NCBI GenBank assembly: GCA_902385255.1
Contig: CABMEV010000003.1
Location: 64,813-128,812 of the forward strand
Origin: Candidatus Tiddalikarchaeum anstoanum
GTDB lineage: Archaea; Nanobdellota; Nanobdellia; Tiddalikarchaeales; Tiddalikarchaeaceae
Direction of reading: 5' to 3'
DNA length: 64,000 nt
Under the pieces are notes generated by a model, which made no database searches, was not told the origin of the DNA, and was given only the letters and a program-made list of their open reading frames with translations. The translations under genes were made by a program, and so were the position numbers. How positions within the stretch are numbered: the first letter of the stretch is position 1; every line of letters starts with the position of its first letter. Positions 1 through 64,000 of this stretch are shown one piece after another.

Positions 1-774
1 ACTGAACCAGTAATAGTGAAAAATAATAATAACAATGAATTAACAGCAAATATAAGCTTCATAAGGACGCTGCCAGACTTAACGAACACTAACAGCATAA
101 GCGTTTACGACTCATTAGGGAATTATCTGCCAACAACAGTCAAAAATAATTATTACATGATGCCAATAACAGTGCAGGTTAACACTACATTAAACTTTGA
201 CACTATAACACTGAAAAACGTGAACTTATTATCAGCAACTAATGAGGCGGTAAATGAGACAAGCATAGAAGCTTACATTAATTCAAAGAAGGCAGTAATC
301 AGACTGGATAATTTCGCATACAATAATGATTACTACAACGCTACAGTTGATATAACAATATTAGTTCCTAACGCTGAAGAAAACAGCGTGTTAAACGTGA
401 ACTTATTCTACGCAGTGAATAAGACATACAAAATAAACACTTATCCTGCATTGAACGCGGGAATCGTAATGAATTACCAGGCATTATCATCTGTTGTCAG
501 TAAGACTGTCGAAGTGATAACGCAGGTGGAACTTCTGCCTAACGAGGAAAAAGTGCTAATATTATCTTACGAATTAAACACTAATTCAGCAAGAACGTAC
601 GACTCATTAATAGAGGATGATAAAAACGTGACAGTAACAGTGCTGAACGAGTACTTTGCCGGAACAACACCTATTGTTAACTACGAATCGCAAACATCAC
701 AAAGCATAACGAAAACTGTACTGACCAGTAATAAACAGGCAATAATGACGTTGAAGGTGTGGTATTATGAATAA
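1..774 (+). CDS. Asn/Thr-rich putative cell-surface protein, 5' partial (reading frame open from window start; track start at 16 is a GTG)
   Basis: Frame 1 has no stop from position 1. Product is very rich in N/T/S with many N-x-S/T sequons. Stop overlaps the start of the next surface-protein gene. Confidence 0.4.
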   Translation, partial: TEPVIVKNNNNNELTANISFIRTLPDLTNTNSISVYDSLGNYLPTTVKNNYYMMPITVQVNTTLNFDTITLKNVNLLSATNEAVNETSIEAYINSKKAVIRLDNFAYNNDYYNATVDITILVPNAEENSVLNVNLFYAVNKTYKINTYPALNAGIVMNYQALSSVVSKTVEVITQVELLPNEEKVLILSYELNTNSARTYDSLIEDDKNVTVTVLNEYFAGTTPIVNYESQTSQSITKTVLTSNKQAIMTLKVWYYE

Positions 775-3613
775 GAAATCGCAATTCTTCCTAATATCAA
801 CAGTAGCTCTCGCAATAAGCTTAACCACTATAGTATTATTATACACTATACCTTACCAATTATCAATCAACAACTTATTATCCCAGAATTCAGGAGTGTC
901 CGAGTTATCAACACTAATTAAGAGCCTTAACTCATTAACTAACACGTTATATAATAGTTGGCCAAGCATGCAGTCATACAGGACTAATTTTGAAATATTA
1001 AACGTCAACGCTGAAAAAGTCGGGGATGAACCTTTCATAATAACACTGCCAATTAACGATTACGCAAGGGTAACCAGTATGGAATTAAGAGATGAAGATG
1101 GAAGATTATTAGACGCTTCGTACAGCAGCCCAGACAACGGCACATTAACAATATCCTTCAAAGATACGCTAGAAGGAGGAATTTCAAAAACTTACAACGT
1201 GTACTATGATATCATCAGCGATGAAAAGAGTGTATTAAAGGAAGCAGTAGTTAACAGCAGAGTAATTGAAACTTTAAGCTCGTTAAACTATAAATCACCA
1301 TATTATAATATAGTATTCAACAAGAATAACGGGGTAGTGACTGAGTTAGAAGTTGAAGGAGACAATAATAACTTAGCAACTAATTATTACGCAAGAACAA
1401 GAATAGGAGGAACGGATTATGATGAGACGGGGATGACTGCGAACTTCTCCTACGATTACCACAATAATGTTGCATCAATACTAATAGAAGGAGATATAGT
1501 GAGCGGTGTGAGACTGACACAGCACTACTTCCTGCACCCTGAAGGAATAATATTATACCAGGATTATACAATAACAAGTTCCGGAACTTACAATTTAAGC
1601 TACGTATTAGACACCACAGAAAGCCTTGACTCATTAGCTTATGACAACACAGTGAACATTGGCCTAGTTGAACCTGCCGAAACAATATTTAACTCCGAGA
1701 ATTATCACACATTGTTCAAGGATAATACAGGACTTAGCATAATAAACCTAGACAACTCCATCACGACAATAAGCACAGGAGGAGGCATGCACTCCAGGAT
1801 ACAATTAGCATCTAATTCATACAATAGCGGAACGTACACTCAGAGAATAATAATCGTACCTTATTTTAACAATTATACAACTTCAAAAATGATAAGTATG
1901 GCATCACTCAATAACCCTGCAAAAATAACAACGTTATCCAAATCCCAATACTTAGCTTACCAGTTCGAACCATTATTATACTTAAGCAAAGGATACTCTG
2001 ATATATTAACATTCAGCGAGCAAAACAGTGCAGAGAGTACAAGAACTGTATACACAAGCAATTATTACACCAACATCCCAACAGGAAACAGTTTCAGAAC
2101 ATCGAACAATATAGATTATGACACGCTGAATGTTACAAGACTCGGAGAAAACGTACCGCACGGCATTACTACAAAAAACCATAATTATAATTCACAGCTT
2201 GGATTCTTCATTACCAACAATGCAGGATTAAACGTGGATGGAACAATAATTAATTTATTGAACATTGACGGGAAGAATTTCACGCTGAGCATAAACATGA
2301 ATAGTTTACAAGTCAGCGATACGTTAACATTAAATGTTTTCAGCCCGAATAATATCTTAGTAAAAAGTGAAGTCTTAGTGCCAAGCATCCCCGGGAGTTT
2401 TGAGGAGAAGACTATAACAATCAATGGTCTTAACGAGTCAGGAACTTACAAAGTGAACTTGTCAGGGGATAATGTAGTGTTCACTCTACATTCAACCACA
2501 CCATTATTAAACGTGCAGCTTCCTTTCATAATCAACTCTACACTTAATGATTCTTTATACTTCGAGACAGACAATGATTTCTACCTGAACATTACAAGCT
2601 TGGATGGTGACAAAATAATAATCTTAAACAACAGCGCTAACACATTCATTAACGAAGTAACACCTGTCAATGAGATAATAACGCACCATTATTACGGATT
2701 CACACCTTACTATTTGACACTGGAAGGAGGAACTATATTATTAGACGGCAACGTTAATCTTGGAAAAGAAGAGTACTACTTAAACAACGAGAACGCTGTC
2801 GAAGTAGTATTATACGACAGCTTTATCGGAAAACAAGAATATGACTTAGCGTATGATGAAAGCAATACAGGATATTACAGGCAGGAAACTAATATATCAT
2901 TCATTGAATCGGCTAATACGTTAGAGAATAAAGACTACTCGTGGGACTTGGATAATGAAGTGTTTATTTATAAGAATTCAAACAACTGGTTTTACAATGG
3001 CGACTTCTACGCCTGCATGGGAGTGTACGGCGCCTGCAGCACTGAAACTACAAATTTCACATACGATGCATTATTGGATGATAACGAACTGTTTAAAACT
3101 GCAAGTTTCAACTCAGACAGCATAAAACCAGTAATAACAGTCTATAACGATTCCAGCCTGTTCAAAATAGTAATATCTAATCCTATAGGACTCAACTATT
3201 ATTTCGGATTAAACATTAGAATAAACGGGGACGCTGACACTTATTACAAGACTAGTTTCACGCAGGAACAACCACTTTCCGTAACTGAATTTATTAATTC
3301 AACAATAATTGATGAGACAGGATGGTCTTACATAGGAAAGAGGGACAGTACTAGTGCGGCTGCGTTATTTGCCAAGACTTCAGATTTAGAGCAGGGAAGC
3401 GTTACTGGAATAATAAGTAATGATTATTTAAGAATGGGATTAAACGGTTTTGGAACAAAAACATTATACTTCTACATAGGTGATGACTGGAATAGTGTTG
3501 AAAAAGTTGAATCTTACCTAAACAGTATGCCTGAATCTAGGAATGAACCTATTAATTATTTCTACACTTACACTAGCGGAAATGTGAAAAGTATAGGAAC
3601 GCTAATTGGATGA
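767..3613 (+). CDS. Large (948 aa) membrane-anchored, Asn/Thr-rich putative surface glycoprotein, possibly S-layer-like
   Basis: N-terminal hydrophobic anchor (FFLISTVALAISLTTIVLLYTIPY) followed by a long low-complexity N/T/S/Y-rich region with many N-glycosylation sequons. No enzymatic motif recognised. Confidence 0.45.
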   Translation: MNKKSQFFLISTVALAISLTTIVLLYTIPYQLSINNLLSQNSGVSELSTLIKSLNSLTNTLYNSWPSMQSYRTNFEILNVNAEKVGDEPFIITLPINDYARVTSMELRDEDGRLLDASYSSPDNGTLTISFKDTLEGGISKTYNVYYDIISDEKSVLKEAVVNSRVIETLSSLNYKSPYYNIVFNKNNGVVTELEVEGDNNNLATNYYARTRIGGTDYDETGMTANFSYDYHNNVASILIEGDIVSGVRLTQHYFLHPEGIILYQDYTITSSGTYNLSYVLDTTESLDSLAYDNTVNIGLVEPAETIFNSENYHTLFKDNTGLSIINLDNSITTISTGGGMHSRIQLASNSYNSGTYTQRIIIVPYFNNYTTSKMISMASLNNPAKITTLSKSQYLAYQFEPLLYLSKGYSDILTFSEQNSAESTRTVYTSNYYTNIPTGNSFRTSNNIDYDTLNVTRLGENVPHGITTKNHNYNSQLGFFITNNAGLNVDGTIINLLNIDGKNFTLSINMNSLQVSDTLTLNVFSPNNILVKSEVLVPSIPGSFEEKTITINGLNESGTYKVNLSGDNVVFTLHSTTPLLNVQLPFIINSTLNDSLYFETDNDFYLNITSLDGDKIIILNNSANTFINEVTPVNEIITHHYYGFTPYYLTLEGGTILLDGNVNLGKEEYYLNNENAVEVVLYDSFIGKQEYDLAYDESNTGYYRQETNISFIESANTLENKDYSWDLDNEVFIYKNSNNWFYNGDFYACMGVYGACSTETTNFTYDALLDDNELFKTASFNSDSIKPVITVYNDSSLFKIVISNPIGLNYYFGLNIRINGDADTYYKTSFTQEQPLSVTEFINSTIIDETGWSYIGKRDSTSAAALFAKTSDLEQGSVTGIISNDYLRMGLNGFGTKTLYFYIGDDWNSVEKVESYLNSMPESRNEPINYFYTYTSGNVKSIGTLIG

Positions 3614-4711
3614 AAGAAACTGTTGATAATATTCTAATACTTTATGAGCTGAGCAGTGAACTATTTTCGAAAAAGTTAATGCTTTCTCCTTCAACTCCCT
3701 TCTAATTTTTGAATTCTTGAATAATTTGCTAATCTTAACAGGGGTCTGGTAGTGCGAGAACTTCTTATACATCTCTTTCTTGCTTAATCCTATGCCTAGT
3801 GTCATGCATGCCTTGGCGTAGACTAGGAATCTCCAATACTGCCTTTTTTCTATCCTTCCTAGGAATACGTCAGCTCGGCTCGCCCAGTCGTATGCTTCCC
3901 TGACTTCAATTGGGTCCTCGTACTCGTTAATTATATTTTCAGCAATCCATAAGTTGACATCTTTTAATTCTAAATCATCAAAATTATCCAATGATTCATT
4001 TAAAGTATCCAAACTCTTCGACTTGAAGACCATCTTTAACACGTCGAATATGTTGACGGTTTTTGCCCTCTCGAATAATTCGTCAACGTCGGCATCGCCT
4101 TTAACATTCTGTAAGTCATTAAGTGCGCTTCTAACATCACCCTGCGCCAAGCTTGCAATCTTTTTCAGACTAATTGTTGATAATGTGAGGCCTTCCTTTT
4201 CGCAGACGTATTTTAAGAGTTTGAACACGTCCCAATATCCTCTCTTTTTAAATTTTATAACTTGGACGTTTGGCTTTATTGACTGCAATTTATCGCTGTA
4301 CTCGTCGTTTGCAGTCATTATTATCGGATAATACGTCTCTTTCACCACTTTGTTAATCTCTGCAACCCCTCCTCTGTCTGCGTTGCCGTACAAGCCGTCT
4401 ATTTCATCTATTAGTATAATCTTAGGCCTTGCTAGAAGGGTTGCCTGCTTGCTGGCATTGCCTACCACGTTATGGATATTGTCAGCATTCCTCTTGTCGC
4501 TCGCGTTTACTTCAATGACATCGTAGCCCTTGCTGTTCGCAACTGCGTATACGCTGCTGGTTTTCCCGCTTCCTTCAGGGCCGACTAATAATACTGCTTT
4601 CTTTTTCTCGTTCTTGAAATTATCCACGAAATCAGAAATGATTTTTACATTCTCATCTAACCCGAACAATTCCTTAACACTCTTCGGATTATACTTGTCA
4701 ACAAAGTTCAT
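3602..4711 (-). CDS. rfcL: Replication factor C large subunit
   Basis: AAA+ Walker A (LLVGPEGSGKTS), Walker B (ILIDEIDGL) and N-terminal KYNPKS..L.G motif typical of RFC. Lies immediately downstream of the RFC small subunit on the same strand. Confidence 0.8.
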   Translation of the reverse strand: MNFVDKYNPKSVKELFGLDENVKIISDFVDNFKNEKKKAVLLVGPEGSGKTSSVYAVANSKGYDVIEVNASDKRNADNIHNVVGNASKQATLLARPKIILIDEIDGLYGNADRGGVAEINKVVKETYYPIIMTANDEYSDKLQSIKPNVQVIKFKKRGYWDVFKLLKYVCEKEGLTLSTISLKKIASLAQGDVRSALNDLQNVKGDADVDELFERAKTVNIFDVLKMVFKSKSLDTLNESLDNFDDLELKDVNLWIAENIINEYEDPIEVREAYDWASRADVFLGRIEKRQYWRFLVYAKACMTLGIGLSKKEMYKKFSHYQTPVKISKLFKNSKIRRELKEKALTFSKIVHCSAHKVLEYYQQFLSSN

Positions 4712-4713
4712 GA

Positions 4714-5661
4714 TTATTCAGCTTTGAAAAACTGGGCGAGTAAACTCTCAAGCTGGACGTACTCGTCGCTTCCTTCTACAAGCCTAAACTCGTAATCGCC
4801 GACGACTCCTATTAATCGAATCTTGGTTTTTGCGCTAACCTTGTCAAGGTTCAAAACTTCCTGCTGTACTTGTTTTATGACATCGATTCCTGACAAGCCG
4901 TGCTTTATCATAGTGTCAAAAAGTAAATCTCGCGCTTTGATGAAGTCGCCGCTAACAGCTATCTCCAAACAATTCTTTATATCTTTCGGGTGGGCGAGAT
5001 TTGAAACTTCATAAACTAACTCCTTGCTAATAGTTGTTCCTATAACGCTTGCTGACTGCAATGTATTAATCGCTTTCCTAAGGTCTCCTCCGCTTACGTT
5101 GAACACTTCCTCCAAGACTGAATCATCAGCTTTCAATTTTTCACCAACTACTATTTTTTTCAGGAAGTCTATTACATCCTTCTTGTCTAATGGCTTAAAT
5201 TTGAATAATACGCACCTTGACTGGATTGGGTCTATAATCTTGCTTGAATAGTTGCAGTCAAGTATGAATCTGCAGCTGGAACTGTACTTCTCCATTGTAC
5301 GCCTTAATGCCTGCTGCGCCTCCCTGGTTAACGCGTCGCTCTCGCCGAGGAATATTATCTTGTAAGGCGCGGCGCCGAGAGCCTTACTTCTTGCGAAGTC
5401 CTTGACTTTATTCCTTATAGTATCTATTCCTCTTTCATCGCTCGCGTTTAATTCCAGAAAGTTTTGTTCAATATTAGAGCCGTATAAGTCATTGGCGAGC
5501 GCTAACGCGCATGTCGTCTTACCTGTACCTGCAGGGCCTGCAAATAATAAGTGGGGCATGCTTTCGCTTTTAGTGAAACCTATTAATCTTTTTATGATAC
5601 TTTGCTGGCCAACAACATCTTTTAATGATCTTGGCCTATATTTCTCAGTCCAGACATCCAT
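4714..5661 (-). CDS. rfcS: Replication factor C small subunit
   Basis: WTEKYRP..L.DVVGQ, P-loop FAGPAGTGKTT, NASDERGID and SRC-like (QSRC) motifs. Size of 315 aa indicates no intein. Confidence 0.85.
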   Translation of the reverse strand: MDVWTEKYRPRSLKDVVGQQSIIKRLIGFTKSESMPHLLFAGPAGTGKTTCALALANDLYGSNIEQNFLELNASDERGIDTIRNKVKDFARSKALGAAPYKIIFLGESDALTREAQQALRRTMEKYSSSCRFILDCNYSSKIIDPIQSRCVLFKFKPLDKKDVIDFLKKIVVGEKLKADDSVLEEVFNVSGGDLRKAINTLQSASVIGTTISKELVYEVSNLAHPKDIKNCLEIAVSGDFIKARDLLFDTMIKHGLSGIDVIKQVQQEVLNLDKVSAKTKIRLIGVVGDYEFRLVEGSDEYVQLESLLAQFFKAE

Positions 5662-5740
5662 AAATAAATTAGGATAAGATGTCGGCTTAAAAATATTTTC
5701 TAAGAAGGTTTATAAATATAGTATTTTAGGACTATTTACT

Positions 5741-6070
5741 ATGCATAACATAACATTAAGTGAAGTTTCTAAGTTGTGCTCCTGGAGCGGCGGCGCAGGT
5801 TACTTAATAGTGCCTAAAGGAGAATTAATTCAAAGCTTGGGTGATAAGGTTAGTTTTGCAGTGCCTTTACCTTTAATTTGCAAATACGGCGGATTAGACA
5901 GTTTTGCAATGACTTACGCAGAGAATACTCAGAACGTTAAGATAGTTAGCGGTGAGCATTTATTCTTGGAGAATGATGCAGTGATTCAGCTTCAACCTGA
6001 AGTCAAAACTGGCAGCAACTTGTGCAGTATTATGATAAAGGATAAGCAGATTAATTACAAGATTATTTGA
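5741..6070 (+). CDS. Hypothetical small protein, paralog of the 6083-6436 product
   Basis: Shares G-x-I-x-PKG ... VSG ... I-x-LQ pattern with the downstream ORF, indicating tandem duplication. Confidence 0.35.
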   Translation: MHNITLSEVSKLCSWSGGAGYLIVPKGELIQSLGDKVSFAVPLPLICKYGGLDSFAMTYAENTQNVKIVSGEHLFLENDAVIQLQPEVKTGSNLCSIMIKDKQINYKII

Positions 6071-6082
6071 GGAGTATTTTTT

Positions 6083-6436
6083 ATGAGTGTTATTGAATCT
6101 TTTTCCAGCTCGATTTCAGACTTAAGTTCTTGGCTGTCTCATTTTCCAGTATCAGAAAATGAAGCTGGAGGAGTAATCATTCCAAAAGGAAAAAGCTTGG
6201 ATGAAGTGATTCTGTCAGGCAGCATTAATTTTGAGGTTTCTAAAGAATTAATTGACTATTTTGGAAGCATTGAGAATGTGGCTAAAGGATACATGTACAG
6301 CCCAAGAAAGTGCGAAGTGTCAGGTTCGACTATAATTTTTGGAGATTACTCAATAAGGTTGCAGCAGGCATGTTCTAAGAAGATTTACTTGTATGCTGAA
6401 GAAGGTATTAGTTTTACGAATGAAGAAGCGGACTAA
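6083..6436 (+). CDS. Hypothetical small protein, paralog of the 5741-6070 product
   Basis: Alignable by eye with the upstream ORF (AGGVIIPKGKSL / VSGSTIIF / IRLQQ). Confidence 0.35.
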   Translation: MSVIESFSSSISDLSSWLSHFPVSENEAGGVIIPKGKSLDEVILSGSINFEVSKELIDYFGSIENVAKGYMYSPRKCEVSGSTIIFGDYSIRLQQACSKKIYLYAEEGISFTNEEAD

Positions 6437-6443
6437 AAAAAAC

Positions 6444-6725
6444 TTATTCTACTAATCCGAATTTTTTTAACCTTTCAACTATTTTTGTTACATCTATTAA
6501 TAGTTTCTTCTCGTCTACTTTCGATGGCACTTTGATGTTCTCGTTTAACACTTTGATGAATTCCTTGGTTATTTGTTCCGTATTTTTTGTGCCGTCGCAT
6601 AACTGCCAGACTATTAAGTACGCGTTGTCTAATTTGTAGAATTTCTGGTTCTCTTTGTCGGCGACGCCTATTGAATCCTTATTCTTTGCCGGGACGAAAC
6701 GCGAGACTCTTTTTGGATTGGCCAT
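6444..6725 (-). CDS. PqqD-family (RiPP-recognition-element-like) small protein
   Basis: 93 aa; YKLDNAYLIVWQLCDGTKNTEQI ... DVTKIVERLKKFGLV matches the PqqD pattern (L-N-x-A-x-x-I-W-x-L-x-DG ... L-x-x-x-G-L) as recalled from family knowledge. Confidence 0.5.
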   Translation of the reverse strand: MANPKRVSRFVPAKNKDSIGVADKENQKFYKLDNAYLIVWQLCDGTKNTEQITKEFIKVLNENIKVPSKVDEKKLLIDVTKIVERLKKFGLVE

Positions 6726-6800
6726 GAAAATATAGAAAGGCAGGTTGTTTAAAAACTTAATTCCGAAAGATTTTTAACCAAAATAATTTAGCGGCTTATT

Positions 6801-7094
6801 ATGATTAATACAAGTAGTATAATATTAAATGATAATAAGACGCTTTCAGGGGTGCTTACTAATATTCATTATTATATCCTTGAGAAAGGAGGAATTGCAT
6901 TGGAGAATGGTGAATCTAGATATTCTGGAAAAAACTGGAAAGAAACATATTTTTATAAAAATTCATCAGTCTTAATATCTTTTTGTGTGGAGCCTCTAAA
7001 TAAGTCTTACATAAAAGTTGTTTCCGAGACTAAAGAATTATTTCAGGAAGTGCTTCGTTTAACACCAAAAACGCTGATAAAGCGAATAGAATAA
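6801..7094 (+). CDS. Hypothetical protein
   Basis: ORF of 97 aa with no recognisable motif. Confidence 0.25.
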   Translation: MINTSSIILNDNKTLSGVLTNIHYYILEKGGIALENGESRYSGKNWKETYFYKNSSVLISFCVEPLNKSYIKVVSETKELFQEVLRLTPKTLIKRIE

Positions 7095-7100
7095 AAGTAC

Positions 7101-7143
7101 TTTATAAACCTTTATAAATACTCCTTTATAAGTTATTTATAAA
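7101..7143 (+). promoter_or_regulatory. Four tandem TTTATAA(A) TATA-box-like elements upstream of the TBP gene
   Basis: TTTATAA at 7101, 7111, 7125 and 7136, followed by an AGGGGG Shine-Dalgarno-like element at 7151-7156 and the ATG at 7171. Confidence 0.4.
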
Positions 7144-7170
7144 TAAACAAAGGGGGTAATTTTTTTAAAA

Positions 7171-7794
7171 ATGGGTGCAACAAGTTACACAATTCAAAAT
7201 GTTGTCGCCAGCGCGTCGCTTTTTGCTGACGTTCCTTTAGAGAAGGTGGCGACAAAATTGGCAAATACTGAGTATAATCCTGAACAATTCCCAGGACTCG
7301 TACTTAGACTTACAAGCTTAGGAATAACAGCGCTTGTATTCTCAAGCGGTAAGATAGTAGTTACAGGAGTAAAGAGCGAGGACGGAGTGCCTAGTGCCGT
7401 AAAGGATATACAGAAGGAGTTAAACAAAGCAGGCATAAAGTTCACAAAGAAGCCTGAGATGAAGGTTGAGAATATGGTGGCAAGCGGGGATATAGGGCTC
7501 ACGCTTAACCTTACTGACTTAGCTTTCAACCTGCCGACTGCAGAGTATGAGCCTGAACAATTCCCAGGACTTGTCTATAAAGTCCCAGGGTGGCATATAA
7601 CTTTCTTATTATTTAGTACTGGAAAGATAGTCTGTACTGGTGCGAAGAATGAGGGAGAGATTAAGAAAGCAGTAGCGGATTTAAGAAAGATGCTTGTAGG
7701 CATGAAGAAAGGAAAAGAAGAGAAAGAAGCCGGAATTAAGAAAACTAAAGAAGAAAAAGAAGCCAGTGCCAAAAAAGCCAAAGAAGAGAAATAA
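7171..7794 (+). CDS. tbp: TATA-box-binding protein with a Lys/Glu-rich C-terminal tail
   Basis: Two direct repeats, each with EYNPEQFPGLV...FSSGKIVVTG / EYEPEQFPGLV...FSTGKIVCTG, the classic TBP fold signature. Ends with a KEEKE-type repeated tail. Confidence 0.85.
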   Translation: MGATSYTIQNVVASASLFADVPLEKVATKLANTEYNPEQFPGLVLRLTSLGITALVFSSGKIVVTGVKSEDGVPSAVKDIQKELNKAGIKFTKKPEMKVENMVASGDIGLTLNLTDLAFNLPTAEYEPEQFPGLVYKVPGWHITFLLFSTGKIVCTGAKNEGEIKKAVADLRKMLVGMKKGKEEKEAGIKKTKEEKEASAKKAKEEK

Positions 7795-7827
7795 ATTTTT
7801 TTTCTCTTAAATTTTATTTTTTATTTT

Positions 7828-8538
7828 TTAACTTACACTTACTGTGAAACTGTAAATTTCTGTTTCATTACTGTTTAATACATTGTCTTCTGCAATTATT
7901 TTCCAGTAAATAGTCTCGCCATTGTATCCTGTTGTGTCCCAAGTATAATTAGCCCAGCCGTTTGAGGCGTTGATTAATATTGTTGAATTGTCAATCCAAG
8001 TTCCGGAATGGTTTGTCTGCAATTTTGTGCTGTACACGTTGAAGTTGTCTGCCCAGTGGCTGCTGAGAGTTATTACATCTCCAGGAGTAGGGTTAGGATT
8101 TGATTCTGCAATATCAGAATAACTAGGGGCTTTGTTTAATATGCTGAAACTATTGAAATAAGTCTCATTCATGTTATTATTCTTGTCAAAGCCGAAAAAT
8201 TTGTAATAGACGCTGTGGCCTTCATAATCTGGGTTATCAATGATGCGGGTTGTGTTGCTCCATCCGTTATCGAAATTGTTTAGTGTGCTGTTCTCGAAAC
8301 TGTTAGTTATATTCCATTCGAACAAGTAGTAATTAAGCCTTACTTCATCAGTCCAGTAAGCGCTGAAAGCCACGCATTCGTTTATAGCGTTTATACTTGT
8401 TGTGTTTGAGTTGTATTCGCTGTACACTGGCGGGGCAATATCTATTCTGAACTGAAAACTTACGAATCCGTTAGTCTGGGCGAATGAGTAAGGTATTAAT
8501 AATAAAAATAGAACTACTGCTACTACTTGCCTTTTCAT
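7828..8538 (-). CDS. Secreted protein sharing a domain with the C-terminal region of the 9865-11877 product
   Basis: N-terminal signal peptide (MKRQVVAVVLFLLLIPYSFAQ). SSHWADNFNVY ... NGWANYTWDTTGYNGE aligns with SSYWSDNLYLNY ... NGWSNFTFDTAGYGDE in the large Cys-rich protein. Confidence 0.45.
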   Translation of the reverse strand: MKRQVVAVVLFLLLIPYSFAQTNGFVSFQFRIDIAPPVYSEYNSNTTSINAINECVAFSAYWTDEVRLNYYLFEWNITNSFENSTLNNFDNGWSNTTRIIDNPDYEGHSVYYKFFGFDKNNNMNETYFNSFSILNKAPSYSDIAESNPNPTPGDVITLSSHWADNFNVYSTKLQTNHSGTWIDNSTILINASNGWANYTWDTTGYNGETIYWKIIAEDNVLNSNETEIYSFTVSVS

Positions 8539-8587
8539 GTTTCACTTACCTATTTTAAAAAAAAGTTTTAAAAAAAAATAAAAACCT

Positions 8588-9127
8588 TTATGTTGTGTGT
8601 CTTGTACTGCTTACTATTATTGTTCTCTGGAAAGTTGTAGCACCTGTTGCTGTATCATCTGCTGCGATTCTCTGCCATACTTGTACAGTGTCAGCGCCTA
8701 TTGCAGGGATATTATGTGCCCATAATGGTTCTTGGTCTGCATTTGTTAGTGTTAAATAAGCTGAAGCGTTGTATGTTTGCTCATTTCCAATAGCTATTGT
8801 AACACCTGTTGGTGCGGTAGCATTCATTTTGAAGTTTAGGTTTATTGCTACATTTCCATTGTTTGTAATATTCCAGTCACCTTTAACAGCATCTGCACAA
8901 GTGTCGTCAGGTCTTGATGCTATGTCACTTATTAGTGTAATTCCAGGTGAGAATTCTAGTATTCCAGTTTCATTTCCGCCAACTTCACAAAGTGTTGGTA
9001 TTATTATAGTTGTGTCCTCTATGATTTGTACTTGAAATCCTAAATTTCCACCGCCTGCTAATGCGACAGGTAATACGAACAAAACTAGCAGTACTAGCGT
9101 ACTTAATGCTTTGTTCAACGTTTTCAT
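8588..9127 (-). CDS. Secreted protein with signal peptide
   Basis: N-terminal MKTLNKALSTLVLLVLFVLPVALA signal-like segment. Remainder is T/N/A-rich with no recognised motif. Confidence 0.4.
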   Translation of the reverse strand: MKTLNKALSTLVLLVLFVLPVALAGGGNLGFQVQIIEDTTIIIPTLCEVGGNETGILEFSPGITLISDIASRPDDTCADAVKGDWNITNNGNVAINLNFKMNATAPTGVTIAIGNEQTYNASAYLTLTNADQEPLWAHNIPAIGADTVQVWQRIAADDTATGATTFQRTIIVSSTRHTT

Positions 9128-9164
9128 GAATAAGTTAGTTTAGTTCTAGATTTTTAAATCTTTG

Positions 9165-9815
9165 TTATTCTTTATGAGTTACTCTTTTTTTCTTTATTGA
9201 AAAATAACCAATTGCGACTATCACTACTGCCCCAATTCCAATTATTATAAAATTCTCACTTAGAAATGCTTTGACAAGTGTAAATGTCGACGGTGTCCAG
9301 TCCTGAGGAATGACAATACGCATATCTATTACATTGTTCAGTACAAAAGCAGAACCTGTATCTAATTGTATATCAGTTCTAGCGTGAAGTACTTTACCTG
9401 CAGCATATACTTCATTTTCAACTGGGAATGTGAAGTGTACAATTACCGGAATATCTGTATTAGCGGAAACGTTTACCGGGTGGTCGATGCTCGTAATGAA
9501 CTGTGTGGCAGGGTATATTATAGTCTCAGTGTTCCATGTATAATCCTGTTGTTGGACGCTGTGAGTATAGTTGAAAACTTCATCTACTATTAGTCTGAAG
9601 TTGTCGCTTTCATTAAGGCTTGGGCCTGTAACGCAGCAGTAGAATGTTATTTCTCCAGACTGGCCTGGTTCTATATTAGTTCCAGGAGAATTATTAGAAC
9701 AGTGCCATACTAAGTTGCCTGTTTGGTAGCTGCAGGAAGTTGATGATGCTTCGGCGGATAAGACATTGTTTATCCCAAAAAGTGCAATGATTAAAATGGT
9801 GACTAATTTATTCAT
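9165..9815 (-). CDS. Surface protein with N-terminal signal peptide and C-terminal transmembrane anchor
   Basis: N-terminal hydrophobic signal; C-terminal IIIGIGAVVIVAIGYFSI followed by basic KKKRVTHKE tail. Confidence 0.4.
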   Translation of the reverse strand: MNKLVTILIIALFGINNVLSAEASSTSCSYQTGNLVWHCSNNSPGTNIEPGQSGEITFYCCVTGPSLNESDNFRLIVDEVFNYTHSVQQQDYTWNTETIIYPATQFITSIDHPVNVSANTDIPVIVHFTFPVENEVYAAGKVLHARTDIQLDTGSAFVLNNVIDMRIVIPQDWTPSTFTLVKAFLSENFIIIGIGAVVIVAIGYFSIKKKRVTHKE

Positions 9816-9864
9816 TTATCTAACTCCTTTAAAGTATTCACTTTTATTTAATGTTTTTCTTTTT

Positions 9865-11877
9865 TTATATAAGTTCTGACTCAATTTCTATTGAATAATC
9901 CTCTTTTACAGGAGGTACTGCCTCGTTTAGGTCTATCCATACCCATACTTGGCATGTGTTGCCTGGTATCATGTTGTTGCAGAATCCGGCGTTTACGAAA
10001 TTATTATCCAAATACGTGCTGGTTGCAGGATTATTCGAACTGCTTATCTTAATCTGGACGCCGGAAGGAAGAGTATCATTAAGTTTGAACAAGTTATTGA
10101 TGGTTGTTCCAATACCAGTATGAGTAATGTAAAAATCACCAAGGGAAACAGTGCTCACTGAATCAACAGCTTTAGCGCTGAAAAGAGGCCTCGCATCACC
10201 CAAGAATTCCAGCAGGTTAGTAATATTACCAACACCCTCCCTCATAATGACACTAATATCAGTCCTCGGAGTGTAAACGTGCACGTTTAAAGGAGTAGTC
10301 TCATCACTATTCCCGGCAAAATCATAAGTCACGAATTTGAAACTAATAACCTCATCACCATAACCTGCAGTGTCAAAAGTGAAATTAGACCAGCCGTTAG
10401 ACGAGCCGGAATAATATTTAACAGCCTCAACAGTCCAACTACCCGTCTTATTGGAAAAAAATTGCGTATAATTCAAGTATAAATTATCACTCCAGTAAGA
10501 GGAAATCTTGACTAAGTCCCCGTCAATTAATGAATTATCACAAGTCGGCGTCAAGTCCTCATAATTAAGATTCGAGTACGAAGGCTTAGTCTTATCAAAC
10601 AAGAACTGCTTCCTGTCAGAGTAACCAGTATTCCCCGCCTCATCAGTACAATAAAACTTCACACCATGCCAGCCCTCGACTAATATGTTAACATAGTTTG
10701 AGTACGTCGCGCCATGATTCACAACCCCGACACTCACATTCGTCGAATCAAGAGTGTAACCGCAGTCCAAAATATTATCAGCATCATCAGTTACGCTGAA
10801 AGAATAATCAACAAGACTAACACTATGCATTGAACTATTAACAGGCAAAGTTGCAGTAACAATAGGAGGCTGGTTATCAACCACACAAGCGCTCGTGAAA
10901 TAATTGCACACAGCACCATTATAACAATTAGCACTGCTCCCGCTGCAAGTGTTAAAACAAACGTTGGAAGCACTATTCCACTTATAATACCCGCAGCTTA
11001 ACCAAGCACATGAATTATCACAGCCTGCACCTACAGTGTTATAACCAATATCATGCCTGTGGCATTCACTGCTAGCCCCGCAGACAGTATCACAAAGCGT
11101 TGTGTCAATAACATTGTCGCATCCGCAATTAGAAGTGCATGCAACATCATCCTTTACTGCATTACCATTATAATCAACTAATCTGTTACTGCCGTCGCAG
11201 TAATCACTTATGCAGACATCACTTGGAACTTTATAATCACACAAAGCATGAGCTCCGAAACTTGCCCTGCACCTAGTCTGGCTGACTTGGCAGTCACTGC
11301 TGCAATAAGCCTCGAACACTGAACCTGTTGATGCAGGATTATTGCTCCAAGCACTCGAACTTTTTTCATCACAGACACTTATAGCTCCGCATCCTAATTC
11401 GCAAAGACCATTACCTGAACCGCTAATAGAAATCCCGCCAGTATAAGACGCATTTTCCAGTTTTCCTGAACATTTCACACAATTCTGAGAACTCGAATCG
11501 CAGTAGCCGACATAATTTAATGCTGTGTCTGTCCTAAAGCCGAATGCAGGGTAGACATTGCACAACCAGCCGTCTCGTCCTGAACAAGCACTAACTTTGT
11601 TTACATCATTGCTGTACGCTTCAGCAACTACATTATTATTTACAGTCTTAATAGTGCCTGAACTCACAGTTCCTGTGCAGACATAAAAATAATACCATGT
11701 TCCCCCAGTATTTACTATATTATTGCATGAGTAATACGCTTGGCTGCCGCTTGCCATAGTATACAATTGGTTGACGCATGTTCCAGGTTTATTCTGCAGC
11801 TCTGCAGAGCACTTATTGGCTGCAAAACAGGAAGGGATTATAATACTTAACAATAACAAGATGATTATTCTTTTCAT
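9865..11877 (-). CDS. Large cysteine-rich secreted protein with C-terminal domains paralogous to the 7828-8538 product
   Basis: Signal peptide (MKRIIILLLLSIIIPSCFA). N-terminal half carries dozens of Cys in a low-complexity C/S/G/N-rich region; C-terminal half shares a domain with the neighbouring secreted protein. Confidence 0.5.
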   Translation of the reverse strand: MKRIIILLLLSIIIPSCFAANKCSAELQNKPGTCVNQLYTMASGSQAYYSCNNIVNTGGTWYYFYVCTGTVSSGTIKTVNNNVVAEAYSNDVNKVSACSGRDGWLCNVYPAFGFRTDTALNYVGYCDSSSQNCVKCSGKLENASYTGGISISGSGNGLCELGCGAISVCDEKSSSAWSNNPASTGSVFEAYCSSDCQVSQTRCRASFGAHALCDYKVPSDVCISDYCDGSNRLVDYNGNAVKDDVACTSNCGCDNVIDTTLCDTVCGASSECHRHDIGYNTVGAGCDNSCAWLSCGYYKWNSASNVCFNTCSGSSANCYNGAVCNYFTSACVVDNQPPIVTATLPVNSSMHSVSLVDYSFSVTDDADNILDCGYTLDSTNVSVGVVNHGATYSNYVNILVEGWHGVKFYCTDEAGNTGYSDRKQFLFDKTKPSYSNLNYEDLTPTCDNSLIDGDLVKISSYWSDNLYLNYTQFFSNKTGSWTVEAVKYYSGSSNGWSNFTFDTAGYGDEVISFKFVTYDFAGNSDETTPLNVHVYTPRTDISVIMREGVGNITNLLEFLGDARPLFSAKAVDSVSTVSLGDFYITHTGIGTTINNLFKLNDTLPSGVQIKISSSNNPATSTYLDNNFVNAGFCNNMIPGNTCQVWVWIDLNEAVPPVKEDYSIEIESELI

Positions 11878-12005
11878 TTACTCACTTTTTAATTAAAATT
11901 CGTGTATAAATAACTTTTCCCCCGAGCCAATATTTCGTTTTTTTGTTACTACTATCTTAGAATACTAAGTTTTTATATAATAGCTTATTTAAAATTGTTT
12001 AGAAA

Positions 12006-14270
12006 ATGTCTGACATTGTAAAGTTTTATTGTAAAGGTTGCGGAGGATACCATACCATACCCAAAGCAGATTTGAAAATTACCCCTGAAACTAAAGTAAC
12101 TACAGGCCAAGTGTTAAGATACAAGACTGACTGCGACTCAGGATGGAATATTTTATTATTCAAAAGAAATGATAATTTAGAATCAGGAGTTCCGACAGAA
12201 GTTGAGTATACAATTCCCGCATTCAGGATAAAAAATAAAGAGAAACCTAAAGCTGAAGAAGTGGAAAAAAAATCTGATTATACAATTGAAACTTTAGACT
12301 CAATACTCAGGCCGTTAAATCCCAAAGAGTACGCGAATAAAGAATTTGCACTCGGTAATGATTACGAAAATATACATTTTAAATATAGAGGGATGACTGG
12401 AGAATTCTACATCGAGGACCCTAAAATATTGAACGATAAAATATATGAAGGAAAAATAGTGTTCGTGCCAACTTCCACACTAAGCCCTGAAGCAGTAAAC
12501 TTAGTAGTCAGCGACATGGAATCATTAAGCTCATCTTATGCAGGAAAAGTGCAGAACTTGTACAAGAAAATGAAAAAGGGCGCTCCTGAAAATATTACTG
12601 TGAACCTGAACTTTGCAGGCTCCGACTCTGAACTAATACTATTCAACGGCGTAAGGGAGAGGCATGAAAATATCTCAAAACTTGAAACAGACACTGATGT
12701 TAAATCAAGGGATTCATTGAAAAAGACGATAATGAAAGCGTCGCTAAAAACAGTAGGAAGACAATTAATACTTTTACCAATACTATCATTAATACCAGGC
12801 GGGCTCATAGTATACACAGGTTACACAATATACTCAATGGGCAGGAATATTTACAACCTGACAAAAGTCGGCACAGAAACTGTACCCAGCATTGATGGTT
12901 TGACAACAAGCATCACTGCTGAATCTTCCGTAATAAACTCTGATGCAGGAAAATTAAATCTCGCCAACTTAGACAATTACATGCTAAGCAATGATTTCAA
13001 ACCTGTTGACGTTGACGGCGACAAGTTCACAGATTATTACGTGAACAATAATGACGCTGCTGATAAAGTATACGACCCTTTTTCCGACAAGAGATTCTTC
13101 GCGGACGGTGCAGTGCCCCAGACTGAACAGGCTAATATGCATAACACTTGGGACACTCTTCAAAATTATGAGTCGCATAAAGGAACGCTTGCAGAACAGC
13201 TACTTAAAGTTGCAGGTCTTAATGACTCTGTTAAATTCTTCACAGACTTAACAATAGGCTTAGCGATAACAGTAGGAGGCATACTCATAACTTACGGTAT
13301 AAGTTATGCGGTGCACGTCAAGAAGACAGGTTCGAAGATAATGGCGTTAAACCGCAAAGAACTGGCCAAGTTTTACTCAAATTCAAAATTGTCATTAAAG
13401 ACTGCTGAATTAAAGCCTGAAACGGACAATACACTCTCTGAACTAAAAAGTGTTACCTCAGAACTGACTGAGAAGAAAAACTTGTTGTTAACTTATGAGG
13501 GGAGAAAATTGGAGCTAGACAGACTACTCTCCTCCAAGAAAGAAGTTGAAGGAAAAACATTAACATTGGACGGCTTTATCAATACCAAATCGAAAGAATT
13601 ACAAGAGTATACTACTTACCTACTGGAGCAGGAACAGTATACAAAAGATACGCCTGCTTTTTTATCACTTATCAGAACTGCCTTTGATGAAGTAACTCAG
13701 AGCGAGAATACAACAAAGGATGTTAGTGACGAACAATTCTTGGAAGAGATAGTGATTCCAAAGAAGGATACTATAGTGTCAAAATTCACATTTGATTCAT
13801 TATCTTCAGCAGAAGGCATGGGTGATGTGGCAGCAAGGCGCAAGTACGTAGGCGATTATATTGATTACTTATCAAAAATTAACGATGTTAAAGGCAAGAA
13901 GAAAAAAGTTGAACAAGACCTTGAGAGACTAAACAATGAAAAAGCCGCGTTGTCATCTTCCGGAAGCACAGTGAAGAACAGCTCTGAACTTGTAGAATTG
14001 ACGACATCAATTAGCAACCTGACTAATGAGGTGCAGTCTTTAACGCTGAATCAGAACTTGCTGAATAACAGGCAGAGCAGCAAGAATAACTTATTATACA
14101 AGCATTTACTGAACGATCCTCAGCTGATATTCACGAAGGATTATGAAAACCTGCCTGGGAAGAATGAGATTATGAATTTCGTAAGCGAAGGAATCACAAA
14201 CGGGGATTTAGGCAGGGCTAAGAAAGAACTGGGCAAGTATTGCAGGAAGAATAATATACCAATCGTATAA
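12006..14270 (+). CDS. Membrane protein with N-terminal zinc-ribbon-like CxxC pair, two TM helices and a C-terminal coiled-coil region
   Basis: N-terminus FYCKGCGGYH...KTDCDSGW; hydrophobic segments LILLPILSLIPGGLIVYTGYTIY and LTIGLAITVGGILITYGISYAV; K/E/L-rich heptad-like C-terminal half. Confidence 0.4.
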   Translation: MSDIVKFYCKGCGGYHTIPKADLKITPETKVTTGQVLRYKTDCDSGWNILLFKRNDNLESGVPTEVEYTIPAFRIKNKEKPKAEEVEKKSDYTIETLDSILRPLNPKEYANKEFALGNDYENIHFKYRGMTGEFYIEDPKILNDKIYEGKIVFVPTSTLSPEAVNLVVSDMESLSSSYAGKVQNLYKKMKKGAPENITVNLNFAGSDSELILFNGVRERHENISKLETDTDVKSRDSLKKTIMKASLKTVGRQLILLPILSLIPGGLIVYTGYTIYSMGRNIYNLTKVGTETVPSIDGLTTSITAESSVINSDAGKLNLANLDNYMLSNDFKPVDVDGDKFTDYYVNNNDAADKVYDPFSDKRFFADGAVPQTEQANMHNTWDTLQNYESHKGTLAEQLLKVAGLNDSVKFFTDLTIGLAITVGGILITYGISYAVHVKKTGSKIMALNRKELAKFYSNSKLSLKTAELKPETDNTLSELKSVTSELTEKKNLLLTYEGRKLELDRLLSSKKEVEGKTLTLDGFINTKSKELQEYTTYLLEQEQYTKDTPAFLSLIRTAFDEVTQSENTTKDVSDEQFLEEIVIPKKDTIVSKFTFDSLSSAEGMGDVAARRKYVGDYIDYLSKINDVKGKKKKVEQDLERLNNEKAALSSSGSTVKNSSELVELTTSISNLTNEVQSLTLNQNLLNNRQSSKNNLLYKHLLNDPQLIFTKDYENLPGKNEIMNFVSEGITNGDLGRAKKELGKYCRKNNIPIV

Positions 14271-14355
14271 CTGGGATGCCCAAGTTTGCAGTAACTAGAT
14301 AGTAGGAGATAAAGTATTTAAAAAAGATAGTAATATATGAAGGTGAATTTAAACG

Positions 14356-16431
14356 ATGAGTGAACAAGTATTTGATTATGCAAACAAGGCAGGACTGGTT
14401 GAGATTTTACAACAGCCTGAATATGTTAACAAATGGGGCTCGTCAAATCCGAGCGGTATAAGCCCTAATTCTTATTTTGAGCCAGGAACCGCTGACACTT
14501 ATTCAAAACTTGTTAATTATATAGTTGATAATTTTAACGTCAAGACTGTTAAAGATGTGGAACTAATGTTCCAAAGGGCTAAGATTATTTATAATTTCAT
14601 CGGGGAAGCAAATATTCAGGTTATGCAGAACCAGACTCTTGGAAAAAAAAGCCTTCAAATTTTTGATTTAGGGGGACAGGATAGGTACAGATTCCTGCAG
14701 TCAGGCTATTCTGAAGGTGCGAATATAGGCGTATTAGTGCTGCCTTCCAATGAATTATTGGATTACTTGAAGGATTCCACTTTAAGCAATCCTGAACAAC
14801 TTCTTATAAACTTTTTTTATACTATAGTATTAAATTCCAAGGGAAAAGTCAGATTTGAAAACTTATTATTAGTTAAAACAAAAAAGGATGGTATTATTAC
14901 CAATTACACAATTGAAGACCTGCGTCAATTATATGAAAGGGAAGAGTTTGACAGGACTAATCCTGAAGGTTTAATAGCCAGGATTTTAAGATTATACGAT
15001 GCAAATTACGTTTTAGAGAATGCTGAAACTTTTGTTGATGCAATTGTTAATGAGACTTTTCAGAGGGATGCAAAAGATTTAGACTCATTGTCTGAAGAAG
15101 AGCAGCAGAGAATACTAACTGAGAAGCTTGATAATGCAAAATATGAAGCGTTAGAATCAGTTAAGTACTGGGTCAGGCTTCTTAAGTCAAAAGATGCAGG
15201 CTTCGTAGCCGCAAACTTGAATGATTACGCATTGGATGTTAAAAAATTATTATTAAACTCGGATGAGGATATTAAAAGTATAAATTCCAGGATAAAAGCT
15301 GTGAAGGATTTATTGGAAGAGTATACAAGCAATGAGAAATATTTCAAGGGCAATGAGAAGGACAGGGCCAGGCTTCCTGAACTAATAAGTGCTGGCGTTA
15401 AAAAGCAAATTGCCAAGCTTGATGAAATCTATTCTGACAAGACCAGTAAAGAATACTTAGCCCAGAAAGATGCGCTTGTAAGTTCTGTAACTTTGGACTT
15501 GGAGAAGAGGATAGAATCTCAGATTTTAGGGGGCAAAAAGCTTTACATATCAACTAAGCAGAAATTTGTTGAAAAATTAGGGGATGAGGAAGCTAAGACT
15601 GCGCTTAAGGATTTTGAGGCAAAATTTGCGGAAGATATGAAGAGTACTCATAATTATCTTGATGAGAAGATAAAACTTCTGAATTCATTTAATGTTAATG
15701 TTGAACACGTACTTTCTGAACAAGCTGCTTCATTCCAGCCTCAGCTTGACGCGGATACTGTAATACTCGGAGCTAAAGCCAAAAAAATAGTTGAAAAATA
15801 CGTTGAAGCATTGAAGGCTAAGTCTGACATTAGCAGAGTCGAAGAGTTTAAGCTTATACGCGAAGGACCTATGAAACCTGAATTTTTAGGAAGCTGTTTC
15901 TCCTCGATTTATTACTCGATTGACGCTTTCCCTCCGATAGACTTGATAAGGTTCAAGTTTTTGACTAATTATTCACCAACAATCATACAGCAGAAAGTTT
16001 CAGTAATGGGAAGGGGCGGCGCTGGAAAAACAGCTATGGCCAAGAAAATAGAGGCGAATACTTACATTGAAGATATTTCGAGCACGCCTATTAATGCCAA
16101 GACTCCTAGCGAAGCTGCAGAGATTGAACTAACCAGGGCAGAAAACATTAAAAATTATAAGAAAAAAATATATTCAACCACTACGACTGTAGGCATAGAT
16201 ATTGCAACATCCAAAGTTCACCCTAACATATTGAACAGCAATGGATTCCTGTCAAAGGAGAAAATATTCGCCCTTGCAGGATGCATGTTCCCGGCAACAT
16301 ACAGCATGGAACTTCCTGAAGGAGTGGATGCTGAAGCGTTCTATGGTAAATCTTTCCAGATAAGGCCTGAGGTTGATTTCGACAAGTGCGACGATTTAGT
16401 GGCTGAAGCAGAGCAGCTTTCATCACCCTAA
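14356..16431 (+). CDS. Large protein with Ras-superfamily GTPase-like motifs in permuted order (G3/G4-like at N-terminus, P-loop/switch-I-like at C-terminus)
   Basis: N-terminal LQIFDLGGQDRYRFL...LLLVKTKKDG resembles Rab LQIWDTAGQERFR...LVGNKCD. C-terminal VMGRGGAGKTAMAKKIEANTYIEDISST...TVGIDIATSKV resembles GDSGVGKS...TY.E.YIST.IGVDF. Central ~400 aa are K/E-rich helical. Confidence 0.45.
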   Translation: MSEQVFDYANKAGLVEILQQPEYVNKWGSSNPSGISPNSYFEPGTADTYSKLVNYIVDNFNVKTVKDVELMFQRAKIIYNFIGEANIQVMQNQTLGKKSLQIFDLGGQDRYRFLQSGYSEGANIGVLVLPSNELLDYLKDSTLSNPEQLLINFFYTIVLNSKGKVRFENLLLVKTKKDGIITNYTIEDLRQLYEREEFDRTNPEGLIARILRLYDANYVLENAETFVDAIVNETFQRDAKDLDSLSEEEQQRILTEKLDNAKYEALESVKYWVRLLKSKDAGFVAANLNDYALDVKKLLLNSDEDIKSINSRIKAVKDLLEEYTSNEKYFKGNEKDRARLPELISAGVKKQIAKLDEIYSDKTSKEYLAQKDALVSSVTLDLEKRIESQILGGKKLYISTKQKFVEKLGDEEAKTALKDFEAKFAEDMKSTHNYLDEKIKLLNSFNVNVEHVLSEQAASFQPQLDADTVILGAKAKKIVEKYVEALKAKSDISRVEEFKLIREGPMKPEFLGSCFSSIYYSIDAFPPIDLIRFKFLTNYSPTIIQQKVSVMGRGGAGKTAMAKKIEANTYIEDISSTPINAKTPSEAAEIELTRAENIKNYKKKIYSTTTTVGIDIATSKVHPNILNSNGFLSKEKIFALAGCMFPATYSMELPEGVDAEAFYGKSFQIRPEVDFDKCDDLVAEAEQLSSP

Positions 16432-16497
16432 GGCAGTATTAGTGGAAACCTTTTATACATAATTTTATTAAATACAACGTTTTTTGTCTAACTCGTT

Positions 16498-18534
16498 ATG
16501 GGGGGTATAGAAGAGTCTGAAGTAGTGGAGAAATTCTCTCATTTTATTAGCGAGTGTTACGCCAAAGAGTTATCAAAAGTTTTAACGAGCGGTGAGAAGA
16601 GTTTAAACATAGACTATGCAGAGCTTGACAAGTACGACCAGGAAGTTGCGGAGTTGCTTGCTGACAAGCCTGAAAAATACATAAAATTATTTGAGGAGTC
16701 AATACAGCAGGTTGAGGACGGCGTCAATTCCAAGATTTTTTTAAGATTTTTCAACATACCCACTAATTATTTTGTAAAGATAAAAGATATCAGGAGCAAG
16801 CATTTAGGCAAACTGGTTTTCACCGAGGGAATAGTCAGGCAGGCTAGTGCGGTTCTTCCAATGTGCACTAAGATAATATTCCGCTGCGTTGGATGCGAGC
16901 AGTTAATACTTGTAGAGCAGGAAGTTTCAATCATCAAGACTCCTGAGCAGTGCCCTAACTGCAGGAAGCGGGTTTTCAAAATAGTCGAGCACAAATTCGT
17001 TGATACTCAGAGGGTGATTCTTGAAGAGTCGCCGGAGACTTTGGAAGGCGGCAGCCAGCCAATGAGATTGAATATTATTCTAAGGAATGACTTGGTTGAT
17101 CCTGAAATAATTAAAAGGACATGTCCTGGCAGCAAGATAAGAGTTGTTGGGGTAGTTCACGAGTTTAGCAAACCTATTGCGGGCTCGAAGGATAAGAGCA
17201 CGCTTTTTGACTTGTTAATGGAGGGTAATTTTATAGAAAGCATCGAGAGAGAGTATGAGGATATAATCCTTAACGATGATGATGTTAAGCAGATAGAATT
17301 ATTATCAAGCGACCCTGATATTTTTGAGAAACTTGTCCGTTCAATTGCGCCTTCAATAAAAGGAAAAAGCAAGATTAAGGAGGCTCTTATACTGCAGATG
17401 TTCGGAGGCGTCAGGAAGAACAAGAATGACGGCACGAAGACGAGGGGAGACATTCATATATTATTGATAGGAGACCCAGGCACTGGAAAGAGCCAGTTGA
17501 TAAAGAGCGTCACATCCATTGCTCCAAAGTCGAGGTTTGTAAGCGGCAAGGGAGCGAGCGGTGCAGGACTTACTGCGACAGTAGTGAAGGATGAAATACT
17601 CAGGGGCTGGGCGTTAGAGGCAGGAGCCTTAGTGTTAGCCAATAAAGGAATACTATGCATTGATGAGATTGATAAGATGCACCCTGATGACAGAAGCGCG
17701 ATGCATGAGGCTATGGAGCAGCAGCAGATTAGCATCGCTAAGGCGAACGTTCAGGCAGTGCTTAACTGCCAGACTGCGATACTCGCAGCTGCGAATCCTA
17801 AATACGGCCGCTTCGACCAGTATAAGCCGATACCTGACCAGATAGATATGCCTGTTACTTTATTATCAAGGTTTGACTTGATATTCCCTGTGCGTGACAT
17901 TCCTAACAAGAAAGAGGATGAGGAGTTAGCAATGCACATATTGGAAGGACAAAAGGATGACACAAAGTTTGCACCTTTCATACCTTCGAATGTTGTAAGA
18001 AAGTATGCGAGTTACGCGAGACAGCATGTTATTCCTAAACTCACAGACCCTGCTATTAAAGAGATAAGCGACTTCTTCGTGAATTTAAGAAACAAGGATG
18101 TCATTAACGAGACTGATGTTAAGCCTGTTCCTATAACTCCAAGACAGTTAGAGGCTATGGTGAGGCTGGCAGAGGCGAGCGCTAAAGTCAGGTTGAGTAA
18201 TACCGTCACCAAAGAGGATGCAAAAAGAGCAATTGATTTAATGAAGGTTTACCTTGTTAAATTAGGATTCGACCCTGACACTGGAGAGATAGATATTGAC
18301 AGGGTGGTTAGCAATGTAACAAGCAGCCAAAGGAGCAAGATTTACGAAATGGTTGACTTGATGAAGGACTTGGAGAAGAATTTCGGAAAAGACCTGCCTT
18401 TAAACGAGGTTATAAACGAGGCTAAGAACAGGGGTATTGAGGAAGCGAAGGCTGAGGAAATAATTGATAAGATGAAACGAAGCGGTGAAGTTTTCGAGCC
18501 GCGAAACGGTGTTGTTAGGAGGATGCCAAAATGA
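16498..18534 (+). CDS. mcm: MCM replicative helicase
   Basis: Zn-finger cysteines (CVGCEQ...CPNCRK), Walker A IGDPGTGKSQL, Walker B ILCIDEIDKM, arginine-finger region SRFDLIF. Size of 678 aa indicates no intein. Confidence 0.9.
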   Translation: MGGIEESEVVEKFSHFISECYAKELSKVLTSGEKSLNIDYAELDKYDQEVAELLADKPEKYIKLFEESIQQVEDGVNSKIFLRFFNIPTNYFVKIKDIRSKHLGKLVFTEGIVRQASAVLPMCTKIIFRCVGCEQLILVEQEVSIIKTPEQCPNCRKRVFKIVEHKFVDTQRVILEESPETLEGGSQPMRLNIILRNDLVDPEIIKRTCPGSKIRVVGVVHEFSKPIAGSKDKSTLFDLLMEGNFIESIEREYEDIILNDDDVKQIELLSSDPDIFEKLVRSIAPSIKGKSKIKEALILQMFGGVRKNKNDGTKTRGDIHILLIGDPGTGKSQLIKSVTSIAPKSRFVSGKGASGAGLTATVVKDEILRGWALEAGALVLANKGILCIDEIDKMHPDDRSAMHEAMEQQQISIAKANVQAVLNCQTAILAAANPKYGRFDQYKPIPDQIDMPVTLLSRFDLIFPVRDIPNKKEDEELAMHILEGQKDDTKFAPFIPSNVVRKYASYARQHVIPKLTDPAIKEISDFFVNLRNKDVINETDVKPVPITPRQLEAMVRLAEASAKVRLSNTVTKEDAKRAIDLMKVYLVKLGFDPDTGEIDIDRVVSNVTSSQRSKIYEMVDLMKDLEKNFGKDLPLNEVINEAKNRGIEEAKAEEIIDKMKRSGEVFEPRNGVVRRMPK

Positions 18535-19208
18535 GTGAAGATGTAAAAAGTGAAGATTCATACAAGAGACTGACTGCGTTTAGGGTTCCTATTAATTACT
18601 TATTATCAGCTCCCTTGAACAAGGAGGGTGACAGTTTTGAATATTTAGCTTTCAAGGATTTGAAAGTTTCAAGAGTGAGAATAGTTGCGACTATTGTAAG
18701 CAAGAAAATTAATGATGACAGAAGCTATGCTTATCTCGTATTGGATGACGGCACCGAGACTATGAGGGTTAAGTGCTGGAAGGAAGATGTTGAAAAATTA
18801 GAGAAGCCGATAGTCGGGGACATAATTGAAATTATAGGCAGGGTTAGGGAATGGAATAGTGAGCGTTACTTGTCATGCGAATCACTGCACGTAGTCAGCG
18901 ACCCTAATCATTGGTTGTATCACGAGTTTGAACTTTTAATGTCAAAGGAGAAGTTTGAAAGGGTTAACGAGAAAGTTGAGACAGGCGTTAGCACAGGTGT
19001 TGAGAAGAAGGAATCCTCTGATATTAAAAAAGAGGATTTAGTATTAAAAATAATCAAGGATAATGATATCGGGAAGGGTACGAGTTTCGCACTTATCCAG
19101 AGGGAGTCCAAGCTTGATGAAGCCGCGCTTAAAGAGGTATTGTCAACTTTATTAAATGACAGCGTGATTTATGAGCCTCAGAAAAACAGTTATAAACTGT
19201 TAGAGTAG
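18531..19208 (+). CDS. OB-fold plus winged-helix protein, RPA32-like candidate
   Basis: Start overlaps the MCM stop by 4 nt. Central RVRIVATIVSK...YAYLVLDDGTETMRVKCW...GDIIEIIGRVREW is OB-fold-like; C-terminal region resembles a winged helix. Assignment is by pattern only. Confidence 0.4.
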   Translation: MSEDVKSEDSYKRLTAFRVPINYLLSAPLNKEGDSFEYLAFKDLKVSRVRIVATIVSKKINDDRSYAYLVLDDGTETMRVKCWKEDVEKLEKPIVGDIIEIIGRVREWNSERYLSCESLHVVSDPNHWLYHEFELLMSKEKFERVNEKVETGVSTGVEKKESSDIKKEDLVLKIIKDNDIGKGTSFALIQRESKLDEAALKEVLSTLLNDSVIYEPQKNSYKLLE

Positions 19209-19221
19209 AAGTGATGAATAT

Positions 19222-19626
19222 ATGAAAACTTATGAAGAGTTATTGAAGAGGGCTGAAGTTTTAATGCCTAAAAAGATTGAAACTAGGGACCGTTTTGAAG
19301 TTCCCAAAGTTAAAGGCAGCATTCAGGGAAAGAGGACTATGATTAGTAATCTGAAAAACATAGCCGATTACTTATACCGTGATGTTGACCTTCTTATCCC
19401 ATTCCTCGAGAAAGAATTAGCCACTAAAGCCATAAAGGATGGCAATTATATTGTGTTCATGGGCAAGTTCTCCGCAGGCAGGATTAATGACAAGATTTTA
19501 GAGTTCGTTAACGAGTACGTGAAGTGCAGGCAGTGCGGGAAGCCGGACACTAAGACTTCAAAGAAGGACCGCGTATTATTCGTGGAGTGCATGGGCTGCG
19601 GCGCCAAATATCCCATCAGGAAGTAA
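19222..19626 (+). CDS. Translation initiation factor 2 beta subunit (aIF2-beta)
   Basis: 134 aa; conserved RFEVPKV, GKRT.I.NL, and C-terminal zinc ribbon CRQCGKPDT...CMGCGA. Confidence 0.8.
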   Translation: MKTYEELLKRAEVLMPKKIETRDRFEVPKVKGSIQGKRTMISNLKNIADYLYRDVDLLIPFLEKELATKAIKDGNYIVFMGKFSAGRINDKILEFVNEYVKCRQCGKPDTKTSKKDRVLFVECMGCGAKYPIRK

Positions 19627-19629
19627 TTA

Positions 19630-19929
19630 ATGATTGTTGCAAAACTGCATAAGAGAGGAAATGATTTATTATTAGCAGCTTGTGATGAAGAATTATTAGG
19701 AAAGACTCTGAATCATTCTAACGGTGCTGAAATATTCATAAATCCTTCTTTCTATAAAGGCGACAAGATGGATAAGGAAGAATTTATCAAGAACCTGAAA
19801 GACGCGACTATTATTAACTTGTTCGGCAAGGAGACTGTAAAAATTGCTGTCGACGCCAACGAATTAAGCGAAGATGGGGCAATAATTATAGCAGGAGTTC
19901 CGCACGCCCAGATAGTAAGGATGTTATGA
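19630..19929 (+). CDS. Conserved archaeal hypothetical protein (possibly DUF424-like)
   Basis: 99 aa; MIVAKLHKRGNDLLLAACDEELLGKTL resembles a small archaeal family as recalled; unverified. Confidence 0.3.
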   Translation: MIVAKLHKRGNDLLLAACDEELLGKTLNHSNGAEIFINPSFYKGDKMDKEEFIKNLKDATIINLFGKETVKIAVDANELSEDGAIIIAGVPHAQIVRML

Positions 19930-19935
19930 CTAAAG

Positions 19936-20187
19936 TTATGCTATTGTAAAACTGAATTCGAAATATATTTTATTATTTTGATCTATTTGTAATGTGAGAT
20001 TTATTGGTTCACCAATCGCGTACTCTTTAACCATCTCATAATTATTTTGAATTGATTGAAGCACCTCTTGTTTGTTGCGTGTATCTTTTGACTTCGGCAG
20101 CAAATAAGTTATATACTTTAATAATTCCGATTCGTTGCGTTTTAGCTCATCTTTTTTAATAATGAATATTCTTTCCTCAAGATTCAT
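19936..20187 (-). CDS. Hypothetical protein
   Basis: ORF of 83 aa, no motif recognised. Confidence 0.2.
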   Translation of the reverse strand: MNLEERIFIIKKDELKRNESELLKYITYLLPKSKDTRNKQEVLQSIQNNYEMVKEYAIGEPINLTLQIDQNNKIYFEFSFTIA

Positions 20188-20230
20188 AATTTAAAACTTA
20201 AAAAATTATATTTATAAACTTTCTTATTTT

Positions 20231-20764
20231 TTACCAGGGTTCTCTTTTAACACCTATCTTGTATCCTATAATATTGGCAGCCCTGTGGACTATAGGTGTA
20301 AGTACTAGCGCTATTATTACGATGTACCACGAGTAAGGTGTGTAAAACCTAACTGCTATTAATGAGCCTATTATGAAATCCTCCATGTCAAGAAGCCCCA
20401 TATTAGCGCCTCTTGGAAGACCCATCCTTCTCTTGTAAAAACTGCCAATTAAATCCCCAATCATTGCACCTAAACCAATGAATAAGTAAGACAGAGGAGG
20501 CAAGGAGAGAGCTGTAATAGTTGAAGGAAGGATTGATATGAAATAAGTTACTAATAATCCCATTAGATAACCCATTATGGATGCGAGTATTAATCCTTCA
20601 ATAGTTTTACCGTCGCCAAACACCCGGTTCTTCCCAATCTTCAAGCCGAAATCTAAAGGGTGCTTCTTGAAAGGCATCCTGATAAGAAAAGGAGGAGAAC
20701 CGTTCGCGATATAAGCTGGAATCAGTATTTGAAGCGTTTGAACTATAATATCAGCCAAAATCAT
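20231..20764 (-). CDS. carS: CDP-archaeol synthase (CarS family)
   Basis: 177 aa polytopic membrane protein with AYIANGSPP, HPLDFG, FGDGKTIEG and SFYKRRMGLPRG...DMEDF motifs characteristic of CarS; divergent from a CDP-alcohol phosphatidyltransferase gene. Confidence 0.65.
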   Translation of the reverse strand: MILADIIVQTLQILIPAYIANGSPPFLIRMPFKKHPLDFGLKIGKNRVFGDGKTIEGLILASIMGYLMGLLVTYFISILPSTITALSLPPLSYLFIGLGAMIGDLIGSFYKRRMGLPRGANMGLLDMEDFIIGSLIAVRFYTPYSWYIVIIALVLTPIVHRAANIIGYKIGVKREPW

Positions 20765-20818
20765 GGTATTATGCTAAATGAGTTAGGTTTTTAAAAAAAC
20801 TATTGTTCCATTATTAGA

Positions 20819-21436
20819 ATGAGCAAGCTCGAAAAAGTAAAAGGATTATTTAGCAAAGTAAACCTTCTTGAAAAAATAAAAGCAGTATTCAACAAAATTA
20901 TAGACCCTTTTTTGAATACTCTTGTAAAATTTCACGTAACGCCTAATGAGGTAACAAGCAGCGTATTCTTCTTCCTCGCAATCACTATACTATTCTTGGT
21001 TAAGAAAAACCTGGTAGTTTCAGGACTATTTTTAATACTAACATCCCTCGTTGACGCAGTGGACGGCGCACTGGCAAAGAAGGTTGGAAGCACAAGATTC
21101 GGAGACTTTTATGACGCTTTCCTGGACAGGATTGTAGAAGCTGCAATATATTTAACAATAAGCTTGGCATACCCTGAGTTGTACCTGCCTTCATTTTTCG
21201 CACTAGCATTCTCATTCATGACTAGTTACGTTGCTGCAAGGGCGGAAGTATGGACTATAGGAGTCAAGATTAAGTATTTAGGAATAGGGTCTAGGACTGG
21301 AAGATTGGTAATACTAATACTCGCATTCTTATTCAACCAGCTGCAGATAGGGTTGTATCTTATAATAATAGTTGCAGGAATAACAATGATAGGCAGAACT
21401 TATGTAACAATGAAAATATTAAGAAGTAACAGATAA
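20819..21436 (+). CDS. CDP-alcohol phosphatidyltransferase (archaetidyl-headgroup synthase family)
   Basis: DAVDGALAKKVGSTRFGDFYDAFLDRIVE matches the D-G-x2-A-R-x8-G-x3-D-x3-D signature; multiple TM helices. Confidence 0.7.
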   Translation: MSKLEKVKGLFSKVNLLEKIKAVFNKIIDPFLNTLVKFHVTPNEVTSSVFFFLAITILFLVKKNLVVSGLFLILTSLVDAVDGALAKKVGSTRFGDFYDAFLDRIVEAAIYLTISLAYPELYLPSFFALAFSFMTSYVAARAEVWTIGVKIKYLGIGSRTGRLVILILAFLFNQLQIGLYLIIIVAGITMIGRTYVTMKILRSNR

Positions 21437-21450
21437 AAAAAACTTTTTTT

Positions 21451-22176
21451 TTACTGGAATGACAATAAGTCATCAGTTGTTAACTTTTTCTTGTTCATGA
21501 GTTTTGTTATAGCTTCTTCCTCTTTCTCTTTCATGATTGCTTCTTCTTTCTTCTTCATATACTCTTTCTTCTCTATAAGAGTCTTATTCTCTTTTCTTAA
21601 TTTGTCAATCTCGTCTTTTAATATCAGCTGAAGGTTTTTGCTCTCCTTCTTGAAGCTCTTTATATCTTTCTGGAACTCCTTCATCTTCTGGCTTATCTTA
21701 TCGCTCTCTTCGGCGTTCTTGATTACAAGATTGTGATACTCGTTATGTTTCTGCCTTGCATCGCCTAATTCGTGAATGAGCTCTCTGATTCTTTTAAACA
21801 CGATGCCTTTCTTCTCAGCCTCTTTAAGCTTGGCTTTCAAACCTTTCAATTCCTTCATGATTGCTTCCTCTTTCTTGATGGATAATACATTAACCTGGAA
21901 GAACCATTCTTTCTTATTGATTATTTTCCTTAAAGTCTTGGAATCATCCTCGACTTCGTTCAATCCTTTCTTCTCCTCATTAAGATTCTTCAATTCAGAA
22001 ATAATATTTTTAATCTTATCAACCATTTCGCAGCGCTTCTCTTTATTCTCCCTGACTACTTCGTTGAACTTGTCGCGTTCGCCTTTAAGCTTATTAAACT
22101 CGTTAATGTCATCTATGATTTTAGTCCTAAGCTCGTTTTTCCTATCTTTCAGCTCGATTAATTTTTGCCTTTCCAT
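21451..22176 (-). CDS. Lys/Glu-rich coiled-coil protein
   Basis: 241 aa, highly charged with heptad-like K/E/L periodicity; no enzymatic motif. Confidence 0.3.
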   Translation of the reverse strand: MERQKLIELKDRKNELRTKIIDDINEFNKLKGERDKFNEVVRENKEKRCEMVDKIKNIISELKNLNEEKKGLNEVEDDSKTLRKIINKKEWFFQVNVLSIKKEEAIMKELKGLKAKLKEAEKKGIVFKRIRELIHELGDARQKHNEYHNLVIKNAEESDKISQKMKEFQKDIKSFKKESKNLQLILKDEIDKLRKENKTLIEKKEYMKKKEEAIMKEKEEEAITKLMNKKKLTTDDLLSFQ

Positions 22177-22403
22177 GTTTCACAACTAATAAAAAACCCT
22201 GTTTTATTATTAAATATTATGGGTATTAAATCTTTAGTTAGGGATGTTGCATTTTTATATATTTCGTATAAGCTTTTAACCACTTATCCGCTCCCTTATT
22301 TCCAGCAAATACTCTACAGCCTTATAATAATAACGTTTACGGTGCTATTTGCCGTTCCCAGGATAAAAGACTTTAAATAATATGGTTGACACCTTAAAAA
22401 ACC

Positions 22404-24065
22404 ATGAATAAAAGAACAATTCTACCTGTTTTATTACTATCACTTATACTATTAGTTAGTGGTTGTACTATAACAGTAAACCCGAACGGGGGACAAACAA
22501 GCGGAGGTAGCAGTGGACAGACAACAGGAGGCCAATCAACAAACACTCAGACTACAGGCGGCCAGACTACTGACACTACAACGCAAACTAGTACTTACGT
22601 TTCCAGCGTTACAGTAACTAGTATAACTGATTCTGAGAACAACGTTTTGTACTCAGGAGCTTCAACAAGCGACGAAATTGTAAGAGTAAGAGGTACGATT
22701 ACAGCAACTATTGGAACAACGCAATACAGTACAGTTGTATCACATAATGGTATAGAACAATTCGTAAGTGTTGGATCAACAGGAGCCTTTGAAACACCCG
22801 TTGGTATAGTACCTGGACAGAACACATTCCAAATAATAGTAAGAGACTTAGAGGGCAATATAATTGGAAGAAGTTCACAGTACATAATTAACTCGGCAAC
22901 AGTTACTAATGAGGCAGGACAAACAGTAACAGCACAAACTACAGATCTTAGAGTCACACTTACATGGAATGTTGATGACACAGATGTAGACTTGCACGTG
23001 ATAGACCCTAACCATTGTGAAGCTTACTACGCAGACAAGCAGGCAATCGAAAACGGTGCATTAGATGTAGATATCACAACAGGTTTCGGACCTGAGATAT
23101 ACACGCAAAACCAGGGTACAGCATTACTTGGAGATTATGAAGTATTAATCAACTATTACAGCAATCATGGAAACACTGAGCCGGTAACAGCAACAGTCCG
23201 CGTACAAGTAAATGAAGGAACAGTGCAGACATTCACGCACACTTTCACAACAGATGAAGGAGACGCAGCAAACTGGGTTGTTGGAAACTTCAGAATACCG
23301 ACTGCTAATATAAGCCCAACAAACAGGTGCGAAGAGTCAACAATAACGGATAATACAAATGTCTCGAATACCGAACTTGTATCAGTGACTAACCTTGCAA
23401 TTACAAGCGTTGGAGACCAGACTAGTAGCGGTATGTCAATCACGACAACTAATAGAGTAGTTACAGTGACTGGACAAGTTAGCTTTACAGGAACGCTGAA
23501 TGAGAGAGTAATATTATACGTTAACGACGTGCCACAATATGTGGAAGTTAGCAGTACAGGAAGTTTCACAGCTGAAACAGTCTTAGCACCAGGATTAAAC
23601 ACGTTAAGGATTTCAGCAGTAGATTCCACTGGGAGCGAAGTGTTCACAAGCAGGTCTTGGACCATAACAGCATCAAGCATTGCAGCAAGCGACTTAACAG
23701 TAGTATTATCATGGGATACGAATTATGATGATATGGACTTGCACGTACTTGGACCTGACGGAGTAGAAACAAACTATATTTACAAGAACACAAGCACAGG
23801 CGTATTGGACATTGATAAAACAGATGGTTATGGACCTGAAACGTTTACTCTAAACCCAACAGCACCAAACGGAGTATACGAGATAAGCACATGTTATTAT
23901 GCAAACCACGGAACTGGAAGTTCAACTGACGTCTCATACACTGAAGACTCACACATAACAGTTTCAATTACAACTAACAGGGAAACTACAACTTACAGGC
24001 ATACATTCCCCGCTGTTGACGCCGGAACTTGTTGGAGTGCAGCAAATATAACAATAGCAAGGTAA
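22404..24065 (+). CDS. Secreted lipoprotein-like protein with Thr/Gly-rich linker and two tandem copies of a ~100 aa domain
   Basis: Signal peptide with lipobox-like LLVSGC. Internal duplication: LTWNVDDTDVDLHVIDPN...DVDITTGFGPEIYT...YEVLINYYSNHG versus LSWDTNYDDMDLHVLGPD...DIDKTDGYGPETFT...YEISTCYYANHG. Confidence 0.5.
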   Translation: MNKRTILPVLLLSLILLVSGCTITVNPNGGQTSGGSSGQTTGGQSTNTQTTGGQTTDTTTQTSTYVSSVTVTSITDSENNVLYSGASTSDEIVRVRGTITATIGTTQYSTVVSHNGIEQFVSVGSTGAFETPVGIVPGQNTFQIIVRDLEGNIIGRSSQYIINSATVTNEAGQTVTAQTTDLRVTLTWNVDDTDVDLHVIDPNHCEAYYADKQAIENGALDVDITTGFGPEIYTQNQGTALLGDYEVLINYYSNHGNTEPVTATVRVQVNEGTVQTFTHTFTTDEGDAANWVVGNFRIPTANISPTNRCEESTITDNTNVSNTELVSVTNLAITSVGDQTSSGMSITTTNRVVTVTGQVSFTGTLNERVILYVNDVPQYVEVSSTGSFTAETVLAPGLNTLRISAVDSTGSEVFTSRSWTITASSIAASDLTVVLSWDTNYDDMDLHVLGPDGVETNYIYKNTSTGVLDIDKTDGYGPETFTLNPTAPNGVYEISTCYYANHGTGSSTDVSYTEDSHITVSITTNRETTTYRHTFPAVDAGTCWSAANITIAR

Positions 24066-24134
24066 TCCTTGCTATTTTTTTTTTATTTTTTTAATTAAGT
24101 TCTTAAATCATTATTGAAATCATATTACTAAATC

Positions 24135-24704
24135 ATGATATTGCTATTATTGTTCCTTTACTCTTACCTGATAGGCAGTTTTCCTACAGCGTATTTACTG
24201 GTGGAACTTTTTAAGAAAAAAAACATATTAAGACTGGGCGACGGAAACAACGGCGCCTATAATGTGTTAAAAGTTACAAAAAATTTAGGCATAACAAGTA
24301 TAGTCTTATTAATAGACGCGTTTAAAGGTGCACTAGTAGCACTGACTTATTCTTATTTTGAAAATTCAAACACAGCAGTTTTAGTTGCCTTGTCTGGTTT
24401 ACTATTAGGACATGATTATTCAATATGGCTGAATTTTAAAGGAGGTAAGGGCTTGGCTTCAGCATTCGGTGCAATGTTAATATTAGCGCCTGAATTTGTA
24501 ATAATCACATCTGTTCTTTATTTGTTGGCGTTGTTTTTAGTCAGGAAAGCTGAGCTGGCTGGATTAATCATCACCCCCGTACTTTTAGCATTAATGTTCA
24601 TCCTGAGACCTAGCCTCTTACTGCCTGCTTTCATCACAGGTTTATTAATATGCCTGAAAGATATAATTAAACTCTTAAATAGGAAAAAAGTATCAATATT
24701 TTAA
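24135..24704 (+). CDS. plsY: PlsY-like glycerol-3-phosphate acyltransferase family protein
   Basis: GSFPTAYLLVELF...RLGDGNNGAYNVLKV...LLIDAFKGALVA resembles the PlsY pattern (G-S-x-P-x-x-Y ... G-S-G-N-x-G-A-T-N ... D-x-x-K-G). Identified by motif memory only. Confidence 0.5.
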   Translation: MILLLLFLYSYLIGSFPTAYLLVELFKKKNILRLGDGNNGAYNVLKVTKNLGITSIVLLIDAFKGALVALTYSYFENSNTAVLVALSGLLLGHDYSIWLNFKGGKGLASAFGAMLILAPEFVIITSVLYLLALFLVRKAELAGLIITPVLLALMFILRPSLLLPAFITGLLICLKDIIKLLNRKKVSIF

Positions 24705-25642
24705 TGAATCTTAGCAGGATAATACTATTAACTCTGTCTCTTCTTATACTATTATTATTAATGCCTTTCTTTAACTCCATACTTGGGGGGTTTCTCATAG
24801 CTTACTTGTTCAAGTCTTTGTTCGAGTCAGTTGAGAATAAGGTGAGAAATAGGACAGTGAGCGCTGGATTGGTGACATTCGTATCAGTCATTGTTTTATT
24901 GTTAATTAATTACTTGTTCTTCAGGACAGTGATTACAAGCTTTATACAAATGCAGGCTTTGATTGATAAGAATGTATTATTGTTGAATAATATTATATCA
25001 TCAATGTCGGCGGATATTATTGTGACAAGCACTCCTTCGAACATTATTGACTACTTTTATGGCCTTTTTACAAGCGCGCCTAAAACCATACTTGATTTTA
25101 TCATAGTAGTCTCTGTCACTTTCTACTCGCTCAAGGATTTTGAAAAAGTTAAACTTTTCATAAAATCATTATTTGACCATAAAATATCCAAAGCTTTTGA
25201 CAGGATTTATGGAAGGGTTGAGCAATTAATTAATTCATTCATTTACGGGCACTTAATGGTTAGCTTGATTTTGAGCATAATGGTTTTCACCATTGTTTCA
25301 TTCCTGAAAATACCTTTTTCCCTGGAGCTTTCCTCAATTAGCTTCGCAATGGGGGTCTTTCCAATACTCAGCGCTTACATGCTTACGCTAATTGTGGGAT
25401 TTTACTACTTATTCTTCGCGGATTATTTAAGATTTATAATCTTAATAGTGGTTAGTGTCATACTTTTTTTCATAGATAGGAATGTTAAAGTATTGCTTCA
25501 TGCAAAAGACAGCATTAACCATTTGCTCCTCGTTGTCGGACTAGTCGGCGGAGTTGCAGTTTTCGGATTTTACGGCTTTATTGCAGGGCCAATCCTTACA
25601 AGCCTTGCTCAGGCATTAATAGAAGAATTATACAAATTTTAA
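24704..25642 (+). CDS. Polytopic membrane protein (possibly AI-2E/PerM-like transporter family)
   Basis: 312 aa with multiple hydrophobic helices; start overlaps the PlsY-like stop by 1 nt. Family assignment is weak. Confidence 0.3.
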   Translation: MNLSRIILLTLSLLILLLLMPFFNSILGGFLIAYLFKSLFESVENKVRNRTVSAGLVTFVSVIVLLLINYLFFRTVITSFIQMQALIDKNVLLLNNIISSMSADIIVTSTPSNIIDYFYGLFTSAPKTILDFIIVVSVTFYSLKDFEKVKLFIKSLFDHKISKAFDRIYGRVEQLINSFIYGHLMVSLILSIMVFTIVSFLKIPFSLELSSISFAMGVFPILSAYMLTLIVGFYYLFFADYLRFIILIVVSVILFFIDRNVKVLLHAKDSINHLLLVVGLVGGVAVFGFYGFIAGPILTSLAQALIEELYKF

Positions 25643-25857
25643 CGAGCATCCACTATTTTTATCGCGCCCCTTGGACAGTACTGCATTGCTGAAATATTCT
25701 GTCCTATTTTTTTTAATTTAATCTTTATAGCGTGCGCTTTTTCATCATCAAGTATTTCCCAATTTCCCGGGCATACCTTGACGCATATACCGCAGCCGTT
25801 GCATTTTTCGCGGTTTACAATTATCCTATAAAATTTCTCTTGCTTTGCCATTCTCAA
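25639..25857 (-). CDS. Small 4Fe-4S ferredoxin-like protein
   Basis: CNGCGICVKVCP plus a distal CP motif (QYCPRGA). Confidence 0.5.
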   Translation of the reverse strand: MRMAKQEKFYRIIVNREKCNGCGICVKVCPGNWEILDDEKAHAIKIKLKKIGQNISAMQYCPRGAIKIVDAR

Positions 25858-26776
25858 ATAACACCTTGTACAATTTGCTAATCAGAGGAGCATTAATCTT
25901 CCTCTTGTCTATTACTTTCTTGACTATCTTAATGGCATTTATGCCTTCAACAGTCTGGCCTACATCTTTAAGCGCTTCCTCAACGCTGAAACCCTTGGCC
26001 AGTTTTTCACCAAAACGCCTGTTCCTGCTGTGAATACTATTGCAAGTTACAATTAAGTCGCCAACACCTGCGAGAGAGTGCACTGTTTCACCGTCGCCTC
26101 CCATTATCTTGACAATTTCAGAAAGTTCTTTAAGCCCCATGCTTATAATCCCTGCCTTTGTATTATCGCCATAACCTAAGCCGTCAACTATCCCTGTCGC
26201 TATCGCGATTATATTCTTTAAGGCGCTGCACCATTCTACTCCAATAATATCACTGGTTGTAGTAATATTATAATACTCATTCTTGAACGCGTTAACCGCT
26301 GATTTTAACGCTTTAGAATCAGTTGATGCAAAGACTACATAAGTTGGAACCTTTAAAGCCACCTCGTTGGCTATGCTAGGGCCCCCTATTGACACTATTT
26401 TATTCTTAACAACATCGCTTATTACCTCGCTCATCCTCTTGTCAGTCTCATCCTCCAAACCCTTGGCAGTGTTAACTATCACTGACTTTTTTGGAATAAA
26501 ATTTGAAGATTTCACTATGACACTTTTTACGATATTGGACGGGAGCGATACCACAACTAGTTCAGCATTCTTCAATGACTCCTCAATGTTTGACGTTGCA
26601 GTAATATCCTTCTTTAATTCAACGCCCTGCAAGTACTTGTTATTCTTATGATTCTGATTGATGTCTTTGTTGACATCATCTTCTATGCTCCACAAAATTA
26701 CTTTATGATTATTATCCCCGAGCAGTTTAGCAATGGCTGTGCCCATATTCCCTGCGCCGAGTATTGTAATATTCAT
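25826..26776 (-). CDS. gpsA: NAD(P)H-dependent glycerol-3-phosphate dehydrogenase (GpsA family)
   Basis: N-terminal ITILGAGNMGTAIA Rossmann motif; central GPSIANEVA, IGVEWCSALKNIIAIATGIVDGLGYGDNTKAG and AGVGDLIVTC...SRNRRFG blocks typical of GpsA. Confidence 0.75.
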   Translation of the reverse strand: MNITILGAGNMGTAIAKLLGDNNHKVILWSIEDDVNKDINQNHKNNKYLQGVELKKDITATSNIEESLKNAELVVVSLPSNIVKSVIVKSSNFIPKKSVIVNTAKGLEDETDKRMSEVISDVVKNKIVSIGGPSIANEVALKVPTYVVFASTDSKALKSAVNAFKNEYYNITTTSDIIGVEWCSALKNIIAIATGIVDGLGYGDNTKAGIISMGLKELSEIVKIMGGDGETVHSLAGVGDLIVTCNSIHSRNRRFGEKLAKGFSVEEALKDVGQTVEGINAIKIVKKVIDKRKINAPLISKLYKVLFENGKAREIL

Positions 26777-28098
26777 GCTACTAATTCACCTGCCTTATAG
26801 ACTATTATCGTATTAGTCGTATTTTTCAAAAATAGTCCTGCTACGAATACGATAACATCATCCTTTTTAATTATCTTATTATTCAGGCAGTGTCTGGTTA
26901 TCCTAATCACTTTATCATTATCATCCCCTATATTATGCATTAAGGGCGACACACCGTAGCTAATCATGAGCTGCCTTTTAACATTGTCATTTTCAGTTAC
27001 AGCTATTATATCATTGGCCTTACTGAATCTTGAAATCATCCTCGCAGTATAACCGCTTCTAGTCAGGCATATAATCTTGCCATTCAGCTCTTCTGCTATC
27101 TTAAACGCGTTAAGAGTTATCAAATTGTGCATATTCTTTACTATATCAAAACTCGTAATCCTGGATTCTTCAACCAATCTGCATATCTTCCTCATGGCTT
27201 TTACCACTAGCGCAGGATGTCTGCCTATGCTTGTCTCACCAGACAACATTACAGTATCCGCCCCGTCTATTACTGCATTCGCAACATCACTCGTTTCAGC
27301 GCGGGTCGGAGTATTATTAGTAATCATTGACTCCATCATCTGAGTGGCAACTATTACTGGCTTTCCTGCATTGTTGCACTTTCGTATTATCATCTTCTGG
27401 ATTAAAGGTATCCTCTCGCTTGCGATTTCAACGCCTAAGTCTCCTCTCGCAACCATTACGCCATCGCACGTTTTTAATATCTCTTCGAAATTATCAACAC
27501 CTAATTTTGACTCTATTTTGGCTAATATTTTGACCCCGCTGTTTTTTAGCTTGTCCCGGACGGTTTTAATGTCATCTGCGCTGTTTGTGAATGATACAGC
27601 AACAAAATCTATGTCTTTCTTGACTGCAAAATTGAGTCCTTCAACATCCTTTTCGGACAATAATGGCAGGTTGAAATTAACACCCTTCACAACTAATTTC
27701 CTATTCTTGACCAGGATGCCATTATTCTCCATTAAAATCTTTATTTTTTTCTTATTAACATCAGTTACTTTTGCACTGTTTGCTCCGTCATTAATAAGCA
27801 GGGTCATCCCTTTCGTTAATACATGAGAAATATTTGCTGATACATCAATATCCAATACGTCGCCTTTTTCGAATTTCGCATCATTATTTAATACTCTTAA
27901 TTCCGGACCTGCAGTGTCCAAGATTATAGGGATATCACCTATTTTTCTGATATTAGCAATAATCGTTGAATACTGCTCGAAATTGCCGTATGATAAATTA
28001 ATCCTGCATGCGTTCATGCCTGAATCATACATGTCTCTAATGACTTTTTCAGCAATGCTTGCAGGCCCTACAGTGCATAATATTTTCGTATTGTTCAT
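26773..28098 (-). CDS. pyk: Pyruvate kinase
   Basis: KILCTVGPAS...GMNACRINLSYG N-terminal signature; MVARGDLGVE and VATQMMESM active-site blocks. Confidence 0.85.
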   Translation of the reverse strand: MNNTKILCTVGPASIAEKVIRDMYDSGMNACRINLSYGNFEQYSTIIANIRKIGDIPIILDTAGPELRVLNNDAKFEKGDVLDIDVSANISHVLTKGMTLLINDGANSAKVTDVNKKKIKILMENNGILVKNRKLVVKGVNFNLPLLSEKDVEGLNFAVKKDIDFVAVSFTNSADDIKTVRDKLKNSGVKILAKIESKLGVDNFEEILKTCDGVMVARGDLGVEIASERIPLIQKMIIRKCNNAGKPVIVATQMMESMITNNTPTRAETSDVANAVIDGADTVMLSGETSIGRHPALVVKAMRKICRLVEESRITSFDIVKNMHNLITLNAFKIAEELNGKIICLTRSGYTARMISRFSKANDIIAVTENDNVKRQLMISYGVSPLMHNIGDDNDKVIRITRHCLNNKIIKKDDVIVFVAGLFLKNTTNTIIVYKAGELVA

Positions 28099-28104
28099 AA
28101 TCTC

Positions 28105-28971
28105 TTAATCACTATCCTTAATCATACTCGTCGCTGCCAAAACTCCGCTTCCAACAGCTGTGCTTATCTGATAAGAGTTTGGAGTGCAGTCTCCTGCCGC
28201 CCATACCTTTGGAACGTTCGTCTTCATCTCAGAGTCAACTTTTATTTTATTACCTGTTAATGCCATGCCTAAGCTTTTTGCAAAATCAGTTGATGAAGCG
28301 TCGCCGAGAGCTATGAATACGCCGTCCGTTTTGATTACTCTTTTTCCGCTTTTAACACCTGTCACTTTGTCGCCGCCTATTATTTCGTCAATTTTTAAAT
28401 CTTCAACCTTTATGCCTGCCTTTTTCGTCTTTGATACTAAGTCGTTGCTTATCTTTAACTCTTCGCCGTTTGTGATTATGGTTAAGTCTTTTGTAAAAAC
28501 AAGAAGTTGTAATGCGGTTCTCGCTGCGAAATCGCCGCTTCCTATTATAAGCACTTTTTTATTTTTGAAGAAGAACCCGTCGCACGTTGCGCAGTAAGAA
28601 ACACCCCTTCCTGTGAATTTTTCCTCACCCTTAATGTTTGAATTCTTAGGAGTATTCCCTGTTGCTACTAACAGCATTCTGGATTCAAAGGAGTTATTAC
28701 CAGTATGTATTATGAATCTGTCTGTGAATTCAACGTTCGTCGCCAAATCATCAACTATTTCAGCGCCGAAGCTTTTTGCCTGATTATATCCTTTCTCCAT
28801 GATTTCGGCGCCGTTAGTCACTCCTGTCGCGAAATAATTGTTTATTATTACATTAGTATTCCATATCTTGTTCTTTTTGCCAAGCACTAAGACGCTTCTT
28901 CCTGCTTTTGCAAGGTATATCGCTGCTGCTAAGCCAGAAGGTCCAGCGCCGAGTATTACAGCATCTAACAT
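28105..28971 (-). CDS. trxB: Thioredoxin reductase-like FAD-dependent disulfide oxidoreductase
   Basis: LDAVILGAGPSGLAAAIY FAD motif, CATCDGFFF redox-active CxxC, VLIIGSGDFA second Rossmann motif. Start placed at internal Met (track ORF extends to 29016, overlapping the upstream gene). Confidence 0.75.
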   Translation of the reverse strand: MLDAVILGAGPSGLAAAIYLAKAGRSVLVLGKKNKIWNTNVIINNYFATGVTNGAEIMEKGYNQAKSFGAEIVDDLATNVEFTDRFIIHTGNNSFESRMLLVATGNTPKNSNIKGEEKFTGRGVSYCATCDGFFFKNKKVLIIGSGDFAARTALQLLVFTKDLTIITNGEELKISNDLVSKTKKAGIKVEDLKIDEIIGGDKVTGVKSGKRVIKTDGVFIALGDASSTDFAKSLGMALTGNKIKVDSEMKTNVPKVWAAGDCTPNSYQISTAVGSGVLAATSMIKDSD

Positions 28972-28991
28972 AAAATATATAAGAAGATTGT

Positions 28992-29720
28992 TTATTTTAT
29001 TAACTCTTTCATGCAAGTGACAAAAAGCCTTCTTGAATCCTTGTTCGGGCCCTTTCCATTCTCATCAAAGATTTGTTTAACCTTGAATCCCGCACTTATG
29101 AGCGCAGCTTCCACTTTTTTAAGAGGGAATGTTTTTTCAACAACTTGGTCTGAAAACATCTTGTACATATTGCCTTTCTTTTTTAGGATTATATCATCCC
29201 ATAATGCCAAATCATTCCTGCTTGATGTCTGAGACAGGACTATAGTGTCCATTAATTTCGACCAGCTTCTTTTAGGCTCTTTGAAAGAGTCAAACTTTGC
29301 CTGCGTGTTAAAGTCGAATATGAATAGTCCTTTTTCACTTAAATGGTTGTATGTGTTTTTGAATGTTTTCTGCCAGTCGTCAAACACTTTTAAGTGGTTT
29401 ATGGTGTCGTACATGCACAGTATTACGTCGAATTTCTTGTTTAATCTGAAGCTGGTCATGTCTGCCTGTATGTACTTGGATTTTTTGTCTTTCTTCCTGG
29501 CTATTGCCAGCATCTCTTTTGATATGTCAAGCCCTGTGGTTTCAAATTTTTTCGATAAGGGAATCAGTATATTCCCTGTTCCGCATCCGAGTTCCAGCAC
29601 TGACTTTGCAGTCCTATCATACTTGTTAATCATGGATGTGATTATTTTGTTGAACTTAGCGTAAATCTCTTCACCCATAAGTTCATCATAAACGCTTGCC
29701 AATTCTTTATACGCAGCCAT
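28992..29720 (-). CDS. Class I SAM-dependent methyltransferase
   Basis: VLELGCGTGNILIPL motif I and downstream acidic residue (GLDIS). Confidence 0.6.
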   Translation of the reverse strand: MAAYKELASVYDELMGEEIYAKFNKIITSMINKYDRTAKSVLELGCGTGNILIPLSKKFETTGLDISKEMLAIARKKDKKSKYIQADMTSFRLNKKFDVILCMYDTINHLKVFDDWQKTFKNTYNHLSEKGLFIFDFNTQAKFDSFKEPKRSWSKLMDTIVLSQTSSRNDLALWDDIILKKKGNMYKMFSDQVVEKTFPLKKVEAALISAGFKVKQIFDENGKGPNKDSRRLFVTCMKELIK

Positions 29721-29761
29721 AGAAATATTAAAAAGGCAGTATTTTAATAAACTTATTATTC

Positions 29762-31864
29762 CTAGTTTAAATTATTGATTTTGATTCTTTTCCTGTTTTC
29801 TAAATTTAGAACTTCTTCATGTATTTTTCTCTCTAAATTTTTTTGGCTTGGAATAAAGCCTGTATATTGTTTTTTGAAGAAATTAATATAACTTATTAAA
29901 TCCTGATAAAATTTTTCTTTTTCCGTATTACTAGAATTTTTCTTTAAAGGCTCCAATGTGTTAAGAGGATAGAAGAAACTTAAGTATTCTTCCGGGCGGC
30001 TGTAAAATTCTTTGTTTAAAACTCCAAAAGGGTATATTGCATTTCCAAAATGCAGGTCTTTCTGCCTGGATTCATAATGTTTTTTTATAAATCTATCCCA
30101 TTCTTTTTTCATATCATCAGGTAAATCGTTTCCTTTCGAGTCTTTTAACTCGCTTGTTTTAATGAGTGTAAAATTTGGTTTGCTTGCTGAATATCTTGTA
30201 TTATACATTTTTGACCAGCCGTTTCCACCTTCTGCTTCTGTTAACAGATTTGGCATATAACCTAATTTATACCATCCTCCAAAACATGAAGTTAAAACAT
30301 TTGCGTTTTTATAGAATTGGTACTTGTTAAATAAAGGATTGGCATTGTAAACCCAGCACTTGTGCAGTTTAAAGTCACGGTCAGGCCCGAATGTTATTAT
30401 TGCTTCAACATCCCGTTCCCCATTGTTAACCTTAGTTTTTCCGCTTTGAATAGGTTCAGTTATTGCAGATACGAAAGGTACTGGGCGATTCTGATACTGT
30501 GCAGGAGGACATGTTGTTCCAGGCATTAATACACCCCTCACCATTGAACCGCTCTTTAAACCTGTCCTCACCATTTTAACGTCATAATCCTCTTGGAAGT
30601 TTACTAAATCCCATTTTAATTTAGGTGTTAATAAATCCATACCATATTTTTTAAGAAGGTGAAAATCAACTTGTTTCTCTGTCCATCCAAGAACATAATA
30701 TAAGTAGATGCCTTCACCAATTACGTTTGTAAACAATTTATTAATCCTTGCACGTCTGCTGTCTGCGAGCAATGCTATTCTTGAAGCAGGTTTTCCATCT
30801 TCATTATTATAATTCACAAGCACTTCTTCCAAAAGTTCATTAGGCATGAAAGGGCTTTCAATAACTTCATATAATGTTAATAATGTTTTAACTGCATCAT
30901 CAACTTTTTGCAGATTAAAACTTTCAACCTCTTGATTTTCAGGCAATTCTATACTTATCCTATGGCCTAAACCATTAGAGTAAGCTGTTCCTTTTTTTAA
31001 TGCAATCATAGTCATTATTACATACTTGGTTATTGCAGCATTATTTTCATACTCAGGTCTTCCGCTTAACTTACTTGTGCACAAAAGCGTTGTGTCTGAA
31101 TATTCAGCATTGTCACGGTACTCTATGTATATTGAACCATTTTTTTTAACAATGACGACCGGCTGTTTTATACTAACCTGGTGGACTAGCTTGTCTTTCT
31201 TTGTTGCGCTGTCAACGTCAAATTTTCCAAAATGGCCTTTATACTGGCCTTTGATGAATATGTCTAAAGCGAATTTTTCATCATTAAAGCCTACAGTGTT
31301 AAAGTCAATTTTTTTCCTGTCATTATCATAAAACTCTAACATGTCAAGTATTGTTCTGTTAGGGGCTTTTTTTCCATCAACTATTTTGTAATCTACAGGC
31401 CTGCTGCCGTAAAAGTATAATACGGCTTTAATATGGTCCATCAAACCGTAAGTTAGGTAATAATCTTCTTGATGGTCTGTCAAAATATCTTGGCGTTCAA
31501 GTCTCGCTCCGAAACATCTTGGAACATTCGGAGCCTCATGGTCATTAAGTTTTTCATTGAAAGGTCCGACTAAGTTGCTGTTAGCATACCTTCCAGAATT
31601 ATATTGTGACTTGACAAAAGAACCTATGACTCCGTCATCAATGCTTTCAGCGTTGCAGAACCTGTTTGTGGAATTATTTAATGGGTCTATATTTGATGAA
31701 ATACCTTTCTCATTGAACTTATCGCGCATATATTGCGTAATTGGAAAAACATTGCCGTATTTTTGCACTAATTTGTTGTATACTTTTATCCCTCCATAAT
31801 TGATTATGAATTCAGTTAGGAACGCTTCCTGTACATTAAGTAATTCATTAAGAGTAATACTCAT
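29762..31864 (-). CDS. Large hypothetical protein (700 aa), no recognisable family
   Basis: Long intact ORF with globular, non-repetitive composition; no signal peptide or TM helix evident; no motif recognised. Confidence 0.3.
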   Translation of the reverse strand: MSITLNELLNVQEAFLTEFIINYGGIKVYNKLVQKYGNVFPITQYMRDKFNEKGISSNIDPLNNSTNRFCNAESIDDGVIGSFVKSQYNSGRYANSNLVGPFNEKLNDHEAPNVPRCFGARLERQDILTDHQEDYYLTYGLMDHIKAVLYFYGSRPVDYKIVDGKKAPNRTILDMLEFYDNDRKKIDFNTVGFNDEKFALDIFIKGQYKGHFGKFDVDSATKKDKLVHQVSIKQPVVIVKKNGSIYIEYRDNAEYSDTTLLCTSKLSGRPEYENNAAITKYVIMTMIALKKGTAYSNGLGHRISIELPENQEVESFNLQKVDDAVKTLLTLYEVIESPFMPNELLEEVLVNYNNEDGKPASRIALLADSRRARINKLFTNVIGEGIYLYYVLGWTEKQVDFHLLKKYGMDLLTPKLKWDLVNFQEDYDVKMVRTGLKSGSMVRGVLMPGTTCPPAQYQNRPVPFVSAITEPIQSGKTKVNNGERDVEAIITFGPDRDFKLHKCWVYNANPLFNKYQFYKNANVLTSCFGGWYKLGYMPNLLTEAEGGNGWSKMYNTRYSASKPNFTLIKTSELKDSKGNDLPDDMKKEWDRFIKKHYESRQKDLHFGNAIYPFGVLNKEFYSRPEEYLSFFYPLNTLEPLKKNSSNTEKEKFYQDLISYINFFKKQYTGFIPSQKNLERKIHEEVLNLENRKRIKINNLN

Positions 31865-31925
31865 CTTGATTAATTAGTTTAAACTATCTTATTTATAAAA
31901 TTTAGCACCACGTTAAGTTGTTGTA

Positions 31926-33707
31926 TTATCCCATTCCCCATGTTGCCTGGGTTTTTCTTTTAATTTCAGCTATCTGTTTTAACACTTCTATCTCGCCTTT
32001 TGTCAGGAAACTCTTTAATTCGTTTTTGATTTTTAGGAAGTCCTTTTCAGGAATGCTTGTGTATAATATTTCCTTGTTGAACAAGTCTTTCTCATAAGTT
32101 GCACCTTCAATGCTGCATGCCACTCGTTCGTGCTCCTTAACCTGCGTGATTGAGACTCCATTATCCTGGAGGTCTTTGATGTGTCCGACAACAGTTCCGG
32201 ATTCATTGATTACATCAACGTTTGTTTTTAACACGCCGTTCAATACTTCAACGCCTACGATTGCAGGCTTGCTCTTCCGGAATACGAATTCGCCAAGCAC
32301 CTGAATCTTTGAAGGTATGACTACGCTGTTTAATGCCTCCCTCTTCTTCTCCTCCATTATCTCATTCTTCCATCTGTCATACTGTTCAAATAAATGGTAG
32401 ATAACGTCAGCTGTGATAATGTTTATCCTCTGCTTGTCAGCGAGCATTTTAGCATCGTCCAATACTTTAACGCCGAAACCCATGATGACTCCATAATACA
32501 AGTCTTTCTGCTTCATCTGCACTGCATCTAATACATCCATCTTGTTAATGTCCCCAATACCTGCCTTGCATAATGAAATTCCCTTGCTTGTCAAGAAAAC
32601 ATTTAATGCTTCAAGGCTGCCTAAACTATCAGCTTTGAGAACTATGCCTTCTTTAGAAATATCCAGTATTACGCTTTTAATGTCCTCTTTCATCTTTTTA
32701 GCAATTACTAATGCTTCCTTCATGTCTTTTGCACTTTCAAGAGGCATTCCCGCTATTGCTTTTTCAAGATTGGGCGCGGATATCCTTATCCCTCTCGCTG
32801 CAACTATTGAGTCTTTCTTTTCAAAGCTGCATTTCTTATCCCTTATCTCCTGAAGTGGACATGGTTCGAGCAACGCCCTAATCTTGGTGATTATTGGCTC
32901 GTCAGCTCCGCCTACAACTATTAATTGGTCTTTGTTTATTACCCCGTCGTATAAGATGACATCTATCACTGTTCCAAGACCTACTGCTTCCTTAACCTCT
33001 AATACGCTCCCTTTTGCATTGGCTGATTTAATCTCCAAATTCTTGGATAAGTATTTCTGCGCGAGTCCGCTGATTACGACTAATAATTCACTGATTCCTT
33101 CCCCTGTTACTGCACTGCAAGGTACTATTGCAACACTCTTTGTGAAATCATTGATATTATTGAATAAGTCGCAGTTAATTCCGTAAGTTGCTAATTCATT
33201 CATGAAGTTATAGACTTTATTCTGGATGATATCTTTCACCTGCTGGTTTTGGTGTTTAATGCTCTCCAAGTAAGATGATGTTTTCTGAGGAACCCAGCCG
33301 TTAACCAAGTCTACTTTATTTGCCGCTATCACAAAAGGCACTTTGAAGCTTTTTAGAATCTCTATGCTTTCCCTAGTCTGAGGCTGCACTCCCTGGCTGA
33401 TATCAATAACTAATATTGCTATGTTTGCAACGCTCCCCCCCCTCTTTCTTAAGTTGCTAAATGCTTCATGGCCTGGCGTGTCGATAGCAAGAAGTCCTGG
33501 GATTTCAAGAGTTATTCCGAATTTTTTCAGTAAGTCTCCGCTTAACTCTTCAATCTTGCTGGCTGGAATCTCAGTTGCCCCAATGCACTGGGTCATTCCC
33601 CCAAGCTCTGATTTTTGAACAGCAGTCTCCCTAATCTTGTCGAGTAGTGTGCTCTTTCCGTGGTCTACGTGGCCGACTACAACGATGATTGGACTCCTTA
33701 GTGGCAT
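31926..33707 (-). CDS. infB: Translation initiation factor aIF5B (IF2-like GTPase)
   Basis: VVGHVDHGKSTLLDKIR (G1), DTPGHEAF (G3), NKVD (G4). Size of 593 aa indicates no intein. Confidence 0.85.
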   Translation of the reverse strand: MPLRSPIIVVVGHVDHGKSTLLDKIRETAVQKSELGGMTQCIGATEIPASKIEELSGDLLKKFGITLEIPGLLAIDTPGHEAFSNLRKRGGSVANIAILVIDISQGVQPQTRESIEILKSFKVPFVIAANKVDLVNGWVPQKTSSYLESIKHQNQQVKDIIQNKVYNFMNELATYGINCDLFNNINDFTKSVAIVPCSAVTGEGISELLVVISGLAQKYLSKNLEIKSANAKGSVLEVKEAVGLGTVIDVILYDGVINKDQLIVVGGADEPIITKIRALLEPCPLQEIRDKKCSFEKKDSIVAARGIRISAPNLEKAIAGMPLESAKDMKEALVIAKKMKEDIKSVILDISKEGIVLKADSLGSLEALNVFLTSKGISLCKAGIGDINKMDVLDAVQMKQKDLYYGVIMGFGVKVLDDAKMLADKQRINIITADVIYHLFEQYDRWKNEIMEEKKREALNSVVIPSKIQVLGEFVFRKSKPAIVGVEVLNGVLKTNVDVINESGTVVGHIKDLQDNGVSITQVKEHERVACSIEGATYEKDLFNKEILYTSIPEKDFLKIKNELKSFLTKGEIEVLKQIAEIKRKTQATWGMG

Positions 33708-33802
33708 AATAATTATTTAATAAATAATATTTTATAAAACCTTACTTATTAGTCAATTATCTTACAAAAAAGCTTATAAGTTTAGTAAATTTCTCATTTG
33801 GG

Positions 33803-35137
33803 ATGATTCAGTATTCATTGGATGCTATTGTCGGCAGGGCTAATATTCAAAACGTATTATTAGGTTTGTACAATGAGCAGGGTTTAAATTTTTCCAAAAA
33901 AGGCACCACACTTGTAATACGACCTGACACTTTAATGCCTGCATCTTATATAACTTCAAATAATGTGTATTCTATGCCTGATTTGAAAGGCGTATTATCC
34001 CTTGAACTTCACGGACTAATGAATCCTGAAAAATATGTTGAAGAGAAAGGCAACTGGTTTTCTCATAACTATTTCAACTGGCATCCTATCCCTTTCGTTA
34101 AGAATACTATATTAGTGAAAGCAGGGGCGAAGATTGAAGATATGCATTCAGTTATAGTTTCCCCTTATGCTAAAATAGAAGCTCCAGGATTCTATGAAGA
34201 CAGGGCTTTTGATGACCTTTGCAAGGTTGTTATTAAGAACTGGACTTTTGTAGGCGAACAGGCGCATATCAGAACCAGGTATTTGAAGGATGGCGTATTA
34301 ACCGTTGGTCCCGCAGTTATTGGAAGAAACTGCATGCCTGGCGGAGCCTGCGATATAGGTCCTGGTGTTGTTATGGAAGACGGCTCCACCGTAGGTGCTG
34401 AGCGCTTCCATGGAGTTGTTGAAGCTTACACTTCATACGCGCCGCATTACATGCATAGTGAAGGAGTTATCCCTGAGCCTTTGCTTGAGGAGCGCATAAA
34501 ACTTGCCAAAGTCATAATTGATACGAGTCATAGGCTGTTAAACACTGACTATGAAGGCAGGGAAGTTTTCCTATCATGGAGGACGGGCAGCAATAATATT
34601 TACGTGTCGCCTAATTTTCCACTCAAGGAGAACTCGTTAGAGTACTCGGATTATAACGTGCGTAAAGCAGTCACAGGTAATAATCCAATCATCGGAGTTG
34701 TCTTTACAGGATTAAGCGAGGGGATTAGCAAAATATTCACCCCTAATAATATGGCAAGACTGTTATTTAACAGGGTGACTACTCAGCTTGCAAACAAAGT
34801 CAGGGGTGAAGGTGCACTTAAGAAAATGCTTGACAATTTGACTGGCATGCATGTTGGGGAAAACAGCGATGCAGGTCTTGACACATTCATAGACTATTTG
34901 CATCCGGAGCTTTGCTACGTCGGCAACAATGTCAAGATTCATCCTTATTCAGGAATGCCTGTCCACGCTTACAGGACTATCAAAGTTGGCAGCGTAATCC
35001 AGCATGTATTATCACTTGGAATACTTCACATCAGCGACGACTGCGAGTTCGGAAGGACATTGTTCTATCCGGGAACGTACATCGCGAAAGGCAAAAAGTT
35101 CGGCAAGAACTTCACATTGCACGGAGTATTTTCGTAA
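33803..35137 (+). CDS. Hypothetical protein (444 aa) with Gly-rich segment
   Basis: GPAVIGRNCMPGGACDIGPGVVMEDGSTVGAE glycine-rich stretch; family not recognised. Confidence 0.3.
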   Translation: MIQYSLDAIVGRANIQNVLLGLYNEQGLNFSKKGTTLVIRPDTLMPASYITSNNVYSMPDLKGVLSLELHGLMNPEKYVEEKGNWFSHNYFNWHPIPFVKNTILVKAGAKIEDMHSVIVSPYAKIEAPGFYEDRAFDDLCKVVIKNWTFVGEQAHIRTRYLKDGVLTVGPAVIGRNCMPGGACDIGPGVVMEDGSTVGAERFHGVVEAYTSYAPHYMHSEGVIPEPLLEERIKLAKVIIDTSHRLLNTDYEGREVFLSWRTGSNNIYVSPNFPLKENSLEYSDYNVRKAVTGNNPIIGVVFTGLSEGISKIFTPNNMARLLFNRVTTQLANKVRGEGALKKMLDNLTGMHVGENSDAGLDTFIDYLHPELCYVGNNVKIHPYSGMPVHAYRTIKVGSVIQHVLSLGILHISDDCEFGRTLFYPGTYIAKGKKFGKNFTLHGVFS

Positions 35138-35184
35138 AAATACTCAAAATTTAAAAAATCCGGCTTAGTTTATTTAATTTTAAA

Positions 35185-35687
35185 ATGGCTGAAGAATTTC
35201 TGGACTTAGTTGACGAGAATGACAATGTAATAGGCGTTGATTCAAGGGCTAATATTTACAGGGAAGGAAAAGGCAATAATATCAGGGTCATAAATATTTT
35301 ATTATTCAACTCTAAGGAGAATTACTTGTGCCAAAAAGGTCGATGAACAGGAGTTTATTCCCAGGCAGGTATGATTTCTCATGCGGCGAGCACGTAATAT
35401 CAGGGGAGGATTATTACTCTGCAGCGCTTCGCGGCGTAAAGGAAGAATTGGGGCTGGAAGATATTCATTTAGTCGAGGTTGGCAAGATAGGCTGCAAAGA
35501 AGGGGCAAGCTCCTTCATGAAGGTTTACAAAGCAGTCTATGACGGGAAAATAAAATGCTATGATAAGGATGGGATTTCTGAAATAAAATATTATTCGCTT
35601 GATAAAATTTTTGATATGATGAAGAAGGATATTAATACGTTCAAGCCAGACTTTAAAGTAGTGTTAAACTGGTATTTGAATAAATAG
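35185..35687 (+). CDS. Nudix hydrolase, interrupted by a frameshift at an A5 run (35332-35336)
   Basis: Frame 1 gives MAEEFLDLVDENDNVIGV...INILLFNSKENYLCQKGR*; frame 3 continues ...KRSMNRSLFPGRYDFSCGEHVISGEDYYSAALRGVKEELGL (Nudix box). One extra A would join the frames. Confidence 0.55.
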
Positions 35688-35693
35688 AAAAAT

Positions 35694-35927
35694 TTATTGT
35701 TTTATTACTTCTGTTTCAAAGCCTTCTTCCTTGCCGAATTTCTCTATGACTTTGACCACTTCTTTCAGGTCTTTCTCTTCCATATTGACCATGAATGATA
35801 ATTCAGTGGCTAAGCCGCCGTTGGCCAAAGTATTGTGCTCTTCGAAGACTTGAAGTATTTTCTTTTCAAGCTTTTTCAATTTAGGACTAGCTTCCTCTTT
35901 TGATAAAACAATTAATGCTTCAACCAT
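35694..35927 (-). CDS. Small hypothetical protein
   Basis: 77 aa charged protein, no motif recognised. Confidence 0.25.
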   Translation of the reverse strand: MVEALIVLSKEEASPKLKKLEKKILQVFEEHNTLANGGLATELSFMVNMEEKDLKEVVKVIEKFGKEEGFETEVIKQ

Positions 35928-35943
35928 AATATAATAAAAAGTG

Positions 35944-36510
35944 TTATTGTTTATTTTTAAGCTTTATGTACTTTTTCTCCTTCTTGCCTTCTCCCACAGT
36001 ATATACTTCTACTTTGAATTTTTTATTCTTGGCCTTTAATATGAAGTAGTCAAACTCTTCAGGGTTCTTCGGATAAAACTGCACTATAGCAGTGCTTCCT
36101 TTTTTTAAAACCCTGCTTAGTTCCGAAAGTGCTGTTTCGTATTCCTCAGGCTTTAGCCACTGCACGGTGCTGATTGATACTGCGCCGTCAAATGATTCAT
36201 CTTTGAAAGGGAGGTTTCGAATGTCGCACTCTGCCAACTTTTTTATCTTCTTGTTCTTTGCAAGAATTATCATATTTCTGCTGATGTCGCATCCTACAGC
36301 GTCAAATCCTTTATCCAGTAATACTCTGGTTGAGAATCCTGTGCCGCACCCTAAGTCCAGTATTAAAGAGTCTTTTTTGAAATTGGCAATCTCGAGAGCG
36401 TCAAGAGTCATCCCTGTTTGTATTCGAAGAAATGCTCCGCTCTTGTCGTAAAGTTCAGATTGGTTTTTAGAATAATAAAAAAGAGGGTTTGTTCCAAGAA
36501 TGTCGCTCAT
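35944..36510 (-). CDS. Class I SAM-dependent methyltransferase
   Basis: ILDLGCGTGFSTRVL motif I and acidic CDIS. Start placed at internal Met (MSDILG) whose ATG overlaps the L24e stop (ATGA); track ORF extends to 36531. Confidence 0.6.
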   Translation of the reverse strand: MSDILGTNPLFYYSKNQSELYDKSGAFLRIQTGMTLDALEIANFKKDSLILDLGCGTGFSTRVLLDKGFDAVGCDISRNMIILAKNKKIKKLAECDIRNLPFKDESFDGAVSISTVQWLKPEEYETALSELSRVLKKGSTAIVQFYPKNPEEFDYFILKAKNKKFKVEVYTVGEGKKEKKYIKLKNKQ

Positions 36511-36674
36511 TCTTCTCTTTTCTTGCTCCACTTCATATTGTTCTGGTTTCTGCCTAAGTTAAGCATGTTTCTTTCGCACTTTTTTGAGCAGAATTCTAAG
36601 ACTTTTCCGTCTTTTCTTACGAACATTAATCCCTTGCCTTTCTCTACTAATTTGCTGCAGAAAATGCATTTCAT
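36507..36674 (-). CDS. rpl24e: Ribosomal protein L24e
   Basis: 56 aa, below the ORF-track cutoff; [37 protein letters not shown] matches the L24e zinc-binding N-terminus. ATG overlaps the S28e stop. Confidence 0.75.
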
Positions 36675-36888
36675 TTGCGTTTTCCTCCGCTGCTAAGTGG
36701 GCTTGCTTCCATCTCAGTCTCTAAGAGCATTAGTATGTCGTCAATCCTGACAGGTCCTTTTACGTTTCTTCTAATAATCTTATCTTTATCCCTGCCTGTT
36801 AATATCTTGACCCTTACTTGTGTTGCGTCTCCCCTAACTCCTGTTCTTCCTATTAGTTCAACTACTTTTCCCTGGTAGCGTTACTCAT
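36671..36888 (-). CDS. rps28e: Ribosomal protein S28e, apparent frameshift at an A4 run (36866-36869)
   Basis: Conserved [51 protein letters not shown] core lacks an in-frame ATG (preceded by TAA at 36881-36883). An ATG at 36886-36888 in the +1 frame joins if one A is added, giving [17 protein letters not shown]... Confidence 0.65.
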
Positions 36889-36983
36889 TAAGGTTGACTT
36901 TCTCTACTTTAACGTTCTTCTTAATACCTTCTTCAGGATTCTCGTCCTTTGCCTTATTTTTTCCTTTACTGCCACCCATATTT

Positions 36984-37355
36984 TCACTTCTTCTTGTAAG
37001 TAGCTATTTTTTCTTTAACTTCTATAAGTGCATTCTTTCCTTCGCCTGCATCTAGAATTACTGCGCTAGCTGTTGGCACTGTAACGCCTACTGCTTCGCC
37101 GACGTATTTCTTATTTTTAACGAAAATGTATGATATTCCTTTTTCATCACAAAGTGCAGGTAAATGCATTACTATCTCCGGAGGTTCGACATCTTTAGCT
37201 ATAATTACTAATTTTGCTATACCTCTTTCTATTGCTTTTGTTACCTCATTAGTTCCTTTTTTTACTTTTCCACTATTTTTTGCAACAGCAAATACTTCTA
37301 GCACTTTCTGCTGTATATCATCTGGTACTTCAAATGTTACATATGAAACCATCAA
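36984..37355 (-). CDS. rpl7ae: Ribosomal protein L7Ae
   Basis: KGTNEVTKAIERGIAKLVIIAKDVEPPEIVMHLPALCDEKGISY is the L7Ae/L30e signature; heads the conserved L7Ae-S28e-L24e gene order. Confidence 0.85.
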   Translation of the reverse strand: MMVSYVTFEVPDDIQQKVLEVFAVAKNSGKVKKGTNEVTKAIERGIAKLVIIAKDVEPPEIVMHLPALCDEKGISYIFVKNKKYVGEAVGVTVPTASAVILDAGEGKNALIEVKEKIATYKKK

Positions 37356-37509
37356 ACATCACTCTCCCTTTTTATTGAATAAATAGTACTACAACGCCTT
37401 TAAAAACTTTATGAAAACTAATTATCCAGCTTGAATAACTACTTTAAAGGAGTAATTAATATTTTTAATAAGGATTATTTAGTTCTAATGCAGGGTTGAG
37501 TTTTAAAAA

Positions 37510-38076
37510 ATGGGTTTGTCATTAGAAAAACTGGTTTATTTGCACGAAAAGGTCAATGAGTCACTGCTTAATAAAAAACCAGTTCTGGAGAGTTCTAATT
37601 TAAAAGGCAAAAAACTGATTTTATTAGGCTATACTGATTATCTTCCTTTTGATACTATAGAAAGACTTTCAAATTATGGAATCGGAAAGAATAATATATA
37701 CCTTGTAGAAGTTCCTCAGGAAGCTTTTGACAGCTTTTCTAAATTTAATTCTTATTCACAGGCGGATTTTCTTAGCGAATCACTTAAAAAAAGTACAGGT
37801 ACTCCGGAATCACCATGCTTAAACATTGCAAAACTGCTTTTTTTTGAACCTTATTTTATGGTTCCTGTCGCGGATGACTCATTTAAGAATGAGGTACGTG
37901 ACAGCGTAATAGACAGGTATGTACTGTCATGGATTGATGTGATTGGAAAAAACTTGGACCCCACCCTGTTTAATGACATAGTTTTCTTTGGAGGAAAACT
38001 TCATGTAAACTATTTGGAACTTAAAGCAAAACTTGGCAGGTTTAACAATCTAAACTACAAAATTAAGATATTCTAA
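37510..38076 (+). CDS. Hypothetical protein
   Basis: 188 aa, no motif recognised. Confidence 0.25.
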   Translation: MGLSLEKLVYLHEKVNESLLNKKPVLESSNLKGKKLILLGYTDYLPFDTIERLSNYGIGKNNIYLVEVPQEAFDSFSKFNSYSQADFLSESLKKSTGTPESPCLNIAKLLFFEPYFMVPVADDSFKNEVRDSVIDRYVLSWIDVIGKNLDPTLFNDIVFFGGKLHVNYLELKAKLGRFNNLNYKIKIF

Positions 38077-38080
38077 TAAC

Positions 38081-38887
38081 TTATTGAAATTCAGGTTCTT
38101 CATCTATTTGATATTTTTCTTCAACAGTGCTGTTGTAACTTTTTATGAGTTCGTTTTTTATTGCTTTAGGATTGGATGCGAATACTAATTGTTTATTGTT
38201 AACTGATAAATCAAACATTTGCTTTGATGCGTTTATTACATCAATATCAGTCAATAATCCGAATGTTTTGTCCCCGCCGTAAAAATTTTCATTTGATAGC
38301 CTCAATGCTTCTTTTTTGATGGCTAAGTACATATCTTCGAAAAAAACGTATTTTTTTTGTATAATATCCCTTTTAATCTTAAGAAATTCTGAAACTTTAA
38401 TATCTGGATTTTTATCTAATATAGTTAACACATTATTTGCCATTTTTTTTGTAATACTTGTATATATGTCTCTTTCGCTGAAATTTAAACGGGAGACATC
38501 GGAGCATAATGAATCTACAAACTCGTTTACTTTGGAATTTACTTCATGTTTGTGCGCTTCTTCTAACTCTTCTTTTATATATTCCCTGATTAACTTTAAT
38601 GTGTTCTTTTCATTTTCCTTGTAATTGAATTGTGAAGCGATTATTTTATTGGCGATGTAGTAACTGCAGTTTTTTAATTTGTTAATCTCATCGTTAGTAT
38701 AGTTTTGTTCGCCTCTTGATGTTGCAACTAGATAAGTTATATTTGCTAACAACTCAAAGTCTTTATTACTTTCAGCAGCCAGCTCTTTCAATGGCGTGAG
38801 TATACTATCTAATGAAACCATGCCCAATCTAGAAATGAATCCCTTTATAAGTATTTCTAATTTGTTGTCACTTTGTGGTGGTTGCAT
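38081..38887 (-). CDS. Hypothetical protein
   Basis: 268 aa, no motif recognised; start abuts the stop of the upstream ORF (38887). Confidence 0.25.
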   Translation of the reverse strand: MQPPQSDNKLEILIKGFISRLGMVSLDSILTPLKELAAESNKDFELLANITYLVATSRGEQNYTNDEINKLKNCSYYIANKIIASQFNYKENEKNTLKLIREYIKEELEEAHKHEVNSKVNEFVDSLCSDVSRLNFSERDIYTSITKKMANNVLTILDKNPDIKVSEFLKIKRDIIQKKYVFFEDMYLAIKKEALRLSNENFYGGDKTFGLLTDIDVINASKQMFDLSVNNKQLVFASNPKAIKNELIKSYNSTVEEKYQIDEEPEFQ

Positions 38888-39393
38888 TACTCATCGTCTG
38901 TTATTAAAGGCATTTCCTGAACCACGTTTAAGGCTTTTTTGAGCATTTCAGAGCTAACTACATTATATTTATTTTTGCATTTTTTAATTAAATCAGTATT
39001 AATATAAGGATATATAAAACTCAGTTTTGAAGAAATAGTGTCATTATTCACGCTAAGAACCCTTAACAAATAAGTGTATTCTTTATTGAAACTAAGCAGC
39101 CTCAATTTGTACTCATTATCCCTTTTATGATAGCAGAAACTAACATTAGTAAAGACATCTTTCATTAAATTCTTGTTCTTAATCGATGAGTTAATCTTTC
39201 TTTCAAGGGAGTTAACGCTGGAATCTAACTTTTCTATTATTTTTATAATATTATCCTCAACTGTAAATATGGCAACATTTAAATCAGTATTTAATAAGCC
39301 CAAACTTACATAACCCTCGCTTTTAACTAAGGGTTTTATTAGCAAAGCTGCATCATTGGCGCTTCCGTGTTCAAGAATTTCATACAAGTTCAT
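38887..39393 (-). CDS. Hypothetical protein
   Basis: 168 aa, no motif recognised. Confidence 0.25.
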   Translation of the reverse strand: MNLYEILEHGSANDAALLIKPLVKSEGYVSLGLLNTDLNVAIFTVEDNIIKIIEKLDSSVNSLERKINSSIKNKNLMKDVFTNVSFCYHKRDNEYKLRLLSFNKEYTYLLRVLSVNNDTISSKLSFIYPYINTDLIKKCKNKYNVVSSEMLKKALNVVQEMPLITDDE

Positions 39394-39527
39394 TAAAAAT
39401 CAAAAAAAATTAATGTTCTATCTCTTTTAAGGTTTAGTCTTAATCACTTAGTGGTAACCTTCATTTTTTTGTAACTACTCTTTAGTAAAACTATCTTTTT
39501 TAAATAAGAACTCTTGGACTAACAATT

Positions 39528-40115
39528 ATGGGTTTAGAGTCTGCTTTAAAAATTGAAATAATCGGATTCAACACGATGGCAGTTAAAGTGCCTGCTTTTT
39601 TTTATGATATCAAAGGAAGATTCACAGCGTTTTACGATATTCCTTTTGCAAAAAACAGTAATCCAAACATTGACTGCAGCAACATACCTTTTGGGGTTTA
39701 TTCATGCTTAAACACAAAATTGAGTTATAACCTTCCGAAGGAAGAATTCTGCGAGAAAATAAATAACATAATTGAGAAAAATACAGGCTTGAAGATAAAT
39801 GATATTGTACTCGAATCAGTGTACGTGTTGAAGGATAATTTCACAATATGCGTGCCAATAGGCTGCATAAATGAAACCCGTTTCGAAAGAAGTTTAGCTG
39901 TTACGAAAAACATAATAGACTCACTTGGGAGACGCAAGTTTATAACTGATTTAAAAATATTCCTAGCCGAGCCTCAGATGGGATTCGTAGAACACTTTTT
40001 GAAGATTAAATACAGCCATGCGGGTATTTCCATTGTTAATAAGTCGCAGTTTGAGACCAAACAACACATAATTGATAAGGATATCAGCAGTGCAGCAGAC
40101 TTTGGTATATTATGA
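39528..40115 (+). CDS. Hypothetical protein
   Basis: 195 aa, no motif recognised. Confidence 0.25.
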   Translation: MGLESALKIEIIGFNTMAVKVPAFFYDIKGRFTAFYDIPFAKNSNPNIDCSNIPFGVYSCLNTKLSYNLPKEEFCEKINNIIEKNTGLKINDIVLESVYVLKDNFTICVPIGCINETRFERSLAVTKNIIDSLGRRKFITDLKIFLAEPQMGFVEHFLKIKYSHAGISIVNKSQFETKQHIIDKDISSAADFGIL

Positions 40116-41054
40116 TTACAGCGGCTTTTGTAAAACTTCATGTACAGCTTCGTCAATAATGCTTGTTCTGTTCAAGCTTACTCCTTCAAACATGCTACTT
40201 CCCACCTTATCAAGATAAACAACTATTGAAATTTTAACCGTGTCATTCAATTCTTGTTCACTGATTTTTCCAAGTTTGTTTATCGCGTTTCTTATATCAA
40301 TTTTTAATTTATCAAAACTGACTTTAACGCTATTTTTTTTATTGTCTAGTAATTCCTTAGTGTTTAGTAAATTTTTAACCTTGCTTATAAATCCGATTTC
40401 CTCGCCAAATACTAGCATTAAGTCTCTCTTAGGCAGGTTAATTATAACTTCAACAGATTCATTTTTTAATCTTTTATACTCATTATTTTCTATAAACTCA
40501 GAAACTTTTTTATTGTCTATTGATGCTATATTCATTTCAGTTATTATGCCGTGAATTAACGTGTCTAATCTTACACCTATTTGAGTTTCACCTTTGCCTT
40601 CAGTGAATAAGGACATAGCATATTGATCTTCTAATAAGCGTATATAACTGTTTAATTCATCTTTTATTACATTAATATTCTCTATTGTTAATATGAACTT
40701 TCTTTCTTCATCAGTAATTTTCATGAATACCCTTTTTTCCCTGTCATTTAAGCCTTTAGGTTTTTCCTTTAATCTTTCAAAATCATCCATCTCTTTCTTG
40801 ACTTCTTTCTTGAGTTCAGCCTTTCTTTTAGGGTCGTGGAAGAATTCATGCTTTTCTTTTAAAAAAATAAATGCGTTAAAAGTTTTTTTATCTTGGTCAT
40901 TCATAGATAGAAATTCATTCTTTTCTTCATCATTTAAATCATTGAAGAAGTCTCTGTCTTCCTTAGTCATTTTTTCATAATCTTTTTTTGACTGTTCAGA
41001 TATTCTAAAAGACTTGTCAGCTATATTAGCCAGCACTTCGTCAGGGGTTACCAT
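40116..41054 (-). CDS. Highly charged coiled-coil-like hypothetical protein
   Basis: 312 aa, K/E/D-rich helical composition. Confidence 0.3.
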   Translation of the reverse strand: MVTPDEVLANIADKSFRISEQSKKDYEKMTKEDRDFFNDLNDEEKNEFLSMNDQDKKTFNAFIFLKEKHEFFHDPKRKAELKKEVKKEMDDFERLKEKPKGLNDREKRVFMKITDEERKFILTIENINVIKDELNSYIRLLEDQYAMSLFTEGKGETQIGVRLDTLIHGIITEMNIASIDNKKVSEFIENNEYKRLKNESVEVIINLPKRDLMLVFGEEIGFISKVKNLLNTKELLDNKKNSVKVSFDKLKIDIRNAINKLGKISEQELNDTVKISIVVYLDKVGSSMFEGVSLNRTSIIDEAVHEVLQKPL

Positions 41055-41085
41055 ATAGATTTAAGTTTAAAATTTTATATTTTAA

Positions 41086-41616
41086 CTATTTTGCTTTTTT
41101 AGCTATAAAGTTAAGAAGTGCTTTTCCGGCTATGCTAACGTCGCTGTTTGAGCCGTCAATAACTATATCAGGATTCACATTAGGCGCGGTTTTTGCCCTT
41201 TCAATGCGCCGTTGAACCTCTGGTTCAGCCTCCCTGCCTCTCTTTGATAATCGCTCTTCAATAAGAGAGATTGGGGCTGTAATTTCAACAGTCACCGAAC
41301 TAGGCCATTTTGTTTTTGCATCACCTAAGGCGTCTCTGCTGATATTCACAATATAATTCCTGCCTTTCTTCAAGCCTTCAATAACATCTTTACCAATGCC
41401 GTACAACTTGTCATAAGACTCCCACCATAAGAAATAATCACTCTTTTTGAAATCCTCCTTCTTGACTGACACGAAATCCTCAGTCTCCACTGAAGAAGGC
41501 CTGGTAATAAACCTCTTAACATGAGTAACATTCGGATTCCTATTGCAGGCCCATTCTATAATTGCATCCTTGCCGCTGCCACTGTTGCCGACCACTAAGA
41601 ATAATAATCCTTTCAT
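41086..41616 (-). CDS. phnN: PhnN-like ribose 1,5-bisphosphate phosphokinase family protein
   Basis: Aligns by eye along its length with E. coli PhnN as recalled: LFLVVGNSGSGKDAI (P-loop), RFITRPSS, WESYDKLYGIG, YIVNISRDAL, RLSKRGREAEPEVQRRIERA. Confidence 0.65.
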   Translation of the reverse strand: MKGLLFLVVGNSGSGKDAIIEWACNRNPNVTHVKRFITRPSSVETEDFVSVKKEDFKKSDYFLWWESYDKLYGIGKDVIEGLKKGRNYIVNISRDALGDAKTKWPSSVTVEITAPISLIEERLSKRGREAEPEVQRRIERAKTAPNVNPDIVIDGSNSDVSIAGKALLNFIAKKAK

Positions 41617-42218
41617 ATGTCTATTATTACTCCACTCTTTCCGGCATTAACAATTTTAGTCTTTCCTAAATAATCTGTTAACCCGAAAGTTTCGTGAATG
41701 TGACCGCAGACTACAAGGTCCGGCTTGTAAGTTTCAATAATCTTTCTTATATCCGCGCTGCCTGCATTAGTCCAGCCTATATTATCAAGCTTGGTGTCCA
41801 ATGGAGGTTCATGCGTCAGTAAGACTGTTTTTTTGCCTTTCGATTTTTTAAAATTCACCTTTAAACTCTTAAACAAGTCATCATCAGGGCTTCCTATGAA
41901 TCCGAAACTGGTTCCGCCGGCGCCGAGGACTGCAACGTCGCCGAATAATTTATAGTAAGAATGAATATTATACACGCCTTTCCCGTACTTCTCGCTCAGG
42001 AAATCCATATCCATCGGAGTATCATGGTTTCCATGAACCATTAAAACCTCTATTCCCTCTTTCTTAAAGGGTCCGATTAAGCCATTGCCATCGCTGCCCA
42101 TCTCTAATATGTCGCCGCAAAGCACGACTAAGTCAACCTTGTTCTTTTTAGCCTTCTTAGCTAACTTCTCAGCTGCCTTCTTGTCAGAATGCAGGTCGCT
42201 TGCTGCAAGTATCTTCAT
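41613..42218 (-). CDS. Metallophosphoesterase (calcineurin-like)
   Basis: DLH, GD, GNHD and GHIHE motifs in canonical order; stop overlaps the start of the PhnN-like gene by 4 nt. Confidence 0.7.
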   Translation of the reverse strand: MKILAASDLHSDKKAAEKLAKKAKKNKVDLVVLCGDILEMGSDGNGLIGPFKKEGIEVLMVHGNHDTPMDMDFLSEKYGKGVYNIHSYYKLFGDVAVLGAGGTSFGFIGSPDDDLFKSLKVNFKKSKGKKTVLLTHEPPLDTKLDNIGWTNAGSADIRKIIETYKPDLVVCGHIHETFGLTDYLGKTKIVNAGKSGVIIDI

Positions 42219-42272
42219 AAAACAAGTATAATTAGTTTTTTTCTTATTTAAAAAAATTGTTAAAGAAGGTTG

Positions 42273-44852
42273 TTAGACGCCTGTATTTTTATAAAACAGT
42301 TTCTTAGCCAGTTCAGCAGTTATAAAATAGGCTATTAATACGCCGCTCACGAATAACAGGATATTTATAGGCATGTATACGAATTCAAACAAATCCTTCC
42401 CAATCACTGTATAAGTTATTACAAACGTGAATATTATGGTTATTATTGATGCTAATAGCAGCCAACTGCTTGGTTTACTCTTAAATAAACTAAGCCTTGT
42501 TCTTATTGCGAACGTAATTATTATCTCCGATAATGCGGACTCAATAAACCATGCGGTCCTAAAGAGTTCAACATTCGCATTGAATAAGTACATAAGCCCG
42601 AATATTAACACTAAGTCGAAAAAAGTGCTAATTCCACCGAAGTAAACCATAAATTTTGATATAAAACTAATATCCCATTTTTTGGGCTTTTTCAAAAATT
42701 CTTCGTCAACGTTATCGGTGACTATGGTAAGGAGAGGTATGTCGCTTACGAAATTATTCAATAATATCTGAGACGGAAGGAGTGGTATGAAGTTAAGGAA
42801 GAGTGACGATGCGGCAACTGTGAACATGTTTCCGAAATTTGCACTGATAGTGTTTAATATGTACTTAGTTATATTAGCGAATATTTTCCTTCCTTCTTTT
42901 ATTCCTTCTGTTAAAACTTCCAGGCTCTTATTTAACAGGATAACATCAGCAGCCTCTTTTGCTATGCCTGTGCCTGAGTCTACGGATATTCCTACATCTG
43001 CAGCCCTGAGAGCGGGTGCGTCATTCGCTCCGTCCCCTAAGAATCCGACAATGTGGCCTTCCTTGTTTAATACTTCAACTATCCTGTACTTCTTGTCAGG
43101 GTCTATTCTTGCAAAGACATTATACTTGGATACATATTCCTCAAAAACGCCGTCCTTTAATTTGTCCAATTCTTCGCCGGTAATTACAGTATTATCAACT
43201 ATTTGGAATCCAACCTCTTCGCAGATCTTCCTCGTGACTAATGGGCTGTCTCCTGTTATTATCTTAATTGAGACTCCGAGTTTTTTTAAGCTCATTATGG
43301 ATTCCTTGGCGCTTTTTTTCGGAGGGTCAATGAATATCAAAAATCCTTCAAAGTTCATCCTGCATTCGTCGCTCTTAGTGATATCTTTTTTTTCAATGAT
43401 TTTTGAGGCTACGGATATTATTGTAAAACCCTGTGATTCGTAGCTTAACACTCTCTTTTTTATTTCTGCAAGTTTTTCCTTTGTGATAACGGAGTGGTCA
43501 AAGTTAGTGCAAACTTCCAGTATCCACTCTGGTGCGCCTTTCGCAATCAAAACATTTTCCTTACCCATCCTGACAAGAACGCTCATCCTTTTTCGTTTGA
43601 AGTCGAATTCGTTAGTGTCAAGTTCATCATAATTATCTATTTTCTTCTCAAAATCTTTTGCGAACTTGCTTTCCCATATTGCCTTATCAATATAGTTCCC
43701 AAAGAATCCTCCTTTCTTAACCTGTTTTACCTGTTTTACCTGTTTTGATGTATTGCATAATAAACCGTAAAGGAGCACTTTTTCACTCCTTTTTCCTTCG
43801 CTGTTTAAGTAATCCACCAGTTCGAAATTATTATTTGTCAAAGTCCCGGTCTTATCACAGCATACTGTGTCAATGTTTCCGAAATCCTCAAGTGATGATA
43901 ATTTTTTCACAACTACTTTCTTCTTAGCCATGAATATTGCGCCGTTTGACAGCGTGATAGTTATGATTATTGGCAGCGCTTCAGGTATTATACCAACAGC
44001 AAGTGCCACTGCAAACAGGAAAGACTCGAATATACCCTTTCCGAGCACTGCATTGGCGATGAATATGAAAACAGTCATTAAGAGTATCACTTTAAGCAGC
44101 ATGTCGCTGAATGTCCTGATGTTTTTTTGGAATTCATCCTCATGAGCTTTTTGTTTAATCTTCGTGGCCATACTGCCCATGAATGTGTTCTCTCCAGTCT
44201 GGATTACTACGCCTCTTCCTTCGCCGCTTGCAACGGAAGTTCCCATGAATGCGACATTCCTCAGGTATTGAGGGAGCGACCTTGTCTCATTGCTGGTCTT
44301 TACCTCTTTAAGCACAGGAACTGATTCGCCAGTCAGAACTGATTCATCAGTGACTAATTCATCTACGTGAACAAGCCTTATGTCGGCAGTAACTATATCC
44401 CCCAAGTTTAACAGCACTATATCTCCCGGCACTAAATTTTTAGCGTCAACTTCCTCCTCTTCGCCGTCTCGCAAAACCTTCGCCTTTAATGTTATGTACT
44501 TTCTTAATTCTTCAACAACTTTTTCCGCCTTATACTCCTGGAAGAATCCCAGGAAGCTGTTAAGTAATACTATTACAATGATAACTATTGCTTCAGTATG
44601 CTCCCCTAAGAAATAAGATATCACTGCAGCTATGACTAAAGTGAAAATTAACGGGCTTTTAAACTGGGATACTAATATGTCAGACCAGTTTCTTCTTCCA
44701 TTTGTCTTAATCTCATTATAACCGTACTTATTTATTCTTGACAGCGCGTCATCACTGTTAAGTCCTTTATCAGAACTTTCCAGCTTCTTTAACACTTCAT
44801 GTTCAGGCAGAGCCCATAATAATTCCTTAACGCCGCCGCTGTCCATAACCAC
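42273..44852 (-). CDS. Cation-transporting P-type ATPase (Ca2+/Mg2+-type)
   Basis: Phosphorylation motif CCDKTGTLT, TGES, hinge GDGANDAPAL, and about ten TM helices. Confidence 0.85.
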   Translation of the reverse strand: MVMDSGGVKELLWALPEHEVLKKLESSDKGLNSDDALSRINKYGYNEIKTNGRRNWSDILVSQFKSPLIFTLVIAAVISYFLGEHTEAIVIIVIVLLNSFLGFFQEYKAEKVVEELRKYITLKAKVLRDGEEEEVDAKNLVPGDIVLLNLGDIVTADIRLVHVDELVTDESVLTGESVPVLKEVKTSNETRSLPQYLRNVAFMGTSVASGEGRGVVIQTGENTFMGSMATKIKQKAHEDEFQKNIRTFSDMLLKVILLMTVFIFIANAVLGKGIFESFLFAVALAVGIIPEALPIIITITLSNGAIFMAKKKVVVKKLSSLEDFGNIDTVCCDKTGTLTNNNFELVDYLNSEGKRSEKVLLYGLLCNTSKQVKQVKQVKKGGFFGNYIDKAIWESKFAKDFEKKIDNYDELDTNEFDFKRKRMSVLVRMGKENVLIAKGAPEWILEVCTNFDHSVITKEKLAEIKKRVLSYESQGFTIISVASKIIEKKDITKSDECRMNFEGFLIFIDPPKKSAKESIMSLKKLGVSIKIITGDSPLVTRKICEEVGFQIVDNTVITGEELDKLKDGVFEEYVSKYNVFARIDPDKKYRIVEVLNKEGHIVGFLGDGANDAPALRAADVGISVDSGTGIAKEAADVILLNKSLEVLTEGIKEGRKIFANITKYILNTISANFGNMFTVAASSLFLNFIPLLPSQILLNNFVSDIPLLTIVTDNVDEEFLKKPKKWDISFISKFMVYFGGISTFFDLVLIFGLMYLFNANVELFRTAWFIESALSEIIITFAIRTRLSLFKSKPSSWLLLASIITIIFTFVITYTVIGKDLFEFVYMPINILLFVSGVLIAYFITAELAKKLFYKNTGV

Positions 44853-44933
44853 TAAATTTAATTTTTGGAATCTTTATAATTATTAGGGAACAGACCATTT
44901 TTAGGCAAAGTCTCTGACACTGGGTAATAGTTC

Positions 44934-44947
44934 AAAACCTTTATATA
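44934..44947 (+). promoter_or_regulatory. Archaeal BRE/TATA-like promoter element for the 44994 gene
   Basis: AAAACCTTTATATA about 50 nt upstream of the ATG, with GGAGGTG Shine-Dalgarno-like sequence 8-14 nt before the start. Confidence 0.4.
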
Positions 44948-44993
44948 GCAACTTTTCATCTATGTTCTCGCACTTTTTGGAGGTGTATATTAG

Positions 44994-45251
44994 ATGGAAA
45001 CTAAGAACTTGGAAAAAATTGCAGAAAGGGCAGATGTAGCAGATATTAAACCTATATTGCCTGTTGGTATTTCTTCAATAGAAGACTTCTGCAACAAGTT
45101 ACAGAAAGAATCAGTAAAGGGTTTTTCAGAACATTATTTCGGGAAACCAAAGCCGACATCCAGGGATTATAACCCAAGAGGCTATAAAGGATGCGTTAAA
45201 AAATTCAAGAATCGCAACGAAGGAAGCGATTACGAGTCAAAATTAGCTTAA
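44994..45251 (+). CDS. Small hypothetical protein
   Basis: 85 aa ORF with its own TATA-like element and SD. Confidence 0.3.
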   Translation: METKNLEKIAERADVADIKPILPVGISSIEDFCNKLQKESVKGFSEHYFGKPKPTSRDYNPRGYKGCVKKFKNRNEGSDYESKLA

Positions 45252-45268
45252 GAAGGTGATATTTAAAT

Positions 45269-45487
45269 ATGAATATGAAAACTATAGAAAATATGCTTGA
45301 TCCAGAACAGGCACGAATAGTAAACGGACTTAAAGGGCACTTGGGGCTTCATGCAAATGTAACAACCAGGGATATATACACTGCTGGAGTAAAAAGAACA
45401 GGCGCCAGAGCGCTTAAATTATTCGATACTGTGGCTGAACTTGCAGGATATAAAAGAGTAGACCAAGATTCAGAATACGAATTCTAA
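45269..45487 (+). CDS. Small hypothetical protein
   Basis: 72 aa ORF followed by T-rich tract. Confidence 0.3.
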   Translation: MNMKTIENMLDPEQARIVNGLKGHLGLHANVTTRDIYTAGVKRTGARALKLFDTVAELAGYKRVDQDSEYEF

Positions 45488-45597
45488 AAACATTTTTTTT
45501 AAGTACTTCCTTTTTGAAGTACCTCTTTTTTGTCACCACTTAAAAGTAACATTTATAAAGGGGTTTTTTTCTAATAACTTGCAAGGTGATAAATTAG

Positions 45598-45786
45598 ATG
45601 AAAAATATATTAGAGCATATTGTTGAATCTGTAGAACTGTTGCCAAAAGAATCAATAGAATCTACAATAGTACCCGGCGGCTTTGGACAAGACGCTGTTG
45701 AAGCTTACTTACAAAAATTAGATTCAAAAAACGGCAATGACATAAAAGATAAGCAACCATTACCAGAATCAGCATATAAATTTTAA
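45598..45786 (+). CDS. Small hypothetical protein
   Basis: 62 aa ORF preceded by ACATTTATAAAGGGG promoter-like element and followed by T-rich tract. Confidence 0.3.
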   Translation: MKNILEHIVESVELLPKESIESTIVPGGFGQDAVEAYLQKLDSKNGNDIKDKQPLPESAYKF

Positions 45787-45818
45787 AAAACTTTTTTTAA
45801 ATTTTAATTATTTATTTT

Positions 45819-47150
45819 TTATTCTATTTTAACCCTTTGGCCGTCCTGCAATAAGTGGACTGTCTCTCCTAACTTGTAGCCTTCGCCTGTTGCTAATTCG
45901 ACGGCGCTGGCTAGTTTAGGAAGCGTGCCATGAGTTGGGATGTAATGTTTGGCCTTAACCATTCTAAGAAGGTCTAACTGGTCCTCGCGGCTTGCGTGTC
46001 CGCTGACATGGATGTCGACGAATAAGTGAACGCCGGCATCCCTTATCATCTTCTCCACTGTCTGCCTGTTAGCCTGGCAGACAGGAACAGGTATTGCCTC
46101 GCTGCAGAATACTACGACATCATTCTTTTCAAGCTTTAATCCTAATTCGTTTCGGGCCATCCTTGTAAGCATAGCATCAGTCTCGCCCTGGTTGCCAGTC
46201 ATTATAAGCACGAATTTTTCACGGCCCTGTTTTTCAATCATCTTAAAAGCAGCCTCTATCTCGTCGCCGAATGACAGGATAGGAACATCCTTGAAGGATA
46301 TTAGTTTGGCCCTCGTGCTTGCATCCAGGTAATTCTTCATGCTGCGGCCGAAGATTATAGGTATTCGACCCATCTTTTTTGCAATCTTAATCATATTGCT
46401 GATCCTGACACAATGACTTGCGAAAGTTGTAAGCACTATAAGTTTATGCTCGTGCTTAAGATTTAATAATAAGTCCTTCAGCATCTCAGCCTGCAAACCC
46501 TCGCTGAACGTCCTGCCAAAATGGTCGATACGGGTGGAATCGCTTATTAATGCAGTAACGCCGGTGCTTCCTAATTTTTTCAATCTTGCATAATCAGTCT
46601 TCTGGCCGTAAGTTGGATTATCGTCAAATTTCCAGTCATTGGCGTAGAGGACTGTACCTTCAGGCGTGTGAAGTGCTGCAATTATAGTCTGAAGAGTGGA
46701 ATGCGTTGCGTAAATGAATTCAACACTTATGTCACTGCTAATCTTGAAAGTGTTTCCCGGGCTCATCTTTACAAGCTTATTGTCAAGGTGGCCTCGTTGG
46801 TCCCTCTCCTGATTCCTTAAAACTTCAATAGTGTAAGGTGTTCCTATAATGGGTGCAGTGTTGTAATGGTGGGCTATTTTAGTAATTCCTCCCAAGTGGT
46901 CGAGGTGTGCGTGAGTGCAGACTATGGCCTTAACGTATTTTCCCCATTCTTTGCGCATGGCGGTATCATCAGGCAATGCTCCTATATGCAATAACTTATT
47001 AGGGTGCAGGCTCCAAGCATCACCTTCGTAACTTATTAATTTATCAACAAAGACGCCGATATCAAATATTACTACTTCATTATTATAACGCACAGCGGTC
47101 ATGTTCTTGCCAATATCTGTATAACCGCCAATTGCCCAAACTTCAATCAT
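45819..47150 (-). CDS. rnj: RNase J-like beta-CASP metallo-beta-lactamase ribonuclease
   Basis: MBL motif CTHAHLDHLGG with downstream conserved D/H residues; about 440 aa as for archaeal RNase J. Confidence 0.7.
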   Translation of the reverse strand: MIEVWAIGGYTDIGKNMTAVRYNNEVVIFDIGVFVDKLISYEGDAWSLHPNKLLHIGALPDDTAMRKEWGKYVKAIVCTHAHLDHLGGITKIAHHYNTAPIIGTPYTIEVLRNQERDQRGHLDNKLVKMSPGNTFKISSDISVEFIYATHSTLQTIIAALHTPEGTVLYANDWKFDDNPTYGQKTDYARLKKLGSTGVTALISDSTRIDHFGRTFSEGLQAEMLKDLLLNLKHEHKLIVLTTFASHCVRISNMIKIAKKMGRIPIIFGRSMKNYLDASTRAKLISFKDVPILSFGDEIEAAFKMIEKQGREKFVLIMTGNQGETDAMLTRMARNELGLKLEKNDVVVFCSEAIPVPVCQANRQTVEKMIRDAGVHLFVDIHVSGHASREDQLDLLRMVKAKHYIPTHGTLPKLASAVELATGEGYKLGETVHLLQDGQRVKIE

Positions 47151-47228
47151 CTAACTTTCAATTCCATCTCTTTTATACTTAAATTAATACTCTCTTATTA
47201 TTAGTTTAAAAACGTTTTCAAAACAAGT

Positions 47229-48188
47229 TTAGTTTTCAATATTTGTGTAAACTTCTTCAAATACCTTAACTCTTTCAGCGCTTGACAAGTTTAACAGCAT
47301 ATCAAGCAGTTTATTGTCAAGGAAAGGGTACCTTACTGAAACGTTGAATTTCTTCGAGATTGTGTAATAATAATCCAGTGTTTTGTAAGCATCTAAAAGG
47401 GACTCGTAATCCATCATGAATCCGAAGGGTGAAATTATGACTTCATAAAAGTCCTCCTTCGCCTTCTCGCAGCAGTGATAGAAAGGAAGCAGATGGTTTA
47501 AGGTATTATTATCAGAGGATGGAAACAGCATCTTTAATTCGTTAATTTTCTCCTTGCCATTGTCAGGATTGACTATTTTAAAATCGCAGTTTAAGTCGCG
47601 GGCAACTTGTGTGATAAAATTTGAACTCTTACCCGAATCGGAAAATATTACGAATTTAGGGATATTATAAACCCTGCTTGATATTGCGCGAAAAAGTTCC
47701 CCTGCAACCACTTCAACGCTGTCTTCAAAGGATTCGAAAAAGTCCTTGACAGGGTTGAAAAAGACGCGGCTATACAGTTTAACAATTCCCTCCTTCATGT
47801 CAAGTTCTAATAAAGTTCCAGGTTTTAATTCCAGGCTCGTATTTGACGATTCGTCACAGGCTTTGAAGAATTCATCATTATCCTCATAATAGACAGGGTG
47901 TGTCCCTAAGAAATCACGCATTATTAATAATTTTTCATCCTTGTTTGCGTAGATAAAGCTGTAATCAGCATTGTATGATGCGAGTATCTGGACTCCTTTC
48001 TCCTCAAGTAATCTGAAGAAGACTTCACCGTCTGTTTTGGAATCATTAGTTATGTTATGCTGATTCATCAGTTCAAAATAATTGTACAATACCCCATTGT
48101 AAAGGAAAGACTCATTGTTAATGTTAAAATCAGGTTTAAATTCTAATTTTTTGCTCTTCTTGCTGAAAAAAGCTTTGAAAACGGCCAT
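47229..48188 (-). CDS. Asparagine-synthase-like protein, truncated and lacking the N-terminal catalytic Cys
   Basis: LYNGVLYNYFEL...DGEVFFRLLEEKG...LIMRDFLGTHPVYY resembles the AsnB glutaminase domain; VIFSDSGKSS is a degenerate PP-loop. Only 319 aa and no Cys2. Confidence 0.4.
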   Translation of the reverse strand: MAVFKAFFSKKSKKLEFKPDFNINNESFLYNGVLYNYFELMNQHNITNDSKTDGEVFFRLLEEKGVQILASYNADYSFIYANKDEKLLIMRDFLGTHPVYYEDNDEFFKACDESSNTSLELKPGTLLELDMKEGIVKLYSRVFFNPVKDFFESFEDSVEVVAGELFRAISSRVYNIPKFVIFSDSGKSSNFITQVARDLNCDFKIVNPDNGKEKINELKMLFPSSDNNTLNHLLPFYHCCEKAKEDFYEVIISPFGFMMDYESLLDAYKTLDYYYTISKKFNVSVRYPFLDNKLLDMLLNLSSAERVKVFEEVYTNIEN

Positions 48189-48203
48189 ATTATTGAATTA
48201 ATT

Positions 48204-48857
48204 TTGTTTTGCGTAATATATAAAAACTATGAAAAAATTAGAATTTGGTTAATGATTAAAAAAATCAATCATGATAAGATACACCCGAAGAAACACGAGA
48301 TTCATAATAACACCACTAATATTAAGATGAGCAAGGATTTGAGGAATTTAGTTCTTATTAACTCGTTCTATAACTTTTTTTACGGGCTTGCAGAGCCTTT
48401 CATTACCATATTTTTCAATAAGTTCGGAGACCTTTCAGAAGTTGGAATCAGCATAGCAATATTATACATAGTTCAGGGAGTCATATCCTACTTCGTCAGC
48501 AACTACATTAATGTATTAGGCCCAAAGAGGGTTGTATTAATATCGCAGATTTTTGAAAGCGTCAGGGTTTTTGGATTCATATTCGCGCAAAACGTTTACT
48601 GGGTTTATGGACTCCAAATACTTGGAGGCATAATCCAGGGATTTAACACTCCTGCATATATGAGCGTGTACGTTAATGTATGCAGGGACGAGTCTGACAA
48701 GAGCGTGGGAATACATTCAAGTATTCCAACAATAGCTTACGGAGTTAGCGCTTTAATTGCAGGATTCATGATAGACATGTTCGGTTATGTTCCAATCTTC
48801 ATATTATGGGGTTTGCAGGAGTTATTCTACGGATTATACATCTATTTTAAAGTCTAA
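48204..48857 (+). CDS. Polytopic membrane protein (possible half-size MFS-like transporter)
   Basis: About six hydrophobic helices; true start probably at an internal Met (MSKDLRNLVL). Confidence 0.3.
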   Translation: MFCVIYKNYEKIRIWLMIKKINHDKIHPKKHEIHNNTTNIKMSKDLRNLVLINSFYNFFYGLAEPFITIFFNKFGDLSEVGISIAILYIVQGVISYFVSNYINVLGPKRVVLISQIFESVRVFGFIFAQNVYWVYGLQILGGIIQGFNTPAYMSVYVNVCRDESDKSVGIHSSIPTIAYGVSALIAGFMIDMFGYVPIFILWGLQELFYGLYIYFKV

Positions 48858-49175
48858 CTTATCCCCTTTTTTGACCAAGCCTTTCTTTGATGCAGGCAGT
48901 TCTAAAACTAAGCTTTGCCCGTTAACTGCGCTAAAAAACTTCCAGGGTTTGCATAACTCCGCTTTTAACACGTTATAATCTTTGTCAAGCCAGATTGCAG
49001 CAAAGTCTTGGTATACAAAGAATGAGTCGAGCGTTGAGTCAAACAGCATATGTATTAAGTAAGCGTCAAAATCCCCGAAATCTTTCTTAAAACGGAGCCC
49101 TACTGCACTCATTAAGCCTTTGCAGTCACAGATTTTCTTTGCTATTATCTTCTTGCCTTTCTTTATGATTAACAT
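48834..49175 (-). CDS. DUF192-like small protein
   Basis: 113 aa; GLMSAVGLRFKKD...LDSFFVYQD...VLELPAS pattern resembles DUF192 (COG1430) as recalled. Confidence 0.4.
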   Translation of the reverse strand: MLIIKKGKKIIAKKICDCKGLMSAVGLRFKKDFGDFDAYLIHMLFDSTLDSFFVYQDFAAIWLDKDYNVLKAELCKPWKFFSAVNGQSLVLELPASKKGLVKKGDKLDFKIDV

Positions 49176-49211
49176 AAAATATTAAAAGATTCGGTCTTTT
49201 TTTAACTCTTT

Positions 49212-49787
49212 ATGTTCGAAGTTTACAAAGAGAATGCGATGAAGGATTACGCTCTTGCAAAGAAGAAAGTACTCGTTGACCTTGACATCCTGAAAGAGCT
49301 TGACAAGTTCAACAAATTAACGGATTATTATACAACAAGCAGCTGCAGCGGCAGAATATTATTATTACGTGTTAATGAGAAAGGAGAGAAGATGCCTGAA
49401 GCGTTCTATTACAAGACGCACGATAAGACAACAACTAAGGAGATACTAAAATTAGTTGACAATTATGATGAAAAGTACGATTTATGGTTTAAGGTTGAAC
49501 CTTTCATACTTCACATAGGATGCCGCGACATTGAAGGGGCAAGGACTCTGCTTCAGTTTTGCAAGGACTTGGGTATTAAAAGGGCAGGGATAAACGCTTT
49601 CTCCAAGAGGATAATTGTTGAAGTCATAGGAACCCAGTACTTGGACACGCCTATAGTTAAAGCTGGAGAAAAACTAGTATCTGATGATTATATAAGTATT
49701 CTTGTTAAGACTGCGAACGTTAAGCTTGCGAAGAATAAAGGCATACTTCATGATTTTTTCAGAAAGTCAAAAGCTTTAAACCGTTAA
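49212..49787 (+). CDS. taw3: tRNA wybutosine-synthesizing protein 3 homolog (Taw3/TYW3 family)
   Basis: Diagnostic TTSSCSGRI motif and overall size of about 190 aa. Confidence 0.7.
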   Translation: MFEVYKENAMKDYALAKKKVLVDLDILKELDKFNKLTDYYTTSSCSGRILLLRVNEKGEKMPEAFYYKTHDKTTTKEILKLVDNYDEKYDLWFKVEPFILHIGCRDIEGARTLLQFCKDLGIKRAGINAFSKRIIVEVIGTQYLDTPIVKAGEKLVSDDYISILVKTANVKLAKNKGILHDFFRKSKALNR

Positions 49788-50340
49788 TTACGAACTGCAC
49801 TCCGACTGCGAGCATGAATAATCCCGTAACCCTTGTTGCTATGTATTGTAATTTCTTATTCTCCTCGGTCACTTTAAGGAAGAATGTTGAAAACACCATT
49901 AGTATATAATTTAGTATTATTGCCAGAGTGCTTATCAACAATGAGTAAAGAATTGTTGAATAACTGCTGATTATCGTGATTGCCGTAATGCTTGCAGGTC
50001 CGACTATTAACGGTGTTCCTATGCTTAAATACATAACTTCCACGTTTTTCTTGACATTGAATATTTCATCCTTGAAAAGGTAGGATACTCCGAAGATGCC
50101 AAGGCTTAATCCGCATGCTATGTTTAACGCTGAATTGCTTATTCCAAGGAATTGTTTGAATATTAAAGGTCCAAAGATTGCAAAGAAAGTGATTAGTGCC
50201 AATGCTATCAGGTTGCTGTAGTTGATAATCTCCCTAACTTTGTCTTTAGTGAACTCTTTAGTGATTGTTGCACTGACTAACATCTTGCTGAAAGGGTTAA
50301 CAACTATAATCATCGTAATTAGGTCATTTAAGAAAGACAT
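49759..50340 (-). CDS. MarC-family integral membrane protein
   Basis: IVVNPFS near N-terminus and IGTPLIVGPASI in the C-terminal half; six TM helices. Confidence 0.5.
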   Translation of the reverse strand: MSFLNDLITMIIVVNPFSKMLVSATITKEFTKDKVREIINYSNLIALALITFFAIFGPLIFKQFLGISNSALNIACGLSLGIFGVSYLFKDEIFNVKKNVEVMYLSIGTPLIVGPASITAITIISSYSTILYSLLISTLAIILNYILMVFSTFFLKVTEENKKLQYIATRVTGLFMLAVGVQFVINGLKLLTF

Positions 50341-50386
50341 ATTCCTAATAATTGAGTGGTGGAATTATTTTAAAACTTGCTTTTTT

Positions 50387-51340
50387 TTATTTCTCTTCAG
50401 AAAATTGAATTGCGCAGTAGTCCACGAAGTTCACGTAGTCTCCTGTTACGTCGCCGCTCGTGTACTGTTTTAACAATTTGCCTTTTAACTTTTTGGCCTT
50501 CATGTTCTTTAGTACCTGCATGAGAACTCCTATAGCGTTTAATCCGCATATCGTCAGGTTCTCCTTGTCAGTGTATGAGAATAAGGCGTCAACGTGTAAT
50601 TCCTGGATTTCCTTAACGGCTTTCCAGTCCAATACTTTAATATCCTTGTTTAACTCTTCACCTTTCTCGTCGGATAGTGTGAATCCGTAGCTTGGGCCGA
50701 CGTGCGAGAAGTCTGATGAAGCTATGAATAATACGTTCTTGCCGCTCTTCTCCCATGCTTTGAAGATGGCATCTCCTAATTCCTTAATTGTTTTAATATC
50801 ATTAGTGCTGGCGTTTATGCATATTGGCACAATCTTCGGGCACGAATCTCCGAATACGTATTTTAGAAAAGGAACCTGCACTTCAATACTGTGCTCTAAC
50901 GAGTGGCTGAGCTCGTCCTCTATGAAATCCTTATCCTCAGCTTCTATTAATTTATTAAATTCTGAATCAACTTCAACTTCGCCTATAGGTGTTGCCCAGA
51001 CTCCCTCCGGAAATAATGCGGCGCCAATCCCTATACTGTTATGATTAGGTCCTATTATTACAACCACGTCAGGTGTTTTATTTTCACCTACTAATCTGTA
51101 AGCGTGGGCTGCGCATGGACCGCTCATGTCATAACCTGCATGAGGGCATATGAAAGCCATGAATTCGTCCGTCTTCTTCACCAAAGGTTCGTTCTTCGGC
51201 CCGAATTCATTGTTTAAAAAACAGTTTTTAATCTGGTTGTCAAGTTCCTTAGCTGAGCTTTTATAGAATGTACCGCTTACTCTTTCAAGTCTATAAGTCT
51301 TCATCTGTGAAATCTTCCAACTTGTAAGTATAATCTTCAT
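50387..51340 (-). CDS. Memo-like protein (AmmeMemoRadiSam system protein B family)
   Basis: ICPHAGYDMSGPCAAHAY and downstream His/Asp-rich blocks; located next to S2 as in many archaea. Confidence 0.65.
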   Translation of the reverse strand: MKIILTSWKISQMKTYRLERVSGTFYKSSAKELDNQIKNCFLNNEFGPKNEPLVKKTDEFMAFICPHAGYDMSGPCAAHAYRLVGENKTPDVVVIIGPNHNSIGIGAALFPEGVWATPIGEVEVDSEFNKLIEAEDKDFIEDELSHSLEHSIEVQVPFLKYVFGDSCPKIVPICINASTNDIKTIKELGDAIFKAWEKSGKNVLFIASSDFSHVGPSYGFTLSDEKGEELNKDIKVLDWKAVKEIQELHVDALFSYTDKENLTICGLNAIGVLMQVLKNMKAKKLKGKLLKQYTSGDVTGDYVNFVDYCAIQFSEEK

Positions 51341-51917
51341 CCTTCTTGATTAATCCGCGGTTTTTCAAATATTCGCGGCCAAGTATCCAGAATACAAGCG
51401 GCAGACTCTTCTTGCTTTTATTATTACACGGAATAGCATAATCAACATTTTCTAAAGAGTTACTTGAGCCAACTAGGGCAACAATTGGAATATTACAAAG
51501 CCTGGCATCTTTTATTACCTGTCTGTCAGGCCAAGGGTCGCATACTACTATGAGTTTAGGTTCGAAGAATCCTTCATATGCAGGATTAGTTAATATGCCA
51601 GGAAGATATCTTCCTGTTATTCTTTTCATGCCTGTTATTGATGCAGCTTTCTTGACAGCTTTATAACCAGTCTCTCTTCTGCATACTATTAATATATCCT
51701 GAGGCGCGTACTGGGCTAAGAATTTGCCTGCAATCTTTAATCTCTCATCTATTTTTTGAACATCAAGTATTTTGATTCCCTGCTGTTTAGTCTTGTAAAT
51801 GAACGCTTCAACACTTTTATCCTTGTATTTTGTTCCAATATGTATTGCTGATTTCAAGTACCAGTCAAGTGGAACTAGAAGGTTTGCACCTTCTTCTTTT
51901 TCTTTTTTTGCTGTCAT
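51291..51917 (-). CDS. rps2: Ribosomal protein S2 (uS2)
   Basis: HIGTKYKDKSVEAFIYKTKQQGIKILDVQK...RYLPGILTN matches archaeal S2. Confidence 0.85.
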   Translation of the reverse strand: MTAKKEKEEGANLLVPLDWYLKSAIHIGTKYKDKSVEAFIYKTKQQGIKILDVQKIDERLKIAGKFLAQYAPQDILIVCRRETGYKAVKKAASITGMKRITGRYLPGILTNPAYEGFFEPKLIVVCDPWPDRQVIKDARLCNIPIVALVGSSNSLENVDYAIPCNNKSKKSLPLVFWILGREYLKNRGLIKKDEDYTYKLEDFTDEDL

Positions 51918-51922
51918 GTTTT

Positions 51923-52096
51923 TTAATCCCTTTTAATTGTTATCGGCAAGACGCCTTCTTCCATCTCTTTTTTAGCTATGGAGATAACGTCAAACATATC
52001 TTTTGGCCTTTTTATAAGTATTGGTGCGTCCATACTGAGTTGCAGCGCCCTAGCGCTGAGTATCCTTGCTTTTTCGAATTTATTGTACGATTCCAT
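51923..52096 (-). CDS. rpoK: DNA-directed RNA polymerase subunit K (Rpb6/omega homolog)
   Basis: 57 aa, below ORF-track cutoff: MESYNKFEKARILSARALQLSMDAPILIKRP... matches the RpoK core. Confidence 0.7.
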   Translation of the reverse strand: MESYNKFEKARILSARALQLSMDAPILIKRPKDMFDVISIAKKEMEEGVLPITIKRD

Positions 52097-52104
52097 GTTC
52101 TAAA

Positions 52105-52887
52105 TCACTTTAAATTTTTAATTATTTCACTAATTTTGTCTCTTATTTTAAAGCTTTCCTCAACGCATTGCTCAATTTCTTTGACATTAAAGCCGCCTTT
52201 CCCGCCTTTCTGCATTGCGTTTATTTCGCCTTCACTGCAGGTTATAGTAAGCCTGGCGTCGCTAATTTGTTCTTCATCAGAGTCCGGGTCTATAAGGAGG
52301 GTGTCATCTATTTTTACAAACGTTGTTGGTATTGGAACCTTTATGAAAGGTATTTTTCCATTGCTCCACTCGCCTAATACTACCTGGTTCTTAGCATCCA
52401 ATTTTGGCATTTTTGCATTCTTTAATGCTGAAATTGCCGCTAAGCCGCAGGCGTCGATTAAGTTGCCGTCATTGTTTAATATATATACGTCAACGAATAC
52501 GTTCCAGACTTTCTCTCCTGGAATTATGCATAACTTGTCTATATCTATCGCTCCGCTCTCCCTTATTCCCCTGTCGACAACCCTTGATAATTCTATAGCA
52601 TCCTCTGTTGGAGGTCCTGGTTCGAACTTCACATCTGATATGGCGCTTAATTCAACATTGCATACCAAGTTTCCGGAATTAGGAGTGTCAGGGTAAGGTG
52701 TTCCCACACTCATCTTCACACCTGCTATTACCTGCGTGTCGCCTATCCTTAACAATGCGCTTCCTTCTGCGTTCTTGCTGACATCAGTCTCTACGCTTAT
52801 TGGCCTGTAATCGTTCATTCTTCTGTCCCTGTTTCTTAACTTCTTGTCAGCCAGTGCAAGTATGTATTCTCTTAATTCTTTCTTCAT
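52105..52887 (-). CDS. rrp42: Exosome complex component Rrp42 (RNase PH-like, non-catalytic)
   Basis: RNase PH fold motifs (DYRPISVETDV..AEGSALLRIGDTQVIAGVK; EPGPPTEDAIELSRVVDRGIRES; LNNDGNLIDACGLAAISAL). Confidence 0.75.
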   Translation of the reverse strand: MKKELREYILALADKKLRNRDRRMNDYRPISVETDVSKNAEGSALLRIGDTQVIAGVKMSVGTPYPDTPNSGNLVCNVELSAISDVKFEPGPPTEDAIELSRVVDRGIRESGAIDIDKLCIIPGEKVWNVFVDVYILNNDGNLIDACGLAAISALKNAKMPKLDAKNQVVLGEWSNGKIPFIKVPIPTTFVKIDDTLLIDPDSDEEQISDARLTITCSEGEINAMQKGGKGGFNVKEIEQCVEESFKIRDKISEIIKNLK

Positions 52888-54257
52888 TTCTTGTCATCCC
52901 CGATTTTTTTGGCTGCAACTTTTGCTTCTTTTAACAATTTGCTCGTAATCTCCCCTTCATCAGCGTACTTTTTCAGGACGTCCTCGTTTATGAGTTCTCC
53001 TTTCCCGTCTTTTTTAACGACTGCTAATTCCAGGTTTATAGTTGCAGCTTTCTCAGTCTGCAGTTCTACAGGCGTGTTTATTATGTATACTTCACCTTTC
53101 AGTTTATTATCCTCAGAGTAGAACGAATGCTTCGTGTACCATGCGTCTTTTTTAAGCTCTGTCAGCGCATAATCGCCTCTGTCAAAGATAATGTCTAATC
53201 CGTTATACTTTGAGCCGCTTTTCATGAAGCGCTTCAGCACTATCTTGTTCTCATCTCTTTTTTCAATCCTTCCTTTTAAGAAATTTGTAGTGCCATCAAG
53301 CCTGTACTCTGCAGCAAGGTATAAGTCTCCTTCCTTCGGAGCTTTTGATAAGACAAAACTCTCTATTTCCTTGTTTAATTTCTTCTCATTGAATCCTGCC
53401 TTTATCAAATTCTCGCTGAAGTCCACGACGTTGTGGAAATTATCTGTCTTGTAAGTGTGGTGGTTTTCAACTGTTGGCTTAACTTCACGTCTTAATGCAT
53501 CAAGAGTTTCTTTTGCAGTCTTGTCAAACCGCATATATACAGTTATTAATCCTTTTCTTATCAGTTTAGGGCCTTCTTCTTTTTCGAATTTCTCTTTTAT
53601 CTTGTCGTAATCCTTGTATAAGTCGTCGATTTCTTTTTTCAATTCGTCATCTTTCTTGTCCTGCGCGCTGCTCTTCCATAATATGCCCCATCCTTCCTTG
53701 CATTTCTCGTCAGTTATCTTGTTCAGTCTCACTGACTCTTCCCTATCTCGGATGTTGCTGCTTAATTTCGTGAATCCTTTCTGGATTAGTACAGTATCAG
53801 GTCCGAAGATGTGTATCTTCGTGCTTAATGTGTAGCATTCAGGGTCTTCCTCTTTTAACTGCACTAGGATTTTCTCCCCTTCCTTCACATAGCCCCAGTA
53901 ATCTTTGAGCGGAAGGAGTCCTATCTTTTTCAGTCCCAAGTCTACGTGAATATTCTTAGTGTTAGGGTCCAGTTTTATTATCTTACCAAGGTATATGTGG
54001 CCGGATTCTTCTTTTTTTACGGCTACGTGCTCCACATCATCCATTATTACCTTAGTTACTTTCTCGCTCTCTTCGCCTTTTATTACTATTCCATTCTTGT
54101 CAGCTAAGTCATGTATAATAGTATCATAGTCCTCGTCGAATTTGGCTTTCTTGAAAGAATCTTTTACATTCTCGCTTGGACTGCTTACTTTTATTTTATT
54201 TTTCAGTAGTAGCTGTGTTAATGCACTACTATAAATTCCTCTGATTTTTACACTCAT
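52884..54257 (-). CDS. FAU-1-like RNA-binding protein (RNase E/G-like, DUF402-containing family)
   Basis: N-terminus MSVKIRGIYSSALTQLLL resembles archaeal FAU-1 N-termini as recalled; 457 aa. Translationally coupled (4-nt overlaps) between Rrp41 and Rrp42. Confidence 0.5.
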   Translation of the reverse strand: MSVKIRGIYSSALTQLLLKNKIKVSSPSENVKDSFKKAKFDEDYDTIIHDLADKNGIVIKGEESEKVTKVIMDDVEHVAVKKEESGHIYLGKIIKLDPNTKNIHVDLGLKKIGLLPLKDYWGYVKEGEKILVQLKEEDPECYTLSTKIHIFGPDTVLIQKGFTKLSSNIRDREESVRLNKITDEKCKEGWGILWKSSAQDKKDDELKKEIDDLYKDYDKIKEKFEKEEGPKLIRKGLITVYMRFDKTAKETLDALRREVKPTVENHHTYKTDNFHNVVDFSENLIKAGFNEKKLNKEIESFVLSKAPKEGDLYLAAEYRLDGTTNFLKGRIEKRDENKIVLKRFMKSGSKYNGLDIIFDRGDYALTELKKDAWYTKHSFYSEDNKLKGEVYIINTPVELQTEKAATINLELAVVKKDGKGELINEDVLKKYADEGEITSKLLKEAKVAAKKIGDDKK

Positions 54258-55054
54258 TTTTCAATCACTTCGTATTTTTTCTTTATAGCTTGTTTCATCA
54301 TTTCATGTATTTTTTTGCATGCTTTAGTGCCTGCGTTTATCGCCTGCATTAATTCATTCTTTGTTACCTTACCATCTAATTGTAACAGTGTTATCTCATC
54401 AAGTGCAGGTATGTATGCTATTGGGATATCCGTCGCTCCTCCGCCTTCATGGTAGTCCTCTTCGTGTTTTGTGATGTCAACGCATATCTTATCATCTATT
54501 TTTCCAACTGCAACAGCCGGCACTAATCCTCTCATCATTATCCCAGCATCTGCAAGCGCTAATGATGATGCTATTACTGCTGCGCATCTTGAACCTGCGT
54601 CTGCCTGCGGGATTTCTATGAATAATTGTATCATACTTTTTGGGTATTCTTCTACAAATATTGCTTTCTCAACAGCATTTTTTATGACAAGCCCTAATTC
54701 TATGCTTCTCCTGCTTGGTCCGGGTCTTGCCCTGTCTGTTACGCTGAAGCTCATCAGGTCATAATAGCATTTTATTATTAATTTTTCAGTGTCTTCCATG
54801 TGTTTAGGCCTAACTTTCTGCGGTCCGAAAACCCCTGCTATTGCGACTGTGTCCCCAACTTGGACTCTTGCGCTCCCGTCAGCATTGTCAAGAACTCCGA
54901 TATCCATAGATATTGGCCTTAATTCGTCAAATCCTCTCTTGTCGAATCTTTTTTCGTAACCGTGAGTTTGTTTCTTGACAGCCACTTTCTTGTTTTCCTT
55001 CTTTGGTTCTTTTTTAACTGTTTTTTTAATTTGTGCTTTTTTCTTTGTAACCAT
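54254..55054 (-). CDS. rrp41: Exosome complex exonuclease Rrp41 (RNase PH-like, catalytic)
   Basis: DKRGFDELRPISMDIGVLDNADGSARVQVGDTVAIAGVFGP and QADAGSRCAAVIASSLALADAGI motifs. Confidence 0.8.
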   Translation of the reverse strand: MVTKKKAQIKKTVKKEPKKENKKVAVKKQTHGYEKRFDKRGFDELRPISMDIGVLDNADGSARVQVGDTVAIAGVFGPQKVRPKHMEDTEKLIIKCYYDLMSFSVTDRARPGPSRRSIELGLVIKNAVEKAIFVEEYPKSMIQLFIEIPQADAGSRCAAVIASSLALADAGIMMRGLVPAVAVGKIDDKICVDITKHEEDYHEGGGATDIPIAYIPALDEITLLQLDGKVTKNELMQAINAGTKACKKIHEMMKQAIKKKYEVIEK

Positions 55055-55057
55055 CTT

Positions 55058-55744
55058 TTATTCACCTTTGTTTAGCATTTTTTCAATCTTTTCTGTAAGT
55101 CCGCTAGTGTGACTTTCGTTTGAAATTTTTTCAATGATATTTTTCGCCTTTAACGTATCTACAGGTTCTCCTTTTATCCATACTATCCCGTTTTGCCCGA
55201 TTATTATCTGGGTCTTTGTCTTGTCTTTTATCATTGATATCATGCTGCCTTTTGTTCCGATAAGTCTTGGTATTTTGGAACTGTTTATTTTCATTATTAT
55301 TCCGCCGTTTAGTTTCTTGGTTTCCTGCTCCTTCATTGTTAACGTGACTATCTTGCTTTTGGTCAGCCCTATTATTTTTGCAAATATGACATCGCCGTAT
55401 GTGTAATAATATGTCATATCATTCTTTTCAAGGTCTATGAATTCCCTGCTTGCTTCCCTAACTGGGAGTGAAGCGTCATAAGGGCAGTTTACGTCTATGA
55501 ACCATGAAGAGAAATTCATATCCGTAACCGTTCCGATAACGTAGTCTCCTCTTCTTGGCATATAAACGCTCTTGAATCCATTGACTTGTATTGCGTTATT
55601 TTTTAAATTCACGAGTCCAACAATGCTCGAGATAATTTGTTCACCATTCCGGTAAGTCCCTTCGCTTGGTATTAAGTCCATACCTTCAGCTAGTACTTCT
55701 CCGGGTGTTACATGTTCCCTTTCTTTAACTATTATTTTGCTCAA
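55058..55744 (-). CDS. rrp4: Exosome RNA-binding subunit Rrp4 (S1 and KH domains)
   Basis: VTPGEVLAEG...PSEGTY; GDYVIGTVTDMNFSSWFIDV (S1); IPRLIGTKGSMISMIKDKTKTQIIIGQNGIVWI (KH). Confidence 0.8.
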   Translation of the reverse strand: MSKIIVKEREHVTPGEVLAEGMDLIPSEGTYRNGEQIISSIVGLVNLKNNAIQVNGFKSVYMPRRGDYVIGTVTDMNFSSWFIDVNCPYDASLPVREASREFIDLEKNDMTYYYTYGDVIFAKIIGLTKSKIVTLTMKEQETKKLNGGIIMKINSSKIPRLIGTKGSMISMIKDKTKTQIIIGQNGIVWIKGEPVDTLKAKNIIEKISNESHTSGLTEKIEKMLNKGE

Positions 55745-55750
55745 AAATTT

Positions 55751-56452
55751 TCACCTCTGTGTTATATTTACTTCTCCGTGAGTAGCTTCATTCAAAGCTT
55801 TGATCACTTCTTCTTTTAATCCGCCGGGTATTTTTATTATGAAATGCCATGAGCCGTCGCTCATCCAGTCACTTTTTATCATTTTTCCAAACCTGGCTAC
55901 TGCGTTATGCGCTTTGCCTCCGTACTTCGGTCCGGTGTAACCTTCTATTGTTGCCTCTTCAAACCTTATTGGCAGTACGGGTCTTAAAGCATCAAGTACT
56001 GTTTCTATCTGCTCCTCTGCGCTTTTGAACGGGTCAAAGTTAATTTTTATCTGTTCAAGCGCTAATTCTATCCTCGTACCAGGTATAGGGAGATTAGTTC
56101 TCGGGTCTATACCTTGTCGTGAGATTATGCTTATTATTTCTTTCTTCTTCTGTTCCTGCAGTTCTCTTTTATACTCGGTCGTGAACTGCATGTTTCCTTC
56201 TTTTATTATCTGGCCGGAGATTTGGTCTTCATTGTCCGTTCCGAAAACTTCCTTTAAATTCCCAGACCTCTCGCCTGTTTTTACATCCTTGAAAATTCCC
56301 TCAATTTCTAATGCTTCTTTCACATCATTTATTTGCCCTTTTTTGAAAGCTATGGCTTTGTCAGGTATTATTAATACTTCAAACGTCTGCCCGTTGCGTT
56401 TTAGTGACGCGATGTGATGCTGTTTCTTTTTCTGCTCGTATACGATTCTCAA
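55751..56452 (-). CDS. SBDS/Sdo1 ribosome maturation protein homolog
   Basis: N-terminal FEVLIIPDKAIAFKKG...DVKEALEIEGIFKDVKTGE FYSH-like domain; position between proteasome alpha and Rrp4. Confidence 0.75.
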   Translation of the reverse strand: MRIVYEQKKKQHHIASLKRNGQTFEVLIIPDKAIAFKKGQINDVKEALEIEGIFKDVKTGERSGNLKEVFGTDNEDQISGQIIKEGNMQFTTEYKRELQEQKKKEIISIISRQGIDPRTNLPIPGTRIELALEQIKINFDPFKSAEEQIETVLDALRPVLPIRFEEATIEGYTGPKYGGKAHNAVARFGKMIKSDWMSDGSWHFIIKIPGGLKEEVIKALNEATHGEVNITQR

Positions 56453-56484
56453 AAGATGAACACCTTAAAAAATATTAGACATTC

Positions 56485-57180
56485 TTATTCCTTGCTGTCT
56501 TTTCCTTTGAAATCCTTCATATTGATAGGTTTGAATGTCTTGTCGCTTTTTTCAATTATTACGCCTTCAAGTCTGTCTATCTTGAAGTTGCTGTTCAATG
56601 CGTTTTTTAGTGCTTCAACTGCCAATGATATGGCTTCGTTTTTTGTGAGCCCGTCTTTGTAATTCTTGTTGAAATATTCTATTATTTTTTTGCTGTTCTC
56701 TCCTATAGCTCCTGCTTTAAATTCGAAGTATACCCCGCTCACTTCAGTTATGAAGAGGTGGGGCTTGTCGTCGTATCCGGCTATCAGGAAGCTTACTCCG
56801 TATGGTCTCATTCCGCCGTACTGCGTGAATGCCTGCATCTGGTTGCATATATCCTTCACAACGCTTTTTATATCAACATCCTCGTCATACGTTGTTCTGT
56901 GATTTTGCGCAGCCACTTGTGCATGCTCGACTAGTATCCTGCCGTCACTGACTAATCCGCTCATTGCTGCAGAAATATGTCTGTCTATAGGCATTATTTT
57001 TTCAACACTGTTTGGTATCACTAATTTTTCAAATAAGACTTTATCAGCGATTAATACTACTCCTTCTTTGAATGTTACACCTACTGCTGGAGTTCCTTTG
57101 TTTACTGTTTCCTTTGCATACTCTACCTGTAATAATCTTCCATCAGGGGAGAACATTGTAATTGCTCTATCATAACCCAT
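56485..57180 (-). CDS. psmA: Proteasome alpha subunit
   Basis: YDRAITMFSPDGRLLQVEYAKE signature. Start placed at internal Met to avoid overlap with upstream gene (track ORF extends to 57207). Confidence 0.85.
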   Translation of the reverse strand: MGYDRAITMFSPDGRLLQVEYAKETVNKGTPAVGVTFKEGVVLIADKVLFEKLVIPNSVEKIMPIDRHISAAMSGLVSDGRILVEHAQVAAQNHRTTYDEDVDIKSVVKDICNQMQAFTQYGGMRPYGVSFLIAGYDDKPHLFITEVSGVYFEFKAGAIGENSKKIIEYFNKNYKDGLTKNEAISLAVEALKNALNSNFKIDRLEGVIIEKSDKTFKPINMKDFKGKDSKE

Positions 57181-57184
57181 TACA

Positions 57185-57538
57185 TCATTGGGAAAACCGT
57201 TTACCATCTTTTTTTAAAACCTCATTTTTTGCTAATTTTTTTATGCTTCCGCTTGTTTTAAGCGTATTGATTACTATTTGCTTTTCTCCGATACGCCTCA
57301 CGAGTGATAAGACAGCAATCATTGTATCTTTGTACTGGCTATCTACGCGGATAATGTTATCGTTTACGATTTGAATTCCGGCTTTGGAAAAACCATCTTC
57401 TCCTAAAAATCTGAGAGCCGTATCGTATATACCTTTCTTAACCTCATCTTTAAAAACTTTTTCATCACTTATCACTTCAAAATATATGTACCTCTTCTTA
57501 TGCCTTGATGAGGGAAGAATCATATTAATTATAACCAC
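57185..57538 (-). CDS. rnp2: RNase P protein subunit Pop5 (Rnp2)
   Basis: 117 aa; KRYIYFEVIS motif and position immediately upstream of psmA. Confidence 0.6.
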   Translation of the reverse strand: MVIINMILPSSRHKKRYIYFEVISDEKVFKDEVKKGIYDTALRFLGEDGFSKAGIQIVNDNIIRVDSQYKDTMIAVLSLVRRIGEKQIVINTLKTSGSIKKLAKNEVLKKDGKRFSQ

Positions 57539-57562
57539 TGGCTCTTTTAAAAATACTATTCC

Positions 57563-58567
57563 TTATTTATTAATTATTAAGGTCTTTTGCCTGCCTGATT
57601 CTATGTCTTTACTTAGTACTCGTTTTTCATACTCTTTAACTGATTTGTTTAAAAAAAGAACTATCCCTTCTTTAATTCTCCTTATATCTTCTGGATTAAT
57701 ATTTGCATGGGAGTCAAGGTCATCGTACCCCTCAACTGCTTCGCCCAAGGAGTTGAACTTAACGCCGTAAATAGCATGTAAACTATAACCATCTTCATCG
57801 GATAAAATCAGCATGTGCATATTTTTATTTCTTAAGTAATTCACTCTCTTTTTTTCATTTTTTAACTTGATAATATCACCCAAATCATAAAATTCGAATA
57901 CTTTTTTCTTTTTTGATAACTCTTTTATAGATACTTCTTCAGGAATGACTGCAAGGTCTGCTAAAAGGCATGTTGAATCATGATTTTGTTTTGTGTAATT
58001 TAATAATTCCTCGATTTTCAGAACTTCAGCTTTTTTGTCTTCACATAAATGCTTTATTTCTTTTTCAATATCCTTTACTCTCTGTTTCTCAAAATCTTCC
58101 AGTCTTATGGCGTCATCATCAGTGAATGTTTCTTTGCCAAAATATGTTCTCACAATTTTTTGCAAGTCTTCAACATCAGCTTTCTTAATCTCACTCTCCG
58201 CTGCCTTGACAATTACAGCGCCATTTTCACCTATTTTTACGGCGCTGATGCAGTTCCAGTTGCCGTCGTAAAATGAGTGTAATTTATTATTTATATTGTA
58301 CATGATGTTTTCTGTTATCTCATAAAAGTTTGAGCACGGGATTTTTTTGGATGTAAAGTATTCTTTTGGAATTTTTGCAGAGTTAAAGAACGCAGATGTA
58401 AAACACTCATATGCTTCTTTTTTTTCTTCGTTAACCTGCATTTCTTTGGGAAGCTTTTCTAATTCAAGCAGTTCTTTAGACTTTTTTATATATAATTGTT
58501 CCAGTTTCTCTACGGCTTCGTTTTTAGGTAAGCCTCTAATCGAGTTTCTAAACGCGTCAAAATTCAT
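57563..58567 (-). CDS. Hypothetical protein
   Basis: 334 aa, charged, no motif recognised. Confidence 0.25.
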   Translation of the reverse strand: MNFDAFRNSIRGLPKNEAVEKLEQLYIKKSKELLELEKLPKEMQVNEEKKEAYECFTSAFFNSAKIPKEYFTSKKIPCSNFYEITENIMYNINNKLHSFYDGNWNCISAVKIGENGAVIVKAAESEIKKADVEDLQKIVRTYFGKETFTDDDAIRLEDFEKQRVKDIEKEIKHLCEDKKAEVLKIEELLNYTKQNHDSTCLLADLAVIPEEVSIKELSKKKKVFEFYDLGDIIKLKNEKKRVNYLRNKNMHMLILSDEDGYSLHAIYGVKFNSLGEAVEGYDDLDSHANINPEDIRRIKEGIVLFLNKSVKEYEKRVLSKDIESGRQKTLIINK

Positions 58568-58700
58568 TAACCGATTGGGAACTTCTTTTTTTAATAAGGC
58601 TTTTTCAGAACTGCTAAGTAGTAATCTTTCCTTTAATGAAATTTTTAAGATACTTATTTATATAAGATTTTAATCTGATATTCTTGGTTTTAACCTAAAA

Positions 58701-59198
58701 ATGTCACCTACCTCGCTTGAAAAAATAATGGATTTTTACAACTCCAGAATGGACTGTTTAAACACGGCATTATCATGGTTTAAGGAGTACAATCCCGGTT
58801 TTATTGCAGTCTTTAAAAATGACAATAAAGCGCTTACCCTTGTCAGGTGCGAGGATATAAGTGAACAATTAAAAAAAGTATTATACAGGGCTAATAGGGT
58901 GTTAAAGAGCGAGCACCCTATTGATGCAGTTGACGTGGTTTTTAATTCTGAATCTAAAAAAGACAATTTATCAATTAATATGATTAGTTTCATATCTAGT
59001 ATTAATAATGGTTTTTACTACACTGATTATATAACATTCCCGCTTAATGAGCCTAGTATTGACTTAAGAATTATCAGGGAAAACAGCATAGCCTCAGGTT
59101 TGTACATTTACTTAACATCAAAGTGCTGGAATAACTCATTTAAAAGGGAAAAGGTAAAAGTGGACAGGTTCATTAGAAGCAGGCAGTTTACGTTTTAA
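58701..59198 (+). CDS. Hypothetical protein
   Basis: 165 aa, no motif recognised; preceded by TATTTATATAAG promoter-like element. Confidence 0.25.
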   Translation: MSPTSLEKIMDFYNSRMDCLNTALSWFKEYNPGFIAVFKNDNKALTLVRCEDISEQLKKVLYRANRVLKSEHPIDAVDVVFNSESKKDNLSINMISFISSINNGFYYTDYITFPLNEPSIDLRIIRENSIASGLYIYLTSKCWNNSFKREKVKVDRFIRSRQFTF

Positions 59199-59257
59199 AA
59201 AAAATTTAAATCAAACTATTTTTATATACAAAAAACTAATTATTTTAGTTAAAAGGA

Positions 59258-59341
59258 TGCGGGGTTGCCGGAGTGGTCAAACGGGCTAGCTTCAGGAGCT
59301 AGTGGCTTAGTGCCTGCGCGAGTTCGATACTCGTACCCCGC
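59258..59341 (+). tRNA. tRNA-Leu (anticodon CAG), class II with long variable arm; no encoded CCA
   Basis: Folded by hand: acceptor GCGGGGT/ACCCCGC, D-stem CCG/CGG, anticodon stem CTAGC/GCTAG with loop TTCAGGA, 15-nt variable arm, T-arm GCGAG-TTCGATA-CTCGT, discriminator A. Confidence 0.8.
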
Positions 59342-59390
59342 ATATTTCTTTAAGGTTTTTTGGTCCAGATTTCTTCTTAAAGAAAGATGG

Positions 59391-59411
59391 GTTTCGGTGC
59401 TCGTACCCTGC
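59391..59411 (+). repeat. Degenerate direct repeat of the tRNA-Leu 3' end (att-like)
   Basis: TTTCGGTGCTCGTACCCTGCA versus tRNA 3' end GTTCGATACTCGTACCCCGCA (17 of 21 identical), 50 nt downstream of the tRNA. Confidence 0.4.
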
Positions 59412-59477
59412 AATAACCTATTTAAACCACTAATTAGTAGTAACATTTTTAAATAGATTTTTTTCTAATATACTCAA

Positions 59478-60077
59478 ATGATTGACAGCATTAATATAAG
59501 GGGTTTGGATTTTAAGCTTTCAAATATTGAAGATTGCAATTCGATAAAGTCTCATGTTCAAACTAAGTCAGATCCTTTTTCAGTTGCGGTCCGCGACTTG
59601 CTTAGAGTTTATGAAACTGTTAATTCGTTAACAAATTATTATGAAGAATTAAATAAGTTAAACAACGATTTATACAGAATTAATGACAATGACTTGCTTC
59701 TTGGCAAAATACACGAATTTGGCAATGTATTAAGCAAAGATTTTGTTATGCTTGATAACATTTACAAAAATATAAATGAGTCAATACGTGACGTTTTAAA
59801 ATATAAATCCGTTGTCGCCCCAAATTATGACCAAACGGAACTTCTTTTTTCAAATATTGAAAGATTCACAAGCCACCAAATTAGAATACGCAATATGACG
59901 CCTTATTTATTGCAGCTTCTTCATTCACCTAATATTAATAATCCAAATGTGGCAAAGAATATGGAATTTTTTATGAAATCGTTTTCAACTGAATTAGATT
60001 TTTTCAAAAATGATTATGAACCAATGACAACGCAATTATCAAGGTGCATTAAAAACTTAGTACCAAAAATAACTTAA
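59478..60077 (+). CDS. Hypothetical protein
   Basis: 199 aa, no motif recognised. Confidence 0.25.
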   Translation: MIDSINIRGLDFKLSNIEDCNSIKSHVQTKSDPFSVAVRDLLRVYETVNSLTNYYEELNKLNNDLYRINDNDLLLGKIHEFGNVLSKDFVMLDNIYKNINESIRDVLKYKSVVAPNYDQTELLFSNIERFTSHQIRIRNMTPYLLQLLHSPNINNPNVAKNMEFFMKSFSTELDFFKNDYEPMTTQLSRCIKNLVPKIT

Positions 60078-60078
60078 A

Positions 60079-61353
60079 TTATTCGCCTTTGAAGTCGACT
60101 ATTTTGAATACTGGCCATTTGAGCTTTTTTCTGCCTTTTAATTCCGGAAGTTCAACTATGAATCCTACTTCAACAACTTTTCCGCCAAGTTTTTCTATCA
60201 AATTCCCTGCAGCTAAAGCTGTTCCTCCAGTAGCCAGTAAATCATCGAGCAATAATATTCTCTGGCCATGCTTGATAGCATCCTTATGTATCTCAATGGT
60301 AGCCTGTCCGTACTCTAAGTCATAAGATTCACTGACTGTTTCAGCAGGAAGTTTCCCCTTCTTACGGATTAATATGACACCTTTCCCTAGTTTTGAAGCG
60401 AGCGCCGAGGCGAGAACAAAACCCCTGCTTTCAATTCCAGCTATTAAGTCAATATCAATATTCTTATAATGTTCTTCAAGAATATCCAGCATCAATCTGA
60501 AACCTTCAGCATCCTTCAATAATGTTGTAATATCCCTAAACATTATTCCTTTCTTCGGCCAGTCTGGAACGGTGCGAATAAGACTCTTAATATATTCCTC
60601 TTCTTTTTTTTCATTTAATGATTCTACAACCTTGACCAATAATTTCTTCATCTTATCGGCATTCTCATTGAATATCTTCAGTATGTCATCCCAGCTTACT
60701 GGCATTTCATCAGTCTTCCAGCAGTCATAATCCGTAGACATCGCAATTCCTGCATATTCAATTTCTGCCTCCCTTGCAAGGATAGCTTCAGGAGCAATAC
60801 TCATGTTTATCACATCAGCACCCCATTGCCTGAACATTTTGCTCTCAGCTACGGTTGAAAACCTAGGCCCTTCAATGGTTACTACCGTGCCTTCTTTGTG
60901 AAAATTGTACTTTAAACGTTCGCACTCGTCTATGATTTTTTTCCTCAAGAATCCGGAAAAAGGATTTGCCAAGCTTACGTGTTTCGGGCCGTCCTTGAAG
61001 TCGTCAAAAAAAGAAAGTATCCTCCTTCTTGTAAAATCAATAAAGTCAGATAATACAACAAAATCTCCGCGCCCAATCTCCTCGCGCAGTGAACCAACTG
61101 CTGTTGTTGCTATTATATGAGTGCATCCTAGATTCTTTAATGCCTGTATGTTTGCCCTGTTATTTACAAAAGTGGGAGGGATTTGGTGTTTTTTTCCATG
61201 CCTGGCAAGTATGTAAACATCGGTATTGTTTAACTTGCCGTATGTTATTGTTGAGGAAGGTTTGCCATAAACAGTGTCTATATCCACTTCTTTGCAGTCT
61301 TTCAATATCTTCGGGTCATCCAATCCGCTGCCGCCAATAATGCCCACTTTCAT
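60079..61353 (-). CDS. Fusion protein: S-methyl-5'-thioadenosine phosphorylase (N-terminal) and adenine phosphoribosyltransferase (C-terminal)
   Basis: N-terminal half: KVGIIGGSGL...HGKKHQIPPTFVNNRANIQAL...ATTAVGSL...TIEGPRFSTVAES...GADVINMS (MTAP). C-terminal half: ESRGFVLASALA...VILIRKKGKLPAE...LLLDDLLATGGT (APRT PRPP-binding). Confidence 0.75.
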   Translation of the reverse strand: MKVGIIGGSGLDDPKILKDCKEVDIDTVYGKPSSTITYGKLNNTDVYILARHGKKHQIPPTFVNNRANIQALKNLGCTHIIATTAVGSLREEIGRGDFVVLSDFIDFTRRRILSFFDDFKDGPKHVSLANPFSGFLRKKIIDECERLKYNFHKEGTVVTIEGPRFSTVAESKMFRQWGADVINMSIAPEAILAREAEIEYAGIAMSTDYDCWKTDEMPVSWDDILKIFNENADKMKKLLVKVVESLNEKKEEEYIKSLIRTVPDWPKKGIMFRDITTLLKDAEGFRLMLDILEEHYKNIDIDLIAGIESRGFVLASALASKLGKGVILIRKKGKLPAETVSESYDLEYGQATIEIHKDAIKHGQRILLLDDLLATGGTALAAGNLIEKLGGKVVEVGFIVELPELKGRKKLKWPVFKIVDFKGE

Positions 61354-61449
61354 GAAAAATAATGAAATTATCACTTAATTAAAAAGCTTTTATTAAAAAT
61401 CGTATTAAAAAGATATTTAAACAATAATTTTTAGCTACTTTTACTGCAA

Positions 61450-62106
61450 ATGGTTTCAACCAATTTCAAATACCAAGTATTCGCCCAAAACGGGGCCGAG
61501 CGGTTATTAAAATGCGTAAAATTTGGAATGCAGAAATCAGTGGATATATATAATGAAGTGTTAAACAGGAATGAATCACTGGATTTTAAAGTGAGAGATT
61601 TTTCAGAAATAAATTATAACCCTGAAATTATGCATATAAAAAATCCGCATATGAAAATAAGCCTGATATACATAAAAATGCAGAAAGAATTGTCACAGTC
61701 AAACTCTTATCTTATATTCTTGATTAACAGATTCAGGGACGAATATTTGAACCATGAATACTTAGGCCATACGAATGTTTTTCCTGCGAATGAGGGGCAG
61801 AAGCAGAATGTTCTAATAACGCTGAACTTGTTCATAAACGAGTCATTGAAGAATAAGGATTTCAATTTCATATCTACATTTTTAGGATTCCATGAACAAA
61901 TGCATGCAATAACTGATGCAGCAGAGAGAAACGGCATGGAACACTGCACTAACCTTGGATGCGGCCTGGCAGACATGTCCACTCCAGGCTGGGATGCAGA
62001 TACGCATATTAAGAATATGTCTTATACGTTTTCAAGAGAGAAGCGTTTCGAGATTTGCAGCTACTGCCGAGGCCTTGTAGAGCAGAGTTTTAACCTAATG
62101 CAATAG
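61450..62106 (+). CDS. Putative HExxH zinc metallopeptidase-like protein with C-terminal Cys cluster (SprT/Wss1-like candidate)
   Basis: FHEQMHAITD (HExxH) followed by CTNLGCG ... CSYCRG. Family assignment by motif only. Confidence 0.35.
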   Translation: MVSTNFKYQVFAQNGAERLLKCVKFGMQKSVDIYNEVLNRNESLDFKVRDFSEINYNPEIMHIKNPHMKISLIYIKMQKELSQSNSYLIFLINRFRDEYLNHEYLGHTNVFPANEGQKQNVLITLNLFINESLKNKDFNFISTFLGFHEQMHAITDAAERNGMEHCTNLGCGLADMSTPGWDADTHIKNMSYTFSREKRFEICSYCRGLVEQSFNLMQ

Positions 62107-62147
62107 CGCAACATTTTTAATAATAATCATTTAGCAACTATATTATA

Positions 62148-63146
62148 ATGCTCACTAAGTTTGGGAATAAAATAAAGCAGTTCGCGTACGGAATCAGAAT
62201 AATGTTCAATAATGAAGAATATCACAGGGTTTTAAACCACGACGAATTCCTGAAGAGAAAAACAGAGAAGTATCGGCAAAAACTTCAAATGTATAAGAAG
62301 GAATCTTTCAACCGCGGAAAGTATGAAGGCCAGGATGAGTATAAAAGGTATATTAATGATAATTTTTCCAATCTTGCAGAGAATTTGGGAATAACAATTC
62401 TTCCCGGCGACTGCTGTCTCGAAGATGTATTGTTAAAAATAAAAGAGGCTGAATCTTTTAAAAAATTACTCGGCAAAAAAGAAACAAGATATGATGCATT
62501 AACGGCGTTATGCATGAAGAAGATGAATTCAACATTCACTCCGTACATCAACCAGCTTACGAGTTATGTAAAAGAGTACTCCCCTGAAGTTGTTGAAAAA
62601 GTCGAGAAAGGTGTATTAAACGGATTAATAAATTACTTATCGCTCTGCTGCAACTTGGTTAACTTTGATGATTATGCATTATTAGACACTAGTTATATAA
62701 GTAAATTCAGGGAGACTAACAGTTCCAAGGCATTAAGGTGTGATAATCTGCATCCTAACATTAAGGGGATGATACTTCCAGTAGCTGCAATAAAGGAATA
62801 CTACGCGATGATTAATGAATACCGCGACATCAGAATTGCAAAAAGAGTCAAAAGCGACATCATACAATTATTATCAAACCCGAATCTTATGATTATCCCT
62901 ATGTCTAAATCTTTAGAGTACTTGGACAAGGAGACTGTTGACATATTCTGCGATGAGAATAACGGGCATAAGAAGTATCACAAAGCTGACTTACAGATAA
63001 TAAGCTTTTATAAAAAATTCGGCCACCAATTCTCGAACTTATACCTGCTTGCCATAGACCAGGATTTATGGGCTGAGATGGAAAAATTATCCAAATCCAG
63101 GAATAACCTATCTATTATATCAAACAAGCTTACTAAAATTTTATAA
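62148..63146 (+). CDS. Hypothetical protein
   Basis: 332 aa, no motif recognised. Confidence 0.25.
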   Translation: MLTKFGNKIKQFAYGIRIMFNNEEYHRVLNHDEFLKRKTEKYRQKLQMYKKESFNRGKYEGQDEYKRYINDNFSNLAENLGITILPGDCCLEDVLLKIKEAESFKKLLGKKETRYDALTALCMKKMNSTFTPYINQLTSYVKEYSPEVVEKVEKGVLNGLINYLSLCCNLVNFDDYALLDTSYISKFRETNSSKALRCDNLHPNIKGMILPVAAIKEYYAMINEYRDIRIAKRVKSDIIQLLSNPNLMIIPMSKSLEYLDKETVDIFCDENNGHKKYHKADLQIISFYKKFGHQFSNLYLLAIDQDLWAEMEKLSKSRNNLSIISNKLTKIL

Positions 63147-63169
63147 AAAACCGGCTTGTTAAAAATATT

Positions 63170-63385
63170 ATGCCAGTTGCAAAAATAATTGAGTTAATAG
63201 GCACGTCTAATCAGAGTTTTGAAGATGCAGTACAGCAAGTAATAAAGAGGGCAACAAAGACTTTAAGGCATGTCTCAGGATTGCACATAGTAAGCCAGAA
63301 GATTAATCTTAGTGAAGGAAAAATAGTGGAATACAGGGTTAATGTTAAAGTTGCTTTCGGAATAGATGACCTGAAAAAGAAATAA
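63170..63385 (+). CDS. Dodecin-family small flavin-binding protein
   Basis: 71 aa; IGTSNQSFEDAVQQ...GKIVEYRVNVKVAF matches dodecin pattern as recalled. Confidence 0.55.
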   Translation: MPVAKIIELIGTSNQSFEDAVQQVIKRATKTLRHVSGLHIVSQKINLSEGKIVEYRVNVKVAFGIDDLKKK

Positions 63386-63387
63386 AA

Positions 63388-63909
63388 TTACTTGAATAAT
63401 TTTTCAAAGCTAACGCGAACTCTTTCAAAATTATCTATACCTAAATAGTTAGCCCATGCTTTAATCTCGGAACCGTTAAACAATTCGTATTTATCCTTGG
63501 CGCAGCTTGCAAAAAGCACAGGCAAGTCATACTTTACTGCGCGCTTCATATTCTCAGCCATCCTTCTTATAATCCTTCCTCTCTTTGAATGCTCGCTTGT
63601 TAACAACAAGTTAAGATTAAACACCAAGGCTATCTTCTTCTCGAACATGAAATTGGCAGCACTATCATCAATTCCCCCCTTGACGTGCTGCAGGCTGTCT
63701 TTAGGGTATAATAGTTCAGCATTGATTACGCCTGAAGGCAAACCCATTTTTAAGCCCTTATCTAATACGTCGTCAGTCTTCGGGCTTAAGAATACTATGT
63801 CATTTTTCTGGAATTTTAAATCATCAGCTATTTTAGCACTTCCAGTATGGATGTGAAACTGTCTCTTCTCATCAGGGCTTATATTGTATAATACGCACGC
63901 GTCAAACAT
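63388..63909 (-). CDS. rnp3: RNase P protein subunit Rpp30 (Rnp3)
   Basis: Aligns by eye with Pyrococcus Rpp30 as recalled (D...A..M..KK.AL.F.L..LL.S ... KY ... F.S.A). At 173 aa it is shorter than typical. Confidence 0.55.
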   Translation of the reverse strand: MFDACVLYNISPDEKRQFHIHTGSAKIADDLKFQKNDIVFLSPKTDDVLDKGLKMGLPSGVINAELLYPKDSLQHVKGGIDDSAANFMFEKKIALVFNLNLLLTSEHSKRGRIIRRMAENMKRAVKYDLPVLFASCAKDKYELFNGSEIKAWANYLGIDNFERVRVSFEKLFK

Positions 63910-64000
63910 AACTTAAAAATAATAATCAGGCTTTTTTATTAGTTGTCTTTCTCCATTTGTAAAAACGAAATCGCTTCATCAAGACTTGTGGAGTATTTCT

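Follow-up and report, generated by a model that had tools for sequence, protein, structure and literature searches.

Can the two ends of one protein chain supply the halves of a single Ras-like G domain? The question is raised by a 691-residue protein of a tiny Nanoarchaeota archaeon (DPANN), in which G3 and G4 lie at residues 104–178 and G1 and a candidate G2 at residues 552–621. The gene lies in a 64,000-nucleotide stretch of DNA, the window of this analysis, and its product has the same sequence as VVB74565.1 from Candidatus Tiddalikarchaeum anstoanum, for which the database annotation reads 'Ras of Complex, Roc' and nothing more; the database name 'Roc, domain of DAPkinase' stands for the best-scoring profile and no more. 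A sequence-only reading of the window had proposed a split GTPase with its motifs in permuted order, and the open reading frame and all of the motifs that it quoted are present in the translation (Table 1).

Gene and motif order

In terms of motif content, G1, G3, and G4 are all present and the canonical contiguous order G1-G2-G3-G4-G5 is absent. The patterns DxxG and [NT]KxD each occur once in the protein, as does a conserved Walker A; a second match to the Walker A expression, AEAFYGKS (659), is put down to chance, since it is absent from P0002, the one relative of the protein (which we call P0001) and described below. Several in-frame stops lie directly 5′ of the start and a GGTGA site precedes the ATG, so an N-terminal extension that hides a P-loop is impossible. 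The N-terminus lacks a P-loop, as had been claimed, and no remnant of one was found there.

Table 1. Features of the gene for the 691-residue protein and of its upstream partner; nucleotide positions are those of the window
Feature	Positions	Strand	Remarks
Upstream partner gene	12006..14270	+	754 aa; 85-nt gap to ORF 14356-16431
GGTGA, Shine-Dalgarno-like	14342..14346	+	9 nt 5′ of ATG
Whole ORF	14356..16431	+	691 aa; cytoplasmic, without TM segment
N-terminal extension	14356..14601	+	residues 1-82; partly conserved, no GTPase-like match
G-domain body	14602..15069	+	residues 83-238; Roc positions 43-90, Ras positions 33-78
G3 / Walker B DLGGQ	14665..14679	+	residues 104-108; DLAGQ in P0002, with D, L, G, and Q invariant
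G4 TKKD (by motif, context, and spacing)	14878..14889	+	residues 175-178; TKFD in P0002, with T, K, and D invariant
Helical K/E-rich region	15070..15873	+	residues 239-506; between α5-like helix and pre-β1 conserved segment
Pre-β1 conserved segment (PEFLGSCFSSIYYSI...)	15874..15987	+	residues 507-544; 14/38 positions invariant
G-domain front half	15988..16242	+	residues 545-629; Roc/Ras positions 1-42, TIGR00231 positions 4-33
G1 / P-loop GRGGAGKT	16009..16032	+	residues 552-559; GRGAAGKS in P0002
Candidate G2 / switch I Thr (T608-T611) and amphipathic β2 TVGIDIATSKV	16177..16218	+	TIEKIELTTKV in P0002
C-terminal tail	16243..16431	+	residues 630-691; degenerate G3-like KIFALAGC, unrecognised by profiles

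The N-terminal extension is conserved at Y49, L52, V53, V62, T64, D67-V68-E69, R74, K76, and Y79. It leads into the G-domain body, which runs in order through a β2-like strand, β3, G3 (within LQIFDLGGQDRYRFL, residues 100–114), switch II, β4, α3, β5, G4, and an α5-like helix, NAETFVDAIVNE, that continues into the helical region. The TKKD motif, which sits in the context LLLVKTKKDG (residues 170–179; compare KLLVGNKSD of Rab1), is assigned as G4 by motif, context, and spacing, the Pfam alignment ending before it. A clear, SAK-like G5 was not found in the 691-residue protein, and reading YDAN (214–217) as G5 is a guess from context.

The helical region contains heptad-like segments with a central break near P341 (nt 15364–15396) that is compatible with a hairpin, and it is much shorter in P0002. 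A K/E-rich helix does separate the two ends, as first described, but it spans about 270–320 residues and not 400. Similarly, the P-loop belongs to the C-terminal part but is about 140 residues short of the C-terminus and not at the extreme end. The front half of the G domain comprises β1, the P-loop (within VMGRGGAGKTAMAKKI, residues 550–565), α1, a helical insert of about 30 residues (578–607), a threonine run with a TVGIDI switch-I-like motif, and β2; TYIEDISST occupies residues 569–577 and TVGIDIATSKV residues 611–621. The threonine run at 608–611 followed by VGIDI fits TIGxDF, with one threonine aligned to the T of TIE in P0002.

In the tail, the block P646–E672 (P..Y....PEG.D.E.F..K.F..RPE) is strongly conserved, and the G3-like site is not (ALAGC in P0001 versus ATAAE in P0002). 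A short resemblance of the tail to the ubiquitin-binding motif of Pol iota (E=0.03) is probably due to chance.

Complementary halves of a Ras-like profile

The Ras-like motifs and their reversed order are real and beyond chance. A profile search of the kind that had been suggested gave a significant GTPase resemblance: Pfam Roc (PF08477) matches the whole protein with 34.1 bits (E=3.6e-8; gathering score 27), Ras (PF00071) scores 21.6 bits, exactly equal to its cut-off of 21.6, and Arf, with the protein in its native form, does not reach its cut-off. The Roc match consists of two stretches in reversed order, the N part covering profile positions 43–90 and the C part positions 1–61, and no Pfam match to a COR domain follows it. 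In P0001 and P0002 alike, the NCBIfam profile small_GTP (TIGR00231) matches the C-terminal P-loop. Among single sequences, the G3 region is best matched by Thorarchaeota Rab, Rab1, and Rab11, and the P-loop by Arf-like proteins. All of the profile alignments end at β4, and the assignment of G4 and G5 is a matter of motif and context.

When residues 541–577 of the C part (with or without 607–629) were placed ahead of the N part, in canonical order, one continuous alignment resulted, covering Roc 1–90 and Ras 1–78, with scores of 44.1–46.5 bits for Roc, 35.5–35.9 bits for Ras, 25.0 bits for Gtr1/RagA (above the cut-off), and 22.0 bits for Arf. The native order with the coil removed gives 32.5 bits for Roc, again in two stretches, and 24.1 for Ras. 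The separate parts score 22.6 and 15.8–19.1 bits, and the colinear join gains only a few bits over their sum; complementary coverage is therefore what these scores show, and not contact. With the C part alone, the profile match ends at position 42, and putting the protein's own ALAGC in the place of G3 abolishes the extension of the C-part match. The two ends are thus complementary halves of one Ras-like profile.

The same two parts could instead be independent degenerate modules that share no site, the N part being a pseudo-GTPase whose P-loop has decayed and the C part a P-loop unit whose G3 and G4 have decayed, as would follow from complementary decay of a tandem duplicate with a Miro-like arrangement of G domain, spacer, and G domain. 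In keeping with such an arrangement, about 82 conserved residues and a β2-like strand precede G3, a phmmer alignment with Rab27B reaches back to residue 52 (the α1/switch I region), and the C part has, after its β2, a hydrophobic β3-like KIFALAGC and a conserved tail. HMMER can also stretch an alignment with Arf1 over most of the C part, but this extension improves on the score of the P-loop match by only about 1 bit (E=0.4–1) and puts charged helical sequence at the positions of the buried β3/β4 strands; on these grounds, we rejected the idea that the C part is a compact and complete domain of Arf type. Nor does the C part offer a conserved G3-like site. A P-loop remnant at the N end and a recognisable G3 or G4 at the C end were both sought and neither was found, a search against the PDB returned no GTPase match to the first 103 residues, and the N and C parts resemble one another neither in an hhalign comparison of their profiles (E=0.84) nor by BLAST of N against C, which came back empty. 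These last results also leave without sequence support the tandem duplication and truncation that the sequence-only reading had offered as the origin of the split. Two separate modules would, in addition, require separate explanations for an invariant G3 and G4 without a P-loop and for an invariant P-loop without G3 and G4, and we regard this account as rather unlikely.

A single relative and a conserved gene pair

An exhaustive phmmer search of 1.84 billion representatives (E<=1e-3) returned the query and P0002 only, the latter with E=6e-15 and about 29% identity. P0002 comes from an independent MAG and has the same layout. Word-indexed homologue searches with the whole protein, the family alignment, and the de-permuted construct returned the query only or nothing; metagenome scans with C-part peptide patterns and with a degenerate DNA pattern for PEG[VI]DxE[AV]F yielded no additional member; and a genome scan recovered only L001, the locus of P0002. 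A further candidate, L106, was set aside as a phage-like contig with only a short motif in common.

Between the two divergent members that make up the family, the core positions of G1, G3, and G4 are invariant (11/11) against a background identity of 28.5%, which corresponds to a naive P of about 1e-6. This invariance therefore points to selection on one nucleotide site that would need all three motifs. As judged from this alignment, the motif arrangement is under selection. P0002 carries an extra 95-residue C-terminal coil, and the length of the stalk is not conserved. That the protein is a structural coiled coil which has lost nucleotide binding, with the motifs as functionless relics, would suit the lack of any significant Pfam match in P0002, GTPase profiles included, the unassigned G5, and the fast divergence of the family (about 29% identity versus 57–72% for housekeeping neighbours), but invariance of the core amid such divergence is the signature of purifying selection, and we consider relics very improbable.

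Upstream of the gene lies that for a membrane protein with a Zn ribbon, and downstream that for MCM, just as had been reported. The 754-residue upstream protein has an N-terminal CxxC Zn-ribbon-like region, then two TM segments (about 250–273 and 411–436) with a DxDGD motif in the loop between them, and then a C-terminal coiled coil. In L001, Zn-ribbon homologues (E=9e-9 and 1e-5) lie 5′ of the G-like genes. The only other genome with a member of the family thus keeps the pairing with a gene for a membrane protein that combines a Zn ribbon, two TM segments, and a coiled coil. The suggested search for orthologs with the same architecture and synteny with MCM therefore had a divided result: one relative shares the architecture, but adjacency to MCM is not kept in this sole related locus, and we discarded it as a functional clue. 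Genes for Cys-rich secreted surface proteins are found nearby.

Known systems were also compared with the neighbourhood. The PADLOC anti-phage models matched neither the 691-residue protein nor P0002 nor the 754-residue partner, NCBIfam gave no system-level assignment, and one Zn-ribbon paralogue in L001 has insignificant matches to ZorA (E=0.02–0.06). ArvA of Euryarchaeota and DPANN has as partners ArvB (DUF2073) and ArvC (DUF2072), of which ArvC has a zinc finger (PMC10927574), and the gene studied here likewise adjoins one for a Zn-binding partner. Identity with ArvABC was rejected, as DUF2072 and DUF2073 partners were not detected among the neighbours. ArvA and the Asgard Rab/Arf-like proteins also differ from the present protein in their canonical motif order, their size of about 180–200 residues, and the absence of a stalk.

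A proposed permuted G domain with a helical stalk

Our preferred reading, to which we give roughly even chances, is that of a circularly permuted Ras-like G domain with a long helical stalk between its halves, the ends of which would pack into one domain. The joining of the two ends as one working GTPase is likely, given the complementary profile coverage and the invariant motifs. The permutation point would lie at or near the β2/β3 hairpin, yielding the order G3-G4-(G5)...G1-G2, and the helical region would bend back into a hairpin or stalk, bringing the ends together in one nucleotide-binding domain. In this domain, the C-terminal β1, P-loop, α1, and switch I would bind phosphate and Mg, and the N-terminal body would contribute DxxGQ for sensing the γ-phosphate and TKxD for guanine specificity. 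Because the protein is cytoplasmic and the gene pairing is conserved, we propose that it may act on the cytoplasmic coiled coil of its partner as a switch or scaffold under the control of GTP, beside the genes for Cys-rich secreted surface proteins. Physical reassembly, GTP binding, the geometry of the stalk, and the interaction with the partner are what we infer from sequence. The AlphaFold2 models, with mean pLDDT values of 36.9 (single sequence) and 35.2 (two-sequence alignment), were not usable.

Two features of the chain are not accounted for by a simple permutation: the N part has its own β2-like strand and about 82 conserved residues before it, and the C part has its own β3-like strand and a conserved 60-residue tail. 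The simple fold-back model is further complicated by the variable stalk length and the extra coil of P0002. Both of these fit intermolecular pairing more easily than a strict hairpin, and the halves might complement one another in trans, either in an antiparallel dimer, both ends of which would then carry a composite G domain, or in a head-to-tail polymer that assembles under GTP control. Complementarity and conservation speak for such pairing as they do for the permuted domain in cis, but the break at P341 fits an intramolecular hairpin. The neighbouring 514-residue protein in L001 is a tandem repeat (E=5e-18) whose unit runs from TKxD to a P-loop and which starts and ends mid-unit, a layout that would leave the terminal halves unpaired and would thereby favour trans pairing; however, neither its G-domain nature nor a kinship with P0001 and P0002 is statistically supported (Pfam, hhalign, hmmsearch, PDB profile search, and shuffling tests), and it was abandoned as a 'Rosetta stone'. 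We judge complementation in trans to be quite unlikely.

Returning to the permuted domain, its motif order is unlike the G4-G5-G1-G2-G3 of the YlqF/RsgA type, as the sequence-only reading held, but it is not without precedent. In cpRAS, a rare domain reported only from eukaryotes, the motifs run G3-G4-G5-G1-G2 and the break falls in or near the β2/β3 turn (Elias & Novotny 2008, Biol Direct 3:21; PMC2430557). It shows that nature uses this order, which counts for the permutation model. In cpRAS, strand 1, helix 1, and strand 2 come straight after helix 5, the domain is combined with VWA or COG2373/macroglobulin-like regions, and its sequence belongs to the RAS family proper, with a TIE G2 motif (PMC2430557). 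The protein described here is likewise Ras-like, with the same order of motifs inside a larger protein after a poorly characterised N-terminal stretch. It differs in its DPANN archaeal host and in the approximately 306 residues (239–544) that separate the α5-like helix from β1, made up of about 270 residues of helix and the 38-residue segment. Pfam detects no VWA or COG2373/macroglobulin domain in it, its best profile is Roc and then Ras, and at the position of G2 it has TVG (TIE in P0002). No kinship with cpRAS is detectable at the level of the exhaustive phmmer search (E<=1e-3), which returned no cpRAS protein. An origin independent of cpRAS is likely. What is new relative to cpRAS is the archaeal host, the lack of detectable kinship, and the helical insertion of about 270 residues.

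The permuted GTPases YlqF/YawG and RsgA (YjeQ) have their break between strand 3 and helix 2 (PMC2430557). They share with the present protein the circular permutation of a P-loop GTPase, and they fold and work, with helix 5 linkable to strand 1. In contrast to them, the protein studied here has G3 before G4 at its N-terminus; they are, furthermore, ribosome-assembly factors without a long helical insertion.

As a functional analogy only, the layout resembles that of SMC, Rad50, and MukB, which are ABC ATPases with an N-terminal Walker A and a C-terminal Walker B, and in which a fold-back coiled coil unites the two halves of the head. Here, too, two halves of a P-loop NTPase lie at opposite ends of a chain with a long helix between them, although the domain is Ras-like, the halves come in the opposite order, and the fold-back is inferred.

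Taken further, the protein could be a clasp gated by GTP. It would be the first G domain in cpRAS order from a prokaryote and the first to have its halves set apart at either end of a long coiled coil; beneath the membrane, bound GTP would either close a loop in cis or join molecules head to tail in trans. Its co-workers might be the Zn-ribbon partner and the neighbouring Cys-rich secreted proteins, possibly as part of the cell-surface or attachment apparatus of an episymbiotic DPANN archaeon. We offer this picture as speculation that is rather unlikely to hold.

As quoted in PMC2430557, Anand and colleagues held that a break at the β2/β3 turn should prevent a GTPase from folding; cpRAS, confined to eukaryotes, was the single counter-example. 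If true, a second and apparently independent case in an archaeon would make permutation at β2/β3 a recurrent solution. With its long helical spacer, the protein hints at a use of the G domain for which Ras-like proteins offer no known example, namely the nucleotide-dependent joining of distant chain ends, comparable to SMC/Rad50. The family of P0001 and P0002 is also fast-evolving yet conserved as the partner of a membrane protein that is itself uncharacterised, in a group of archaea (DPANN) about whose cell biology and attachment to hosts little is understood.

Motif Content and a Single Relative

The 691-residue protein is identical in sequence to VVB74565.1 of Candidatus Tiddalikarchaeum anstoanum, a Nanoarchaeota (DPANN) MAG of the order CG07-land, and goes without discussion in the genome paper on this organism. 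All motifs quoted for it in the sequence-only reading are found in the ORF, in which DxxG and [NT]KxD each occur once, as does a conserved Walker A motif; a second match to the Walker A expression, AEAFYGKS at residue 659, is absent from the relative described below. No TM segment was found. Several in-frame stops lie immediately upstream of the ATG and a GGTGA site lies 9 nt 5' of it, so an N-terminal extension cannot conceal a P-loop. A profile of residues 1–103 has no GTPase match in the PDB.

Coordinates of the features in the window and in L001, the locus of the relative
Feature	Locus	Nucleotides (strand)	Residues	Remark
Surface-protein genes	window	7828-11877 (-)		three to four; secreted, Cys-rich, Ig-like-containing
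Zn-ribbon gene	window	12006-14270 (+)		85-nt gap to the next ORF
ORF under study	window	14356-16431 (+)	691
LQIFDLGGQDRYRFL	window		100-114
G3, DLGGQ	window	14665-14679	104-108
LLLVKTKKDG	window		170-179
G4, TKKD	window	14878-14889	175-178
VMGRGGAGKTAMAKKI	window		550-565
G1	window	16009-16032	552-559
TYIEDISST	window		569-577
TVGIDIATSKV	window		611-621
Tail, LPEGVDAEAFYGKSFQIRPE	window	16291-16371	646-672
Stretch including MCM, RPA-like OB protein, aIF2-beta, DUF424	window	16432-50386		between the ORF and the exosome cluster
Surface-protein genes	L001	119-3412 (-)		as in the window
Zn-ribbon homologue	L001	3528-6608 (+)	1026	two TM; E=9e-9 to window protein; precedes the 514-aa ORF
514-aa ORF	L001	6659-8203 (+)	514	between two Zn-ribbon genes
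Zn-ribbon homologue	L001	8272-9834 (+)	520	soluble; E=1e-5; precedes the relative

The Pfam Roc profile scores 34.1 bits against the whole protein (E=3.6e-8; gathering score 27), the Ras profile equals its cut-off exactly, and the NCBIfam small_GTP model matches the C-terminal P-loop. The Roc score is composed of two stretches in reversed order, residues 86–132 aligning with profile positions 43–90 and residues 547–606 with positions 1–61. The public name, "Ras of Complex, Roc, domain of DAPkinase", reflects this top Pfam profile only and is misleading, as the protein has no COR domain and its motif order is permuted.

When phmmer was run exhaustively against 1.84 billion representative proteins, it retrieved a single relative, MBN1923358.1 (615 aa, E=6e-15), from a separate Nanoarchaeota MAG. 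Its layout is the same, with an N-terminal DLAGQ and TKFD followed by a helical region and GRGAAGKS, and together with the Roc score it places the GTPase resemblance above chance. Word-indexed searches returned the query alone or no match, metagenome scans yielded no further members, and the family comprises two divergent proteins. Over aligned positions they are 28.5% identical, whereas the G1/G3/G4 core is invariant at 11 of 11 positions (naive P ~1e-6) and the housekeeping genes beside the two loci are 57–72% identical, which argues for a fast-evolving protein with its motifs under purifying selection.

Complementarity of the Two Ends

Constructs designed from the protein were scanned against Pfam, and their Roc and Ras scores were compared.

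Pfam scores (bits) of designed constructs
Construct	Roc	Ras	Alignment
N part alone (1-238)	22.6	15.7	covers Roc 43-90
C part alone	15.8-19.1	14.2	Ras score from the insert-deleted construct only, which ends at profile position 42
Native order without coil	32.5	24.1	two stretches
C 541-577 before N 78-238	44.1	35.5	one stretch: Roc 1-90, Ras 1-78
C 541-577 + 607-629 before N 96-238	46.5	35.9	one stretch; Gtr1/RagA 25.0 (above cut-off), Arf 22.0
ALAGC of C part joined to N-part beta4	18.1	12.9	ends at position 41-42

Searched separately, both ends match Ras-like Pfam profiles as complementary halves, and in every profile test each end corresponds to one half only of such a domain. The N-part profile aligns with Rab1B and Rab11 from G3 onward; by context, LLLVKTKKD corresponds to KLLVGNKSD of Rab1, and NAETFVDAIVNE resembles helix 5, continuing into the helical region. 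These matches suggest that the two ends may form a single G domain. The joined-construct score exceeds the sum of the separate parts by only a few bits, and the C part carries a degenerate G3-like site of its own; the N-part and C-part profiles do not resemble each other, and we consider it unlikely that the protein consists of two independent degenerate modules. There is good evidence from the profiles that the ends are complementary in content, which is not in itself physical contact, and complementation in trans, as a dimer or polymer, appears rather improbable. Set against the invariant G1/G3/G4 core, a reading of the motifs as non-functional relics is very improbable. AlphaFold2 models were unusable (mean pLDDT 36.9 from the single sequence and 35.2 from the two-sequence alignment).

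Several features go beyond a simple permutation. Ahead of G3, the N part includes a β2-like strand of its own and ~82 residues with partial conservation; the Pfam Ras alignment starts at profile position 33, and phmmer carries a Rab27B alignment as far back as residue 52. Just before β1 lies a conserved segment of 38 residues, and the G3-like site of the C part, in a hydrophobic strand, is non-conserved (ALAGC versus ATAAE). The helical region spans ~268 residues and is far shorter in the relative, which has an additional 95-residue C-terminal coil. A crude heptad scan marks several segments as coiled-coil-like and shows a break near P341, at about the centre of the region, which is compatible with a hairpin. 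The tail of the C part is strongly conserved (P..Y....PEG.D.E.F..K.F..RPE), residues 646–672 forming the best-conserved block of the C part.

This tail resembles the ubiquitin-binding motif found in DNA polymerase iota (LPEGVDQEVFKQLPVDIQEE, 2mbb/2kwv), probably by chance; the match is short, and the profile search of the PDB gave it E=0.03. An Arf1-like domain, to which HMMER aligns most of the C part, was rejected, as it adds ~1 bit and places a charged helix at buried-strand sites.

Genomic Context

The product of the upstream gene starts with a Zn-ribbon-like region bearing CxxC and ends in a coiled coil; two TM segments lie between, on either side of a loop with a DxDGD motif. An extracytoplasmic DxDGD/DxDSDG loop is present in both two-TM Zn-ribbon proteins, and all three Zn-ribbon coiled-coil proteins share the C-terminal motif LL.[DH]P[QE].IF[TS]..YE[ND]; Pfam and NCBIfam gave no match to any of them, and PADLOC none of significance. 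Each of the three genes lies directly 5' of a G-like gene. The genes for the Cys-rich surface proteins (up to 670 aa), transcribed divergently from the Zn-ribbon/G-like pair, keep their synteny across the two MAGs, at 44–48% identity.

The adjacency to MCM is not conserved: MCM is not syntenic in L001, where an exosome/proteasome/ribosomal cluster directly follows the relative. The same cluster lies ~34 kb away in the window, which points to rearrangement or insertion between the lineages. The synteny indicates that the conserved unit comprises the Zn-ribbon membrane and G-like coiled-coil proteins, beside surface-protein genes. PADLOC gave no defence-system match for the protein, its relative, or the partner gene in the window, and the ArvA/B/C vesiculation module was rejected as a different thing.

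The 514-aa ORF of L001 contains an internal tandem repeat (residues 54–225 versus 288–483, E=5e-18), the unit opening with a hydrophobic strand that bears TKxD (VVTKTD, VATKID) and closing, after a linker, with a P-loop-like site (NKGAGKK mid-protein, HKGSVGKT close to the C-terminus). Judged by eye, the protein starts and stops mid-domain, as two tandem permuted units would; neither a G-domain nature nor kinship with the two proteins has statistical support.

A Permuted Order Shared with cpRAS

In the sequence-only reading the motif order was set against YlqF/RsgA-type permuted GTPases alone (G4-G5-G1-G2-G3), yet it has been known since 2008 from cpRAS, the circularly permuted Ras domain with the order G3-G4-G5-G1-G2 and a break at the β2/β3 turn (PMC2430557). 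The cpRAS hosts reported are all eukaryotes; strand 1, helix 1, and strand 2 come right after helix 5, and VWA or macroglobulin-like regions lie alongside (PMC2430557). The later literature searched holds no report of a prokaryotic cpRAS. Our protein is like cpRAS in motif order alone: it is archaeal, ~306 residues separate helix 5 from strand 1, a VWA domain is absent, and the exhaustive phmmer search retrieved no cpRAS protein. It is therefore not classed in that family and is described as a second permuted Ras-like domain of the cpRAS order whose junction is occupied by a long helical stalk; this permutation is probably independent.

This unusual architecture is genuine and is conserved in the relative. 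We give about even weight to its being one composite permuted G domain, in which the helical stalk would bring the P-loop and G3/G4 halves together, with assembly in cis favoured, and which would act alongside the Zn-ribbon membrane partner. In SMC and Rad50, the heads are P-loop NTPase halves at both ends of a fold-back coiled coil, to which the protein may be likened in function by analogy. It would be the first case of the cpRAS order beyond eukaryotes.

Follow-up and report, generated by a model that had tools for sequence, protein, structure and literature searches.

The window, a 64,000-nt stretch of an archaeal contig of the tiny, host-dependent DPANN archaeon 'Ca. Tiddalikarchaeum anstoanum', carries a real lipid-related gene cluster organized in three separate transcription units, and the most likely role of this cluster is lipid salvage rather than de novo synthesis. 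We propose, with a probability of about one half, that exogenous fatty acids are salvaged and attached to a glycerol-phosphate-like acceptor, while scavenged archaeal lipids undergo CDP-activation in parallel.

Gene content and gene order of the region

An earlier note had placed genes for CarS, a CDP-alcohol phosphatidyltransferase, a PlsY-like protein and GpsA in this region. All four are present, at most 6.5 kb apart on one contig, with profile matches far beyond chance:

20231–20764, minus strand: CDP-archaeol synthase (CarS), 177 aa (PF01864, 2e-29; NF003114 equivalog)
20819–21436, plus strand: CDP-alcohol phosphatidyltransferase, apparently of inositol-phosphate type, 205 aa (PF01066, 6e-10)
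21451–22176, minus strand: conserved coiled-coil protein of unknown function, 241 aa, marking the collinear block
22404–24065, plus strand: secreted protein, 553 aa; N-terminus lipobox-like (LLVSGC), linker rich in Thr/Gly/Gln
24135–24704, plus strand: divergent PlsY-family membrane acyltransferase homologue, 189 aa (PF02660, 7e-31, 108 bits)
24704–25642, plus strand: AI-2E/PerM-family transporter, 312 aa (PF01594, 7e-28)
25639–25857, minus strand: small 4Fe-4S ferredoxin, 72 aa (PF00037, PF13459)
25826–26776, minus strand: NAD(P)H-dependent sn-glycerol-3-phosphate dehydrogenase GpsA, bacterial type, 316 aa (PF01210, 6e-47; PF07479, 1e-50; PF20618, 4e-18)
26773–28098, minus strand: pyruvate kinase, 441 aa (TIGR01064, 417 bits, above the cut-off of 306)
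28105–29016, minus strand: thioredoxin-reductase-like flavoprotein, 303 aa (PF07992, 2e-41)

Archaeal genes (RFC, TBP, MCM, aIF2beta, aIF5B, L7Ae, exosome, proteasome, SBDS, Pop5) flank the cluster on both sides. Its GC content (0.35–0.39) matches that of the rest of the window with no compositional anomaly, and the same gene linkage was found again in independent assemblies from other samples. The uniform GC content and conserved synteny indicate that the cluster genes are resident and not contaminants, and together with the archaeal flanks and the recurrence they rule out an artefact of binning or assembly. In Pfam scans that covered essentially all window ORFs of at least 110 aa, and relevant shorter ones, no G1P dehydrogenase, GGGPS, UbiA/DGGGPS, PlsC, PlsX or CdsA was detected, so that the reported lack of G1P dehydrogenase and GGGP/DGGGP synthase in the window holds; several ORFs had no Pfam match. 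FakA and DegV genes were likewise absent from the window.

CarS scored 159.7 bits with the NF003114 model (cut-off 148) and aligned over its full length to A. pernix CarS (PDB 5GUF, 3e-23); orthologues with 51–56% identity occupy the same position in loci L001, L003 and L093 of relatives. A 54-bp spacer separates CarS from the divergent phosphatidyltransferase gene. For the latter protein the top NCBIfam model was archaetidylinositol phosphate synthase (NF040950, 116.8 bits, below the cut-off of 180) and the top PDB match was mycobacterial PIP synthase (6H53, 3e-8), while the PgsA and PssA models gave only about 19 bits. The motif DAVDGALAKKVGSTRFGDFYDAFLD starts at residue 79 (pattern D-x2-DG-x2-A-K-x7-G-x3-D-x3-D). 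In sequence, the protein resembles archaetidylinositol-phosphate synthase.

The block RFC-TBP-MCM-aIF2beta-CarS-transferase-AI-2E-ferredoxin-GpsA-PK recurs in relatives, and in L093 the whole block is present without PlsY. The coiled-coil protein, which matched no significant Pfam family, is 46% identical to its 237-aa counterpart at the same place in L001 and 45% identical to the 214-aa protein of L093. The genes for the secreted protein (weak DUF2135 and Glucodextran_B matches only) and PlsY are an insertion relative to L093, where no gene intervenes between the coiled-coil gene and AI-2E; in L001 nothing but a 47-aa ORF call occupies this position. Upstream of the PlsY-like gene there is a T-rich tract as well as an AT-rich stretch, and the stop of this gene overlaps the AI-2E start by 1 nt. 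AI-2E is co-transcribed with PlsY in the window; in L001 and L093 it adjoins the ferredoxin and GpsA genes without PlsY alongside. The closeness of the archaeal-type and bacterial-type genes, given previously as about 4 kb, is present, but it is no sign of functional coupling, since the collinearity is shared with replication and translation genes: the proximity of CarS and the transferase to GpsA is inherited gene order.

The GpsA-type assignment was borne out as canonical and bacterial in type. The protein scored 341 bits with NF000942 (cut-off 257), and its nearest solved structure was that of T. maritima (1Z82, 8e-65; KG(L/I)E, GPS and SRNRRFG stretches aligned and conserved), with the A. 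fulgidus enzyme behind (3e-42). Its relatives comprise about 13 proteins at 50–65% identity, one of them named as Nanoarchaeota, followed by Clostridia and Bacilli at 42–46%. The gene belongs to a flavoprotein-PK-GpsA-ferredoxin operon. The flavoprotein (TIGR01292, 220.6 bits, below the cut-off of 343) is its first conserved gene and lies upstream of PK also in L001, L003 and L093; pyruvate kinase overlaps GpsA by 4 nt, an adjacency kept in L001 and L093; and the ferredoxin, the last gene, overlaps the GpsA 3′ end by 32 nt and has the same position in L093. Because pyruvate kinase is a member of the same operon, GpsA may equally well act in central carbon or redox metabolism.

The PlsY-family protein and the fatty-acid kinase link

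The product of 24135–24704 had been described as a PlsY-like acyl-phosphate:G3P acyltransferase. Its family membership stood up to scrutiny. The protein matched the canonical PlsY of Aquifex aeolicus (aaPlsY, PDB 5XJ5–5XJ9; 5XJ5 at 4e-13), its AlphaFold (AF2) model (pLDDT 87.3) has the seven-helix fold with a TM score of about 0.82 to 5XJ5–5XJ8, and PlsY structures were its only Foldseek matches at E ≤ 0.001; it does not belong to an unrelated membrane family. The G3P specificity fared worse, and from the sequence the full enzyme label is not secure. With TIGR00023, the NCBI PlsY equivalog, the protein reached 105.5 bits, below the cut-off of 137.2. The residues at aaPlsY positions 35/41/45/92/104/142/177/180 are D/Y/K/H/K/G/L/(D or I): Asn37, His92, Lys104 and the FKGGKG phosphate-hole loop are kept, whereas Ser35 (D), Thr41 (Y), Arg45 (K), Ser142 (G), His177 (L) and Asn180 (D or I) are replaced. 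Five of the six G3P-pocket residues and Thr41 are thus lost, and since His92 and the loop are invariant, the acyl-phosphate site is largely kept. In aaPlsY, the R45K, H177L and N180D mutants retain 6%, 2.5% and 3% of activity, each a loss of more than 90%.

The G3P-pocket residues vary among DPANN orthologues too, which suggests relaxed or different constraint; among those compared, His177 is lost in this genome only. In a rough NJ tree the DPANN PlsY proteins form a separate clade. A search of 1.84 billion cluster representatives returned none but the protein itself below 1e-30, and about two-thirds of the nearest 150 representatives were likewise non-canonical. In genome-collection loci, non-canonical bacterial PlsY homologues never adjoin gpsA, whereas canonical ones often do.

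FakA and DegV/FakB are the two parts of the fatty-acid kinase, which makes acyl-phosphate. FakA-DegV-PlsY clusters occur in five DPANN assemblies (L001/L008, L003/L005, L085, L087, L094), where the gene context is of three kinds, and in Heimdallarchaeota L074; Heimdallarchaeota L050 has DegV-PlsY, its locus starting just upstream, so that the FakA position falls outside the view. The FakA proteins of these clusters are short (about 300 aa, Dak2 + FakA_M) and the second gene encodes a true DegV/FakB (180 bits vs. 43 bits for FakA_C). No PlsC was seen beside the clusters of relatives. 'Ca. Tiddalikarchaeum anstoanum' has its own FakA-like protein, P0245 (VVB74250.1), encoded on another, 88-kb contig and 56% identical to the FakA of L003. 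In bacteria, FakAB provides PlsY with acyl-phosphate (PMC10146087, PMC13014828), and the operon of PlsY with a fatty-acid kinase in relatives points to salvage of outside fatty acids. We found no paper describing such a link in archaea, and the organism's source paper makes no mention of lipids.

Proposed lipid salvage and its alternatives

In the proposed scheme, judged by family membership, CarS would activate archaeal diether phosphatidic acid with CTP and the transferase would then attach a head group. The CarS substrate is presumably scavenged from outside, because no backbone or prenyl-transfer enzymes (G1PDH, GGGPS, DGGGPS) were found in the window. A FakA/FakB-type kinase would convert outside free fatty acids to acyl-phosphate, and the PlsY-family protein would use it to acylate a glycerol-phosphate-like acceptor, yielding an ester lysolipid. 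GpsA, by its family a producer of sn-G3P from DHAP, could supply the simplest candidate acceptor; given the loss of most canonical G3P-pocket residues, G1P or a different polar molecule may serve instead. Salvage is supported by the gene identities, the kept PlsY fold and acyl-phosphate site, the Fak clustering and the organism's own FakA, as well as by the acceptance of both G1P and G3P by bacterial PlsY (PMC13400652) and the common lack of complete lipid pathways in DPANN cluster 2 genomes (PMC7414124). Against it count the lost pocket residues and their variation, the missed PlsY cut-off, the absence of FakA and DegV from the window, the GpsA operon partners, which point to central metabolism, and the preference of characterised CarS for DGGGP over phosphatidic acid (PMC9385802); as no PlsC was seen, a diacyl lipid is unaccounted for. 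The observation in the earlier note is confirmed and its interpretation partly supported: the Fak operons and own FakA strengthen the bacterial-type side, whereas the full PlsY enzyme label is not secure, the proximity reflects inherited order and GpsA may equally serve central metabolism.

A possible, somewhat less probable reading is that no bacterial-type membrane lipid is made. The PlsY-like protein would have a changed function (another acceptor) or be decaying (no catalysis), GpsA would have a central-carbon or redox role, serving as a sink for DHAP and NAD(P)H or in the use of scavenged G3P, and the closeness to CarS would be conserved order only. The pocket losses, including the genome-specific one of His177, the activity losses caused by the same substitutions, the sub-threshold score, the prevalence of non-canonical proteins among the nearest representatives and the gpsA pattern in bacteria fit this explanation, as do the conserved overlap of GpsA with pyruvate kinase and ferredoxin, the PlsY-free block of L093 and the separation of PlsY from FakA in this genome; Coleman et al. 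judged a role of archaeal PlsY/PlsC in membrane synthesis unlikely (PMC6431249). Yet the fold, His92 and the phosphate-hole loop are strictly conserved and the gene is intact and overlaps the downstream operon gene. Moreover, the tight, often overlapping packing of FakA-DegV-PlsY in DPANN with non-canonical PlsY is hard to explain unless acyl-phosphate is still used.

That both halves form a single hybrid pathway, in which the CarS homologue would activate acyl-glycerol-phosphate from Fak/PlsY with CTP and the neighbouring transferase would add the inositol-phosphate head group, so that archaeal head-group enzymes finish a bacterial-type lipid, is unlikely. L003 has a contiguous CarS / CDP-OH transferase - FakA - DegV - PlsY order, the window has no CdsA, and crude-membrane CarS is little selective for ester vs. 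ether or G1P vs. G3P given geranylgeranyl chains (PMC9385802). However, L001, L085, L087, L094 and the window do not share this contiguity, PlsC for a diacyl substrate is not present, and purified A. fulgidus CarS strongly favours DGGGP over phosphatidic acid and does not replace E. coli CdsA (PMC9385802). Finally, although GpsA and PlsY are bacterial in type and metagenome bins are the source of all published archaeal PlsY sequences (PMC6431249), mis-binning or chimeric assembly of bacterial genes into an archaeal MAG can in practice be regarded as refuted: the genes are physically linked to archaeal informational genes on either side and overlap neighbours of archaeal context, the GC content is uniform, and the linkage recurs in independent assemblies.

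Comparison with known systems

Compared with the canonical archaeal CDP-archaeol branch, the window has an equivalog-level CarS and a transferase nearest to the AIPS and PIPS models; the transferase falls under the AIPS cut-off and the upstream enzymes of the branch are not in the window. The FakA/FakB-PlsY pathway of Firmicutes (S. aureus, B. subtilis, E. faecalis), which serves exogenous fatty-acid incorporation, is matched in relatives by the clustering of a Dak2-type kinase, a DegV-type fatty-acid-binding protein and a PlsY-family acyltransferase, and in the window by GpsA, available for G3P supply. In contrast to that pathway, the archaeal FakA lacks the C-terminal domain of its bacterial homologues of about 520 aa, DPANN PlsY lacks the canonical G3P clamp, PlsX and PlsC were not seen, and the window holds only PlsY and GpsA.

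Bacterial-type lipid genes in archaeal bins (MGII/III, Asgard, DPANN) have been described before (Villanueva 2017, as cited by others; Coleman 2019, PMC6431249; Castelle 2021, PMC8204110), GpsA and PlsY in DPANN bins among them (PMC6431249, PMC8204110); their authors remarked that PlsX was missing and were doubtful of a function. As in those bins, the GpsA and PlsY homologues of an uncultured archaeon are here bacterial in ancestry, and a G1P dehydrogenase is not evident locally. The present case differs in that a single contig physically links GpsA and PlsY to CarS and to archaeal informational genes, and in that a candidate acyl-phosphate source, Fak, was found both in relatives and in the organism's own genome.

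Lipid genes and their genomic setting

Ca. Tiddalikarchaeum anstoanum (DPANN, class Nanoarchaeia, order Tiddalikarchaeales, CG07-land) was described from the groundwater of a radioactive-waste site in Australia and is probably a host-dependent fermenter, without amino-acid and nucleotide biosynthesis and without the GAPDH/PGK steps of glycolysis (PMC8561730). Lipids are mentioned neither in its source paper nor in the supplements (PMC8561730). Pfam and NCBIfam profile matches established that the four lipid gene families named in the earlier note all correspond to real genes, which form three transcription units:

20231-20764, minus strand, CarS (CDP-archaeol synthase); equivalog NF003114, 159.7 bits, cut-off 148
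20819-21436, plus strand, CDP-alcohol phosphatidyltransferase; PF01066, 40 bits, cut-off 22
24135-24704, plus strand, PlsY-like ORF; PF02660, 108 bits over residues 10-173, cut-off 24.1
25826-26776, minus strand, GpsA (NAD(P)H-dependent sn-glycerol-3-phosphate dehydrogenase); NF000942, 341 bits, cut-off 257

No G1P dehydrogenase, GGGPS, UbiA, PlsC, PlsX or CdsA was found within the window, in line with the earlier statement that it holds neither G1P dehydrogenase nor GGGP/DGGGP synthase. Archaeal genes are spread across the whole window (RFC small and large subunits, TBP, MCM, an RPA-like OB-fold protein, aIF2beta, aIF5B, L7Ae, exosome subunits, proteasome alpha, SBDS and Pop5) and its GC content is uniform. 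A chimeric or contaminant origin of the lipid genes was ruled out by this archaeal context, by the GC content and by recurrence in other assemblies.

Several other features of the window were recorded. A 457-aa RNase E/G family protein (PF10150, 2e-10) sits between the two RNase PH genes of an exosome operon (52105-55744, minus strand; Rrp4, RNase PH, RNase PH). At 60079-61374 (minus strand), a 431-aa protein joins a nucleoside-phosphorylase domain (PNP_UDP_1) to a phosphoribosyltransferase domain; it may act in nucleotide salvage, the genome reportedly having no de novo nucleotide synthesis. Large ORFs of 444-948 aa without a Pfam family at E <= 1e-4 occupy 767-3613, 9865-11877, 12006-14270, 29762-31864 and 33803-35137.

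CarS and the transferase are divergently transcribed from a 54-bp spacer. CarS aligns along its whole length (residues 5-177) with A. pernix CarS 5GUF, a solved structure (3e-23). In the transferase, DAVDGALAKKVGSTRFGDFYDAFLD at residue 79 matches the family signature D-x2-DG-x2-AR-x7,8-G-x3-D-x3-D with Lys replacing Arg. The equivalog for archaetidylinositol-phosphate synthase (AIPS, NF040950) was the best model by far at 116.8 bits, yet under its cut-off of 180; the PIPS model gave 78.5 bits, those for PgsA and PssA about 19 bits each. These profiles place the protein nearest to archaetidylinositol-phosphate and PIP synthases, even if it misses the AIPS cut-off. A PgsA-type transferase, with GpsA as head-group supplier, was ruled out by the scores (about 19 bits for PgsA vs. 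117 for AIPS).

GpsA is an enzyme of textbook bacterial type. Besides NF000942 it matches PF01210 (159.9 bits) and PF07479 (171.9 bits), and among solved structures it is most similar to T. maritima 1Z82 (8e-65, residues 2-309), the A. fulgidus enzyme ranking behind. Stretches conserved with 1Z82 are GAGxxG, KG(L/I)E, GPS, ALKN(I/V)IAIA and SRNRRFGE, which we take to be nucleotide-binding and substrate motifs. The gene belongs to one tight minus-strand operon (25639-29016) with a thioredoxin-reductase-like flavoprotein, pyruvate kinase and a 72-aa ferredoxin, the gaps being +6, -4 and -32 nt. Such a combination of a glycolytic kinase, G3P dehydrogenase and redox proteins is unusual in an organism reportedly without GAPDH/PGK. 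The operon is also kept in L001 (GCA_016931175) and L093 (GCA_053993895), two homologue-bearing loci from related assemblies. In L092 (GCA_053993175, 10001-12193), a locus of another relative, a UbiA-family prenyltransferase comes directly after a GpsA orthologue (53% identical). This echoes the observation in Woesearchaeota of a G3P dehydrogenase of bacterial type close to UbiA and MEP genes (Castelle et al., 2021; PMC8204110).

The side-by-side position of archaeal-type and bacterial-type lipid genes, to which the earlier note had drawn attention, was confirmed as an arrangement; the proximity as such carries little meaning. L093 has the order flavoprotein-PK-GpsA-ferredoxin-AI-2E-coiled-coil protein-transferase-CarS-DUF424-aIF2beta-RPA-MCM-TBP-RFC, which is that of the window minus PlsY and a 553-aa secreted protein. 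The core of this block is likewise present in L001, and the coiled-coil gene between the transferase and AI-2E is orthologous in all three (45-46% identity of the window with L001 and L093). CarS and GpsA are thus neighbours because a long block including replication and translation genes is collinear in the lineage. An inference of functional coupling of CarS and GpsA from proximity was rejected, as the collinearity in L093 and L001 runs from RFC to the flavoprotein and takes in unrelated informational genes as well as the coiled-coil gene. Relative to L093, PlsY and the secreted protein are an insertion into the block. The latter (22404-24065, plus strand, directly upstream of PlsY) has a lipobox-like N-terminus (LLVSGC) and a long Thr/Gly/Gln-rich linker; its only Pfam matches, DUF2135 and Glucodextran_B, are weak, and self-BLAST detected no internal repeat.

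The PlsY-like protein and its relatives

A T-rich tract lies upstream of the PlsY-like gene, whose downstream end overlaps the start of an AI-2E-family transporter gene. The earlier note had allowed that its product might belong to an unrelated membrane family. This is not so: besides the PF02660 match (108 bits), the AF2 model (mean pLDDT 87.3, pTM 0.80) has the seven-transmembrane PlsY fold, and a Foldseek search against the PDB gave matches at E <= 0.001 solely to PlsY entries 5XJ5-5XJ8 (five chains, TM 0.81-0.83). The profile check proposed at that stage came out cleanly for GpsA (341 vs. 257 bits) and in part for PlsY, which passes PF02660 and reaches 105.5 bits on the equivalog TIGR00023, under the curated cut-off of 137.2.

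In PlsY from Aquifex aeolicus (aaPlsY), the acyl-phosphate site is formed by Thr41 and His92 together with the 104-107 backbone, and the "invariable" G3P pocket comprises Ser35, Arg45, Lys104, Asn180, Ser142 and His177, the first four of these forming the phosphate clamp (PMC5700162). His92, Asn37 and Lys104 are all present in the window protein, as is the FKGGKG loop (FKGGKGLA over phosphate-hole residues 100-107). At the acyl-phosphate site, His92 and the phosphate-hole loop are retained and Thr41 is replaced by Tyr; in the G3P pocket, Lys104 is the sole residue retained.

Residues of the PlsY-like protein at functional positions of aaPlsY
Position 35: Asp
Position 41: Tyr
Position 45: Lys
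Position 142: Gly
Position 177: Leu
Position 180: no Asn; Asp or Ile, by one-residue gap placement

The C-terminal motif can be aligned in two ways, one residue apart, and Asn is missing in both. In aaPlsY itself, the changes R45K, H177L and N180D left 6.25%, 2.5% and 3.3% of the activity, and T41A left 4.75%; Tyr at position 41 was not among the variants assayed there (PMC5700162). On the evidence of its residues, the protein falls outside the canonical G3P acyltransferases.

A search of 1.84 billion cluster representatives gave no score below 1e-30 except for the PlsY-like protein itself, and about two thirds of its 150 nearest representatives were also non-canonical. DPANN orthologues have in common a Tyr/Phe at position 41, a lost Arg45 and the replacement of H-x-x-N-I-x-R by H-K-D-hydrophobic-I-K, and differ from one another at the remaining pocket positions. 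Loss of His177 was seen in the window protein only, which is the most degenerate example among the DPANN copies. In a neighbour-joining tree, a rough guide only as it has no support values, DPANN PlsY fell in clades of their own, apart from canonical PlsY (Heimdall proteins included) and also separate from a large non-canonical bacterial clade. The Heimdallarchaeota proteins of L074 and L050 have the canonical signature S-S-R-H-K-N-H-N.

One large non-canonical PlsY-like subfamily (proteins P0004-P0018 and P0361-P0440; loci L006, L009-L017 and L089-L091) has named examples from Ignavibacteria, Bacteroidota and Chitinophagaceae, its eight functional positions reading, e.g., S-[LMR]-[ED]-H-R-N-H-P. 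In the sampled bacterial loci, canonical plsY directly adjoined gpsA 17 times and non-canonical plsY never did. The gene neighbours of the nearest non-canonical bacterial proteins gave no clue to function.

Clustering of PlsY with putative fatty-acid kinase genes

In related DPANN assemblies, the PlsY gene stands in a tight, often overlapping cluster with FakA-type and DegV genes. The archaeal FakA has about 300 aa, with Dak2 and FakA-middle domains and no C-terminal domain. The DegV-family member scored 180 bits on DegV vs. 43 bits on FakA_C, and the second gene of the cluster is therefore FakB-like. Five DPANN assemblies and Heimdallarchaeota L074 carry the three-gene cluster.

PlsY clusters in archaeal loci of other assemblies
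L001/L008 (L001 8309-11123): aIF5B-FakA-DegV-PlsY1-PlsY2
L094 8336-11132: aIF5B-FakA-DegV-PlsY1-PlsY2
L003/L005 (L003 8315-10540): CarS / transferase-FakA-DegV-PlsY
L087 10001-12242: FakA-DegV-PlsY
L085 9350-11684: PlsY-FakA-DegV
L074 7992-10717 (Heimdallarchaeota): cluster of short FakA, DegV/FakB and PlsY
L050 506-2132 (Heimdallarchaeota): DegV-PlsY, right at the locus start

Downstream of FakA-DegV, L001 (10001-11123) and L094 (10001-11132) carry tandem overlapping paralogues, both non-canonical; PlsY2 retains Thr41, and its residue at the position of His177 is Tyr. Only a copy of PlsY1 type occurs in the window.

Short FakA homologues are common in Heimdallarchaeota, with matches also in Bathyarchaeia and Diapherotrites. 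Within the 64-kb window, tblastn with the DPANN proteins detected no FakA, DegV or second PlsY, and Pfam found no Dak2 kinase-domain protein or DegV among the ORFs; PlsX, the other supplier of acyl-phosphate, is likewise missing from it. The aIF5B-adjacent slot, which holds FakA-DegV-PlsY in L001 and L094, is taken in the window by two other genes, one for a 700-aa protein of unknown function, the other for a methyltransferase. The Tiddalikarchaeum genome does encode a FakA-like protein on another, 88-kb contig (P0245, VVB74250.1; Dak2 and FakA_M domains, 56% identical to that of L003).

The cluster of Fak and PlsY genes recurs across varied genomic settings and across two archaeal superphyla, which provides real evidence for a functional coupling of FakA, DegV and PlsY. 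Together with the conserved phosphate hole, this synteny supports acyl-phosphate as the probable donor for the PlsY-like protein.

Proposed function and comparison with known systems

Beyond family membership, the functions discussed here are what we infer. In DPANN cluster 2, lipid pathways are commonly incomplete and lipids are obtained from hosts (PMC7414124). Most likely, the region would represent a lipid salvage toolkit. CarS and the inositol-phosphate transferase would activate scavenged archaeal diether lipids anew and give them a new head group, Fak and PlsY would load scavenged fatty acids onto a glycerol-phosphate-like acceptor, and GpsA could supply sn-G3P. This acceptor is a putative one: the pocket has been rebuilt in DPANN PlsY, and PlsY of bacteria accepts both G1P and G3P (PMC13400652).

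The main rival explanation is that the window PlsY no longer performs acyl-phosphate transfer and that GpsA is a metabolic enzyme, a role favoured by its place in the pyruvate-kinase operon. Less likely is one hybrid pathway in which CarS acts on acyl lipids, because the known preference of CarS is for DGGGP, which the A. fulgidus enzyme, the sole one so characterised, prefers over phosphatidic acid (PMC9385802).

A bolder version of the salvage reading would have a working Fak-PlsY route esterify scavenged fatty acids onto glycerol phosphate in DPANN and Heimdallarchaeota, the pocket rebuilt in the DPANN lineage of the window perhaps taking another acceptor, and yield mixed membranes together with CarS and the transferase. 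We consider this unlikely, at roughly one chance in five. If true, the other acceptor may be G1P or an archaeal lyso-/ether lipid, and a living archaeon would have mixed ester/ether, possibly heterochiral, membranes.

GpsA and PlsY homologues have already been published from DPANN, Asgard and MGII bins (PMC6431249, PMC8204110, PMC13400652); no earlier discussion of those of Ca. Tiddalikarchaeum anstoanum was found. Neither firm physical linkage, nor the non-canonical pocket, nor an archaeal Fak-PlsY cluster was found described in the open-access literature, where we also found no report of Fak in archaea, which is not proof of none. Bacterial-type PlsY/GpsA in archaeal bins have been invoked in the lipid-divide debate and discounted on two grounds, their origin from bins and the lack of an acyl-phosphate source, PlsX (PMC6431249, PMC7242380). 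In the window, such genes are physically embedded in an archaeal chromosome context. The missing piece suggested by the comparative data is a kinase of FakA/FakB type, whose genes cluster with PlsY in Heimdallarchaeota and several DPANN. The absence of PlsX alongside archaeal and CPR PlsY, a stated objection to function (PMC6431249, PMC7242380), is answered by this clustering. A vague idea of mixed membranes thereby becomes a defined three- or four-protein pathway open to expression and assay. As DPANN PlsY proteins, and that of the window most of all, are non-canonical, it is premature to claim bacterial lipids for these archaea from annotation.

In bacteria, FakA/FakB is a kinase that converts free fatty acids to acyl-phosphate, the donor for PlsY (PMC10146087, PMC13014828); here, the PlsY-like gene lies in the window and the FakA homologue elsewhere in the same genome. 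Compared with canonical aaPlsY, the window protein is alike in fold, His92 and phosphate-hole loop, whereas Thr41 is replaced and its G3P pocket differs in all but Lys104.

Follow-up and report, generated by a model that had tools for sequence, protein, structure and literature searches.

The window, a stretch of 64,000 nucleotides from Candidatus Tiddalikarchaeum anstoanum, carries on its reverse strand two overlapping open reading frames for a metallophosphoesterase (MPE) and, downstream of it, a P-loop kinase assigned to the PhnN family (Table 1). Both frames are present exactly as an earlier sequence-only reading had described them. The gene content of the window is archaeal and includes exosome Rrp4/41/42, aIF5B, TYW3, TBP, MCM, RFC and RNase J. 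NCBI already lists the kinase sequence, at 100% identity, as 'Ribose 1,5-bisphosphate phosphokinase PhnN' from Candidatus Tiddalikarchaeum anstoanum (DPANN); the same record includes the MPE sequence, again at 100% identity, under the name CpdA. Both are taken to be real genes: conserved homologues of each are numerous, and each product is modelled with confidence (pLDDT 93.3 for the kinase and 92.2 for the MPE). Pfam scans of 58 predicted proteins, which represent nearly all non-nested ORFs of 110 aa or more in the window, brought up no further phn gene, in agreement with the earlier reading.

Table 1. Features of the MPE-kinase locus and of the fusion gene that would use its product; positions are those of the window.
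Feature	Position	Strand	Basis
Divergent PhnN-family P-loop kinase (very probable assignment), stand-alone, 176 aa	41086..41616	-	TIGR02322 match, signature residues, AF2 fold
Calcineurin-like metallophosphoesterase (MPE), 201 aa, COG2129/TT1561 type ('Icc-related')	41613..42218	-	PF00149, motifs, fold
ATGA stop/start overlap, MPE to kinase	41613..41616	-	Read from the sequence; kept in 6/6 clade lineages
AT-rich intergenic region, 54 nt, ahead of the MPE gene; contains TATA-like TTTTTTAAATAA some 31 nt upstream of the ATG	42219..42272	-	Sequence reading
MTA phosphorylase-APRT fusion, 431 aa	60079..61374	-	TIGR01694 and TIGR01090; Pfam PNP_UDP_1 and Pribosyltran

The stop codon of the MPE gene and the start codon of the kinase gene share the tetranucleotide ATGA, which gives the 4-nt overlap that had been reported before; the two genes are probably translationally coupled. 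The TATA-like element TTTTTTAAATAA in the AT-rich region ahead of the MPE gene is a putative archaeal promoter of the MPE-kinase bicistron. Further upstream lies an MgtA-type P-type ATPase gene (42273-44852; TIGR01524, 713.8 bits), which together with small ORFs sets the RNase J gene of the window apart from the pair. Downstream of the kinase follows an ORF of 312 aa that matched no family in profile searches.

The kinase was matched by the PhnN model TIGR02322 with 121.7 bits (E = 2.6e-35), residues 3-173 aligning with profile positions 1-178 of 179, and the full-length alignment with PhnN that the sequence-only reading had described was thereby borne out. That reading had also proposed a profile comparison between PhnN and guanylate-kinase-like relatives. 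The outcome favours PhnN, which is 68 bits ahead of the best guanylate-kinase model (TIGR03263 Gmk; 54 bits, cutoff 160), but the score stays below the curated equivalog cutoff of TIGR02322 (156 bits).

An exhaustive search of family representatives yielded 2292 relatives of the kinase at E<=1e-3 and 889 at E<=1e-10. Scores against the PhnN model fall along a gradient: Lokiarchaeial relatives, at 158-170 bits, lie above the cutoff; sequences from other Asgard and from Woesearchaeota range from 130 to 154; the clade of the window ranges from 100 to 122, its members besides the window kinase scoring 100-119. In every relative scored, PhnN exceeded Gmk by 45-105 bits. One fusion of a PhnN-type domain with a metallo-beta-lactamase-type (MBL) domain (P0180, PhnN-PhnP), 34-36% identical to the kinase, is encoded in a canonical phnD-C-E-M-G-H-I-J-K-L-[N-P]-O operon and thus serves as an operon-validated PhnN reference. 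A rough NJ tree placed all PhnN-type sequences together and apart from Gmk, with the window clade as sister to a group of Asgard, Woesearchaeota and Desulfobacterales sequences.

Signature positions were read from an alignment in which E. coli PhnN and E. coli Gmk, both from the K-12 genome, were set against 91 subfamily members. Nine residues (D17, R35, W65, N91, S93, R94, R128, E129 and R140) are the same in all 91 members and in E. coli PhnN; the corresponding residues of E. coli Gmk are S, S, A, D, D, W, Q, D and Q, different at all nine. The guanine/GMP-binding residues of Gmk (S38, R45, E73 and D104, E. coli numbering) correspond to R35, S42, L63 and S93 of the kinase, and the alignment places two additional arginines in its acceptor site. 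The loss of base-recognition residues and the gain of two arginines fit an acceptor with a second phosphate and no base; from this alignment and published structural knowledge of Gmk, we infer such an acceptor. The AlphaFold (AF2) model adopts the Gmk fold (TM 0.84-0.88, 20-24% identity), and the chemistry of this Gmk-like NMP-kinase fold is the phosphorylation of a phosphate acceptor. Judged on profile, signature residues and tree, the kinase is very probably a divergent but genuine member of the PhnN family by homology. Its most likely function, held with somewhat better than even confidence, would be that of a ribose 1,5-bisphosphate (R15P) kinase that forms PRPP for salvage.

When GTDB species representatives were scanned for the P-loop pattern GNS[GA]SGKD[STA], 148 relatives were confirmed. 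The best 80 of these 148 include about 65 Asgard genomes, three Nanoarchaeota, one Woesearchaeota, one Bathyarchaeota and about seven Desulfobacterales; the cultured Promethearchaeum syntrophicum MK-D1 is among the Asgard carriers. About 13 homologues are found in DPANN. Across some 90 archaeal and related loci, no phnG, H, I, J, M or P was detected near the kinase gene, the matches being those of generic ABC-ATPases to PhnK and PhnL, so that the subfamily is regarded as stand-alone. Nor were homologues of the MTAP-APRT fusion, of MgtA or of the downstream 312-aa ORF seen near the kinase in other genomes. Asgard neighbourhoods are mixed: one group combines a DtxR-like regulator with a DHH esterase, another chorismate synthase, shikimate kinase and flavodoxin, and in 23 Lokiarchaeial loci a DHH/DHHA1 esterase gene lies downstream. 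These neighbourhoods give no independent pointer to R15P. The literature searched contained no paper that links PhnN with DPANN or Asgard archaea or describes any archaeal PhnN, and the subfamily has no characterised archaeal member. New here are the recognition of a stand-alone archaeal PhnN subfamily and its possible esterase partner; the PhnN label itself was already public.

The MPE is matched by PF00149 (79 bits), PF12850 (63 bits) and PF14582 (61.5 bits), and contains all five metal-binding motifs (DxH / GD / GNH[DE] / H / GHxH) within an MPE fold. The residues D8, H10, D36, N64, H65, H136, H173 and H175 of these motifs are kept by all 31 homologues compared. Foldseek searches with the predicted model returned 1uf3 (TT1561) and 2yvt (aq_1956) as best matches, followed by Rv0805 and GpdQ and then by MPPED2 and Mre11/SbcD. 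The protein is likely a phosphodiesterase, which on these structural matches is its most probable activity. The family is widespread, with 741 matches across DPANN; orthologues with 42-47% identity follow RNase J or a Hel308-type helicase, with the kinase absent nearby.

MPE homologues directly upstream of the kinase were found in the Tiddalikarchaeales/CG07-land clade only. All six distinct lineages of this clade, which is one DPANN order, have kept the ATGA junction at kinase identities of 51-56% and MPE identities of 62-71%. The flanks have been rearranged: the relatives show the order RNase J ... MPE-kinase ... TFB, and in the window MgtA has been inserted on the upstream side and the downstream ORFs are unrelated and low in GC. 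The 4-nt overlap was set aside as stand-alone evidence of coupling because overlaps occur in nine of the 35 same-strand neighbour pairs of the window, unrelated genes included; four of them measure exactly 4 nt, among them GpsA and pyruvate kinase. The two-gene unit suggested by the sequence-only reading thus holds as an ATGA pair conserved in all six lineages, but is confined to that one order, since MPE orthologues in other DPANN lack the kinase and Asgard kinase homologues lack the MPE. Within this order, the coupling of MPE and kinase is a real, conserved operonic arrangement. Any metabolic link between esterase and kinase is putative.

PhnN-type domains fused to other domains were surveyed among the top 150 family representatives, of which 20 multi-domain or longer relatives were analysed. 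The fusion partners were MBL (PhnP-like; four cases), DUF1045 (2H-phosphoesterase-like; three), HD (one), PhnG (one), Phos_pyr_kin (two) and a glycerate-kinase-like module (one). Among these fusions, none joined a Metallophos domain to PhnN. Kinase and phosphodiesterase thus recur in combination, and the MPE may plausibly play a PhnP-like role, although such a role is put forward here with considerable doubt.

A consumer of PRPP is encoded in the same window. The MTAP half of the fusion protein is matched by TIGR01694 (281.3 bits, cutoff 274.85, residues 10-251) and the APRT half by TIGR01090 (223.3 bits, cutoff 185.85, residues 262-424). The APRT that had been noted before is thus present and PRPP-consuming, but is the C-terminal half of this 431-aa protein rather than a free-standing enzyme. 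An MTAP-APRT fusion frees adenine and then needs PRPP at once, and is likely a client of the kinase product, though encoded 19 kb away and outside the operon of the pair. AMP phosphorylase, R1P kinase, R15P isomerase, RuBisCO and Prs were not found among the window ORFs scanned, and the connection to the AMP-phosphorylase/RuBisCO pathway that the sequence-only reading had suggested thus finds no support within the window.

According to its published description, the Candidatus Tiddalikarchaeum anstoanum MAG is without de novo purine and pyrimidine synthesis and without a proper pentose pathway (PMC8561730). The same paper grants it 'only the last enzyme' for PRPP synthesis, an ambiguous phrase (PMC8561730). 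With neither a pentose pathway nor de novo nucleotide synthesis, a non-canonical supply of PRPP makes sense. In E. coli a route from R5P through R1P and R15P to PRPP via PhnN has been established genetically and considered for archaea, and some archaea have a nucleoside phosphorylase and R1P kinase without a known consumer of R15P (Sato et al. 2022, PMC9700705). E. coli PhnN also has a part in supplying PRPP independently of C-P lyase (Hove-Jensen 2003, cited in PMC9700705).

We propose that in this host-dependent archaeon the kinase would transfer the gamma-phosphate of ATP to the 1-phosphate of R15P, giving PRPP, which would feed salvage phosphoribosyltransferases such as the MTAP-APRT fusion. 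It would share a transcript with a COG2129-type binuclear metallophosphodiesterase and would probably be coupled to it in translation; the MPE would be the older, widespread DPANN gene, downstream of which the kinase may have been added in the Tiddalikarchaeales lineage. The proposal as a whole is favoured, at a confidence modestly above even. It builds on the observed family homology, signature residues, fold, conserved junction, PRPP consumer and absence of C-P lyase genes; R15P as the substrate, and a source for it, are its presumptive parts.

Four other readings were weighed against the same data. The MPE and the kinase may form a two-step module resembling PhnP and PhnN, in which the MPE would open 5-phosphoribosyl 1,2-cyclic phosphate (PRcP) or a related cyclic phosphate of ribose, yielding R15P from which the kinase would remake PRPP, as a recycling or repair loop without C-P lyase. 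PRPP, which is chemically labile, reportedly hydrolyses spontaneously to PRcP (bioRxiv 10.1101/2024.02.11.579819), and this would provide a source of PRcP that requires no C-P lyase. Consistent with such a module are the fusions of PhnN-type domains to MBL, DUF1045/2H-like and HD domains, one of them in a canonical C-P lyase operon, the DHH/DHHA1 esterase of the 23 Lokiarchaeial loci, the persistence of the ATGA junction in all six lineages despite rearranged flanks, and the fact that Rv0805 and GpdQ, the characterised proteins structurally closest to the MPE, are phosphodiesterases. The MPE family, however, far outnumbers the kinase in DPANN (741 matches versus about 13 homologues), and its orthologues behind RNase J or the Hel308-type helicase have no kinase nearby; moreover, no Metallophos-PhnN combination turned up among the fusions that were scanned in the top 150 representatives, and genes of this genome often overlap briefly without being related. 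The module is accordingly rated as a tentative reading that is probably wrong. Still less probable, although conceivable, is a kinase that has drifted to another acceptor, such as a sugar bisphosphate or a phosphorylated metabolite, so that the PhnN label would express homology only. Its score below the equivalog cutoff, its low identity to E. coli PhnN, its position always outside phn operons and the shikimate-pathway genes around some Asgard homologues would agree with this; the nine signature residues, invariant throughout the subfamily and in E. coli PhnN, and the unbroken score gradient up to members that pass the cutoff speak against it.

In bacterial Pnkp, a P-loop kinase occurs together with a calcineurin-type phosphoesterase, and the pair might by analogy heal RNA ends, with the MPE as a 2',3'-cyclic phosphodiesterase/phosphatase, the kinase as a 5'-OH polynucleotide kinase and RNase J, encoded nearby, as their partner. 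Across DPANN, MPE orthologues are found in synteny with RNase J or a Hel308-type helicase, which lends this some appeal. Since the kinase matches PhnN and Gmk models only, carries the PhnN signature residues and matches no polynucleotide kinase family, since the MgtA-type ATPase and small ORFs intervene between RNase J and the pair, and since a ligase or Hen1 gene is absent nearby, RNA end-healing is considered highly improbable. Hardest to credit is that the kinase is the organism's guanylate kinase. Guanylate_kin is its sole Pfam match (27 bits), and guanylate kinases are its only PDB relatives, by sequence as well as by fold, the PDB holding no solved PhnN structure; the score of 54 bits against the Gmk equivalog cutoff of 160 and the replacement of Gmk S38, R45, E73 and D104 by R, S, L and S nevertheless argue against this function.

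If an R15P kinase of this type operates, it would account for PRPP in DPANN archaea that are without a pentose phosphate pathway and de novo synthesis, given a supply of R15P, and R15P from archaeal nucleoside and nucleotide phosphorylase pathways would gain a fate. A more far-reaching version, in which the MPE is a non-orthologous replacement of PhnP, the two enzymes run a C-P-lyase-independent PRPP loop and the 'GNS' subfamily of Asgard and DPANN archaea is the missing link from R15P to PRPP in those archaea that produce R15P without a known consumer, is rather unlikely; if true, the loop would save scarce ribose phosphate in an archaeon unable to make pentoses. Asgard archaea carry the subfamily widely, and its occurrence in cultured P. 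syntrophicum MK-D1 makes the prediction testable in a cultivable organism. The practical use lies in better metabolic reconstruction of host-dependent archaea; no new biochemical principle is involved, and databases label the gene PhnN already.

Compared with E. coli PhnN (EC 2.7.4.23; TIGR02322), the kinase is equal in length, collinear over its full length and shares the GxSGxGKD P-loop, the nine signature residues and the Gmk-like fold; the predicted reaction, by homology, is likewise R15P + ATP to PRPP + ADP. Unlike E. coli PhnN, to which it is 28% identical, it falls below the equivalog cutoff, never adjoins C-P lyase genes and belongs to an archaeal-dominated subfamily with the P-loop GNS[GA]SGKD, and its partner is of the calcineurin type rather than an MBL PhnP. 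With Gmk it has in common the fold, the P-loop, the LID arginines and kinase chemistry on a phosphate acceptor, and differs from it in the replaced guanine-recognition residues and the additional acceptor-site arginines.

The bacterial PhnN-PhnP fusions and the phnN-phnP pair likewise present a kinase and a phosphodiesterase as one expressed unit, whereas the esterase at this locus is a binuclear MPE instead of an MBL protein, is a separate polypeptide and has no C-P lyase at hand to make PRcP. PhnP is defined by its MBL fold and its place in the phn operon; the MPE has neither and would be at most a functional analogue. It resembles TT1561 (1uf3) and aq_1956 (2yvt) in size, metal-binding motifs and structure (TM 0.77-0.79) at about 20% identity; these are structural-genomics proteins without an assigned function and hence give no substrate. 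R15P is also central to the archaeal pentose bisphosphate pathway, which runs from AMP phosphorylase or R1P kinase through R15P and R15P isomerase to RuBisCO. Unlike that pathway, the kinase would send R15P to PRPP, and thus into anabolic salvage rather than central carbon metabolism.

In the window, the flanks of the metallophosphoesterase-kinase pair depart from the synteny of related genomes. The TFB gene, which there comes after the PhnN-family kinase, is replaced by a low-GC stretch, and this stretch may therefore be an insertion or variable island. Family searches with its five ORFs gave no meaningful match, and no homologues of them were found in the syntenic loci of the relatives. On the other side, a gene for an MgtA-type ATPase and three small ORFs are inserted between the RNase J and metallophosphoesterase genes. 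In locus L094, from another genome, a metallophosphoesterase orthologue lies directly downstream of a called gene of 1009 aa, which represents either a genuine fusion or two genes merged in calling.

Features in the window and in loci of other genomes
Feature	Location	Strand	Details
Bacterial-type lipid genes	window 24135-24704, 25826-26776, 20231-20764	+, -, -	Pfam families
Low-GC stretch	window 37510-41054		five ORFs; GC 0.30 at 38-40 kb
MgtA-type Mg2+-translocating P-type ATPase	window 42273-44852	-	TIGR01524, 713.8 bits, above cutoff
RNase E/G-family domain protein	window 52884-54257	-	457 aa; PF10150, 40.8 bits
MTAP-APRT fusion	window 60079-61374	-	431 aa; TIGR01694 and TIGR01090 profile matches
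RNase J and class-I Glx-tRNA synthetase domains, one called gene	L094 1940-4969		1009 aa
PhnN-like locus, Promethearchaeum syntrophicum MK-D1	L073 9992-13011		similar: L008, L011
Lokiarchaeial PhnN-like neighbourhood	L009 4598-8321		about 45 other Lokiarchaeial loci

The N-terminal partner in the MTAP-APRT fusion is an S-methyl-5'-thioadenosine (MTA) phosphorylase (281 bits, above cutoff), and the remainder is an adenine phosphoribosyltransferase (223 bits, above cutoff). The fusion would convert adenine from MTA or adenosine directly into AMP by channelling; it needs PRPP. The RNase E/G-domain gene is flanked by two RNase PH-type exosome genes (Rrp41/Rrp42-like), each overlapping it by 4 nt, and lies a short way downstream of Rrp4. 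Bacterial-type lipid genes, for the glycerol-3-phosphate acyltransferase PlsY (PF02660) and the NAD-dependent G3P dehydrogenase GpsA (PF01210/PF07479), are present in this archaeal window; the archaeal CDP-archaeol synthase CarS is encoded nearby, as is a CDP-alcohol phosphatidyltransferase.

PhnN-like genes of MK-D1-type Asgard genomes are associated with shikimate-pathway genes: a chorismate synthase or shikimate-kinase-like gene follows, and a large protein (780-1010 aa), for which no family match was found, precedes. Also on the downstream side are a flavodoxin-like gene and, in divergent orientation, a HAD/NUDIX hydrolase. In the conserved Lokiarchaeial neighbourhood the PhnN-like kinase comes after a divergent DtxR-like regulator and an uncharacterised 252-aa protein. 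It is followed by a 150-aa protein, whose resemblance to the methanogenesis marker 9 domain scores below cutoff at 74.6 bits, and then by a DHH/DHHA1 phosphoesterase. The 9-kb contig DATKTW010000051.1 (locus L048), labelled Candidatus Nanopelagicaceae bacterium, shares the gene neighbourhood of the Lokiarchaeial loci (clusters 1, 2, 3, 4, 7 and 8). The contig probably comes from an Asgard archaeon and was mis-binned into an actinobacterial MAG.
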